Shown here: positions 1 through 64,000 of the stretch, piece by piece
Numbering within the stretch: position 1 is the first letter of the stretch
Layout: every line of letters begins with the position of its first letter
From: Epiperipatus broadwayi
Lineage: Eukaryota; Animalia; Onychophora
DNA length: 64,000 nucleotides
Direction of reading: 5' to 3'
NCBI GenBank assembly: GCA_028023455.1
Contig: JAQFVV010000007.1
Coordinates: forward strand, 18,290,001 to 18,354,000
Notes under the pieces: generated by a model
Seen by the model: the letters and a program-made list of their open reading frames with translations, nothing else
Told to the model about the DNA's origin: nothing
Databases searched by the model: none
Program-made: the position numbers and the translations under genes

Positions 1-304
1 CCATTTTAATATTGTGCAAACCAATATCTTTTATCAAAAGACAACTGTTATAAATTTCTGTATAAAAAGTAAATGCAGATATGTGTTATATATTAATCAG
101 AGTAATATTAGAGTTAACAACAGTTGTTACTAATTATTAAGCAAAAGTACTTAATCATATTTGTAGAAAGACAATTAGTTAAAAAAAAACAGCTACCACA
201 ACAATTAGAAAATCTTTTACTCGCACCATAGTTGTGCCACCAACTGTAAGTTTTACTAACCAATAAATGCCAGATAGTAATGTTTAATAAATTCCTCACC
301 TGTG

Positions 305-972
305 CCATCCTATCTAATGTCTCTAGACTAATTTCTAGTTATAGCTTTAATTAGCACTGGTTAAAAATTTATTAAAGTCTGGAGATAATGCATGAGTAGG
401 CACTAGATAGGGATTTTATGCACAAATCATCTTGCATCCACTGATTACTATGGCTTGCACTGGATGTCACTACTAAATGGAAAGTTTTTCACTAACAGGT
501 TTCTCTGGGCATAGTGGCCGAGAGATTTCTGACTTCAATACAAGGAGAAGCCACAATACATCACATCATTGTTTTAACAACTTGTTTAAGCATAGAAAAT
601 GGTGATTATGTGCTATTTAGAGGATTAATATTTCTGTCCATGGAATGATGATGACTAAGGTTATTAAAGAACCAAAGACAACAAAATGTAGATACTGAAT
701 TGGGTTCAGATCAATATGACTTTACAAGTGAATGAGCTTGGATTGAAAACATGGTTTTTTTTTTGACTCATTTTAACTAAAAATGTGGCTACTGGAGAGT
801 TGTATTAGATCCTAAAATCTAAGTGCTATGCTCTCACATCCAAGGCTCCTCACTAATGAAAGCTACAAGCTAGAAATTATTCAGGAGTTTTTGAAGAGTA
901 TGCACTACATAGGGATTTTATGCACAAACCTTCTATGGCTGGCACTGGATGGCAGTATTGTATGCAGAATTT
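305..972. mobile_element. Hammerhead element (family A), degenerate, more than one monomer
   Basis: Short - strand ribozyme remnant at ~305-352, then + strand post-ribozyme, pre-ribozyme, degenerate core (853-882) and post-ribozyme sequence. Confidence 0.75.
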
Positions 973-1029
973 GTTTTTGATAAATGAAGCAAAGAAAAGA
1001 AAGGGACTGATAAAAAAATTAATAGTGTT

Positions 1030-2850
1030 TCATATAAAAATATGATGTAGCTAGAATTATATGGTAGCGGCAGTAGCAGGGTTAACATATGGTAAAGATA
1101 CATTATGTGTTAGTAAAGGAAGGTTAGATTACTTAGAAAAAGTACAAAAAGAAGTAAAAAGACATGCATTAGATGCAGATGTAAGGACAACAAAGGATGC
1201 AATTCAAGGAGAGATGGGATGCCAAATTTTTATATGAGATGCAAAATGAAAATGTTCAGTAGATTGCAATTTATGGATAATAAGAGAATAGCCAAAACAG
1301 TATCTAATTGGGTTATGAATAAAGGGCAGGCAACAAGATGGATGAGAAAGGTAGTATGGTATGCAAAAGATTTGGATAAAAAAATTTTGTCAGTATACTT
1401 ATACAAAAGGTGGAATGATTGTGTTAGGAGAATTGTTGGGGATTGTAGTGGCAAGGAATGTAATAGAAAAATAGATGCATTAATAAAAAATAGGGAGGTG
1501 GAGAGATGGAGAACTAGTATGGAAAGTAAAAATAGTTTAACTATACTGTATATAGAATTAAACAGAATATTGGTGCAAGTTAATTTATGATAATAGCAAT
1601 GAAAGTAGTTTACTGTTTAAGGCTCTATCAGGATCTTTAGTAACAAGGGAATATACACATAAATGTAAAAATATGGGTGATATTTAGTCTGCAAGTTATG
1701 TAGGGAAGGCATAGAAAATATTAGGCATATGTTAATTGAATGTAAATGCCTGAAAGCAGAAAGGGTACAGATAATGAAGTTGTGGAAGAATAAATATGAA
1801 CAAAGTGATTATACAGAAAGTGAGTTCTTGGTTTTTATATTGGGTTTTGGAAAAGATAAGGGTGATTTAGATATAAAGGCCATAAAATTGACAAAGATTG
1901 TTATGGAAATGGGATGGAGCAGGGTAGAGAAGAATATGGGAAAAACTTTAGAATGGGGAATGGAAAGGGAAGGTAAGGTGGCTAACAGATTTCTCTGGGC
2001 ATAGTGGCTGAGAGACTTCTGACTCTGAAAAAGAAGCCACAGTGCATCACACCATATCAAATAAAATGAAAATGTTTGGTAGATTGCAGTTTATGGATAA
2101 TAAAAGAATAGCCAAAATAGTATTTAATTGGGTTATGAGCAAAAGTGGGCAACAAAATGGGTGAGAAAGGTAATGTGGTATGCAGAAGATTTGGATAAAG
2201 AATTTATATCAGTATACTTGTACAAAAGGTGGGATGTTTGTGTTAGAAAAATTGTTGAGTATTATAGTGGTAAGGAATGGGGTAGAAGAATAGATGCATT
2301 AGAGTTGGAGAGATGAGGAACTAGTATGGAGAGTAAAAAGATAAATATATATAAAAGTAATTGGAACATTGGGTGCAAGTTAATGTATGATAATAGCAAG
2401 GAAAGTAGTTTACAGTTTAAGGCTCAAATGGGATCTTTAGCAACAAGATAATAGACACGTAAATGGAAAAATATGGGTGATTTAGTCTGCAAGTTGTGTA
2501 AGGAAGGCATATAAAATATTAGGCATCTGTTGATTCAATGTAAATGCTTGAAAGCAAAAGGGGTACAAATAATGAAGTTATGGAAGACTAAATATAAACA
2601 AAGTGATTATACAGAAAGTGGGTTATTGGTTTTTATGCTGGGTTTGGAAAAAGATAAGGGAGATTTAGATATGAAGGCCATGAAGTTGACAAAGATTATG
2701 TTGTGGAAATGGGATGGAGCAGATTATGGGAAAACTTAGGGTGGGGAATGGCAAGGCAAGATAAAGTGGCTAACAGGTTTTTCTGGACATAGTAGCTGAG
2801 AGATTTCTGACTCTGTATAAGAAGAAGTCACAGTGCATCACATAACATCA
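1030..2850 (+). mobile_element. Non-LTR retrotransposon 3' end with CCHC knuckle, tandemly duplicated
   Basis: CKLCREGIENIRHMLIEC at ~1690-1743 and a second copy at ~2487-2545; 1245-2055 is repeated at 2061-2850; (catca)n-like tail. Confidence 0.7.
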
Positions 2851-3394
2851 CAAGCACTAACATCTGGCATCTATTGATTACTAAAGTTTACATTTGATGG
2901 CATAACTGGATGAGAGAAATTTTTTTTTGATTGAATAGCTATTGGCATTAATCACAACAACAGAAACATTATTTTTAAATAAATACTCATGTTGGATAAT
3001 TGCAAACTCAATCATTTTCACATGAATAGATTTTTCTTTGTTTCAGAAGTTATGTCTGCTACTTCTTGGTCATTTTTAAACATTTTTATTTACTTACATG
3101 CATTACTGTATTAACATGACTCTGGGATTATCATAATTTTTGATTATAGCAAATTAAATAAATGATGCTGTAAAAAAAAAAGATTTTGTACCTAAGGATT
3201 CACTAATAAGAATATCCCTTGATTTTTCCAGTAACAGAATCTAACAGATAAAGAAGCCCACTCTGCACATTATTGAGAAACTGTGGATTCATCAGGCTAG
3301 CATGATGACTAAATATTTTTAAAACTAAATTATAAACTATTCTAAATTAGCTTGGAAATCCTCAACTATCTTAAATTTAAAAAAAAATACTTTA

Positions 3395-3710
3395 GATCAT
3401 CATCACTTTCAAGATTATTGATACAATGCAGAATGAAGATCTATCCAAGTTCAATCCATCTTCTCCAATCTCTAGCATCTCATCTTCATGTCACTCCAGC
3501 TGACTTCATTATTTTATCTATCCAACTCACATGTGGTTTCTTTATAGGTTTTTTACAATATCTTGGAATCCAGTTTAAGATTTCAATTATTCATCTATTA
3601 TCATCTCTTTTAGCAATATGTCCAGCCCAACTCCACTTCAGTCTTTTAATTCTTTCAATAATGTCAGTAACACCTGTTTGCTCATTTACCTATGTATTCT
3701 GTATACTTTA
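3395..3710 (-). mobile_element. RTE 3' fragment
   Basis: Similar to 21286-21590, with a catcat tail. Confidence 0.8.
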
Positions 3711-4379
3711 GATATCAAATTCCAAGTCATGACATAGTATAAACAGTTGTGTTGAGCACTTCAGTATAAAACCTTTGAGGAAAAAATAGTTATATATATT
3801 TTTTGAAACTCATTTCGAAATGGATTTAATAGAAAAGCTAAAGTTTATAAAAATATATACATGTGTGCCTACTTTTAAACCTAACTTTGAGGTGTTCAAA
3901 AATATGTGATGATGTCATTTTATTTGCAATTATATGATGAACTATTTTCGTTTAAATTTTTCAAATATATTATGTTAAGTAAGAGCACACAGGTTAGTAA
4001 ATAACACATCATTGTGAGTGATATTACCCTTCTCTTCTTCAGATGTTGCTGACCTAATCAGTGACAGTCCTAGCATGATTTTTAGAAGCACTAATACTAA
4101 ATTTAAGATGATATTTTGCTAGAATAGTCTAGTTGTTTAGAGTAACACCTTATATTCAATATTCACAAATCTAAAGGCACCAGCCAGGTTCGATTTCCAT
4201 ACTTGTATGATTAGGTCAGCAATATTTGGAAGACATAATAATAACAACATTCCAAATTACTGGTTATTGAATGAATGTATGTAAAAGTTTAAATGAAGTT
4301 TAATTTTTTCTAAAATCATTTAGCGATTAATTATAGATGATGAAAGTAGTTAAACATATTATTACTAGCCATAAATAGT

Positions 4380-5760
4380 TTAAGGTCACGGTAAAATTGG
4401 CGGACTAGAGTTACAGTTTTCTAAATTGATTCCGAGCTGAGTTAAATAAAAAAAAAAAAAACAAGAACATGAGTTTATTCGATTAAATGGATGCATATAT
4501 CTAAGCCTATATAACTCGGTGCTTGAACATCATTTGATCTCCTGAACAATTGACGCAGTCAGTGATCGCAGAATGCCATTCGATTATCAGATTTGCCTAA
4601 TATGTACTGAAATTGAAAAAAAAAAAACATCTGAGACTTTTTCAATTTCCCTAAAAGCGAGATTTCAATTCAATCCCCCCATCCGCCATATATTCCCGAC
4701 CGTCTGGATGGTAAACATTGCTGCGCTAATTAAAATTTACAAGATAGTCGATGGAGTGTTACATCCTGACTGTTTTCTTCTCTCTTTTTTCATCTTATTA
4801 GGATGAAACACGAAGTACAGAGTACTGTGTACGTATATAACCTGTAAAAAAAAAAAAAAAATCATTATTATATATTTGTTTTACGCTATTTTTATTAATT
4901 TTTGTTTAAAAATTCGTTTTAAATATCTACTTCCGCTAGTTGCCTCCCTCCCCTCCTTCGATTCATGCTTAAAAATATTATTAATTTTTAAAAAAGTTGA
5001 ATTTATGTATTTAAATAGAATTTTATTGTTTTCTGTTAAATTAAAATTTAAGACAAATTTTTATTATAACGTCAGTTCAAAAATTATTTTCAGTTTTCTT
5101 ATAAAAAGTAATTGAACGATATATAATTTATTGATATTTAAAAATATATTCACTTCCTCATCAATAAACAATACCTTACTAATAACATTTTCAACAATAT
5201 TATTGAAGTCGTAAATTTCTGTAAGCCAAACCACACCTCTATTTCCGGTGAAAAGACGACAAATTCTGAAGTGGAAGTAATTTTTAAAGGCTGAAACCCC
5301 CATGAGTTTGCTAAGACCGACAGTAAATATCTCCGGAAGGTAAATAATTGCCTGACATGGCGATCTGAGATCTCGAACTAGTAATCCATCCATCAAGGTG
5401 AAATTGCTCTTAGTCATACTACAGCCGTACAGCAACTAAACAATCGCTTTTGATGTAATTTTTTAAAAAAGTCTTGTCATAAAGATGGCGTTGCTACTAG
5501 GAGCCGACTGTTAGGCGACGAATTTTAGAAGCAATTTTACTTGGCTTTTATTATTTATTTCAGTCTTTTTTATTAAAGTTAGCTGTAAATAAAAGCCTTT
5601 TATATACATGTAATAAATAAAATTATTACCGTTCGTTATCAATCATGCGTTTATATTATTTATTGTTAACGCATTTATATTCTTGCTACAAATTTGACCA
5701 TCAAATCGATTTGGCGACTCGAAGAATCGTTTTTTGATATTATTTTATTACTGTATTATG
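4380..5760. promoter_or_regulatory. CpG-retaining promoter-like region with a YY1/Pho-type motif
   Basis: Many CpGs relative to the depleted flanks. AAGATGGCG at 5482-5490. + strand donor-like cggaag|gtaaat at 5339 and - strand acceptor-like (t)n-acag at 4842-4860. Confidence 0.55.
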
Positions 5761-6519
5761 TGTAGTAGTGATATTAATTAACCAGAAGCATTAATTTTTA
5801 AAATCTGATTTTCCATAATTAAATTATAAAAGATTACTAAACCAGTATTTGTTTTGCATGAAAATGATATAATGAAAATTATCAAACTGTCAAAATGAGC
5901 ATGGAGATATAATGTTGATAATTGAGATGTAAAGTGAATATCTGGACTAAGGATAATCTCTAGTTTAATAAATTATTAGCAATCGGCATTAAGGTATTTA
6001 TGTGAAGTGGTTGATGTTAAAGTCGTGAGTGTTAGAAAATTTGACACTTATAAATGAAACTGTAATAATTTCCTATCTATAAATACTGAATAAATGATAA
6101 ATCTGTAAATGATTGTGAGTTCGAAACAATTGGCGAGTGCTGCTCAGCTATAAATGTGCATCTGGTATCAACAAAAGATTTATCAAGTATATAAAACACC
6201 AAAAGTATTTTTATCGTATATATAGCTGAATAAAAATATTTTTAAATAGTCTATAACAGAATAAGGACGGTTCAGCATCTCTCCAAAAGGAACAGTAGAG
6301 AGAAGACCTGTCTTAGCCAAATAGTCAATTGTGAATTAGTCTGAATTTTTATGACATTTAATTTTTGTTCTCTCCTGCTAAGAATGCCTAGACTCAAATT
6401 TACTAACCAATAATTGTAGATTTAGCTAAGTCAATTATGAGGCACTAAGTTTGAATTTGAACTTGAATTTGTAAGTTTGGAAAGCAACATTAATTAGAAG
6501 ATACAAGTCTCCAAATAGT

Positions 6520-6760
6520 TTCTATGATCCATAATCTCTCTTCTCCGCATCATGCTAGATAACTTTCTTATTTCATCCATCTGTTTCACATATGCCATTT
6601 TTGTCTTTTACAATCTCTTGGAAACCAATTTAAAACCTCAACCATCCATTTAGCAACATATATACCTAGTTCCATTCAGTCTTCTATTTTTTTCCAATGA
6701 CAGTAGTGGTTTGTTCTTTCACCCATGTATTTCATTTTCAATCTCTTGTTGTTAACCCTA
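6520..6760 (-). mobile_element. Older RTE 3' fragment
   Basis: Degenerate similarity to 21330-21600. Confidence 0.55.
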
Positions 6761-9700
6761 TTTAATTATTATACTTTGATTTATGTGTCAAAATTTCTGC
6801 CCTCATCACTTTGATACATTTCGCATAAACACATTAATATTATTATTAATCATTTATACATCTCTAGCCTAGATGTAAACTTTAAATCTCAATCAAAGAT
6901 CTATAATAATTCATTTTAATCTTCTTTTTCCTATGGGCATTCTTTAGTTATATCTAAAACTTCAGTCCACTATGCATTCTTGAAACATTTTAACAATATC
7001 AGTTGCTTTTATTGTGTTCATTAAATTATCTTCCATAAATAAATAATTTTTATAAATTTTCTCTATCAAAAACCAAGACAGTGATCTTCAGTTTATTAAC
7101 TATAAAATTGTCTCACAATTCAATGTGCAGTGATAAAACCTTTATTTACAATAGGAATTTAATTTTCTTTTAATGAAATTTATTTTACTTATCTTTCAAC
7201 TTGTTAAATATTTTCCTTGTTTTTCCTGGTGGCAATTTTTTTAATCATCCAGTATTTGATTTTAGTTTTAAATCTTTTTTCTGTAATAGAATAAATTGGA
7301 CTTGATTTGTTAGAAATATAAGATTACAAACAAAAAACATACTAAAAAATTATATTTGAACTTTGCAAATATAGAAAAAATAACAATAAAGGTGATCTTT
7401 TTTCTGATTGGACAGTATAATGTAATGGTAAGAATTGTCCCTCCACGTAACAAAATCTAGAACACATGCAAAATATACTAAAGCTGATCGAGTACGGATA
7501 CTGGGATCCCGAATCCGACCAACATTCAATCCTTTCAATTCTGCTCAACGATTTAATACCTATAGATGACATTTCTCAACGTACACAGACATTCAATTTA
7601 ACTTCGGTCCGGCAGTCACTCAGGGTGGAACAATAAGACTCATAGATTAACTAATTGAGCACTGATTTGTTCAGATATACACACATATGACTAAATAGTT
7701 AATCAAAATATCAATAATTGATTATGAAATTTAATAGAATAATCTATCTATAGATATAATGATGTATGTGCAATTAAATATAGACTTGGATAAAATGAAC
7801 TCACGGACAATAAAAATTATGGAAATGAGTTATAATTTTAAATATTATTAATTTAATACAACAATGACAAATAATAAATCAAAATATACAAAATTATGTG
7901 ATAGGAACGTGAGATATAACGCTCGCAGGTGTTAGATAACTAATGAGATTAATGTTACATATATCATTATAAGCATTTAATAAAGTGTAGTGCGGTGTTG
8001 GAGTTTATGCCTATATTAATATGCTAAATTTCTAGCTCTTTTGTAGTCTGCTAGATCATACGGAACTATATAGCCAAAGTTATGGAACTAACTATAATAG
8101 CGCTCCTATGATGTCTATCTATACAAAGTTAAATCGAGCATGTAATTGGGCTCAGAGATATGCAGGTTAGCATGTTAACCTAGATTAGGATGTACACTAA
8201 TGCTAGATAAGCATTTAATATAAAAGGAGAGAAAACTGGTTTATAATAGGTTTATCTATATACTCTATGGCACATATCAAAATATTAATAAAGCAAAAAG
8301 GTGCGAATGGGTCATTATTCACGGGCTTCAGTCTCCAAAGACTTGGTTTGCCCTAAGACTGCTCAACTTGCCATGAATAAGAACATTAGTAGTTCAGGGA
8401 GTCGGATAAGCATTATGAATAATCTAGGTCCTTGTGCCTAGTTCTAAAAGTGTGCTTGAACCCAAACTAAAAGTGGATGAGTGTGGCCTCCACCAGCACA
8501 TCATCAAGAATCATGCAGCAAGCAGATAAGTGTACATTACATACTTTGTAAGGATACATCCGCAACTTATACATATATATAACACAAATGCGTAAAATTA
8601 TATTATCGTGCCTTAAAATTAGATAGCGTCTATTTGCATATCTATACAATCTAGTTCTCAAATTTAGTATTTCAAATATACTATTTAGGGACTAAATTAA
8701 TTAGTAACCTAGTTTAATATTATCACCTGCATCTCAACATATATAAGTCTAAGGAGGATAAAGCATATTTGCGGGGTAATTATGAGTAAAACATTAAAAT
8801 ATGCTTTGAGAATATATCTGTGGCTAGTTCCTATGATGTACGAGTTATATATATAAATAGTTATAATTTATAACTAGAATTAAGCAAACTACAAATTTAA
8901 CTAAATAACTGATTATTGTAATATTAATACCCAAAACTTAATCAGTAAAATAATAATATGATCTCGAAATAGCGAGTGAGAATGAAGAATAATAATTCAA
9001 TTATTTAATATTTATTATAGCGAAGATTTGAAATTATCTTCGCAAATCGATAAGCTAAAATTATATTTATAAATACTTGCAGTTTCGAGTCATTTGGCAT
9101 ATTAAATACATATAATAATAAAATGATAAAATCTTAGAATAAATCATATAGATTTAGAAATAGGTATAAAAAGACCACAGAAAATTATACATTTAAAATA
9201 GATTATTAGAGTTTTACATTTTAAAAGAGAATTCGAGTTTTACATTTTAAAAGAGAATTCAAGTTTTACAATCAGGCAAGATCTAGCATTTAATAGTCTT
9301 CTTTGCAGATTTTAGTAAAGGTGTTTGGGAAAGGCAGATTTAATAAATAGCTAGCTTTTAAAAGAAAGAATCGAAAGTTACAGTTTATAAACAGAGCTCT
9401 TAGAGAAAACTTACCATTCAGTTGTTTCCATTGCAGTTAGTTTCTGGAGCACTTGGGAAGATATTAAGTTGACACTTTTGACGATGATTTAAAGATAATA
9501 GAGATTTACCATGGGCTGCACTTGGCTTTGCTGGTGTACAGCATTAGGTTTTATTGGACCACAGTTCTTCTCCATTCCACAAGGGCAAGCGGTGAATTAT
9601 GGCTGTCTACTCAACCATTTGGAAGATAAAACGAGCATAGATTATGTTAACAATTCACTTATTATATATATGATCGAATACTTGGCAACAAAACTTTTAG

Positions 9701-12700
9701 TATTTATACTTTTTAAACTCTGGCCACTTGTAAATGTTTTGTGAGCTTGTACGTAGCTGAAAAGTCCATTTTTTTATTTTAGCAAAACATATTTAATAGT
9801 TACAACCAGTAGAAAAACCCATTCATTTATTTTAGAAACACATTTTTAATTATAACCAGTAATTGAGATTTTGTTTTCCTGCTGTTATGTTGTTATTAAC
9901 ATTTTATATTTACCAAATCAAGTCCACACTATTTTAGGACCAATGTGTGACCTACTTCAAGATCTGTTTACAAGATCAAAATGTTATTTTGACAAAGTTA
10001 CTTTCATAATTAGTAGAAGACTAATTTTATAACCATACATGCAGAATAACAGGAAATATACGTATGTGATTTCAATAATACAACAATAAAGTTGGCTAAA
10101 TAATTTAACTAAGATATTTCTTAAACTAGAAATATTTATAAAATGAATATACATATCTGAAATATATACCAATAATATAACAATAATTTAAACTAAAATA
10201 TTTCTTAAATTAGAAATACTTATAACAGGATACATATCTGTAATATATACGTATACTATTAAATTACAGACATTCTGCTCGCATATATATACGTGATTCT
10301 GCATATATAGTAATTTAATGTTATTTAAGTGGGTACTCTGAGAGGGTTTAAACCTGGAATATGGATAGATGTGTGGGTAAAATAAGTGAAATGGGCAGAT
10401 GGATGAAACTGACCGTTTCAATAAAAAGAAAATCGTCTTAAAGTCAATAAAAAGCAACAATCAATAAAATCTGTTTATTGAATATTCTTTTTAAAATGTA
10501 ACTGAATAAATGTGAAACCATCATAAAGCTGTAAAATTCTTTTTTAAAATTTAAAATTGCATTTGTAATTTTTAAAATATAACATTACAGAAAAAACTAC
10601 TTAAAAAAAAAAGACATTAACTGCTGCAGTTTTCTATTGACTATCATTAAATAAAATCGAAAGAAAACCATATACTTTTTGTTTTAAAATAATTATTATA
10701 CAAATGTTGTGTAAAATAATCATAAATATTTAAATAAACTAGACAATTTTTTTTGCATGCTCTGAATTTAATTAAATCTTTTCAATCTCAAAACCAGAGA
10801 ACAAAGAACTTAGCAATCAGTGACATGGTAGGTAGGACTAGATTACTTTGAAGTTTTTAATGGCTGAAAAACAGTGACCTCTTCAGATGTTTTTTTGAAC
10901 TAATCAATATTATTTTTAATTTTACTTTTCACCATCAATTAAACACCAATCAGCAAAATAGCACTTAGAAGTACCTATAGTAGAGTGAAGGAAAGTTGAA
11001 AGTAGTCATTACACTTTTTAGAGATCTCCAAATGAAGTATTTTGTAATTATTTACAGAAGTATTATTAGTAGTTTGTAATAATATATTTTAAAAAAATAT
11101 ATGCTTTTAAAAATTTTTTTTATATAAGAATGTGCTTAATTCTCAAAAATACATATTTTTAATAAAGTAGCAATAAGTAAATAAGCTTCATTAAATTTAA
11201 AAACACATATAAAAATAGAATAGGTAACTTTGAAATAATTATCTGTAGTTAAACAACCTGCTAAAGAGGTTGTTTTCTATCAATTGAAATTAGATTTAAG
11301 AAAGAGCTTTGTTCTGTTTGCAGGATTATTTAGTGGAGCAGAGACATTACAAAAAGTGTGAAAAAAAAAATTAAAAGACTTTAGATCTGTGTTTGGGGAA
11401 GAATAGGAAGCTTAAATTGGAAATGTAAGATAAGTGTAAAAATGACAGGAAAAAAGTAAATGGGAAAAGATTATCTTTTGAAGAAATTGTAAAGAGAATG
11501 ATGTCTAGAAAAAGTACAAGAAGAACAAAGAGCAGATTGATAATCGTTAAAGAGTAAAGTAGCCATCAATATTTAAAAAAGTAAAACAGTGACAGAAAGG
11601 CCAAGAGAAAGTTGGTTGATATGTGAGAATCTGCTATTTGGCAGCTAACTGATAATGATGTTCCTTATTTCATTTTGATTACATATACAATATGTGTTCC
11701 CTTAGGAATTTTAATTTCACACTCTTGATGGATTAAAAGAAATACTGCAATGTACATAGTAGCATTTGGTTGCTGCAAAAATTTGGATTAAAGTAATTAT
11801 TTTGACATGTTGCCTGATTAAAAGGTTTAATTTCATTTAATAAATTTATATCTTAGAGCTATACTATTTTTTTTTTAATAGAACCAAAATAACCTTTTAA
11901 AATATTTAAAATGCTTTTACTGAAAAGACAAATCAGCTTGAAAGGGCTTTAATTTGATTGTATTGAGTGAGTAACAATGAGATGAACTCCACCATACCAT
12001 TAATAATAATTATAAGAATTATGTGGATAATTGCTTAGGAGGAGATGATATTTGATCATTTAAGGCTGTTAAGCATGATAGTTGCAGTTCATCAATTAAG
12101 CATTTTTTTTGCTTTAATCATCTGAGGATCAGTTCTTGAATCTTTAGCTCAGAGTTTAATACAGAATGAAATAAATACTGTATGTTAACTGTATTCAAGC
12201 ACCAACATGACATCTTGAGCCAAAAACCAATCCAGGAAACTAGCTCTTTAATTTGAAGTTCTGTGGTTGTGGTAAGTTTACAAGAAATGCTGTCTAGTTA
12301 TTATCTTTAGAAATTGATATTGTCTGAATGTAAATTAAAAGTCATATGAGGATTATAAGATAAATAATGTTGTAAATGCAGCTATTTTTCAAGTATCTAC
12401 TTTAGTGAAGACTTTTTTTTTCTAAATCTATTTCTAAATCTAAAAAGTTTCCCAAAATTTTCTAGAAATATGTAAAGAAGTTACTGGTAGCCCATTGTTT
12501 GAATACCATACATTTTAAATGAAAGACTTAGTTTAAAGTGCTGTTTAAGCACTAAACATAGAACAAGACATGACTGGGTCAAGAGTAAAAATCCTCAGTA
12601 ATAACTATCTTGTTTTTGCACTTTTCCAATTATTTACATCATATTAGAAAAGTCTTAATTATGACATATTTTAATAGTACTGTAAATAAGATTTATTGAT

Positions 12701-13787
12701 TTGTTATCTTTAAATGCTTAATGTATATGACATGAATGATGCAGTTGACAGTGTAGCAAAAGGTTACAAAACTCATTGGAGGTGAAATAAGAAAATAGGT
12801 ATATAAATGGAAAATAAAACAACAAAGATCATTATTTTAGAAGTGACTAACATAAACAGAAAATACAGAAGAGATATGACTTCTAAAATATTGAATGCAA
12901 AACAAACATTTTATAAAATTTTGGAAATTGATTATGTTAATGGCAAAAGAAGAGAAAGAGATTATGGATGTATATACTTCTAATACTGAACTGCAGAGAA
13001 TAATAAAAAAAACTATTAGATATTGTTGCTGATGCCGAGTGATAAGAATATAATGATTAGGAAAATGAATTTTGAGGATATGATGAGAATGATTGGAGAT
13101 AAACAAAGTCTATGGAAAAGTCTTTCATGGTGCAATACAGTGGTAGAATTCAGATTCTGGAACATAAGGGTCTTCAATTTGATTCCAGTACTGGCATTTG
13201 AACTTCCTGGCAATAAAGTCATTTGATTATTTATTTTTTTGCTCTGCGTGATTTAGTCAATAATAGATTGTTTGACTATGGAGTGAAAGACCTTTGGATT
13301 AATTCCAGTCTGATGAATTCTGAGCCATTTTATTATTTATTTTTTTGCCCTGCATGGTTAAACCCAATGGTAGTGTGTCAGACATTGAACGTAAGAACCT
13401 CGGATCAATTCCAGTTCTGGAAATTCCAGTACTCAATCTTCTTAAGAATTCCTAAGCAATAAAGATATTTGATTGTTATCCTACATAAAAAATAAGATAA
13501 ATTTGTAACTTATAAATAAAAATAATCAAAATTGTCTAGAAATTGAATGAGTAAAACAATAAAAGAGAAAGACCATGGGGGAAAATTCTATCTGATGATT
13601 AAGAATCTATTCTTGATGAAGGTGTTTTTACAAAAGAAAAATCATATTAATTACATAATTTGAACCATTAAAAGATTACAGAAATATTTACTAGTTATGG
13701 AAGAAAAATACTAAATGGGTTTATGTAGTGTGAAGAAAGACATGGTTGTAAGTAAATAAGAAAGTGAAAACTAAAAACATCAAATTT

Positions 13788-14216
13788 TCACAGAGGCTAA
13801 ATTCTACATAGAGTAGCACCATTCAGTGCAAGCAAAAATATATTAATGGATATAAGAAGGTTTGTGCATAAAATCCCTACCTAGTGCCTACTCATTCAAT
13901 ATCCCCAGATTAGTTTTTAGGTTGTGGCTTTCATAAATGAGGAGCCTTGGATCTGAGAGCACTCCACTGGGATCTTAGGATCTAATGCAAGCCTCCAGCA
14001 GCCACCTTTTATCTTATTTAGCTAAAGTTTTGAGTTCACAATAATTAGTCTGAGGATATTGGATGCTTAGGCATTAAATAGGTATTTTATGCACATCCAT
14101 TGATTATTCTGGCTTGCACTAAGTGGCGCTACTGTATGGAGAGTTTAGTCTCTGTGTAAACAGCTTGTGTAAGCATAAAGAATGGCGATCATGTGATATT
14201 TAGTGGTCTAATACCT
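13788..14216. mobile_element. Hammerhead element (family A), head-to-head arms
   Basis: Left arm on -, right arm on +; 9 bp direct repeat atcaaattt at 13779-13787 and 14217-14225; core degenerate. Confidence 0.8.
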
Positions 14217-17200
14217 ATCAAATTTACTACAAAAATTCTAATCAACATCAAATAATTTTAGAGGGAGCTTCAAAAAAAAATGTTCAAACCCAAATCAAAT
14301 GTTGGTGATGATTATACTAAAACAAATACTATAGCTTTTTTGTTTTTATCACTACATCCATCTTGATTTCTCTATATTTCCATCATCTGCCCGTATAGAA
14401 GATCACACTGTAGAAGTATTTTCAAAAAATCTTCACTTATCAGGTAACTTAGAAATATCTGAATCTCCAGTCTTATATTGTTAGGTTGATATTTTTTGCT
14501 GCTCTAATCTTTCACAAGATAGGATCTAGTTGTTCTACAATACCTTTTAATTTGCTTAATGCAACTTTATATGGGTAATGTGCTTGAACAATTAAGTTGA
14601 TCTTATTAACATTAGAAAGTTTATGACCATTCAAATTAAAAGTTGTTAAATGTTTTCTTTCATTAATGTCTGATAATGTTTTTACTGAAGTATATTTTTT
14701 ATGAGTCATATTTAAGACATTAAGAATATTTTGTAAATTGTTCTTTGATCTGGAATAATATGACCATCAATGCTCTATAAATCTAGAAACTTGAAAATAA
14801 TTAATACAACTAAAGTTTAAAATTTGATGCAAAAATATTATCACCTGTGGCATCTTGTGCTTCTTAAGATTATAATGAATAGTATTTTAATATTAAAGCA
14901 AACACAATCTGCACCCTATGTTAAAAAATGCTAAAATTGTATATCACTGTTTTGAATATTATATAAATGGGCTTGAGTTTAAATTGAAATTCATCTCTGC
15001 TATTTCTAATGCACTTAAATCATGTAATATTTGAGCAATAAGTAACTTGATTATTATAATACTATATTTTAATCAACTAAACAATTCTCAGCTATGTGAT
15101 GGAATATTTGATGGCCTGCTGTTGTTTTTGGCTGTTTTTTTCCAGCTATCTGTAACATTATTTTGTTGGTTATACATCAGTTTAATGGTGGAAACTAAAA
15201 TAAATAATTATTTATTAGATAAAAACATCTGAAGATGTCAGTATTCATCAAAAAAAACTACTACAGATAAATAACAATGCTGCTGATTGGTAGATTCTTT
15301 GCAAAAGCAGTTGCAAAACTATTTGTAAACTCTCTTTCTATTGGTGTTAATAATGTGCAAAAAATTGTATACTTTCTGTAGTTATTTAAATATTTATAAT
15401 ATTTTTGCAAAATATTTATAATTATTTAAAAAGAAATAATATTGTGATTATACTTAGATTTTTATTCCAATATGTTTTATTTTTACAAACCCAAAGTTAA
15501 GAAGTACAGTAAAAATAAACATATGATTGGTGGTATTCTGCTAAATAAGAACTTTTGTGATATTTTAAAAATTATAAATGCAATTTTAAAACAGTATTTT
15601 ATAGCTTTATGATGACTTTGGACTTTAGAAATGAAATATAATTAATCAAGATTTCATTTTTTTTAACAGTATGCAGAAATCAATCAGTAAGAAAGTTATT
15701 TTTATTATATATTTCATTTTTTATTTATTTTTCTATATTTCCAATGTTTAAAATAATATTTTAGAATGTTTTTACTTGCAAAAATAGGTTTAATACTAAA
15801 ATATAAGTATAACTGCCACAAAGTTTGAGCAAAAAACATTGAAATGTGGAAAGATTAAGAAACTACACCATAAAAGTTTTTTTTTTATTACATTGATGGT
15901 TCATTGCACAGAATGTTAAAAGGGATCCAATAGGCATATTAAACCAAAAATTCAATTGAAGTAATTGAGATATTTATTTTTTACTTTATTCAGCTGAAAA
16001 CCAATCCAGAAATCTTTAGCTCATAGACAACTTTCTAACAACAGCACAGAGCAAAATTTATATAATCATATTATGATACATTCTTAAACTTCTTTAATAT
16101 TATGTGAAAGTTTTAATATGTGTTGTGGAGAGTAATAATGTTAGAATGTTTAGCAGCTTTTATATGAAAAAAGTGTGTACTTATGTCTGCATGTGTAGAT
16201 ATGTGCATACAACATTGACATAAAATACATTTGTGTGTGTATCTATCTGGCTATAGATATATATTTATCAATTGTAATTCTGAAAAAGATTGTTAGACAG
16301 TCGAAACTATAAGAAACAACAACAATAATGACAGGTGGCATTGCTAGAATCATATGGATAGGAAAATAAATTAGAATTACTGGGATTAAAAAAAAACTGA
16401 TTTTGTAGAAGATAATAGTTGAAAATAATGATTGATCTTAGCCCAAATCTAGAAAAGTTAAATACTATACATTTGATCTATGTTAAGTTGCACATGAGAT
16501 TTAGTATTTGGACATTTTAGATTGAGACTCTGTCTTGTCTTCATTATAAGTGGCCATTTCTAAAGTGAGTTTGGTCATTTTAACTGTTAAAAAAATGGAA
16601 AAAAAGGGCAAAAGTAGAGAGACTTGTTGTGCATCTAATTAATAGATAGGAATGCTCTTACATGCACACACAATCAAGAATAATCAAATACTTCATTGCT
16701 TAGATCGTGACATTTGAGCATGGAAATGGCAGCAGCTTTGGTCCATTGCAGTCATCCAAAAGTATTAACATAATAAGAATTGTGGCTTAATACTTTACCA
16801 TGCAATGGACTTGTCCAGATTACAATCCTATCTTGATCAGATTCAGCATTCATGGTAACAGACCAAACAATATATGTGAATAGATCAAATATAACCAACA
16901 AGAGAAGAAGGCCAATAAATGAAGATACTCAATGAATCTGATGATTACCATTAAGGAAGGGGACTTGGCTATAAATTGGCAGTCTATTTGCAGATAGAAT
17001 CAGACAGGAACAGATATACACCAGTTGCCCCATATTTGATTGCAAAGCCATAGAGCATATTCACGTATTTAAATCTGACATACTGCCATGTAATGGTTAG
17101 GCATACACCCATACCTGAATATGAGACAAGTTGCCATGGTAAAGCTGGTAGTGGACCTAAAGGGCACCTGATGTCCCTTGCTTGAGTAGTTATATGACAG

Positions 17201-17679
17201 CTAGATGTTGTACCCAGCTAATAGTGTCTGACTTATGATATACAGATGCTTGTGTAAATATATATTGTAAATTAGTTCTTGATAAAATATTTAACTATAT
17301 TGCATGGGTCTGTATTTATTACGATCTCATATAAATGCAACAGTAAGAGAAAGAGAATGAGAGAGAAAGCTAAAAGAAATGTTAGACTAGAGTGCACAAT
17401 TTTTTTAAAAACTATAAATTTTACTATCTTAATAGCAATATCTTGATGATTGTAATTATTTTGAAATAAACCTGCATTGTTTAATGCAGTAGTAGACTCC
17501 AGGACTTAAGGTCCTTGATCATGGACCAGCACTATCATTTCCATGCTTGAACTTTTTATGAAATTCAATTATTTATATAAGACTTGAGCGATGTTTGGTG
17601 AGATACTTTTTTTTGTTAACCAGATATCAATAACTATGGACCAAAGTGGCAAGATATAAAAAGAAAAAAGTTTTAAAAT

Positions 17680-17915
17680 TCACAGAAGCAAAACTTTCCA
17701 TACAGTAGCGCCACTCAGTGCAAGCCAGAGTAATCAATAGATGCATGAAGGTTTGTGTATAAAATTACTATCTAGTGCTCACTCATCCAACATCTCCGGA
17801 CTAGTTTCTAGCTTGTGGCTTTCATCAGTGAGGAGCCTACTGTATGGAGAGTTTTCTCTGTGAAAACAGTTTGTGTAAGTACAAAGAATGGTGATCATGT
17901 GATGTTTAGTGGTAT
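17680..17915. mobile_element. Hammerhead element (family A), head-to-head arms
   Basis: - arm with intact core to 17837, joined directly to a + arm (tactgtatggagag...gtgatgtttagtggt). No TSD seen. Confidence 0.8.
17786..17837 (-). ncRNA. Type I hammerhead ribozyme copy
   Basis: CUGAUGA A AGC CACAA GCU A GAAA C UA GUC at 17828-17799; stem I partly mismatched. Confidence 0.7.
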
Positions 17916-18068
17916 ATATATTAAGTATTAATGACTGTGACAGTATAAGTTTTGCGTCAGTTGCATTTTTAATTATTTTGTATTTATCATATTCTTTCAA
18001 AAATATACACATACCTGAATATATATACAATTTTGTGATTTAAAGACGGTTATTTTTATTATTTTCAG

Positions 18069-18561
18069 ATAAGACTACTTGTGATGATAATTCTGAAAGG
18101 ACAGTTTCTGTGACGTCTGAGCTGGACCTATCTTTACCTGTCAAAAGTGAAGAAAACAGCAAAACTTTAACTAACTCCAATAATTCAAACGAAGACATTC
18201 AGACAGACTGTAAGTCCGAATGTCAAGAACAAAATTGTTTAAAAATTGAAAAAACTAAGGTGAAGGTGGAACGTCAATCTCCGATCTCCACTTCTGAAGA
18301 CAGTGAAGTTTCAGAGACAACCGCGACATTGTTACCGCCTGCAGCTTACTTACAAACCGGCTCCACGCACTTTAATAATCATTTCCACTATCTTCCTTAC
18401 GCTCACAGTCATTTTTTCCCTGTTGGTTTAACTTTTGACAAAAACTCCCCTACTGCTAATTATAGTAAATTTTCTTTGAAGCAATTGGATATGATGTCAA
18501 GGAACTATAGCGAATATATAAGAAATCTCGCTGCTAAATATAGACCCAACGGAGATGGAAC
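18069..18561 (+). CDS. Internal coding exon of a SAM-domain corepressor-like gene (Samuel/Moses- or SAMD11-like)
   Basis: Acceptor attttcag at 18061-18068, donor AC|gtaagt at 18561/18562. Open frame KTTCDD...ELDLSLP...RNYSEYIRNLAAKYRPNGDG. The phase-2 end joins in frame (AC+G) to the exon at 43034. The upstream phase-1 exon was not identified. Confidence 0.85.
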
Positions 18562-21293
18562 GTAAGTTGCGCTCTATTTTGGAATTCAATAATTCTTTTT
18601 CTTTTTTAATAATGAAACTAATTATAAAAATCGACTGTACTCATAAATTTAATTAATCTTTATAAAAATAAACTTAAATTCTTAAAACTTCTTTCGCCTG
18701 TTTACTAACCCCTCTTTCAATATTCACTAATACTGGATTACATTATTTAACAAATGATTTTCTCTTCCTGTACGCGATGAATAAATTATGTACGTAGGTT
18801 AAAATGTCTGCCTTTAAAAGCAGGTGAAGAAACAGAAACCATTTAATTTTATTGCTAAGTGACTAGACTTGATCATCATCGGTGATTATATGCCTTGTCA
18901 CCACTGGTACACTTTAATCTAAAATTTTATTCTTTAAAACTACATTATAAATTTTAGCTAACCTTTGGTACGTTTTTAACATAGTTAATAATATCAACAA
19001 ATTTATTTTATATATTAATATAATAATTTTTAAAAGATTTTAAGCTATTTATTTGTTGTAATAATTAAAAATGGTATATTAGTTCATCCATCTGCTCGTC
19101 ATGCTAAGACTTGGAGTTACATTTTGGATGAACATGGACATTTTCTTAGGTAATTACAAATGTGCACGCCAATCTAAATATCTATCCAATTGTTATTCAG
19201 AAATCTGTGTATATATAAAGCAGTAAATCATCATCATAATAATAAACAGCCATTCAAAAAATGAGTATGGTCATTCCAGTTTCAATTAAACAAAGGGAAA
19301 GAGAGGAAACTAACTCTAAAAATAACTTTTGAATGACTATACTAAACAATCTGTGAAACATAAATATGTCCACACATAGATATATAACATACTGGTGAAT
19401 TTTCCTCTTTACTTGATATTTTACAGGTGTTTTTTAGTTTGCTGCTAAGAAAACTTTTCTTTCTGAAATATTTCCATATTATATCTAATTTTAGTCCGCC
19501 AATATATATCTTCCCAATGGAAATTGCTCTTCTCTAGAATGTCTTTGAGATAAAAGGGTATCATCTTTCATTAAAACCATGATCAAGTTCACCACAAAAC
19601 AGTATTCGGAAGTCTTGTATTGTTTGATTGTTTTAGGCATCCAATTTAATAGTCTCCTTTTGCAATAGTAGACTCTACAGTATCATATCCAGATATGATA
19701 CTGATAAGAATATGCTGATTGGATTTATGATCTTATCATCAATGTATATAAAAGGTAAAATAATTAATACAACACAGCTTACCTTTCAAAGCTTAACATA
19801 GAAGCAAAACGATGTTAGAATATATAAAGCTAATATATTCTTTAAGGTAATATTAGAAAGGAAAATTCATAAATTTTTTTGCCAAAAAGCTTGTAAATAA
19901 TGTCCTTTTTAAAATCATTTCTTTTTCTTATAGTGGACTATTAAAAGTTATTTTACCTTTAATGTATTACCAATTATTATATTTGTTTATTAGTTTAATA
20001 TTTACACTGCACAGTATATAACAAGGACTAGTGGAAAAGTAATTGATTCTCTCTACAAACTGCTCTGCAGTGCCATCTTTGAATCAATACATATGTTATG
20101 TAGTGACATAGTTTTAGCTATTCTTTAAGATTTTAGCATATCTAGATTGCAAGTTATGAAATAAAATGTATAACCCTTGATAAAACGGTGTGCTAGCAGT
20201 AAATTTTATTTGAAACTTAGCAAAATGGCTACTGAAATATGTGAAATGGTTTGATGTGTGTATAGCAGTCGAGCTGTGAGTAGTAAGAATGTTTTCAATT
20301 GGTTTGCAATATTTTATGATAGCCGGGAGAACATTGACAATGTTCTAATAAGATACAAAACAAATTCTCATGTTTCTTGTTATAGCTCATGATCTAGAGA
20401 TATTGGCATCTTAAAATTCTAGGGATGAATAGCCAAACTATGTAACAAATGTGTTGATTAAGAGGTGGTACTGCATATCATTTGAAAGAATAAACAATAG
20501 CTTTTTTTCTGGAATATTTTGTATAAATCAGCATATGTAATAGTTAAAATAATACCAACACAATATTGCTTGCCTTTTAAAATGTACCTTAGAGTCAAGA
20601 TGATTCTAAAATACATAAACTAGACATAATATTTAAAGTAAAATTAGAAAGGACATAAAATTCTCACCAAAAAGCTTGTGAATAGTATCTTTTTTGTCCT
20701 ATCATTCCTTTTTCCTAAAAGCAACTATTAAAGATTGTTTTATCTTTTTACCACTCCGATGTAAAATCAATCTTTGTAGAGCATGAAGTTGAGCATGGCC
20801 ACCTCTTTGACCCACCAAAAGTTCATACTGTACATTGTGAATGAAATGACAAGAAGCACATGTTTAAAGAAGCATGACATATTTTTAACAATGTTCATGC
20901 TATTAATAAAAAGAAATCATGCATTCTCCTAACAAAAAAATGGTTTATTTAAATTGTCACTTTCATGTACACCTTATTTAAATATCACCTCAGACACTTT
21001 TAAGATAAATAAGACCACCTTCAATAGACTATTCATGCTCCGAATATGACTGACTATAAATAGTCAAAATCATGCTTAGCATTGCAAGATATATATAATA
21101 CAGAAAACGTTTTATATTGAATTATACTGTATTACTACACTGGTTTCATTAAATCAATATTCATTTTGCAAAATAGATACTATACTTTTATGGAATTTTC
21201 TCTGTGGAGAGGTACTATAAAAGTTTTTCACCTGCAAAAAACTAGTAAATGTTTGTTTTACTGTTCTACCTATTCTATCTTACATCATCATCA

Positions 21294-24251
21294 TCAACCA
21301 TTATCAATCCACTGCAGGATGAAGATCTCTCCAAGTTTAATCCATCTTCTCCGATCTTTAGCTTCTCTTCTCCACAACACCCCTGCACATTTTCTTATTT
21401 CATCCATCCATCTCACATGTGGTCTCTTTCTGGGTCTTTTACAATCTCTTGGAATCCAGTTTAAAATTTCAATTGTCCATCTATTATCAGCTCTTCTAGC
21501 AATATGTCCAGCCCAACTCCATTTCAATCTTTTAATTTTTTCAATAAAGTCAGTAACACCTGTTTGTTGTCTTACCCATACATTGTGTTTTTGATCTCTT
21601 CTTATTACTCCCAACATACATCTCTCCATACTCCTTTGAGTGGTCTGAAGTCTCTGTATTGCTCTTCTATTAAGTGTCCAAGTCTCAGATCCATAAGTAA
21701 GAACTGGTAAAACACATTTGTTAAAAACCATCCTTTTCAACACACATAGGCATATTTCCTTTTAGTATCAAGTTATTTCTACCAAAAGCACTCCAATCAA
21801 GTTTAATTCTATGATTAATTTCCTCCATTATGTTTCCATCTGTATTAATAATCTGACCAAGGCATTTGTAACTGTTAACTTCTTCTAATTCTTCATAATC
21901 AATCTTTATTTTCATATTTTGAGCAAATCGATTAAACATTACTTTAGTCTTTTTAACATTTATCTTTAGTCCTACTTTTCACTTTTATCTGCTAACTCCT
22001 GCAACATTTCCTGCAGCTCTGAAGCATTATTTGCAAAAACAACTACATCATCTGCGAAATCTAAATGACTTAAATACTCTCCATTTACTTTCACTCCTTT
22101 AGTTTCCCATTTTAATCCACAAAATACTTCTTGCAGCACTGCTGTAAAGAGTTTTAGAGATATGGAGTCACCTTGTCTTACACCTTTCTCAATGTTGATT
22201 TTTCCAGTATTATTATGTAATCTAATTGTTGCTGTTGCATTTTTATAAATATTCTTTAAAATATGACAATATCCTGGATCTATACCTTGATGATCCAATG
22301 CTTTAATCACTGAAGAAATGTGTATAGAATCGAATGCCTTTTCATAATCTACAAATCCAAAACATAATGACAACTCATATTCGTTTGTCCTTTCTATGAC
22401 TTCTCTCAATACCTGGATATGATCTATTGTACTAAAACCACTTTTAAATCCAGCTTGTTCTCTTGGTTGGTGGAAATCCAAAGTTCTCTGTAGACGAGTT
22501 GTAATTATCTTGGTAAAAATTTTATATAAAACTGATAAAAGGCTGATAGGTCTGTAATTTCTAATATCTTCTTTATCACCTTTTTTAAATATTAAAATTA
22601 TTACTGCATTCTTCCAATCTTCCAGTACATCTTTATCATTTAGACATTTGGTATATAACTTTGCTAAAATTGTTTCTATTTCTTCACCTGCTTCTTTTAA
22701 TATATCAATTATAAATCCATCATTTTCTGGAGCCTTTCCTTTCTTCATACACTTAATTGCATGTCCCACTTCTTCATTTAAAATTCTGGGCAATTCGGAA
22801 GATGTAATAGATATAGGAGGTACTTGTTCTTTATTACTATATAATTCTTGATAAAAATCTTCTACCAATTTCATGATGTCATCTCTCTTTTTAGTAATAA
22901 TTCCATCTTTTTTTCTTATTGCAGATATAAATTTCCTACCAATACCAAAATGTTGTTTAACATTTTTGAGACTTTTATTTTCTTCTACAGCTTTCCTTGC
23001 TATTTCACAGTTATACTTTCTTATATCATTTTCAACTCTTTTCCGTACCATTTTACAAAATTCGAGATATTCAATTCTTTTTAATACATCATTTTTGTAT
23101 ATCTTCATATTCCTTCTTTTCTTCATAAATTCTCTAGTCTCAGTAGAAATTTTATTAGTCAATTGCTGCTTTTTTCTACCAGCTATGTTTATTGCAGTTT
23201 TTAAAAGTGTATCAGTTATTTTCATATTAATTTCATTCAAATCTGTATCATGTTCAAAATCTCCTAACACTTGAAACCTATTTGTAAGTTCTAATTTAAA
23301 TTCATTAGAATGTTTCTGAAGATTAGGAATATCAACTGCAAATATTGTTTTTCTTAATAATTTTTGTCTCTCTAGTTTTACATTAACACGTAACTTACAC
23401 CTTACTAATCGATGATCACTTCCCGTGTTAAATTTATTAAGAACATTACAATCTTGAAATATGTATTTCCTCTTTGTCAAAATATAATCCAATTCTGCTG
23501 TACCTTCATTTGGATGCTTCCATGTCCATTTCCTTTTAACATTTTTCTCAAAAAATGAATTCATAATATAAAGTTTTTCTTTTTCTGCAAACTCCACAAG
23601 TCTATGTCCTCTCTCATTTCTATTACCATAACCAAAATTACCTACAGCAATTTCATCTTTCATTTGTCTACCAATTCTAGCATTAAAGTCTCCCATAACA
23701 ATTTTAAAATGTTGTTTACTCTGATCAAAAGCCTTTTGTACATCCATATAAAAATCTTCTACTACTTCATCACTATGAGAACTTGTTGGGGCATAAACCT
23801 GAATTATCTGCATTTGGTATCTGCTATTAAATTGTATAACTAATCTTGCCACTCTGTCCGATACACCATCAATCTGCACAATATTGTTCTTCCACTTTTT
23901 ATTTATAATGAATCCTACTTCACTTGTATTTCCAATATGTGTGCCTTTATAATAGAGTATATGTCCACTTTTTAAATCAATTGTTTTTTTTCCTTTTCTT
24001 CTAACTTCACAAAGTCCAACAATGTCCCATTTAATATAAGACAGTTCTTCTTCTAATTCTTGCAATCTTCCTTCACTTGAAAGTGATCTGCAGTTGTAAG
24101 TACCTAAATAAAAAGTCATCTTCAAATGGCAGCCTGGGTCCACAATCAGGGGATTCTTAGCACCCTCCGCCTTCGGCCACCAACCGCTGCCTTGGTTGAT
24201 GACTTTACAGCCTCCTGGGAATAAGGGCCATGCTTTATTTTTGTCTGTCAT
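21294..24251 (-). pseudogene. RTE ORF (AP endonuclease + reverse transcriptase) broken by two frameshifts near the C-terminus
   Basis: ORF-track pieces 21972-24251, 21721-21939 and 21294-21743 contain GTYNCRSL, MGDFNA, YRPISLL, FVDYEKAFDS, GVRQGDSIS, HLDFADD and YGSETW motifs. Confidence 0.92.
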
Positions 24252-24411
24252 AATTGTATATATGTATTGGAAAAATATTTATCATTTACACAAACATTCA
24301 TTCTGCCTTATCAGGCACTGAGAAGAAAGGCCATGGTGTTTCTTGATCTTAAACTCAGAGGTAAAAAGCCAATAAACTCGCCACGCTGGCTAATGCGTGT
24401 TGGTGAGCAGC

Positions 24412-24577
24412 CCATCCATGTTCGTATACTATATGAATACTCACATAGTAATAACAGCTGCAATGACAAGAACGTATGGAGTGGACATTAGGAATTTGCC
24501 CTACTCTGTTTCTTTAAGGCCTCCAAGAGGAATCAAAGGGTCTCCTTTCAGTTAATAGCAAACTCCTTTCTGCAGCC
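24412..24577 (-). ncRNA. HDV-like (CPEB3-type) self-cleaving ribozyme at the RTE 5' end
   Basis: P1 GGCUGCA (24577-24571) / UGCAGCU (24462-24456); P2 CCACUCCAU / AUGGAUGG; P3 ACG / CAU (CGU in the 36.6 kb copy); L3 UUCUUGU; GU after P1'; P4 UACUAUGUGA-GUAU-UCAUAUAGUA; J4/2 CGAAC with catalytic C at 24424. Confidence 0.85.
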
Positions 24578-26263
24578 CTATCTTACATACATTTCTTTAA
24601 TCCAGTACTCATAATGCAAAACAGATATTCCAGTTTATATTTACTATTTTTTGAGATTTAGCTTTACTTTACCAGTAAATAAATGCAGTGGCCAAGAGAA
24701 TCTGATTTATTGCTTTCAAAATAATGTGGTGGCAGAAAAAGCTTGAGACATAACCAAGACTAAACACTGGTGCTTTATTTATCTAATTATTTCCAATTAT
24801 TTAAGCATTGATTGATTTACTGAACAATGGAATGTTGCAGGGGTAATTAACTGTTAGTGAAGGTAAAGGTTGGTGTAAAGTCACTCGATTATTTTTTTGA
24901 TCTGCACTGTTTAGTGAATTGGTAGGTCAGACTCTGGCATATAAGTCCTGAGATTGAATCCAATGCTGGCACTTTTGATAAACAAACTTTTTACAAATTC
25001 TCAAGCAATATATCCATTCATTTATTTATTTTAGTTTGTCACCATATTTTTTTTTAAAGTAATTTGTTATATTTTGTTAGAGTCCAATTAAAAGACTCTC
25101 TCAAGATAGATTCACTATTTTTCAAAAAGGTTTTTGACCATATTTAGAGTTATTGAACTTTACAAACTTTTACATCACAATTACTTCCTGAGGATTTTTT
25201 TGGGGGGACACCCTATAGTGTACCATGAATAGAGAATGCAATAAAATCTGTTGATTACTGGTGCAGAATAATAGCTTTCTATCATTGTGTTGCATTATCC
25301 TATTGCTACTTGCCCCCCAAAATTTCAGCATTGTACAACCTGCTTTCTGGATCACATGTCATAACATTCACTGAAGTGAAGTTTCTACCTTACAATTCTA
25401 GTATTAGGTTATTGATAGACACTAGATGGCAGTTTAAGCAAATTCCTTTGCTTTAAAGACTAACTTTTTGGTAGAAAATAATTTTGTAGTTTTCCATTTT
25501 ATGTTATTCACAATAAAGGCATAAAGATATTACATACTCTATGTTATTCAGGTCAAATCAACTTAACTGTACATTTATGTATCTGATCAATATTGGTGGA
25601 ATGTTTGCAATGTCATATAGAGGCCACTGATTATTCATTGGCTACATTTAAAAAGTAATAGATTGGAGAGTTTTCACTTAATCTAATATAAATTCCTGGC
25701 AATCTTGATGGGTTATATTTGAAAATTTTAAATTTTTATAATAGGTGTAGTTGAAAATTAAAATAGTGATGGAACCTTATAAAAGACAGTTATGAAATAG
25801 ATTTACTATGCTATTAAAATTGGTGGATATCCTTCTAAATAAAGATATGTTATTAGCATATTGTATATATAGTAAATATATCTATGTATTTGGAAGTAAA
25901 AGCTTTTTCCCAAATGATGTTGACAATAAAAGGATTAGTGCATTTGTTTGTTATGACCATGACCCAAGCATGCTTATTTTCTTTGTAAGTTGCCTTTTGT
26001 CAGTTTATCTAATCTCCCACTTATTGTTAACACAATGTATGCAGTGTTTTGGGTGATGAAATAATGGTATTATAAGTTTATTTCATCATTAGGATGTTAA
26101 AATAAACTGCATTAAATGTTAGTTGGCAAATTGGTCTAACTGCAGTTAAATATCATCGATAAACAGAGCAAAACTCTCCATACAGTATTGCCACCTGTGC
26201 TAAACAGAGTAATCAATGGATGCCAGAAAGCTTGTGAATAAAATCCCTATCTAATGCCTACTC

Positions 26264-26322
26264 ATCCAATATCCCCAGACTAGTTTCTGGATTGTGGCCT
26301 TCGTCAGTGAGGAGCTTTGGAT
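26264..26322 (-). ncRNA. Type I hammerhead ribozyme, mirror copy
   Basis: Reverse strand reads CUGACGA A GGC CACAA UCC A GAAA C UA GUC UGGGGA; position N7 varies (U to C), as the core tolerates. Confidence 0.75.
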
Positions 26323-26407
26323 CTGATAGTTTTGTAGTTAAGTAGAGATAAAAGGTGGTTGCTAGGGGGTTGCATTAGATCCTAAGATCTAGATGCAGTG
26401 CTCTCAG

Positions 26408-26466
26408 ATCCAAAGCCCCTCACTGATGAAGGCCACAAGCCAGAAACTAGTCTGGGGATATTGGAT
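26408..26466 (+). ncRNA. Type I hammerhead ribozyme (best-preserved copy)
   Basis: CUGAUGA (26423-26429), A-GGC-CACAA-GCC-A, GAAA (26443-26446), C-UA-G-UC with predicted cleavage after 26452. Stem I CCUCA/UGGGG plus AUCCAA/UUGGAU across an internal loop. Confidence 0.85.
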
Positions 26467-28639
26467 GAGTAGGCATTAGATAGGGATTTTATGCACAAGC
26501 CTTCTGGCATCCATTGATTACTCTGTTTAGCACAGGTGGCAATACTGTATGGAGAGTTTTGCTCTGTTTATCAACAATTAATGTGCTAGTATAGGAAATG
26601 TGATCATGTGATGTTAAATATCATCGGTTAGTCAAAACGTTTAATTCTGCATTCAGCAAAAATCATATATAATAATATAAAATACTTCTAGTGATTAATA
26701 TATATCAAGATTAAGACTTATACATCTGGTACAATAGTAACTGCAATACTCTTTAGACACAGAATAAGACAGTAATATTTTTATGAGAAAAGATCAACCC
26801 ATCTTATCTCATTTTTTTATTTAGAGAGTAATATAAAACTTGGGTTTATAAAAATGAATATTAAATCAACCACATAATTTATTTTAAGATATTTTATATT
26901 GAATGATATTTTTAATTGACATATATGAGAGTTTTCTCAATTTAAACATTGTCAACATTGATTCAAACAATGAAAATATGTAATACAGTGCTTAATATAT
27001 TAATGATAATTATCAGCTTTACAAATTAATCCTATTATTAAAGATTTGTGCTTATCATACATATAATTAATCCCCAATCACAGAATTATTATTAATTTAA
27101 ACACAATTAATTTTATTTCCATCAAAAGTACTGACAACCTGTGAAATTTTTAAGAGTGGTGCTTTATTATAGTATTGCACTAAAAAGTAAGAAAGAAAAG
27201 AAAACAGGGCATTTCTAATTTCACAACCACACAACTATGTTATTTTTCCATACTAATCGTTGTTATAAAAAAATCTAATATATTTTTAAGCATAACACTA
27301 TTTTCTTAATGAGATAAGTAAATCTGCATTCTCTCTTTACCTCATATTCTCAAATAGAACCACTAAACATCACATGATCACCATTCTTTATACTTACACA
27401 AATTGGTTACAAAGAGGTGATGTGATGTACTGTGACTTCTCCTTAAATGGAGTCAGGAATCTCTCAGCTCTAATTCATAGATTTTGAGCTTCAGAGTCTA
27501 CCATTTTATGACTGCATCAAACCATATAGAGAAAAACTAAGTGAATGGTTTATTGCCCGGAGGTTCATATGAGGGTTGAAGACTGTGACAAAACTGGACT
27601 GTGTTCCAGGGGTTTTAGCTCCAGAGCTGGCACCTCTACTATTACACTAACCATGCAGGCATTAGAAATAACAGTGGAGAATGAGAACAAATTATAGGCA
27701 GATATGATTTTAGAGGAGAAAATGAACAGTGAAAAACTTTTAGTAATAGACTTAGAATATGATATCATAATTTATGAATGCAGCCACAGAGATTGAACAA
27801 TAGAAAAGTAAAGAATCAGGTAAACATGATGCTGATAAATGAACATAGTCAAATTTGTATAACAAGGCTGGATGGTAAATTAGTAATTGTAATCATCAAG
27901 TTGAAACCCAGAAAATAAAGATCATGATAATGATAAATATAAATATTAAACCAAAACCCTCACCCACAAATGAAGAGATTAGATCAGGATAGCAATGATA
28001 AAAATATGAGAAAAATCAGTGCTTAAAGAAAAAATGGATTAAAAAATAGATTCAAAAATGATAAATCTCAATAAAGCTTTGGAGTAACCTGTTGCCAAAA
28101 TATACTAAAAGGAAGAAGAGTTTAAAAAAGATTGGATTATATAAAAGCACTCCAACTAATACAGGAAAAGTAAATGCTGAAAATCAGAAAGGGTAAATTA
28201 ACATTTTCCAAATAGCAATATAAGGCAGAATGTTATGAGATGAAGAAAACAATGAGAAAAATAAACAATAATGATTTACTTAGAGAATATCTTCATGAGT
28301 ATAACTAATAGGAATTTGCAATTAAAATAGAGGATAATAAAAGATAAATAAGGAAAAATGCTAGGGAAAAGCTATTGAGAATAAATTAAATGACATCATC
28401 ATCTTTTAGTTGTGGTGATGGTATTTTAATGGTGAAGTTAAAAGAAAAATGAAAAACAGTGATAATTTCTTCATTTTTCCATTATTTTGAAATTCTTATT
28501 TTTCTTCAATTTTTCATTTTTTTTTTAAACTTCACCATTAAAATACCATCACCACAACTAAAATATCCCTGGAATTTTCCTTGTGCTCCAAAAAAAAACA
28601 AAAAAAAAACAGATTTTTATTCAAATTTATTTTTAGCTT

Positions 28640-29800
28640 GCTTGTAAATTTATATGTTGGGAGACATTAGTGGCTTTAATTGTCCTAGATTCACCATAGT
28701 ATACTGATTTGCAAGCAGTGTTACTGCATTTGATTTTATACATGCTCTGAGATGTTTGATTTTCTTTGGTGTTATTTAGTAGTCTGTTCAAATTTGGGAG
28801 GGGGTGGATTATAAGATGTATATTATATGTATAAATGCAGATCTTATTTGTTTTGTGCAAAAGTTTTGATATATATGGTATATTCATTCATGGTTTATTA
28901 TCTGCTGGGGTTGTGATTGTTTTTTTATTATAGAATTTCTTGATCATATTTCTTAAGGCTCTTCTGCTATAGCCTATTCTGCATACATCATTCATATAGA
29001 TCTCTATGTTAGCTTTCCAATCAGCTTAATATTTACAAAATCTAAGGTTTCTATCTTGGGTATGAGGGAAATTGCATCTCAAATTTCAATTGGCTTGATC
29101 ATTTTAAAATCTAATAAGTTTTTGTTTCTTTGAATGTATAAATCTAAAAACTTTACATTTTCATGTTCAATTGTCCATTGGAGTGCAATTTTTTGCTTTA
29201 ATTCTTCACGTAGTTTTATGTTGTATTCAGCAGGCACACATATCAAAATGTCATCAATATACAGTTCATAAATAATATTGGCACCTTTATGTAAATATTT
29301 GTGAATAATTTATTTTTTTGTCTTAGCTAATGTTAAACTGTATGAAGCTGCTTACAGGCAAATAAAACTGCATATGAAGCTGCTAATGGGCCAACTTATG
29401 GGCCATGCTTTCTCCATAATGTAATATTTACTGTTAAACTGTGTAGTAATATTACTATCTAACCAATATGAAGTGTCAACTATAAGGTTAAATACATAAT
29501 ATTTGAAGAAATTAAAAGATTAATAAATATTCTCATAATTATTGAAAGGCCATTGTTGCAAATAAGTGCTTGGTAAGATATGGACATTTTTTGTAGTATA
29601 TATGTGAATTTACTACATGTTTGATGGAGAGTAAAATATATTTTCTATCTATGTAAAAGTTGCCAAATGGGCTTTTAGTACTTTTGCAACCATAGCCATG
29701 GTTAGTGTTGAAATAATATTACGCAAATGAAAACATTTTATTAATTAAAATTCCAATTGTAATTTAATTGAATACTATGATTGGTTATGGGTATGACTTA
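28640..29800 (-). mobile_element. Penelope-like element remnant (RT + GIY-YIG endonuclease)
   Basis: FNSKYY, YIDDIL and WTIEHENVKFLDL on -, then MYKIKCSNTACKSVYYGESR (GIY-YIG-like); many stops. Confidence 0.75.
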
Positions 29801-30104
29801 AATTAAATGTTACTTATTTCTCATTTATGGTGATGTCTTTGCTTGCACACAACATCGATATTATCAAAATGAAAAATATACCCAATTTCTTTTTTCTGAT
29901 TTAAAAAAGGTAATAGCAAATTAGGATCTATTTTAAAATGATTGTATTGATAGGTATTAGGATTCCCACACCTCCACAATTATTCAATAATCTTTGCATA
30001 AAATTTATTTTATTTTTTGAATGATTAATGAGCCTAATCAAATTAATTTGACACTGAAAATCAATATTATAGTAATTATCCAGAATTAATATATGTCATA
30101 GATG

Positions 30105-30530
<426 letters not shown>

Positions 30531-32365
30531 TAATAGTTAAACATTAAATAAAGTACTATGCTTCACTTGGTATTTTAAATCTAATGCTTGAATATCCTAG
30601 CACGTCATTGATAAAAGCCATAGCTAGAAAACGGTCTGATGATAGGGATATTCTGAAAAGCTTGGTTAAGAGCTATTGGCATGCTCATTATATAACATAT
30701 ATATATATCATTTTCAAATATTATTGTTCCATTACATCATGGTCTTTTCCAATTTCTTTCAGCCCTAATTTATTTGCTTTTTTGTTTATAATCACTACAG
30801 CAAAGCCATATGTGATGTAGCATAGTGGCCAAGTATTAAAACTCAAGAGCTAAAGGTTTTCTATATGTTATTTTGGATCTCAAACATAACTCAACTTTGT
30901 GAGCAATTAACTACATTATTTCTTTTATTATAGCAAATTTCCTTAATTCATTCTTCAATTCATCTCAAGTGTAGCATCTTTCTAGATCTTTCAAGATTCT
31001 GTTTTAAAAAATATATATCTTGGGATAATCCTTTCATTACAACTGACATTAAAATTTTTATGGGTATATTTTTAAGTAACAGTCTTAAATAATATTTGAT
31101 TTTTTTAAGTCATGTAGAACATATGACTACGTAGCACATGTACAGATATCTAACATCCACATTGCTAACTCTGTAACATTGTTAAAATCACAAAGTTTTT
31201 TCTGAAAAAAGCTTTAAGTTTTATTTGATTTAGTTTGCCCTACATGGGTTAAAGCTATAGTGAAGTGTCACACTCTGAAACTTGAGGTTCTTGGATTGAT
31301 TCCAGTCCTAAAACTTCCAACTTTCAAACTTAACTTCCAGGCAAAACAGTCATTTGGTTATTTTCATTCACTCGCAGCCTTCAACATAAATGATTAAAGA
31401 ACAGGCTGTGTAAATACAAATACACTTTTCCATTTAAAAATGCTCACTTTCTGACAATTGTTTTATGGTTATAATGAAGTAATATCTCTAAGATCTCAAA
31501 TATTTTATCTATTGAACCTAAGAATGTTTGTTGGTCCCAAATTTCAACATCATGCACAAGTTGCAAGTGAATAGAAAATCACCCAGAGAGATTTAACATA
31601 GTCATATTTTTATCTTATAATTCAAGATATACTAAAAAAACTGCAAATAGTATAATAGTAATTAGATATCAGTTAAAGCTAACTGAATCATAACCATTCA
31701 TAATGTAAATTCTTCCAGAATTTTATTTATGTTAGCATTCATTTATATCTAAATATTTGTTTTAAGTATGTGGACTATATTAATGCTTATGTGTTGTATC
31801 TCATTTTATTCATGTTGCATCTCTTATGATCAAAAATAATATATACTTATATTTATAAATAAACTCATTCAAAACATTCTCTTGAAGCTTTTAAGCAGTA
31901 GCAATAGAAATAGTCAAAGCACTACTACTATATATTACTATTTCTTCCTAATAATTATATGTTTAATTAATTAGAAATTCAAAACACATGTATAGTTTCA
32001 AGCAAGGATTATTATAAACAATGATTATATTATTTTCAAGTATTTATTACAAGCTCTTTGAAAATAAGATCTTACAAAGATTAATGCAAATAGTTAAACA
32101 CAATCTATTTTTAGAATGGGTTAAATTTGGGCTAGGTCAAAACTGTTATGAATAATTTGTATTTTAAACTACTCACATTGAAAAAGACTTTTGAAATAAG
32201 TCAAATACTGATGCATTCTTTAATTTATTAATCTAATTTCAACTTATAAGTGTTTGGGAAAAAATTTTTTTTTTGGCTAAAAATCTAAATTTTTTTTAAT
32301 TCAGTATACGTTAACAGTAATTTCCAGACTTAGAATATAATAACTGAAATACAGGCTTGTTATAT

Positions 32366-33565
32366 CATCATCATCATCAACCATTATCAATCCACTGCAA
32401 GATGAAGGTCTCTCCAAGTTCAATCCATCTTTTCCTATCTTTAGCTTCTCTTCTCCACATCACCGCTGCACACTTTCTTATATCATTCATCCATCTCACA
32501 TGTTGTCTCTTTCTGGGTCTTTTACAATCTCTTGGAATTCAGTTTAAAATTTCAATTGTTCATCTATTATCATCTCTTCTAGCAATATGTCCAGCCCAAC
32601 TCCACTTCAGTCTTTTAATTTTTTCAATGAGGTCAGTAACACCTGTTTGTTCTCTTACCCATACATTGCATTTTCAATCTCTTCTTGTTATTCCCAACAT
32701 GCATCTCATACTTCTTTGAGTGATCTGAAGTCTCTGTATTGCTCTTCTATTAAGTGTCCAAGTCTCAGATCCATAAGTAAGAACTGGCAAAACACATTTA
32801 TTAAAAACCTTCCTTTTCAAACACATAGGCATATTTCCTTTTAGTATCAAGTTATTTCTACCAAAAGCACTCCAACCAAGTTTAATTCTATGATTAATTT
32901 CATCCATTATATTTCTATCTGCATTAATAATCTGACCAAGGTATTTGTAACTGTAAACTTCTTCTAACTTATCATAATCAATCTTTATTTTCATATTTTG
33001 AGAAAATCTATTAAACATTACTTTAGTCTTTTTAACATTTATCTTTAGTACTATTTTTCTACTTTCATCTGATAACTCCTACAACATTTCCTGTAGCTCT
33101 AAAGCATTGTTTGCAAAAACAACTACATCATCTGCAAAAACAACTACATCATCTGCAAAATCTAAATGACTTAAATAATCTCCATTTACTTTCACTCCTT
33201 TAGCTTCCCATTTTAATCCACAAAATACTTCTTGCAGCACTGCTGTAAAAAGTTTTGGATATATGGAGTCACCCTGTCTTACACCCTTTTCAATGTTGAT
33301 TTTCCTACTATCATTATGTAATCTAATTGTTGCTGTTGCAATTTTATAAATATTCTTTAAAATGTGAAAATATCCACCAACCAAGAGAACAAGCTGGATT
33401 TAAAAGTGGTTTTAGTACAATAGATCATATCCAGATATTGAGAGAAGTTATAGAAAGGACAAATGAATATGAGTTGCCATTATGCTTAGGATTTGTAGAT
33501 TATGAAAAGGCATTTGATTCTATAAACATTTCTTCAGTGATTAAAGCATTGGATCATCAAGGTGT
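32366..33565 (-). mobile_element. 5'-truncated RTE copy with a classical twin-priming inversion
   Basis: RT 3' part on - (32366-33375), inverted piece on + (33373-33563), tcc microhomology; TSD aggcttgttatat (32353-32365) and aggcttattatat (33566-33578). Confidence 0.9.
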
Positions 33566-36440
33566 AGGCTTATTATATACCTGTATCAATATATGTAATA
33601 TATAGGGTATATGAGCACAGACTTTTACACAACCCATCACTCTCCACTCTATCTCATTACACTGATACACTTGAACACATATATGTCAAAAAGATAAATA
33701 ATCACCAATATACATATTTCATGCTAAACCAGCAATCATTAGTTGGTAGATTATCATCTCTACACATATATGCAATAAGTGCTCAAATATATATTAAGAT
33801 AGCCAATCTTCATATTTTAATGGACAGGCTTCAATCCACTCACACTCCAACTTTTCAACCATCCATCCCATTGAAAATCTGATGATGGAATGCTGAGGTT
33901 GAAATTCTTGTCATCTGCACTGATGAAATATAACAAGATAAATCTTGCCCTGATGTAAAAAATTCTAGATGTGAAAAGTGGGAACATCTTTTTCATAGAC
34001 CTGGGATTTGTTCCCAATTCCATAAAGACAATATGTTCAACTTTTCCATCTAAACGGAAAAATAAGTATAACCTTTCTGCAATAACAGACTGAAATATGT
34101 TCCTAGCAGTATTATTTAGGAATAACATTGGACCAAAACCTATCATATATTCCTAATCCAATGAAGATTAGATTTAAAAGTGCCTAAAAAAGGCAACTTA
34201 CTTGGAAACCAGCTAACAGTACTTGGGATATGATGATATTTTCTTAAGCAATAGCATAATCTATTGGTAAATACTAAATCTTCACATGCAGAAATAATAC
34301 AAACCCTAAGCTTCTGAATATATAATTAAATATCATTGTGAGAAATATTCCTGACCCAATTGAGTGGATTTTTATATTTTGACCTATTCTTCCATCAGAG
34401 ATCAACAGACAGGTTGCCCCACAAAACTGTATAAAATTATTAAGAACAGTATTACTACTAACTTGTAATACAATTTCACTATATTTTGAGATTTTTGTGG
34501 ATGCCAGCCAAAAAAAATTCTTTAGAATAACCAAAAATTAGCCATAAGAAATTGACTTTTTGCAAAATTTAAAAAAAAAATTTTTTTTGTCATTTGAATA
34601 ATAAAGTTAACTGGATTTGAACTTCCTAGTTGTTACTGTAGAATAATTTTTAGATAACACTTCTCATTGAGTTATGTATTTCAGCAGTGAAATTTACCCT
34701 CCCTCCGACATATGTTGTTATGGCCAAACAAAAATGTGAATCACATAATGAGTTGTAATCTATGCATCCATTAGCAAAACAGAATCGTATCTCCAGGTTG
34801 AAATTTCAACAGACTACTTTATAATGTTTGTGAATGGACTTAAACAATTCCATGCATTAGGCCATAAATAAATTGGTTTCAAGTAATTTTTTTTTGGAGA
34901 ATAAACATGTCTTGGATAGCTATTCAAATTGGGAGACTCCATCATAAATACCTGTATTAATCATGAACTTAGGAGAAAATTTTGTAGTCAATGAAAATTT
35001 AAGATTTAGTTTTTGTTTGGCCAAAGGTTAAGTCAGTTAAGGAGACAATCAGTCATGCCGATTGTAAGAATGTGAGTGCTTTAGCGGTTTTCCAATTATG
35101 ATTTTTCTCTGGCTAAGTTTAGCTAGATACACATTTGCTAAACATTGTTGGATGGCTAACAAGTTTGACTGTGGGTCAGATAAGACAACTAAATCTTTCG
35201 AACAAAAAAATCATTGGGTTTGGATTTAAAACCCAGGGTCATAAACATGGCACTTTGAATGCATTAAGCATGAATTACAAAGCCTTTCATATAAATATAT
35301 ACAATTCACTAACTAAATTTCTATTAGCCTAAGCCGCCTATACTGCTATTATTTTTTAACGACAGCAAGATATTGAAACTCCAGCAAATAGCTAAAGTTT
35401 TCTAGATCAAAATCAGTCTGCCCTTCTGCTTGAACGTTGTATGACCACCCGAGCAATTGATTACTTCGATCCATTTCTTAGGTTATTAAATAGAAATAAT
35501 AATATTGAAAAATTAAAACGCCGCCTAAAGACAGCAATTATGAAAAGAAAAATTGCGAATATATAAGTAAAAGTTTAGTTGAGCATAATTCCATCAGAGG
35601 GTAGTATTGTATAAGTAAAATAAGTTTTGACGGAAAGGATTTTTAACATCGTACTGTATTTTAGTTTAAAAGATGTTTCATAAAATTAGGTGTTTTATTG
35701 AAAAAAAAATATTTGTTGCTAAACTTAAATTGCTTCGTGTGTGTTCATCATTCTGATGGAGGTTTGATCAAATCATAAGAAAGGAAGACTATTGACATCG
35801 CACCACCTTCTTGATCTTTTTAAGTCGAGAATCAGTGATTAATAACCCGCTTATTTATTCGGATCTATAAGATTCCTTGATGAGATATCGAATTAATTAT
35901 TTCCCCTATTTTAAAAATCGATTCAAATCCGTTATTTCAAAACTAATTGATTTATATATTTTTATGCAATTATTTTTTTCTAATTAAATTTTCCCTATAT
36001 AATTGATTATCTGTATTTTTAGCTATTTATGTATGCAAAAAGAAACGCACTACAGACCTATAAATAAAGTATCCGCCAATCGCCGAGGTTGTAGGGTCTA
36101 AGAGGGTATTTCTAATTTACTGAAGAGCGGCCATTGCTACCAAATGGAGCTCTTTTTTTTTTTTGTATCTGCTTTTATGTCTCCTGATTCAGTTAAGCTG
36201 TTGGGTGCCGTATTGACTTTATTGACCTTTATCTTTATTGCAGATTTTATTGAAGCGCCGCATTCTACGTGTCCACTTAACCTCTTTTTGAAGAAAAATA
36301 TGGTCAATGACCGAGACGATCGAACCTTTCAAAAATAACATAATAATGAAAATCTATATCGCAAACTTATATATGTGTAAACGTAGTTATGCTATATAAA
36401 TATTTCAATTTGCATTTTTTAATATTTGTTACGTAGTGTA

Positions 36441-36954
36441 CATTTTTTTCATTCTTACAAAAACACACACACACACACATTCTGCCATATCAGGCAACTG
36501 AGAAGAAAGACCATGGGTGTTTCTTGATCTTAAACTTGGAGGTAAAAAGCCAATAAAATCAACTCACCATCTGGCTAATGTTTGTTGGTGAGCAGTATAT
36601 GAATAATCACATAGTAATAACAGCTGCAACGACAAGAACGTATGGAGTGGATATTAGAAATTTGCCCTGCTTGGCTCCTTTGAAGCCACCAAGAGAAATC
36701 AAAGGGCCTCATTTCACTTAATGACAAACTCCTTTCTGAAGAAGAGTTGATAATGGATGGACAATTGAAATCTTAAACTGATTCCAAGAGATTGTAAAAG
36801 ACCCAGAAAGAGACCACAGGTGAGATAGATGGATGAAGTAAGAAAGTGTGCAGGGGTGATGTGGAGAAGAGAGGCGAGAGATAGGAAAAGATGGATTGAA
36901 ATTTCGAGAGACCTGCATTCTGCAGTGGATTGATAATGTTTGACTGATGATAAT
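36441..36954 (+). mobile_element. RTE derivative: inverted 5' UTR fused to the 3' end
   Basis: 36441-36740 matches 24280-24570 in the same + orientation (antisense 5' UTR), followed by the sense RTE 3' end; gtagtgta direct repeat at 36433-36440 and 36955-36962. Confidence 0.85.
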
Positions 36955-37800
36955 GTAGTGTAAATCGATATCTAGCGGTCTATTATTTGAAGGCAAATAT
37001 ATAGGTATAGGTAAAAATATAACCGCCTTTTGAAAATTCATATGATTATGTTTTATCTGTCTCTTGAAACTATATATATACTCTACATATATTAATAACT
37101 AAGAACGCACAATCTGATCACTAAAGAAGGTATTTACTGATAATTGATGGTAATTAGTGCCTTTGCTTCTCATTAATCAAAGATACAGTACTTCTTTTTT
37201 TAAGTAAAAGACTCGCCAAAGTTTATGATGCAAGTCAGATTGTCATCTCTCTCCTCGTCAAAAAATTGGCGACGTATTACTGCGATGTCTCGGTATTATC
37301 AGATTTTGATACAGTATATAAACTTTTGCAACAACTGATGCAACTTTCTCGCATTATCTCATAAAATTGTATCTAAATATGCCATGACATATGAAAAAAA
37401 AAAAATTTAAAATAAACAATAAATTTCTTGGCTGATTAATATCCTTTTAGGAATAGTAGTTCTATTTATTTTTCCAGAGCCATAGGCTATAAGTTCAATA
37501 ATCGTAGGAGATGGTAGTTGTTATCATCTGCAGACTAATTGCTGGCTAATGACCTTATTGTTATTCATGGAATTTTGTTGTAATTGCTGTCAGGAATTTT
37601 ATAATAAATACTCACAATCTATGCAAATTATCACTGAAAAAGTTTCAGCAGAATTATAATCTACAAAAGCAATATCAGGGTGATTTTTGTTTCATTTATT
37701 TCTGTTATTCACTGCCATTATTCTTGATAGCAGGCAGTATACTATTAGCAAAAAACAACAACAACAAAACATCAAAAAATGGTTGTCAACTAAATATAAC

Positions 37801-38574
37801 ACATCACATGATCATCATTTCATTTTACTACATGCTGGTAATAAGAGTACAGACTCTCCATACAGTAGTGCCACCAAGTGCAAGCCTTCATAATCAATGA
37901 ATGCAGGAAGGTTTGTGCATAAAATCCCTATCTAGTACCTACTCATCCAACACATCTAGACTAGTTTCTAGCTTGTGGCTTTCGTCAATGAGGAGCCATT
38001 GAAAGCTTGCACTTGGTGGCACTACTGTATGGAGAGTTTGGTACTCTTATTAACAGAATGTGTATGCATATGAAATAATGATTATGTGATGCTTTGATGG
38101 TTTCACACCTATCATGCCCATAGGATAATGGTGACTGGTTTTTGAAAAACCAAAGACATTGAAATTATATAGATGCTGAACTAAGCTCAGATTTATATGA
38201 CTACACAAGCGAATGAGCTTGGGTTGAAAACATTATGGTATTTTCATCTTCTAGCTTTATAGTTAACTAGAGATAGATTTATATGACTACACAAGCGAAT
38301 GAGCTTGGGTTGAAAACATTATGGTATTTTCATCTTCTAGCTTTATAGTTAACTAGAGATAGAACAGAACTGCTGGAGGATTGGATTAGATTCTAAGATC
38401 TAGCTGCAGTGCTCTCAAAGCCAATGCTCTTCATTGATGAAAGTCAGAAGCTAGAAATTAGTCTGGGGCTGTTGGATGAGTAGACACTAAATAGGAGTTT
38501 TATGCACCTGCATCCATTGATTATAAAGACTTGTACTTGGTAGCACTACTATATGGAGAGTTTGATACTCTTAT
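37801..38574. mobile_element. Hammerhead element (family A), inverted arm plus more than one monomer
   Basis: 10 bp TSD taaatataac at 37791-37800 and 38575-38584; cores at 37988-37959 (-) and 38434-38463 (+). Confidence 0.88.
38189..38360 (+). repeat. Perfect 86 bp tandem duplication inside a hammerhead element
   Basis: 38189-38274 equals 38275-38360. Confidence 0.9.
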
Positions 38575-40843
38575 TAAATATAACTCACTGAATTTCTCTA
38601 TGGTGACATGTTTAGACACCTACTTGGGATTGGAAATATTTTTGTACCACTATTATCCGTGGGATTTTTTTCCAATTTACTGAACCATGCTTGATTTTGA
38701 TAGCTATTCAATTATGGGTTGGTAAATGGACATTTTACTATTATTAGCCAGAGAGCAATGCTTTATGTTTAACTGGAATTGTTTTAACTGCAAAATAAAA
38801 AAAATGATGATTGTAATATGGTACAAACCTTCACCTATCATTATATTCCTAATGTCTATGAGCACTTGATTTAACTCAATTTTTTTTTTTCTAGAAAGTA
38901 TCTAACAAGTGAATCTTAAAAGAAAAATAAAAGAACTAACGACTGATACTAATTTATTCAGCAAAAGTTTTATATCTCTAATAAATAAATTGATAGAAAA
39001 TTATTGCCAGGATTTTCTGATGATGATCAAATTACTATAGTTAAGAATACTTTAGTAAGTTTCTTAAAAAAATAATTGAATGGTTTGTGCTTGAGATTTC
39101 ATAAGAATTTGAAGCATTAGAAGTGACAGTGATGGGTCATAATTGATGGAAATTGAGTTCCTTTGTTTGCTAATCTACCACTGTATCGAACAATGCAAGC
39201 AGAATGTTGGGTTTATTCAATATTTTACTAAACCAGTTGGTAGTTTAACTTTTACTTGTTCCTAACTGAAGAGTGAAATGATGGTTGTACTGCCCAAATC
39301 GTCACTACCCAATTATTGTCAAACCTGGTATTACCATCTTCACCATTCTTCTATGGGAAGGGAGACTACTGGAAAAAAAATATTTGCCTTTCGGGTAGTT
39401 GTTTAAAGGCGGTTTTACATTAGCTACTTTAAATTTTTAATATAAAGGTGCACAAACATCAGAAGTTTTCTATTAAAGATATTATTACTCTTTGGAGTTC
39501 TAAAAAATGGAACAGGCTAAATTTCTTATTTCTATTTTGTATATATTTTGACACGGTGTTATATACAAGTTCGAAGATGAAACATTACAGTTTCCCATCT
39601 CAGATTTCTGATAGATTTTAATTCATTATCAATTGGGAGAGGACGGTTGAAACAACTGCAAATATAAGAATATGTATGGAATGCTCATTTTCTTTTACAT
39701 TTACTATCATGACAATATATGTTACGATCTTCATATTCTAGAAGTTGTAAACTGAAGGCAGAAAGTAGAATTACCAGGGTATGATCCTAGGTACCCATTT
39801 ACGATGATCTTTTATTTATGTGCCTAATAATAACAGTCACTTGTAGACGAGTACGTCTTTCTATCTCAAAAGAAAGAAAGAAAAATAGAGAGGAAAAAAA
39901 AGTGCTCTAGAAATGAATTTTATGACGACTATAGAAACTAATGTGTGAACTAGAAATCCATTGACACCTAGAATATGCTGATTCATTGTTCTTGTTTACT
40001 TGATATTTTACAATGTTGTCTTTTAATTTCCTCAGCAGAAAACTTTTCTGAACGATTTTGATGCCAGTTCCAATTGTGTTTAATTTTCATTTTCTGCCAT
40101 ATATATAACCAATGTAAACAACAGATATTACACTTCTTTATATTGCCTGTGAAATTTATTCTTACCTGCCCCATGAAAACCATGCTTACGCTTATCATAA
40201 AACCTACTTTTAGGAAGTCATACATTATTCACTTGATTTACATGTCCATTCCAAAAAGTTGTTAATAGTGGATTCTATAGTATCACATTCACTAAGCTAA
40301 AGAATATATTGGTTGGTGTTATAATTTTGCTGTTGCATTTTTAAATTTTACTATGGTTTATCCATAAATAAAACTTTTCTACTGCACCAATAGAGTGTCC
40401 AAGTCTTACTAAATTTCAATAGTTATTTTCCTTATGTTTTTGTATTTTTAAAATATCTATGGTTCATCATTAAATAAAACTTTTCTACTGAACCAATAGA
40501 GTGTCCAAGTCTTACTTCCATACAATAAATTAAGTAAAATAACAGCTTTATAAACAGCTAATTTTATTTCAGTAGTTACTTTCCTTGTGTTGTATCTTTT
40601 AATTTGTTAAAAGCAGTAGCATATTGGAGTCTGTGGTGTACTTCAGTATTTAAGCTCAACCTTCTACTTAACAAAACTACTAAGGTAGTTAAACTGATTT
40701 AGTGTGATTGTTTTCAACTGAAGGAATCTTGCATGAATTGGAAGAACAAATGTGATACTAAACAGAGCATGGTTGAAGTTTGTGAAGTTAAAAAAATGGT
40801 CAAGAGACAATTGATTTGAAAAGAGGTATGTAATTATTATAAA

Positions 40844-41418
40844 CATGCAAAACTTCTCCACACAGTAGTACCACTCAGTGCAAACCAGAGTAATCAATGC
40901 AGGAAGGTTTATGCATAAAATCTCATATTTAGTGCCTACTCATCCAATATTCACAGACTAGTGTTTAGCTTGTGGCTTTCATCAGTGAGGAGCCTTGGAT
41001 CTCAGAGCACTGCACCTAGATCTTAGGATCTAATTCAACTGACCAGCAGCCACCTTTTACATTTTTAGACAACTATAAAACTTTGAGCCCAAAATGAAGA
41101 CACAATAATGTTTTCAAGCTAAGCTCATTAGCTTATATAGTTGTGTAGATCTGAACTCAGTTCAGCATCCATACTTTTTGTAGGGTTGCATTAGATCAAA
41201 GATTTGGGTCACTCTCAGATCCAAGGCTCCTCAGTGATGAAAGCCACAAATTAGAAACTAATCTTGGGATATTAGATGAGTAGGCATTAGATAGGGATTT
41301 TATACACAAATATTCCTGCATTCATTGATAAGTGGTGCTACTGTATGGAGAGTTTTGCCTTTGTGAAAAACAAATTGTGTAAGCCTAAAGGATGGTGATC
41401 ATGTGATGTTTGATGGTT
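40844..41418. mobile_element. Hammerhead element (family A), head-to-head arms
   Basis: 13 bp TSD with one mismatch: taattattataaa (40831-40843) and taattactataaa (41419-41431); two mutated cores. Confidence 0.85.
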
Positions 41419-43033
41419 TAATTACTATAAAGGTAAGACAAAAGATGAATTCAGATTCATTGCAAGTCCAAAATGGGAAGAACAGCATCATGAAGATTGA
41501 TGGTATACCTGATAGTAATTATTCAATTGAGTATCTACTCAATGAAGATAATTTATATATGCCACAATAAATTTTCCTTTGATGAAGGGGAAAAGGATAT
41601 TCCTCTAGATGTTCAAAATGCTTTTGGTAAGCCCAAGTAATATTTTAAAATTACCTTGAAAGATTTTGATCATAAAATTGGAAAATAATATGTGAGTGAA
41701 TGACTTGGAATAAATTTGGTTATGGAGATAAAAATGAGAGAGAATTTAGACTTAAGAAATTGGAAGGAAAAGAAAATTTGGAAATTATGATTACTCATGT
41801 TTTTGAAAAAAAATTCCAAGTAACAATGGTCATGGAAGGATTATGTAACCTGAGTTTGAAGTGTAGGTCTTGAGTATAATAAATAAGTACCACTCAATGA
41901 GATCCTTCATATATGTTAGAATGAGTAATTAAGGGTTACTAGATGGGCATTGAAAGCTAATCTATAAATTAATATCTGGCATTTAAATTTTTATTAGGTT
42001 AGTTAAATTAATGTCTTGGTTTTTACCAAACATTTTAAAATTTTGAATTCAAACACTATTAATCTTTTCATAAAAGAACTGCAGGAAGATTATTAATTAT
42101 TTTTATTAGTCGTTCATTAGATTAGAGATTATGCACTTGTTGAATAACATTTCTGTAGTTTAATTTTTACTACCCTTTTCTCATGCAAGGTAAGAACTAG
42201 TTTCTATCTTTGTTAACATTTTGTGGAGAGATGTAATCAAAAACATATGACCAAAGACATCTGGAAAAGATGTATGATCTCCAAGATGCACATTTTGCTG
42301 AATCAGCACTCATCAGTTGCCCAGATCCCAATCTCTTACACATATCTTTATCATTGTTCAAACCAGTTCTTATCTTGCATGAGAGTGGTGTAGTGAAAAT
42401 TATACTACAGAAATATTATTCATTAAATAGAGAGATTAGCTTCTTCTCACAGAGAAATTAGTTCTGTAACCTGTTTCACATTATTCTCTGATATCTATTG
42501 ATTATGGATGCTTACATAAATAGCACATTAATAGCATGATGGATGGTAGATTGCTACTATTGGAATAATTAATCTATTGGTTGCTATATTTAGTTAAACA
42601 TTTTAAACATACCGTTTTACTACCCTTATTACAGGATATTTTTACATGGTTTACAATATCCAGATAAGAATAATATGAATGAAGAAATGATATATGGCTT
42701 TATTGCTCAGGAGTTCATAAGTTCAAATCAGATCTGTGAGCACCAGAATCAATCCTGGGACCTTCTGGTCTCAAGCTGAATACTCTATTTACTGTGCCAA
42801 ATTGTGCAGAGCTAATGTGAATAAGTAGCATTGAATAGAACATTTACAAAATAAATTTATGTATAAATAAATAGATAAAGTTTATAAGAATGTATGAGGT
42901 ATGATATGGAAAGTAAATTAAAGTGGATAAATAAAAAATATAAAATTAGAAATATATATATAGACTATTATTAATTATTATTGTTATGATATAAATTTTT
43001 CAAACTTATACCTATTTGTATTTTTATTTTCAG

Positions 43034-43844
43034 GATGAAAATTCATGAAGCAAGTCATTTTTTTCCAAATTATGAAGAATATTATCGAAATCATCCCTTT
43101 AATTTCTCATTTCATCTATCAGGACATGGTGTGCAGTCAAATTGGACATTAGAAAATCAATTTAACCAATTTTATACGGACCAACAGAGGTTACATTCTA
43201 ATATGCGAATGGTGGAATTACAGTCATCACCAGCTTTAACTCAGTTGTTAAAAAACTCAAGCACAGAGGGAAACACACAGACCCAGACTGAATCTCAACT
43301 CATTCGTCCCACATCTAAACGAAGACGATCAACTGAAAATGATAATAATGCCTTGGACTTATCAACAGATAAGAAACCTCGACACAGTATTAAACGAACT
43401 TCACCCAAAACTTGTGAAATTAGAAGTTCTCAGGAAATCCTTCCTCCACAACCCAATTTACGAGATCTCTTAGGACATAATATAAATGAAAAAATAAGAG
43501 ATCATATGCAATCTGCAATAGCAAACAGAGGAAGTAAATTAATGGAAACAAAAGAGGGAACAAAACCAATATCAACAACTTCAAATAGAGACAATAATAC
43601 ATTAATAGAAACAAAATCCACAGTAACAACTGTAAATAAAGACATTAGTAGATTAATAGAATCTAAAGCAATGAAGAGTTTAAAAGCACATTCAATTAAT
43701 CCTATAAAAAGCAGTAGTAGTCTGAAGGTCAAAGCCAGTCAGGCCTGTCCAAACAACCCGGAAGTGGTCAACTTAAGCCATTGGACGGTAAGAGAGGTGT
43801 ACTCCTTTGTTAAATCCATCCCAGCATGCACAGACTATGCAGAG
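43034..43844 (+). CDS. Large coding exon of the same gene, ending in the N-terminal half of a Ph/Scm/SAMD11-type SAM domain
   Basis: Acceptor tttttattttcag at 43021-43033 and a 270-codon open frame with a PxDLS-like motif (ALDLS). It ends LSHWTVREVYSFVKSIPACTDYAE, matching SAM helices 1-2, then a GAG|gcaagt donor. The next exon (expected xFxxxxIDG) was not found in the window. Confidence 0.85.
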
Positions 43845-46800
43845 GCAAGTTAAATATAAAAAAAATACGATCTAATGATAGGCTGTTTATTACCAAATAT
43901 AAGTTTATATAATATCTGATTTTATTTACAAAATTCTTCATTATTTTATAAGAAACACTAAATCACAGAAAAGTGAATTGTTTACAATTGTCGATTAAAT
44001 ATAATATTTCGTACAAATATAGGCGGGGGGGGGGGATCAGGAAGGAAATAAATTTAAAAACTCAGATATCAGAAATAAATTTTTTAAAAATATATAATCA
44101 GTTCATTACATACTTTTTATTTTTGGAAAAATAAAGATAGCATAGTTTTTTTCCTTCTGTGTTTTACTGTTTCTTGTTGTACATGCTTTGTTGTTAAAAT
44201 GTTTTAGAGTTTTCTAAAAATAAAAACTATTTTACTAAGGAATAGTTTTGTTAACTAGTATTAATTAGACTTAATTCTCTTTACTCTATATCAGAGACAT
44301 CTAGTGTAAGCTTGAGTAATGAGTAGGCCTTAGATGGTATACTACCACATCCATATCCCCATAGTTTCATTATGGAGTTATTTGGATTTAGTATAGAACC
44401 TAATGCATTTTCACGTCCATTGGCCATGAATAATTCCTTTATTACTGTTAGCTAACAATAGTCTAAAACCGAAAACCTTAATGTTTGAATCTAAGTTCAT
44501 ATCATCAATAACTATAAACTTCAGCATTATGTTAATTGTAAGCATTTTTTAATTTTCTGCCTGGATTAGAACATACTAACAATACATCACATAATTAGCT
44601 TTGCTTAATTTAACATAAATTTTCAGTACTTTTAATTATACCTCAATGACATCTATTGCAGGCTTGACTAATCAGAATGTTTTTTATTTCCACTAAATAA
44701 TAAGGTCATGTCGTATATTGAAGTCAAACAAAATCTGCAATTTATAAATAAAAAATTGATATTAAACAAAATGATTGTTTTGGATTTGGTATATTGCTTA
44801 AATTATATGCTATAAGTGTGAGAATATAATTTCATTTGTATATTTTTATTTTATTTATCAACAATGAGCTATGTGTTGAAATATAGCTTCACTTTTATTA
44901 GAAATAGAAATCTCTGAGTCAATAAACTCAAAATAACTTGTTATATTTTATCCTTTATCATTCTCCAACCTATGTTGTCTTTAAAACATACTTTATTTAT
45001 ATTCTATCTCACTTCCATAAGATTAGTTTTCTTCACTCAATAATAGTTTTAGTCATCTTTATCCAACCCCACTGTAAAAAATAAACCAATGTTTTGTCTA
45101 TTCATTTAATCTATACTGTGCTTATTTTTCCATATAAGTTCATTATTTGCATTCTTTCTGACTGTGTCTAGACTCTAGTAGAAAATATATATTTTATATA
45201 ATTTTATCATATAGTTTGCAAAAAATATCCTTCATGTTAATTTTATTTATAAATATATTTTATGGGGGGGGGTTTGTCTGTGCAATCGTTTAAGCTCTAA
45301 AGAGTGGACTATTTGCTTTATTATCATCATAATAGGCTTATTTCTGATAGCCACTTGTACATATATATGTATAATTAAATACCAAATAAATACCTTCTAA
45401 AGAATTTTTTTACTTTTTCAAGCAGTTATGTTTGATGAAAAAATCAACCAATTTCTTGCTGGATGTATGTTTCTGAATGAAATCTGATATCATCAGTAGC
45501 CTGGAAAATCAATTGAAGCTCTGATGAACACAATCACCCAATCTCTTAAATGTATTTGCAATGGTCAACCTGATTATAAAATGGCAATTTAATTAATGCT
45601 TTCTTTGCATCTGTTTAATGTTATTATACTTATTTAACTAACTTTTCTTTTTAAATAAATATTTGAATATCTAATTAATTAATTAAATACATCATAAATA
45701 TATAATAATTCTAATGTTATTTACACATTCTCCATAGAATTTTTCTAATGTTTCTAGCAACAGTGTTTTATTAGAGGAATTAACTTTGTCAATTTTTTCA
45801 TCAAATGCTTCCACTTGAAGCATGGAAAATATTTTTCCTTATTAGTAATTAATATGTTGAAGGCCAGACTATAATATGACAGTTGCACACTTATATAAAT
45901 AGTTAATAAGATAAACATCATAAACTTAAAAAATAATTTCAAGAGTTATTTACTTTGAAAAACAATGGCATTAGTAGATAGGATTAGTAAATCAACTGTC
46001 AACTTGCTAGTTGAAAACAATATCAAGCTTGATCATGTGACAGTTTATATCTTAGAAGATAAATATTATATACAGTCTTACAACTATTGACATCACACCA
46101 TATCTAAGCTTCTTTTTACTCTCATACATTGGTTGTTTTAACTGTCATTTAAGTAAGCACCTTACTGCTCACATAAATCTCACGAGTTATTCAAATGAGA
46201 TTATGACTGAAACTCTTTTTTATTGCCAAAGTTTGTCTATAATTGTACAATCAGTTTTCACTCTAGACATAAAATTTCACTAATCTGCTTTTAACTCAAT
46301 GCCTATGATTACTTTTTTATATTACTACTTCTCAGACACCATTGGATGTTCTGCAGAAATTTTTATTAACTTTGCTAATTTGCATATTGTTAGACTTTAT
46401 TAAAATGCAATGCAAATTAGCATGTTGATTCTTGCAGTAGAATAATTCTTGTTTTGCATTTTATTATTTCTACAGTGACTCAACAAAGCCTATACTGATC
46501 ACCGTGTACTGCCTCATACATGTATACAACATTATTAGTAAAATATTTACAAACTGGCTAGTATATATCATTAATAATATTGCCCTATGTGATTTGGTGC
46601 TCTAGTAGAGTGGACAGATTCTGAAGTTGGCTGTTTATAAATCGTCAGCAGTCGGTTATTTCCACTGCTCAAGTTTTTTATGTATTTCCAAGCAATAAGT
46701 TATTCATGTGGATGCCCTTTGAGTCCTAAAGCATAGGCTATTTTTATTATTGGTTTCTATCTATTATTTATATATTTTATATATATTCAAACTTTTATTT

Positions 46801-48055
46801 TTCATATCTCTCTATCTATAATATCCCATATCCTTTTACTAGTGATAGTATTTGCTCTTTATGATTTGGACAATGATAAAGTGATTGGTCTGAACCTGAA
46901 GTTCAAAACCCACAGATCAGGACCTAGCTCTTCCATTTGCTTCCTCTGTTGAAACTTTTTATATGAACCTCTGAGTAATAAACTATTTGATTATTCTTAA
47001 CAGTATAATATTCATCTGTTCTATTCTTCCCTACATTAATGTTAAATAATTCTCATGACACATTTCTTCCGTTTTTTTACATAGATAAACCAAAATAATA
47101 TCTTTGTCCAATTCTTTCACTTAGTTTTCTATTAGCTGAGTATCTTTTTTAAAAAAATTTATTTGATCTTAATTAGTTATTTTATTACTGTCAATAATCT
47201 ACAATCTATTGATCAGTTTAAGCCAGGGCTAACCAATCTTAAGTAATCCAAGAGCTGGTATCCAAAATAATAAATACATTACACACTTTAAATTATTGAA
47301 GAGCCTTACTATAAATGAAGTATAAACTGAACACAATTAAATGTGCCCAAATTATGCACACATTCAGCATGTATGCTCAGAGGAAGTGCATGGAATCAAA
47401 ACAGTGGAAGGTCATTTCTTTGACACACCTTATATCTGAAAAATATATGGGTATACAATGATGTAAAAATTACCAGATAATAATATCAACATCAAGGTTA
47501 TCGATTAATGATAGAAATTAAAATCTCTAATAAGCATTTGATTGAAATTATTTTAATTTTTACTTACAAAAATCAAACCCTTTAGGTGGACTATGTTTTG
47601 GACATCACTAGTTTAAGCATTCTTTTTGCACTACTTGTGCAAAGCCTTAACTATCCTATCCTCTCTTAAATCACTTCATTTACTGCTTATATATTTGCAT
47701 CCAAAGGTTGTATTTCTATTTCTCTTTAAATTTTTTACTGAATATTTAATATTCTTTTATACCATACATGCCATTATTCATGGATGTTGAACCTGGACCC
47801 ATAACTTTTTTGCAATTACTATAACATATGTATAGTGTCAATTTTGTAATCAACTCTCCTCTCTCCATTTTTTTTGGAAAGATTTATCAATTTATTTTTT
47901 AATTACCCAAATAATGTTTTTGATTGCTTGAAAGTGATACCTAAAATATCAATCTAAATTTATATTTTCTAAATCCTATTTTATCTACTAGTATTTATAG
48001 TATTATTTTTATCTTTTCTCTCTAAATTTAGTGCCCATTTTTATACCTATTTTAT

Positions 48056-48933
48056 ACATGAATAAGCATTTATTTTATAACGTCTTGCGTGCGATTATAA
48101 TTACGATAGAATGACAGCCTGTTAAGCTAATTGCGCAGACGCTGTGAGAATGTTATTAATAAATGAATACCTTTCAACAACCCATGATATAGTATTTATA
48201 TAAGAGTAAAAGGAATCCTCTTACTTTTACGACTCAAATGTTTACATATGAGCAAATCTAAAGTAGTTAACGAAGGTGACTACATAATAGTCACTTTAAA
48301 TTAACACAATGAAATTTTCTAGAATTTACTAAATGCCACTCTAAATGAAACTAAATCATATACATAAATAAGCATTTATTTTATAACGTCTTGCGTGCGA
48401 TTATAATTACGATAGAATGACAGCCTGTTAAGCTAATTGCGCAGACGCTGTGAGTCGTAAGAGTAAGAGGATTCCTTTTTACTCTTATATAAATACTATA
48501 TCATGTGGTTGTTTGAAGGTATTCATTTATTAATAACATTCTCACAGCGTCTGCGCAATTAGCTTAACAGGCTGTCATTCTATTGTAATTATAATCGCAC
48601 GCAAAATGTTATAAAATAAATGCTTATTCATGTATATGATTTAGTTTCGTTTAGAGTGGCATTTAGTAAATTCTAGAAAATTTCATTGGTGTCATTCATA
48701 CAGACATTATATATAGTAATTTAAAGTGACTATTATGTAGTCATGCCTTCGTTACAACTACTTTAGATTTGCTCATACATAAACATTTGAGTTGTAAGAG
48801 TAAGAGGATTCCTTTTTACTCTTATATAAATACTATATCATGTGGTTGTTCGAAGGTATTCATTTATTAATAACATTCTCACAGCGTCTGCGCAATTAGC
48901 TTAACAGGCTGTCATTCTATCGTAATAATAATA
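48056..48933. mobile_element. Young insertion of a ~306-337 bp tandem unit in head-to-head arrangement
   Basis: About 1.3 units in one orientation, tgag microhomology junction at 48451-48454, about 1.4 units inverted, short (AAT)n tail; 13 bp direct repeat atacctattttat at 48043-48055 and 48934-48946. Confidence 0.8.
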
Positions 48934-49184
48934 ATACCTATTTTATGTAAATTTAATCCCATTTTTATACTCAATTTTGTACAAGCCCCCAAAAGTATTT
49001 CTTTGCATTTCCTAAATTCTGCACACAAAAATATTTCATCACACACACAAAAAATTTATAAAACATTCAATTTTTTATCATCCATTAAAGGTATTTTAAC
49101 ATTCTTTCCTAATCCTTCTTTTGCTGACTTCATTTTATAAAAATATATAGGAGGTAAAGAACATTCTGCTGTAGTGAGGGAGTA

Positions 49185-49409
49185 TTAAATTACTTAACAT
49201 CACATGATCGTCATTTCTTATGCTTATACAACTAAGATCTAGATGCAGTGCTCTTAGATCCAAAGCTCCTCACTGATGAAAGTAACTAGTCTGGGGATAT
49301 TGGATGAGTAAGCATTAGATAGGGATTTTATGTACAAACCTTTTTGCATCCATTGATTATTCTGGCTTGCACTGAGTGGCACTACTGTATGGAGAGTTTT
49401 ACCTCTGTT
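49185..49409. mobile_element. Hammerhead element (family A), short inverted arm
   Basis: 14 bp TSD with two transitions: gtagtgagggagta (49171-49184) and gtaatgaaggagta (49410-49423); core has a stem II deletion. Confidence 0.8.
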
Positions 49410-50479
49410 GTAATGAAGGAGTACCAATCCGTAAACATGGACAATGAGATTCAAGTGTTTTCTAGCTCACTTTTACAGTAAAGATTGTTGATGAAATGTA
49501 TGCATAATGAAAGACCTAGGGATGGATGGTTGCAATATATTTAGTGGAATTAAGATGGGGATATACAAACAAATACAAAAAAAAAAACTTGAAAATACTT
49601 CAGACAATGCAATAATTATTTACTTTTCCACAAAATATTAAAAGTGGATAGAAAAAAGTCCCTGTAATACATGAAAGGGATATAATGAAAGATATTAAGC
49701 AGTCAACACATTTGTGAGGATTCAGATGTTTGATCTCTCTGTTCTTTATCTGAAAGCAAAGGATTTTAATTTAATGCATGCGTGAGAAGGGAGAAGGTCT
49801 GAGCTGCTGTGCTGGCAGTTGGTTGCTACATGGTGAATGGGTATACTAAATCCAATTATCTGGAACTTCTGTTACCAACCTTAAACATTAAAGCATTTCC
49901 ATAAAATTGTTTTAGTTTTAGCTCTCATATTCAAAATCATGTTTATTATTCATCTGTTTTTATTCCTCTTTTCATTTTCTTTTTTTTTATTTCTTCAGGT
50001 CATCTTATTATCTATATATTTAATATTGCCTTTATTGCATGCTATTTTTGTAATTGCTATTTTATTTTATTTTATCTCGACATTTTTTTTTTCTATATTC
50101 AGTACATGCTTATTTGTAACAATCTCTCATCTATTTTGGAAACCAAATTTCCATTCTTCAACATCAAATAATACAATTTCACTTTTTATTGAATTTGTAT
50201 ATTATACATTTTCAAACTTTATTTTCTTTTTTTTTCAGTTTATTAATGTCCTCCAATAATTTATTTAATGCCATTCTCGCTGTAATGATCTAATTTGGTC
50301 ACCTTCTATTTAAATAATTTTCCCATTTAATCATTCAAGTTCTTTATGTTTTGCAACATATTTATATTCTCTACATGCTTTCTTTTATATTTTTGTTTTG
50401 GTGATTCTAAATTTTTTATTACCTTTGAACTTACAATGTATCACATGATCCCAGCTTAAACATTGCTATTCATTAACAA

Positions 50480-50890
50480 ACACTGACTCTTATGCCATCT
50501 AGTGTAAGATTTAATAATCTATAAATGCCAAGTGATAGTGCTTAATAAATCTTTATCCAATGCTGTCTTATCCCATTTATCCTCAAATTAATTTTTAGCA
50601 TGTGGCTTTCATCAGTGAGGAACTTTTTGGATTTTTTTTTAACAGTGCATTTGAACCCTTTGAATCTAATGCAGCTTTCCTATAGGAGCTATTTTTTATC
50701 TTTTGTTTTGCTCTCAAGCTATCAATCCTAATTGAAATTTTTTTAAATCTATTTGCTTGCATAGTTATTTAACCATAAGATATAAACTAATCTGGGATAT
50801 TTGGGTCAGACAACACTAGGGATGTATTAAACCCTACCATCTTGTATCTATTGATTGTTAAAGCTTACCATGGATGACATAAGATTTTAG
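50480..50890. mobile_element. Older hammerhead element (family B), head-to-head
   Basis: tcatcag (CUGAUGA on -) at 50609-50615 in family context; + arm from ~50785. Confidence 0.55.
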
Positions 50891-52559
50891 AAAATAAAAA
50901 AGTATATATATCTAAACTTATAGACAGTTTTATTAAAAAATCATATTTATCATCTTTTCTATTTCATATTACCAATCCTTATATCACTTGTAACAAAATC
51001 TTTTTTTAGTTTTTCCCCAGAGTAATAAATATTTTCTCATTTTAATTTTTATTATTTATATTTCATCATATTTTATTCTGTTTATGCTACATTTTATATC
51101 ACTTTTAAACATCTTTCTAGTCATCCTTGATATAACAAATTATGATCACTGTTACATAAACTTTCTTTCTGGCCCCAAAAAAATTACTCATGATCCTTAC
51201 TTCTTATTATTTATTACATAACATTATGTAACTTAAATTCTATCTCAGCAGGTATGCTGTCTAATATATATGATACATAACTCCCTAATGAAGACTAATA
51301 ACCAAAAACTATTCTGGAGACTTGGAAAATATAGTGTTGCTTGTTATATCTACTATATTTTATTGCAAGCTTTCCATATACATAATACATCACATACAAT
51401 AGCTTATGATTTATTGATAATTTTTGATTACAGTAGAATACATATTGTTTATTAAACTGCACATATACAGTTCTTTTCAATACCCCAACACCGATACCTT
51501 TATAAAAGAGGTAAAAACAATTCACACCACAAATCCATATTTCTAGAGCATGGAAACAAACTTGACTGCACATTCGAGCCTACATCAGCTCACATTGTAA
51601 TAGAGAAAGGAATGATTCTCAATGGAAGATAAAGGGGTGTGGCATCATCAAAAATACTAACTTGATAAATAAAACAGAAATCCTGTTCCTCCCTCTCTAA
51701 AAAATGGGCCATGGAATTTATTTGTATACATTTACATAAAATTTTCATTATATCTTTTACCCACAATCCTCTCATCCACTTGTCATTGCTATGAGTATGA
51801 TATTAGGGTTAAGATATTGAAAGCTGCTTTATTCAGTATTCCTAGTGCTTATATCAACATGTTTTTATGTGTATAGTGCACATATATTTTGAGATTATAC
51901 TATAAACAAAATTAAAAGTAATAATAATGTAGTTATTAATAATGAACTGTCAGATCATGTTTACACATATATCTTCTACATTCATTCATTCACAATTCAA
52001 TCAACAAAGAAAAATGATAAAAAATTTACAGTATCGCATCGTTATTTTTTTAAAAAATAAGATGAATAGCAAAGCATTAAACTTTCAGTGCAATTAAAGA
52101 CTGGATCTTTTTTCTTCAATACTTTTTCTTTTCTAGGAAATGCAACAACAGTCTAATTATCCACAGATTATGGCCTTATCACGTTGTTTTGATATCTAAG
52201 TTGATTTTGGAATTCAGACATCACCACTTGATGTAACCTATTTCAGAGATTCTTGCTTAAATATTTCAAACTTTAAGCTTTCTGAAAACAATACACATAT
52301 GTTTTATGGTCCTTTTCTTTCTACCATTACTAAAGTGATAATTTTTATTTTATTACTTAAGAAAGGCACTTTGAAATTTTCTTAAATTATGTAAATTTTT
52401 AACTTTACAGTTGGAAAGCATTTTATTACATAAACTACTACACCATATCAAAATTTTGGAAGAATAAAAAAGCAAAGAATAAAATATATGTCCTTTCAAA
52501 GTAGCCCAAGAAAATGTTATTAATAAGCTTTAATCACATATAGCTCTTAGAGACAAAAA

Positions 52560-53480
52560 TAACTACTGTTATATCATAAAATTCATTAATTTAGTTTATT
52601 GTTTTTACTTTTTGTCTATACATGCATACAAGATGTGATGATAATTCCCAAAATGCACCTTGGTAAAATATACATGTGGAAATGTATACTAGTGGCTATT
52701 CTTGCTTTCAAAGCAGTTCCATTGCACATCTATACACTGATTAAAATAGTGTTCCCATTTCTGAAAGCACACCTGAAACTCATTTTCAAGACTATGGTTG
52801 AGCAGCTGTCTCACATTCTTTTAGATATCAGTTATAGTAAAAATCTTTGTCTTTTCAATGCAGTTTTTAATATTGGAAATAACCAAAAATCACAGGGAGC
52901 TAAGTCAGGTGAATAGGCAGAATGGTCTAGTTGTGTAATTGTCTTTTTGGCTGAAATGTCTTTGTTTCATTCATCAAAATCCCAGGAACAAACTTCGCAG
53001 AAATCTATCTCATCCCCAATTCTTTATTTAAAATTATCCTGTTTCTTAATTAATCTGCAATTTTTCAGCTAACCAATCTCACACTTAATTGTCTGTCAGA
53101 CTGTATTGCATCTCACACTTTGTTAATATTAACATCAGTCATTGTTGTTTTTGGCTGTCCATTTTGCGTATTATCCGTTATATCTTACCCATCTTTGAAC
53201 CTCTTATGCCACTCAAACTCACTCAATTTCTTCATAGCACCTTCACTATATGCCACTTGAAACAGTCTTAATGTTTCAGTAGCACATTTGCCAATTTTCA
53301 CACAAAATTTGATATTAATTGTTGCTCAAAATTTCAATCACTCATTTTTAAACCAAAAGCGAATGCATGGATATTTGTTATTTTCTCATTACCTAACTAA
53401 CAACTAGCTATCAGCTTAAAATTATTTTGATATAATTAGGTCATGCATAACACCATATAGCCATTCTGGGAATTAAATTA
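52560..53480 (-). mobile_element. Mariner transposon remnant
   Basis: Reverse strand near 52850-52920 encodes the diagnostic (Y)SPDLAPCDFWLFP.LK motif. Confidence 0.8.
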
Positions 53481-56007
53481 ACATACCTCATATACACATT
53501 TTGAATAGCTTATAACTGAAATGGTATATATTGAAACATTGCATATCATAGCTTCACTGAAATACATATAATATTATTTATACTCAAACTTATATCAGAT
53601 GACTCTAGAGTATATTAATTATAATGGTTAATTTCTTTTAATGTAGATGTTAAAACCAAAATTATAAAGACCTGTGGTAATTGGTTTTCTGTTTAGCATC
53701 CTTTAACAAAGGATCAAAGCAAAAGCATTTTCAGTTGCTATACAGTTAAGATTACTAATATATTGTGATAACATATTGAGTATATGTATAAGTTAGTGCA
53801 TATACTTTTTAAAATAAAATATAGCTAAAAGAATTTTGAAAGTTAAGATTTCAAAAGATCCCAATTTAAAGTTATACATTTTATAAATGGATACCTGAAG
53901 GGAGCTTCAAGGTCTGTGTTCAAATTTCCTATAATTAAATAATATACTTAAATTGTTTATGTTTTATTAAATAATTTTAAAAATGTCTTTCTGGTAAATC
54001 CTCTTAAATTATTCAACTAAAAAATAAAGAATATATAAAGAACTTTATATACAGACAAAGATATAACATTTGTTTGAATGTTTGTGGTGATGTTTATTTA
54101 CTCATAATTATATGATTGATTATTCCTATCATCTAATTTTAATTATTAAATGTTTATGGACAATCTAACTTCTATTTAAACTTTTTCTAATGCATTCACC
54201 CAAATAATAACACAGACACTAGTATGTAACACAATATTTTGCTAGTAGTATTTTTTTCTCTTTGCCAGATGGTGCTGGCTGATCTGTGACAGTACTCTGG
54301 TCTGATTTCCATGCTAGTACATGGAAATCAGATCAGTGAATTTTAATTTGTAAATATTAAATTGAACACAACCCTGTAATCAATAAGACTATTCTACCAA
54401 AAGTGGCACTCAGTAAAATTTTTATATAGTCATGTATGAGAGTTCTCTTCATTTTTTCATTATATCTAAGAAATAACTTGTGAATGTAAAAGAATGTATA
54501 TTGGTAAAACCATCCAACTTATTGAAAAATGATTGAAAGAGTACAAAGTAATTTATTAGAAGGGAAAATGCAAATGTGTTGGAAGCAGGCTATGCATAAA
54601 TCAATGAACATGAGTTCAATTGAGAAAAGACAAGAATATTGAAAAAAGAAAAAAAGATAAAGAAGATACCCATATGACCATCGCAAATGATTTCTTAACT
54701 CAATCTAATATGATAATTCATAATATTTGGAAACCACAACATTAATCTAATTTTGCATTAAGCAATGGCAAAATCAGAAGGGCTGTCATAGAGAAATATA
54801 TATAACTGCTAAAGATTGTTGCCTTTGACAGAATAGCCTTCTTGGTTAGAGTGTTAGCCGAAATTCAGTATTCATGAATCTACAGATTTGATTCCCATGT
54901 TACTACTGTCCATGGTAAGGCCTGTAACCCTCAAAGAAAGGAGAAGGATAATACTATTTAAAATATTGTGTTGTATACTAACTTTTGTATCATTGCTGAT
55001 AGGTGAATTATTTGATGAATTTGAATAAAGTTTAATTTTTCTAAAAAAAAACATTTAACAATTAAAACTAGCTGAAGGAAGTAGCCCAACATAAGATTAC
55101 AAATAAAGATATGACAGATAATAGATAAATAAAGTGATTACAAATTTGCAAAAGTATAAAAAGATATTTAGCTATTTTTAACTATAAAGTAAAACAAGAA
55201 CAAAAATAATCACTCAAAAATTTTCACAGTAACAGTGAACTAGCTTATTAAGTATTCTCTCTTTTGCTACTCATTAACCTATTTATTATATATTTCAATG
55301 TTGTATTTCTTAATTAAGGTTCTTAACAATATGACTTACTGATTCTGCTTTGATCAGTGTGTAATCATGTTGGAATAGGGCTGATTTATAATTAGGAAAT
55401 ATAGTGCTAAATATTCACATTTAGATAACATTTCGGTCATCATTACAATATTAATATAAATCAAGCATGTACTATATTTATGTGGATTGTTGTCAGTGTT
55501 CTAAAGCAGCTGGCAAAGAAGTTATTCTTGGAATTCATTTATACTTAGGGTATTTTGTCAGTTTTTCCATGTAGCATGACAGCATGATAAAAAATGTATC
55601 GCACATGATGGATGATTGCACTATAATAGACTATTTTCCTGGAAGGATTATTTTAGGCTATTCATTTATCTATATATATATATGTCCGTGTGTGTTATAT
55701 ATAATAAAATTAATATGAAAAAGATATACAGAATTTTATTTAAAGTAGTGTGTTAATCAAGTATGGATTGTCATACATTCTTTTGATAAAAGAATATAAA
55801 AACTCAAATAATCGAGTTTCAGGAGCATTATTAGAAATCAGTATTTTCTGATTGTATAAAAGTTTGCATTTCTGGTAAAATTTGATTTTAAAAATGTAGA
55901 AAGTGAGAATTTAAAAAAAAAATGACAAAGAATTTTTATGGGATAAAATTAATGAAGCCCAGTGTATTAACTGATCATCTACTAATTAATACAATTATAT
56001 AATTGAT

Positions 56008-56577
56008 CAGAGACAAAACTTTCCATTCAGTAGCTACTCAGTGCAAACCAGAGTAATCAATGGATGTAGGAAGGTTTGTGCATAAAATACCTATATAGTG
56101 CCTGCTCATGCAATATCCCTAGACAAGTTTCTAGCTTGTGGCTTTCATCAGTGAGGAGCCTTGGATCTGAGAGCCCTGCACTTAGATTTTAGGATCTAAT
56201 GCAATCCTCCAGCAGTCAGCTTTTATTTTTTTTTTAGATAACTAGCTTTGAGTCCAAAATGAAAACACAATAATGTTTTCAAGCTAAGCTCATTATCTTA
56301 TATAGTCATATAGAATTGAACTCAGTTCAGAATTAATACTTTTTGGTGTCTTTGGTTCATTAATAGCCACAGTCACTATAATCTTATTGAGCAGGATTGG
56401 TATTAAACCATCAGACATCACATGATCACCATTCTTTATGCTTACACATAACCTTCCTGCATCCATTGATTACTCTGGCTTACACTGAGTGGTGCTACTG
56501 TATGGAGAGGTTTGCCTCTGTGAAAACAGCTTGTGTAAGTATAAAGTATGGTGATCATGTGATGTTTGATGGCTTAA
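56008..56577. mobile_element. Hammerhead element (family A), almost a full monomer on - plus a + arm
   Basis: 12 bp TSD tatataattgat at 55996-56007 and 56578-56589. Confidence 0.88.
56108..56166 (-). ncRNA. Type I hammerhead ribozyme copy
   Basis: CUGAUGA A AGC CACAA GCU A GAAA C UU GUC at 56151-56122. Confidence 0.7.
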
Positions 56578-57052
56578 TATATAATTGATGCCATATTTTA
56601 CATTGTAAACAAGTTGCATTAGTAAGCAACTGAAATTCAGTTCTAATTTTGAACACAAAACATGAATACTCTTGAATTTTTATTCACCACTGCGTAAAAG
56701 TTAGTGTATGCACTCTCTTAAATATTATTACTTTAAAACCATTTATTAAAGTATTCTGTGTTTATCCAACTTTTAAAATTTGTGTATCTTTTTTTGAAAA
56801 TATCAAGAAGATAGTAATTAACATATGCATCATAATTTATCAGGTGTATGCAGCTTACTACAGGCATATCTCCACCTTTTTTAAATAAAGATTTTTTTTA
56901 ATTCTTTCAAAAAATGTTTATATTATGACAATAAAAAGTTATCGAAAAATATCTCCAAAATGATCATATTTAAATGCTTTTATTTAATTTAACAAGCAGT
57001 TGTACGAAAATGGAAGAAAAACAAGTTATTTTTAACCATAGTTTTGGTTGCC

Positions 57053-57119
57053 ATATGTAACTTGAAATAAAAGCATGGGACATCCATAATGTTCCATGCT
57101 TTTATTTCAAGTTGCATAT
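57053..57119. other. Near-perfect 67 nt hairpin
   Basis: atatgtaacttgaaataaaagcatgggacat / atgttccatgcttttatttcaagttgcatat with a ccata loop. Confidence 0.85.
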
Positions 57120-59799
57120 TATTGAAACTGCTTGAAGAAGAAAAAAACATTTTAAAATAAAATATTATATATATATTATTAAACCAGTTAACACTTAGAC
57201 AATCCCAATATCAATACAATCAACAATTTCAAACTGTTGTCAAGGCAACCTCGTTTTAACAATTTTTACTTTTCTATATTAGAATATTTTACTAACTTTT
57301 TGTATCCAATTAAAAACTGACCATCAAAACTATTTCACTGTATTGCCAATATTTGAAATTAAATTTGTCACATTAATCATTTATTGTGTTCATGAAGCAG
57401 CGATTAAAAAAAAATCAAGAGAAATTAAGATTTGATCATTTATTTATTTTTTAATACTATTTAAATTAACTATAAATGCTTTTTATTGAATCTATATATA
57501 TCTCCATCTATTGCACATCACTGAAATATTACTGAACCTATATACATCAGTGCAGTTTGGAATTTGGCTTGTCATTATAGTTAGACTGAAAAAATGGCTG
57601 AAGAGTCTTATTTGACAAAACTTATTAAGAGGTTTATTATAAATGTTTTAAGCAGAAAGTTTCTCTGTAATATTCACTGAAACATTGCATGGAAAGCAAT
57701 GACAAATTGCATCAGTTTTTGGAGTTTGTTTCCTATGCTCTTTATTGAAAGTCCTTATGAATTTAATAAAAATCATATATATATATATTTGTGAGGCAAT
57801 ATTGCATCCCATTAACTCCATTTGTAAATTTCCTGATTTTGCATACTATATGAGTGTAACACATTATCGATTATGGAATGGTTGTTTGATATTTATCATA
57901 CTTTGGAAATACAAAGTATCCATATATATTCAAAAATCTATTCTATCCAAACAAAATTTCAAAGATGATCTTCTTTACAATAAACAAATTGGTTTGTATG
58001 CACATTTACAAACAAATTGAAAAAAAAAAAAAAGTATGTTTATTTACATTTTTGGCAGAGTTAAATCTATTTTCTAAAATCTGAAAAATTGATAAATCCA
58101 AAATAGTCTTGGCACCAAGGACTTCAGATTAGTGGATTTTATCTGTCTCAGATTTATACCCTTAAGCAACCATTATTGCAACTGACTCATAGTTTTTAAA
58201 TTTTTATATATCATAATGGTTACAGTTATAGATTTCTAATGAGTGGTTCTTAAAAGCTATGTAAGCATAAAGTCTAAACACCCTTAAGCAATCATTAGGG
58301 TTTCAAATGAGTGTTTCTTAAAAGCTGTGTTCCACTTTGCTTATAATTACTTTTTTGGTAAAAGGTAATAAACTAATTAGAAGAGTTATTTATGAATCCA
58401 GTGCAGACCCTAAAGCATAAAGTAAAATTTTCTTGCTAAATAATTTTGGAAATTTAAATTTTATTATCTTTATTGATATTAAAGGATAACACTTGACATT
58501 CTTCCTTGCTCATAATATATCTGTTAAAAGACAAAAGCACCTCCACACTAATGCCATCTAGTGTAACATTACTTACATATAAAATCTGTGTCATTAGCAT
58601 TTAAATCCCTATTCTCAAATAGATTCTGGCTTTTGCCATTGAAGCTAGGATCTCAGAGTTGTAAGAATGCAGACATGCACCAATCAATGACTTATAACTT
58701 CATATTATCTGTCAAGCAAAAAATTTGAAATTCAAATCAGCCTAACCTAAGTTTGAACCCAAATCAATCTGCTTGAACAGTTATCACTGATTATTCAAGT
58801 TTACACAAAATAGTGTTAGATTTAAGAACCGCTTCTATTGGTTAAGCTGAGAATTGGATGATTTATTAGTAAATTCTTCCATCCTCATTACTTTTATGCC
58901 ATCTAGTGTAAGCTTTAGTAATCAAATGGTGAGAATAGATGAATTTGCTAATGAATAACTATGTGTAAGTTTAAGTCATGTAATATTTTGTTGACCATGT
59001 GATGTCTTATTAAATTTGGTGGTTTGTTATTTTACAAAGTTGTCTCTACTAGTTCTTAAGTGGAAGAATATAGTTTAACTTCTGAAGACTGTTTTTATAG
59101 AATAAAAGTACTGATAAATTTAGGTTATTAAAAAGGTAGTTTTTCAAAAAAGTTGTTAGGTTGATATTATGAGATTTGCTCCTATTATAAAATGATGTAT
59201 TTCCCTCTCTTTGAATCTAATGAATGTAATGAGGTGTTGTTGTTTTTTTTCAATAATTTTAAATGTATTTTTTTGCGAAGTTAAAATTTTATCAGATTTT
59301 AAATCTTCATTTGTCTTAGTATATAATCAATCACTCAATAGATATTCTGTATATTCATTAATAATATATAAATGTACACAATATATTTTACCATATTATA
59401 CTCATGTCTTCTTATTTAAAAAAAAAATGTGGAACAAATTTCACCCAATCCTTTTATAAATTCAACTCTTTATTAAATCATAAATTATTAATAAATTTAT
59501 AATCAAATTATTACTGGAAAAAGTTACAAAATGATATAAAATTATATAGAAACTAGTCCCTACCCTGTATGAGAATAGTGTAGAAAGAAAAATTCATTTT
59601 TGTATAAATTATTCTATTCCATTCTAAATCATGAAATATGAAAGTTCAACATTTTTAACAATATAAAAATAATTGAAATGCCCTCTGGCAATAAATAAGA
59701 CAATAACTTTTATGAAAAAAAACCAGTTCATCTTTTCTCATTATTTCACTTTCTGGTTTAAGGATTTCAGACATCCTTACAAAATTATTTTCTTTACAC

Positions 59800-60960
59800 C
59801 TCTATGCCACCTATTATAAGGTTTAGTAACTAACAGATGCTAGTGATTATTAAATCCCTATCCAGTGTATTGTCCAATCCAACATCCCCAGTTTTAAGTT
59901 TTATGGCTTTCATCAGCGAGGATCTTTAGATTTTGGAACAATGCATTTGGACCTTTAAGATCAAGAACATTTTCCTTCTAGAAACCATTATTTACCTTTC
60001 TTTTTTTACTATCAAGCTATCAGCCCAAATTGAAAAACATATAAATGTTTTCAGTATGAGACAACTTGATTCTATAGTTATATAGATCTGAAACCAGTTT
60101 AGAATCTATATATTATGGCATTCTTAGTTTTTGAATAATTACAGGCACTTTTATCCTGTGGCCAGAATTGGTATAAATCCAATAATAGCCTGATAGTTAA
60201 AAATGAAGGTAAATGTTGACTGCTAAAGTGAAGATGCATTAGATTTTAAAATCCAAATAGACAATTTCAAGATCAAAAGTAGCTCAGCAATGAAACCACA
60301 AGCTTGAAATTAGTCTGGGATAGTGGATATGATAATATTGGATGAAGATTTATTAAGCACCATCATCTGTCACTTATTAGTTACTAAAACTTACAGTAGG
60401 TGGCATAGACATGGGAAGAAAAAATGCTACTGAAGCAGCAGCAAGTTGGTCATGTGATAGAGTCATGTAGTATTTTTATTGGTTTTATACCCATTCTGAT
60501 CATAGTAAAATGGTGAGTATAGTTTTTAAAAAAACTAAGAATACCATAATCCATAGATTCTGATGTGGTTTCAGATCTATAAGACCATATAGGCAAGTTT
60601 TCTTGGATTGAAAACATTTCATATATTTTTCACTTTGGGCTGATTATTTGATAGTTAAAAAGAAAGGTAAATGATAGTTATTGTAAGGAAGACACATTAG
60701 ATCTTAAAGGTTCAAGTGCACTGTTTCAAGATCTAAAAAGCTCTTCACTGATAAAAGCCTTAAGTTTGAAAGTAGTCTGGGAATAGTAGATAACCTGCAG
60801 TGGATAGGGATTTGTTAAGGATTATTATCAGACATGCATTAGTTACTAAAGCATACAGTAAATAACAAAGCTGTGAATAAAAATATGTTGCTGAAACAGC
60901 AGCAATTAAGTTGCAATAATGTGATAGTCATGTGGTCATTTATTGGTATATCCCTATATA
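59800..60960. mobile_element. Older hammerhead element (family B): - arm followed by a tandem + dimer
   Basis: Degenerate cores at ~59916 (-), 60286-60315 (+) and 60748-60777 (+); GUC-to-GUC spacing 462 nt. Confidence 0.7.
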
Positions 60961-62149
60961 AAAAAATGTGGTAATGAAAAATGGACCACTCTTTTCTTGC
61001 AATAATTATTATCTTAAGCTATAGCTAGAGATATTTTATTACATATCCAAACATTTACATAAGTCTTAATCTCAAAGTATTATATATATATAGTTATATA
61101 AAGATTTGAACACAGACTATCAAGCTCCTTTCAACTATCTGTTCTATCTCATATAACCAATACACATGGCAACATACTTGAGAAAAAGATAAATTATCTC
61201 CAATGTATGTATTTTTTGCTGAATCAGCTATTATCAGTTGATCTAGATTATCACCTTCCACACACACACACATATATATAATCAGTGCAACCCTCAAACT
61301 TCAATAGTTAGGTTTCAATGTACTCCACCCTCCAACTCTTCAGCCATCTATACCATTGAAAATCTGATGATGGAATGCTAAAATCCCTTGATGATGCCAA
61401 TATTATTGTCATGCCCTCCTTAAGTCACTCTGACTCCTCACATATAGGACCATATCTATTCAAATATTCAGAAGAGGGATGGGCAGGATATAGACAGAAT
61501 CCATGATATTTGATTGAATACATTGTAACGGTCTGAATTTTTCACCAGAAGGGGGGATTGTATCTCACTATAGTCAGACCTAGGATCTTTGGGTAGGATG
61601 CTGTGAATGATGCAATGGAAGTACCTAACCTATGATTGTATCTATCTCCAATGGGCTAGATCTTAAGTTTACACATTAAATTTAGATACAATTTTGGCTA
61701 GATCATCTATACCTCACCCCTTTTTGGATTCCATTATGCCTCAGTATTCAAACTCAGAAAGAAATATGCCTTCAGCTCTTTTCAGGGGTGAATTTACACT
61801 AGATAGTAACTATGACACCTCTATATAGGTCCCAATTGATTTAAAGATCCATCCATCCATATTACTGTATTATTATATAAGAATGAAAAGTGTGTTTATA
61901 TATCCAGTTATAAGATGATGAACAAATGTATAAATGATTTTGATAAACTAGAGACCAATATAATTTAAAATCAAATTAACAATATTTATTAAATAACAAA
62001 ATACAAATCCAAAACTTTTACGCATGAAAAAATAATATAATTGTACATGTCAAGAATGTATTTCTACCATATCAGCAATAAAATATTTTCACTATTTCAA
62101 TGTAGAAGTACATAGCATGGCACTAATTATTTACAAAGCAAAATAAAAA

Positions 62150-62930
62150 ATATATATTTTATTGAATTGACCATGAAGCTGACTAATTAATTTATAATAT
62201 TGTACAAGTATATCCATAATAGCCTTGTCATCCAATTCCAGTTATTGCTGTTCCATCTTCTTTAGATATCTCCCTATGTACAATTCCCTAAAGTTGATAG
62301 GAAAGGGCATCGACACAAAGAGATGAGTCATTTGTACTGAAAAAATAAAGATAAACAATTGTTAATTAACAATAAAAAATAATACAAACTTTGTCCTGTA
62401 ATAGTGTATGTGCTTGATATGGAATAGTATAAAAAAATCTTACCTCATTCCATATCATGATGATGATCAAATGTCAAGTCACTACAGAGGGAAAGCTGAC
62501 CTAAACTTTATTTAACATAAAAAAAAAATTTTTGTCTAACTTAATTTATTCCCTTCACTTTGTTGCTTTCAATCATAATGGTATCTTCCAAATTCTAGGA
62601 ATGTTTAAACTACCAAATATGGAGATAAAATAGAATTTTTATAAATATATAAAAAAGTAATATATAATAAATCAAAACTTTAATTTGTTCATCTTGGTTA
62701 ATGTCCATGAGTTTACCAATAATGTCTCTTATGGATACAGTCTATCTTTCTTTGGATCATCTTTTCTCAGTAAGTCATTCATCACCTGCAAAAATTCCTT
62801 GGCAATATGCTTGAAAATGATGTTGCTTCCATTTTCTGCAATTTCTTCCCTTCTGAATCTATTTAGACACTTAGTATAGGACATTTGATATTTCCTTAGG
62901 CATTATATAGACAAGTAGATTAAATCATCA
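62150..62930 (-). pseudogene. Probable decayed multi-exon gene fragment, product unknown
   Basis: 57 nt exon 62500-62444 (gtttag / GAG|gtaaga) and acceptor ttttttcag before 62336. One frame reads QLSLCSDLTFDHHHDME*VQMTHLFVSMPFPINFRELYIGRYLKKMEQQ*LELDDKAIMDILVQYY. Confidence 0.4.
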
Positions 62931-64000
62931 TGCTTCTATGGTAGGACTGTAGCAATTCACTCCTATGGTTAGAATACATTGCACAGCAGTTCATAAAAGA
63001 TTTACTTGTTCTTAATTTACTATTTGGCATTTAATGGCTTAAATAAAAAAGTTACTTCATCATTTATATATATATGCTAGTCATGTTTTATTTCTTTTTT
63101 CTCCATGTTTAAATAATAGCACAGTTTTTATTTTTAAATTTTCAATTTAAAATCACTTCAGTTTTTTTTGTCAAACCATACAAATTTATCAAACTTTTCT
63201 TTGTTTAAGTGTAGGTTGTCATGTCTTATAATTTTGTGCTATAAAGATTATATGAATAATTTGAAATGTTCAAACAAGTCATCCATATTCTCTTGGATTC
63301 AAACATTCAATCTTTAAAAGGTGGCTTTGTACTTGTATCATTTGAAAAATAACAACATGACTGAAATGAACTAGGTTTGCTTTTATATCCTGCTTAGTTT
63401 CCAGTGTTTAATATACCAGGATTTCCAGTTCCTTTTCTATTGCTGTAGCTGTGTATTGTTGCACATATTATATTGATCAATTAAAAAATAAAGTTAGGTA
63501 ATAGAGATCTACTTTCTTGATTGCCTAATGATTGACTTAACATTGGGTCATTGCTATGTTTACCTTCTGAATGGAATTCATAATTGATTTATTAATTTTT
63601 TAAACTTAACAAGTAACACATATTTGGTAAAATAAAATTGGAAAAAACAAACAAATACTTGGAGGCCCCTGTAACTGTATAATTAAAAAAAAGGCTGTCA
63701 AGCTTGGTAAACACAGGTTAATACACAAATACTCAATGAACTAAATAGCATAACATTTGCAAAGTTTCATAAACTGTTCTTAAATATTATTACATATATC
63801 ATGTGCATGGGTTCAAGATCATGACTAGTTGCATGTTTGTACATGATTAAATCAAGTTTTATTAATAACATGATAAAGATGTGTGATATTTGACAGTAAA
63901 ATATATCTGTGAGATCAGCATTGATATAAATATTTATGCCTTGACAATAGCAGTATTGTTTGTAATGATTTTTACAAATATTTGCAAAGCCAACTAAGTG

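Follow-up and report, generated by a model that had tools for sequence, protein, structure and literature searches.

What kind of element occupies positions 26159-26612 of the window, the 64,000-nucleotide stretch of Epiperipatus broadwayi DNA analysed here, and by what route did it arrive there? These 454 bp are a single insertion of a non-coding mobile element that is very abundant and bears a hammerhead motif. The element is most probably a non-autonomous, non-coding metazoan non-LTR retrozyme mobilised by Penelope-type target-primed reverse transcription; the family clearly belongs to an already known kind of element and does not define a new one. Retrozymes with hammerheads have been found in a range of animals that includes corals, mussels and amphibians.

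Anatomy of the insertion at 26159-26612

Two 5'-truncated copies of a unit, arranged head to head, make up the insertion; a 40-nt tail extends one side only, and the target site is duplicated over 14 bp. An exact 14-nt direct repeat, GTTAAATATCATCG, bounds it at positions 26145-26158 on the left and 26613-26626 on the right, and the interval proposed in the first-pass annotation corresponds exactly to this one insertion. The inverted arms 26158-26329 and 26401-26572 are 172 nt long each and 97% complementary. The left copy (26159..26326, minus strand), which forms one of these arms, runs from monomer position ~250 down to ~80. The outer end of this copy lies at the proximal of two putative reverse-transcription start sites, ~120 nt past the ribozyme cleavage site, and fits the class of ends at positions 245-262 found in 13 other insertions. 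The two copies meet at about 26326 (+/-3), with a few bases of microhomology. The right copy, in direct orientation (26327..26612, plus strand), ends at the distal start site and is 97-100% identical to units of tandem arrays at other genome loci, which argues that the insertion is recent. Its last 40 nt (26573..26612, plus strand), between the two start sites, lie outside the inverted repeat and form a tail on the right end only, the counterpart of the tail described for Penelope-like elements (PLEs; PMC8557442, PMC11167929).

With less than one unit contributed from each side, this locus is the smallest version of such an insertion event. Transcribed as RNA, 26159-26612 is predicted to form a roughly 190-bp perfect hairpin with the ribozyme buried within it; on this model it is a dead-end inverted insertion that cannot by itself release unit-length RNA. 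Taken alone, the locus is an ordinary result, one recent dead-end insertion.

Copies in the window, tandem arrays and insertion ends across the genome

A search of the window with the pattern CTGAYGA-N13-GAAACTAGTC gave three matches, 17799-17828 (minus strand), 26278-26307 (minus strand) and 26423-26452 (plus strand), against an expectation of 0.00 from 100 shuffles, and the older family motif occurs at five sites with at most 3 mismatches. The first-pass annotation had counted about 15 hammerhead copies. When the element 26159-26612 and its hammerhead region were used as BLAST queries against the window, all 15 (853, 13.9k, 17.8k, 26.3k, 26.4k, 38.0k, 38.4k, 41.0k, 41.2k, 49.3k, 50.6k, 56.1k, 59.9k, 60.3k and 60.8k) were recovered at 70-86% identity as homologous members of one repeat family, but the hammerhead core is intact in only three; the other 12 are dead relics, given the mutations or deletions in their conserved core or stem III. 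At least 4,190 bp of the window (6.5%) belong to the family. Six window copies share the same homology end point, and at least two older ones run on for 14-19 nt; target-site duplications of 12 and 9 bp flank two other window copies.

Genome-wide (5.6 Gb), a count suggested at the outset, the intact 30-nt motif was found 95,790 times compared to a single match for a control pattern, and the variant at 26423-26452 ranks with one other as the most frequent in the matches listed. The family, whose share of this genome may amount to several percent, is also present in contig sets (about 0.1-0.4 Gb) from several organisms; no run recorded as RNA was found to contain it. At other loci the unit forms head-to-tail arrays with a period of ~447-456 bp and one hammerhead per unit, as seen in the 456-bp hammerhead spacing of locus L007, among others, and in the tandem repeat called by TRF at L021 (period 447, 5.6 copies, 94% matches). 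The unit is a simple, non-coding tandem monomer with a GC content of 0.386 (about 39%); no ORF of at least 50 aa was found in it, nor any tRNA-like or Pol III module (ARAGORN, Rfam). The remaining Rfam listings (mir-297, snoRNAs and others) were at chance level and included no credible family. The monomer RNA is predicted to be strongly structured (-154 kcal/mol, z = -6.3). A literature search for the motif string found no paper. Judged from the 95,790 motifs, the tandem arrays, the lack of an ORF, the target-site duplications and the Penelope-type anatomy, the proposal of an abundant, ribozyme-bearing, retrozyme-like mobile family is supported.

Insertions at other loci share the plan of the one in the window. 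Target-site duplications of 11-16 bp were found in 12 of the 18 insertion clusters examined. In the 13 other complete head-to-head insertions the two outer ends fall without exception into different classes, one at monomer positions 245-262 and one at 289-311, i.e. ~120 nt and ~160-180 nt after the cleavage site; each complete insertion that was examined pairs a short end with a long one. Among L002-L030, all arrays that change orientation do so as '---|+++', and a few have a single orientation; neighbouring opposite-strand motifs always occur as (-,+) among the matches listed (16:0 and 26:0, tallied by eye from two partly overlapping lists). The position of the inner junction differs from one insertion to the next, and many insertions contain several head-to-tail units per side. 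Common variants are shared more within an insertion (0.89 and 0.81) than between loci (0.67), and the units are not identical; this comparison, which bears on a rolling-circle versus a multimer template, used loci chosen by similarity to the window copy.

The hammerhead motif and its capacity to cleave

The hammerhead of the right copy (26423-26452, plus strand; core and helices II and III identified by the pattern match) reads CUGAUGA from C3 to A9, followed by A10.1, helix II (GGC/GCC, closed by the loop CACAA), A11.1, G12A13A14 and C17, with the palindrome ACUAGU as helix III; cleavage is predicted after C17, between 26452 and 26453. Minimum-free-energy folding, whether of the segment or of the whole monomer, places the 5' strand of helix I at 26406..26422 (plus strand; outer 6 bp AUCCAA, an internal loop and an inner 5 bp), and these folds together with the window alignment place the 3' strand at 26453..26468 (plus strand; UGGGG, internal loop, UUGGAU). 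The topology is that of three helices, with helix I open, made up of 5 bp, an internal loop and 6 bp, and helix II closed. All core positions (C3, U4, G5, A6, N7, G8, A9, G12, A13, A14, the pair A15.1-U16.1 and C17) are present, as they are in the 95,790 genome matches. In the left copy, the pattern match and the arm comparison give CUGACGA-A-GGC-CACAA-UCC-A-GAAAC-UA-GUC at 26278..26307 (minus strand), with an intact core and a single C·U mismatch in stem II. The internal loop of stem I, the palindromic stem III and the U or C at N7 are thus as first described. The self-duplex of the helix III palindrome is worth -6.2 kcal/mol; within a monomer, helix III amounts to 2 bp and a 2-nt loop, and a second copy is therefore needed. 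The double-hammerhead structure is not nested.

One element of the canonical hammerhead is missing, namely the G10.1-C11.1 pair that closes helix II, which is A·A in most of the listed copies; a subfamily of 9,827 of the 95,790 copies (10%) has U-A at 10.1/11.1. The family's hammerhead is therefore a non-canonical type I: the earlier assignment to type I with an unstable, palindromic stem III holds for the core, the helices and ACUAGU. Rfam Hammerhead_1 (RF00163) and related models share the core letters and the three-helix topology with the motif, but cmscan found no match to any hammerhead model at the gathering score or at E<=10 in the window, in 26230-26500, in a U-A variant (L051) or in a full unit (L007); the check proposed in the first-pass annotation thus failed for both the A·A and the U-A variant. 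Since A·A replaces a near-universal G10.1-C11.1 pair and helix II has only three Watson-Crick pairs, activity may be low or absent.

The covariation that had been claimed for stem II amounts to a single compensatory event between two subfamilies, without statistical support: older copies have AGC/GCU, and GGC/GCC is found at 26431-26441. In the window alignment, 10.2-11.2 (A-U in 11 copies, G-C in 4) is the sole pair with a double change, and covariation does not exceed that of shuffled alignments; 78-85% of helix I cells are paired. In these window counts one pair of the outer helix I, 19-69, was entered as 19-64, and the remaining pairs are valid. Genome-wide, position 10.2-11.2 is G-C in 67,960 copies and another combination in at most 22,348 (mostly A-U); the mismatch classes comprise G·U in 2,415 copies and A·C in 3,067. 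G·U intermediates are no commoner than A·C, which implies that individual copies decay neutrally, without selection on single copies. RNAalifold, on an alignment with one row mis-specified, gave no useful consensus for the window copies, which are neutral relics. Among ~95 young units, an analysis with no statistical power, no excess core conservation was found beyond the variation at N7 and CpG decay at G8. Common polymorphisms (minor allele >=12%) fall on N7 and on one internal-loop position, and none on the core.

These observations bear on the alternative that survives best, a rather unlikely one in our assessment: the element is mobilised as described here, but the motif no longer self-cleaves and is kept for another RNA role (recognition by a reverse transcriptase or endonuclease, stability, or transcription) or simply hitch-hikes. 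It would account for the A·A at 10.1/11.1, the 3-bp helix II and the blank Rfam search, as well as for insertion ends that lie away from the cleavage site; in addition, array units continue uninterrupted across that site, so that cleavage is not required to explain the DNA copies. Published work on PLEs points in the same direction: a purified anole PLE inserted in vitro without hammerhead cleavage and no RNA-seq reads ended at its cleavage site (PMC11167929), and the minimal hammerheads of PLEs cleave poorly in vitro (PMC4209133). Against this alternative, the conserved core is fully intact in variants amplified to thousands of copies, common polymorphisms avoid the core, and the changes in stem II are from A-U to G-C (compensatory) and from A·A to U-A. 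Moreover, the axolotl motif HHR_Amex2 likewise has a mismatch at the base of helix II (U·U there, A·A here) and measurably self-cleaves, 22% of the monomer within one hour, with dimeric constructs cleaving much more efficiently (PMC7229834).

Probable Penelope-type mobilisation and relation to known elements

The formation of new copies by Penelope-type target-primed reverse transcription is supported by the genomic anatomy. The family matches the published insertion signature of PLEs (PMC8557442), for which an in vitro basis has been described (PMC11167929), and this match implies insertion by the machinery of a Penelope-like retrotransposon. In both cases copies are 5'-truncated and stand next to an inverted copy that is itself 5'-truncated; both form partial tandems, insert into AT-rich targets, carry a tail of 30-40 bp on a single end, and have a pair of neighbouring internal start sites for reverse transcription downstream of the hammerhead (PMC4209133, PMC8557442, PMC11167929). 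Unlike PLEs, the unit has no reverse transcriptase or GIY-YIG ORF and no sequence homology to the sampled PLE loci, and its hammerhead has the 'canonical metazoan' shape, with a short helix II and a palindromic helix III, rather than the minimal PLE type.

Candidate helpers are abundant in this genome, which contains 10,242 GIY-YIG candidates; some PLEs are intact, with RT-EN frames of 800-901 aa. The hammerhead of these intact PLEs is of the minimal type: its core is U3-A8, one additional nucleotide follows A9, and a G10.1-C11.1 pair closes its 6-bp helix II. A BLAST comparison of the unit with 20 PLE loci of several GIY-YIG classes, a small sample out of more than 10,000 candidate loci, detected inserted copies only. 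Pfam hmmscan of the PLE ORFs returned nothing, yet PF01541 was found in the genome search and the motifs YVDD and GIY...YIG are visible; the composition bias of these K/N/I-rich proteins is the suspected cause of the blank result.

Compared to the metazoan non-LTR retrozymes, including satellite 2 of newt and axolotl (Cervera and de la Peña 2020, PMC7229834), the family has the same type I hammerhead in a short, non-coding, low-GC head-to-tail unit, an RNA with extensive self-pairing, a palindromic helix III so short that action as a dimer is implied, a copy number around 10^5 (126,247 motifs in axolotl vs 95,790 here), target-site duplications of more than 4 bp, and coexistence with PLEs. It differs in the length of the unit, which at 447-456 nt reaches or exceeds the top of the range reported for retrozyme RNAs, about 170-400 nt (PMC7229834), in its helix III of 2 bp with a 2-nt 'loop', in being known here from genomic DNA alone, and in the divergent head-to-head anatomy with a tail, which is not described in the retrozyme literature searched.

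Other routes to these copies fare worse than the Penelope route. That the unit is a SINE-like element copied by a LINE is very improbable. An RTE-like LINE, whose ORF comprises an endonuclease and a reverse transcriptase, does lie nearby, at 21972-24251, and duplications of variable length are typical of LINE-mediated insertion too; however, the unit shows no sequence similarity to the LINE region and has no poly(A) or microsatellite tail, and the obligatory divergent head-to-head arrangement with two alternative ends ~40-50 nt apart has been reported for PLEs but not for the insertion of LINEs or SINEs (PMC8557442, PMC11167929). We attach equally little probability to ordinary satellite DNA that carries a relic hammerhead and spreads without an RNA intermediate, through recombination or extrachromosomal circles. 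The tandem arrays are what a satellite would show, but the family also comprises hundreds to thousands of dispersed short insertions with target-site duplications (in 12 of 18 clusters examined), fixed outer ends and 5' truncation, and these three features point to reverse transcription from a defined start. Least probable, and already largely refuted, is a DNA transposon of the foldback or MITE type, with long terminal inverted repeats, in which the hammerhead match would be incidental: the 97% complementary 172-nt arms and the flanking direct repeat resemble such an element, but the termini are not symmetric (40 nt on the right end are absent from the left), the duplication length is not fixed (9-16 bp), the inner junction varies, many insertions have several head-to-tail units per side, the unit also occurs in pure head-to-tail arrays, and chance is very unlikely to produce a 13-position core that has its three helices in the right places.

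For a retrozyme mobilised by the Penelope machinery, a course of events can be proposed. The unit RNA (~456 nt) would carry one type I hammerhead, which caps a long imperfect hairpin. By analogy with published relatives, arrays of units would be transcribed into multimers, two hammerheads would pair through the palindromic ACUAGU of helix III and cut after C17, and the resulting monomers may be circularised by a host ligase. The later steps can be read from the genomic anatomy: at a staggered break in AT-rich DNA, the two DNA ends would act as primers, cDNA synthesis would start from fixed positions inside the RNA, one about 120 nt and one about 160-180 nt past the cleavage site, and the two cDNAs would converge and be joined head to head. 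The predicted product is a pair of divergent half-arrays with one one-sided tail of 40-50 nt and a target-site duplication of 11-16 bp.

A further possibility, which we put forward tentatively, is that the family provides a genome-scale in vivo read-out of Penelope insertion acting on a non-coding passenger, a multimeric or circular retrozyme RNA, with both target DNA ends priming at two fixed sites in every event. If the lack of shared sequence with the sampled PLE pseudo-LTRs holds, the helper would recognise an RNA structure, the hammerhead-tipped hairpin together with a start-site module, rather than shared sequence, and the A·A-weakened helix II could have been selected as a brake against the cutting of monomeric circles.

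The proposal that PLEs act as helpers of retrozymes has drawn chiefly on the co-occurrence of the two and, for Xenopus, on homology of pseudo-LTRs. The insertions examined here, from a family of roughly 10^5 copies, add independent anatomical support for that role. They also indicate that a lineage can be hugely successful with a hammerhead in which A·A replaces G10.1-C11.1. Because standard Rfam annotation misses them, counts of such families in large animal genomes are probably too low.

The insertion at 26159-26612 and its repeat unit

The element at 26159-26612 is a single discrete insertion. On either side of it stands one copy of a perfect 14-nt direct repeat, GTTAAATATCATCG (26145-26158 and 26613-26626). 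Its inverted arms (26158-26329 and 26401-26572; 172 nt, 97% complementary, 71 nt apart) are followed, on the right side only, by an extra 40 nt (26573-26612). Each arm matches the hammerhead pattern, the right one at 26423-26452 on the + strand and the left one at 26278-26307 on the - strand, with the motif CUGA(U/C)GA-A-GGC-CACAA-(G/U)CC-A-GAAAC-UA-GUC. The arms differ at 6 sites, and 2 of these differences, N7 among them, are common family polymorphisms; each arm therefore probably had its own template unit. The outer ends correspond to unit positions ~250 (at 26159) and 290 (at 26612), ~158 nt of the unit are missing, and less than one unit was copied per side, a minimal event. A transcript from either strand would contain one sense hammerhead, and the RNA is predicted to fold into a ~190-bp near-perfect hairpin (-327 kcal/mol, z -33.8) that would bury it. 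Unit-length RNA cannot be released from this element, and the most fitting view of it is that of a dead-end copy of recent origin.

The best 40 genomic matches to 26366-26612 are 93-100% identical and belong to head-to-tail arrays with a 456-bp spacing and one hammerhead per unit; in the array at L021, a locus elsewhere in the assembly, TRF found a period of 447, 5.6 copies and 94% matches. The unit has a GC content of 38.6% and no ORF of at least 50 aa, and no tRNA-like or Rfam-recognisable module was found in it. The predicted full-unit fold (-154 kcal/mol, z -6.3) is far better than those of shuffled sequences and contains a long hairpin tipped by the hammerhead. Metazoan non-LTR retrozymes are defined by arrays, absence of an ORF, low GC and a strong fold (PMC7229834), and the unit shares all of these. 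Together with insertions of the type made by Penelope-like elements (PLEs), these properties support the retrozyme-like mobile family proposed in the first-pass annotation.

That annotation had listed about 15 copies in the window, and the repeat is confirmed: BLAST with the element or its hammerhead region recovered homologues at 15/15 sites (70-86% identity), and CTGAYGA-N13-GAAACTAGTC matches 3 times, compared to 0.00 expected. Together, the copies occupy 4,190 bp or more of the 64-kb window. Only 3 of the 15 copies keep the conserved core and the palindrome; in the other 12, substitutions or deletions affect C3, G5, G12, A14, stem II or stem III, the state of decay to be expected of old transposon copies. 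Across the 5.6-Gb assembly (the window being G000:C7:18290001-18354000), the intact 30-nt pattern has 95,790 matches vs. 1 for the reversed control, so that the claimed abundance extends genome-wide. Contig sets from four organisms (X1, X3, X9 and X10) contain the family in 671 to 11,690 contigs each, the contigs being of uncertain kind; the family is thus common to several related species. Among the sequencing runs that contain the sequence, none is recorded as RNA. The depth of these sets on L007:60-1280, the stretch to which they were matched, is highest over the hammerhead and ~100 nt downstream. A full-text literature search found no paper containing the motif string.

Structure and variation of the hammerhead

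The motif has every invariant position of a hammerhead, in the correct order (C3 U4 G5 A6 N7 G8 A9; G12 A13 A14; A15.1 and U16.1; C17). In the predicted fold, helix I is open, with 5 bp, an internal loop and then 6 bp, and extends in the full unit into a long imperfect hairpin; helix II consists of 3 bp (GGC/GCC) capped by the loop CACAA. Helix III is the palindrome ACUAGU alone; within one molecule it would amount to 2 bp closing a 2-nt loop and cannot form, whereas between two copies it yields a 6-bp duplex (computed at -6.2 kcal/mol). The situation is the same in newt/axolotl and PLE hammerheads, which act as dimers (PMC4209133, PMC7229834).

That the motif is inactive or used differently is a serious possibility, for which several findings leave room. 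At the base of helix II, which is short, pair 10.1-11.1 is a non-canonical A·A in place of the normal G-C, and the arrays run across the cleavage site. The Rfam hammerhead models gave no match, whether at the gathering score or at E<=10; this held for a search restricted to 271 nt and for the U-A variant at 10.1-11.1 as well. A mismatch at this place has a precedent in axolotl HHR_Amex2, a retrozyme hammerhead with measurable self-cleavage that has U·U (PMC7229834) where the present family has A·A. Given the motif and its context, derivation from a real hammerhead is very likely; that the motif is still active, as a dimer, appears likely.

Genome-wide, pair 10.2-11.2 is G-C in 67,960 matches, G·U in 2,415 and A·C in 3,067; the other matches, 22,348 at most, are mostly A-U. 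Thus, two large subfamilies are set apart by a compensatory double change. The single-step intermediates G·U and A·C occur at similarly low frequencies, showing that selection does not act on individual copies. In a third subfamily, of 9,827 copies, position 10.1 is U and would pair with A11.1, in support of the proposed stem II register. Of the covariation claimed earlier for stem II, the double changes at 10.2-11.2 stand; in the window alignment, however, the covariation score did not exceed that of shuffles and no other pair showed double changes. The same alignment is clearly in register with the proposed structure (75% of cells paired vs. 17-42% when slid). The reported variability of N7 was borne out in ~95 young units, where variation within the motif concentrates at N7 and at G8 beside C7, the latter consistent with CpG decay. 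A C at N7 makes a CpG with G8, and G8-to-A is enriched (~15% minor allele) in units of L002-L030, loci elsewhere in the assembly; therefore, the C7 subfamily loses its own core faster through CpG decay.

Mode of insertion

The mode of insertion is the most informative aspect of the family. Arrays that change orientation always have minus-strand units followed by plus-strand units, as half-arrays diverging from a central head-to-head junction. Opposite-strand neighbours within 2 kb were (-,+) in 16 cases and (+,-) in 0 among the first 100 genomic motif matches, and 26 and 0, respectively, in the U10.1 list; these counts were made by eye and the two lists partly overlap. At other loci, 13/13 complete head-to-head insertions end at unit positions 245-262 and 289-311, the predicted cleavage site lying after position 130, and the window element follows the same two-end rule (~250, 290). 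The outer ends are not random. AT-rich target-site duplications of 11-16 bp flank 12 of the 18 insertion clusters examined at other loci, and in the window the duplication is 12 bp long at one older copy (55996/56578) and 9 bp at another (13779/14217). The inner junction varies from insertion to insertion, i.e. 5' truncation. Common variants are shared at 0.89 and 0.81 within one insertion vs. 0.67 between loci, values that are only indicative, the loci having been chosen by similarity to the window copy; they fit an origin of each insertion from one or a few closely related source transcripts.

These insertions match the published PLE signature: PLE copies are 5'-truncated, adjoin an inverted copy that is itself 5'-truncated, occur as partial tandems and have a tail of 30-40 bp at a single end (PMC8557442). 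The biochemical basis comes from an anole PLE, whose enzyme cleaves both strands of the DNA, extends them and begins reverse transcription at two adjacent internal RNA sites, the sequence between them forming the tail (PMC11167929). Microsatellites and AT-rich sites are reported as preferred PLE targets (PMC8557442). At L021:3082-3240, the 5.6-unit array directly abuts a (TAA)53 microsatellite.

Mobilisation as a LINE-driven SINE is unlikely: obligatory divergent pairs with two alternative ends are not a LINE outcome, and the unit lacks sequence similarity to the neighbouring RTE/LINE-type retrotransposon at 21972-24251 (-), whose 759-aa ORF encodes Exo_endo_phos and RVT_1 domains. Another window frame, a 272-aa ATG ORF at 43035-43853 (+), has no Pfam match. 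Neither the duplications nor the fixed ends are explained by plain satellite DNA, and a foldback or MITE DNA transposon is excluded because of the one-sided tail, the variable length of the duplications, the variable inner junctions and the existence of pure tandem arrays.

Penelope-like elements of the genome

The genome is rich in PLEs: a first look gave 10,242 GIY-YIG candidates, and all 150 scored matches were above the Pfam cut-off. Tandems of 3.1 kb contain open frames that are 800-901 aa long and have YVDD and GIY...YIG motifs. The main family sampled (L043, L045, L046, L048 and L049) has a typical PLE minimal hammerhead in its 3' untranslated region: the core is of the U3-A8 type, A9 is followed by an extra nucleotide, and a G-C pair closes the 6-bp helix II. 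A second family (L047) has a related motif; both differ from the retrozyme motif. In BLAST against 20 PLE loci, a tiny sample of the PLE load, the unit had no homology except to inserted retrozyme copies.

L043:2300-8140 (G000:C12394:20944300-20950140) contains a tandem pair of 901-aa RT + GIY-YIG frames spaced 3,135 bp from each other, and inverted partial copies lie close by. A hammerhead-like motif whose core is U3-A8 (TTGAAAA-A-GACTAT...ATAGTC-GAAAC) follows ~330 nt past the stop. Pfam hmmscan assigned no family to the K/N/I-rich PLE proteins at L043:2300-5005 and L047:4776-7178; the genome search nevertheless scored PF01541 at 39 bits in the same proteins, and inspection by eye shows YVDD and GIY...YIG. 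Routine annotation may miss such proteins because of composition bias. In the window, CTGAAAAAGATTGTTAGACAGTCGAAAC (16280-16311, +) resembles the minimal hammerhead of the genome's intact PLEs in its core variant, the extra A after position 9 and helix II closed by G-C, and is possibly a PLE remnant.

The family belongs to the metazoan non-LTR retrozymes and is mobilised as Penelope elements are, which makes it a kind of element already known; notable are its copy number, an A·A hammerhead missed by standard annotation and a very clean PLE insertion signature.
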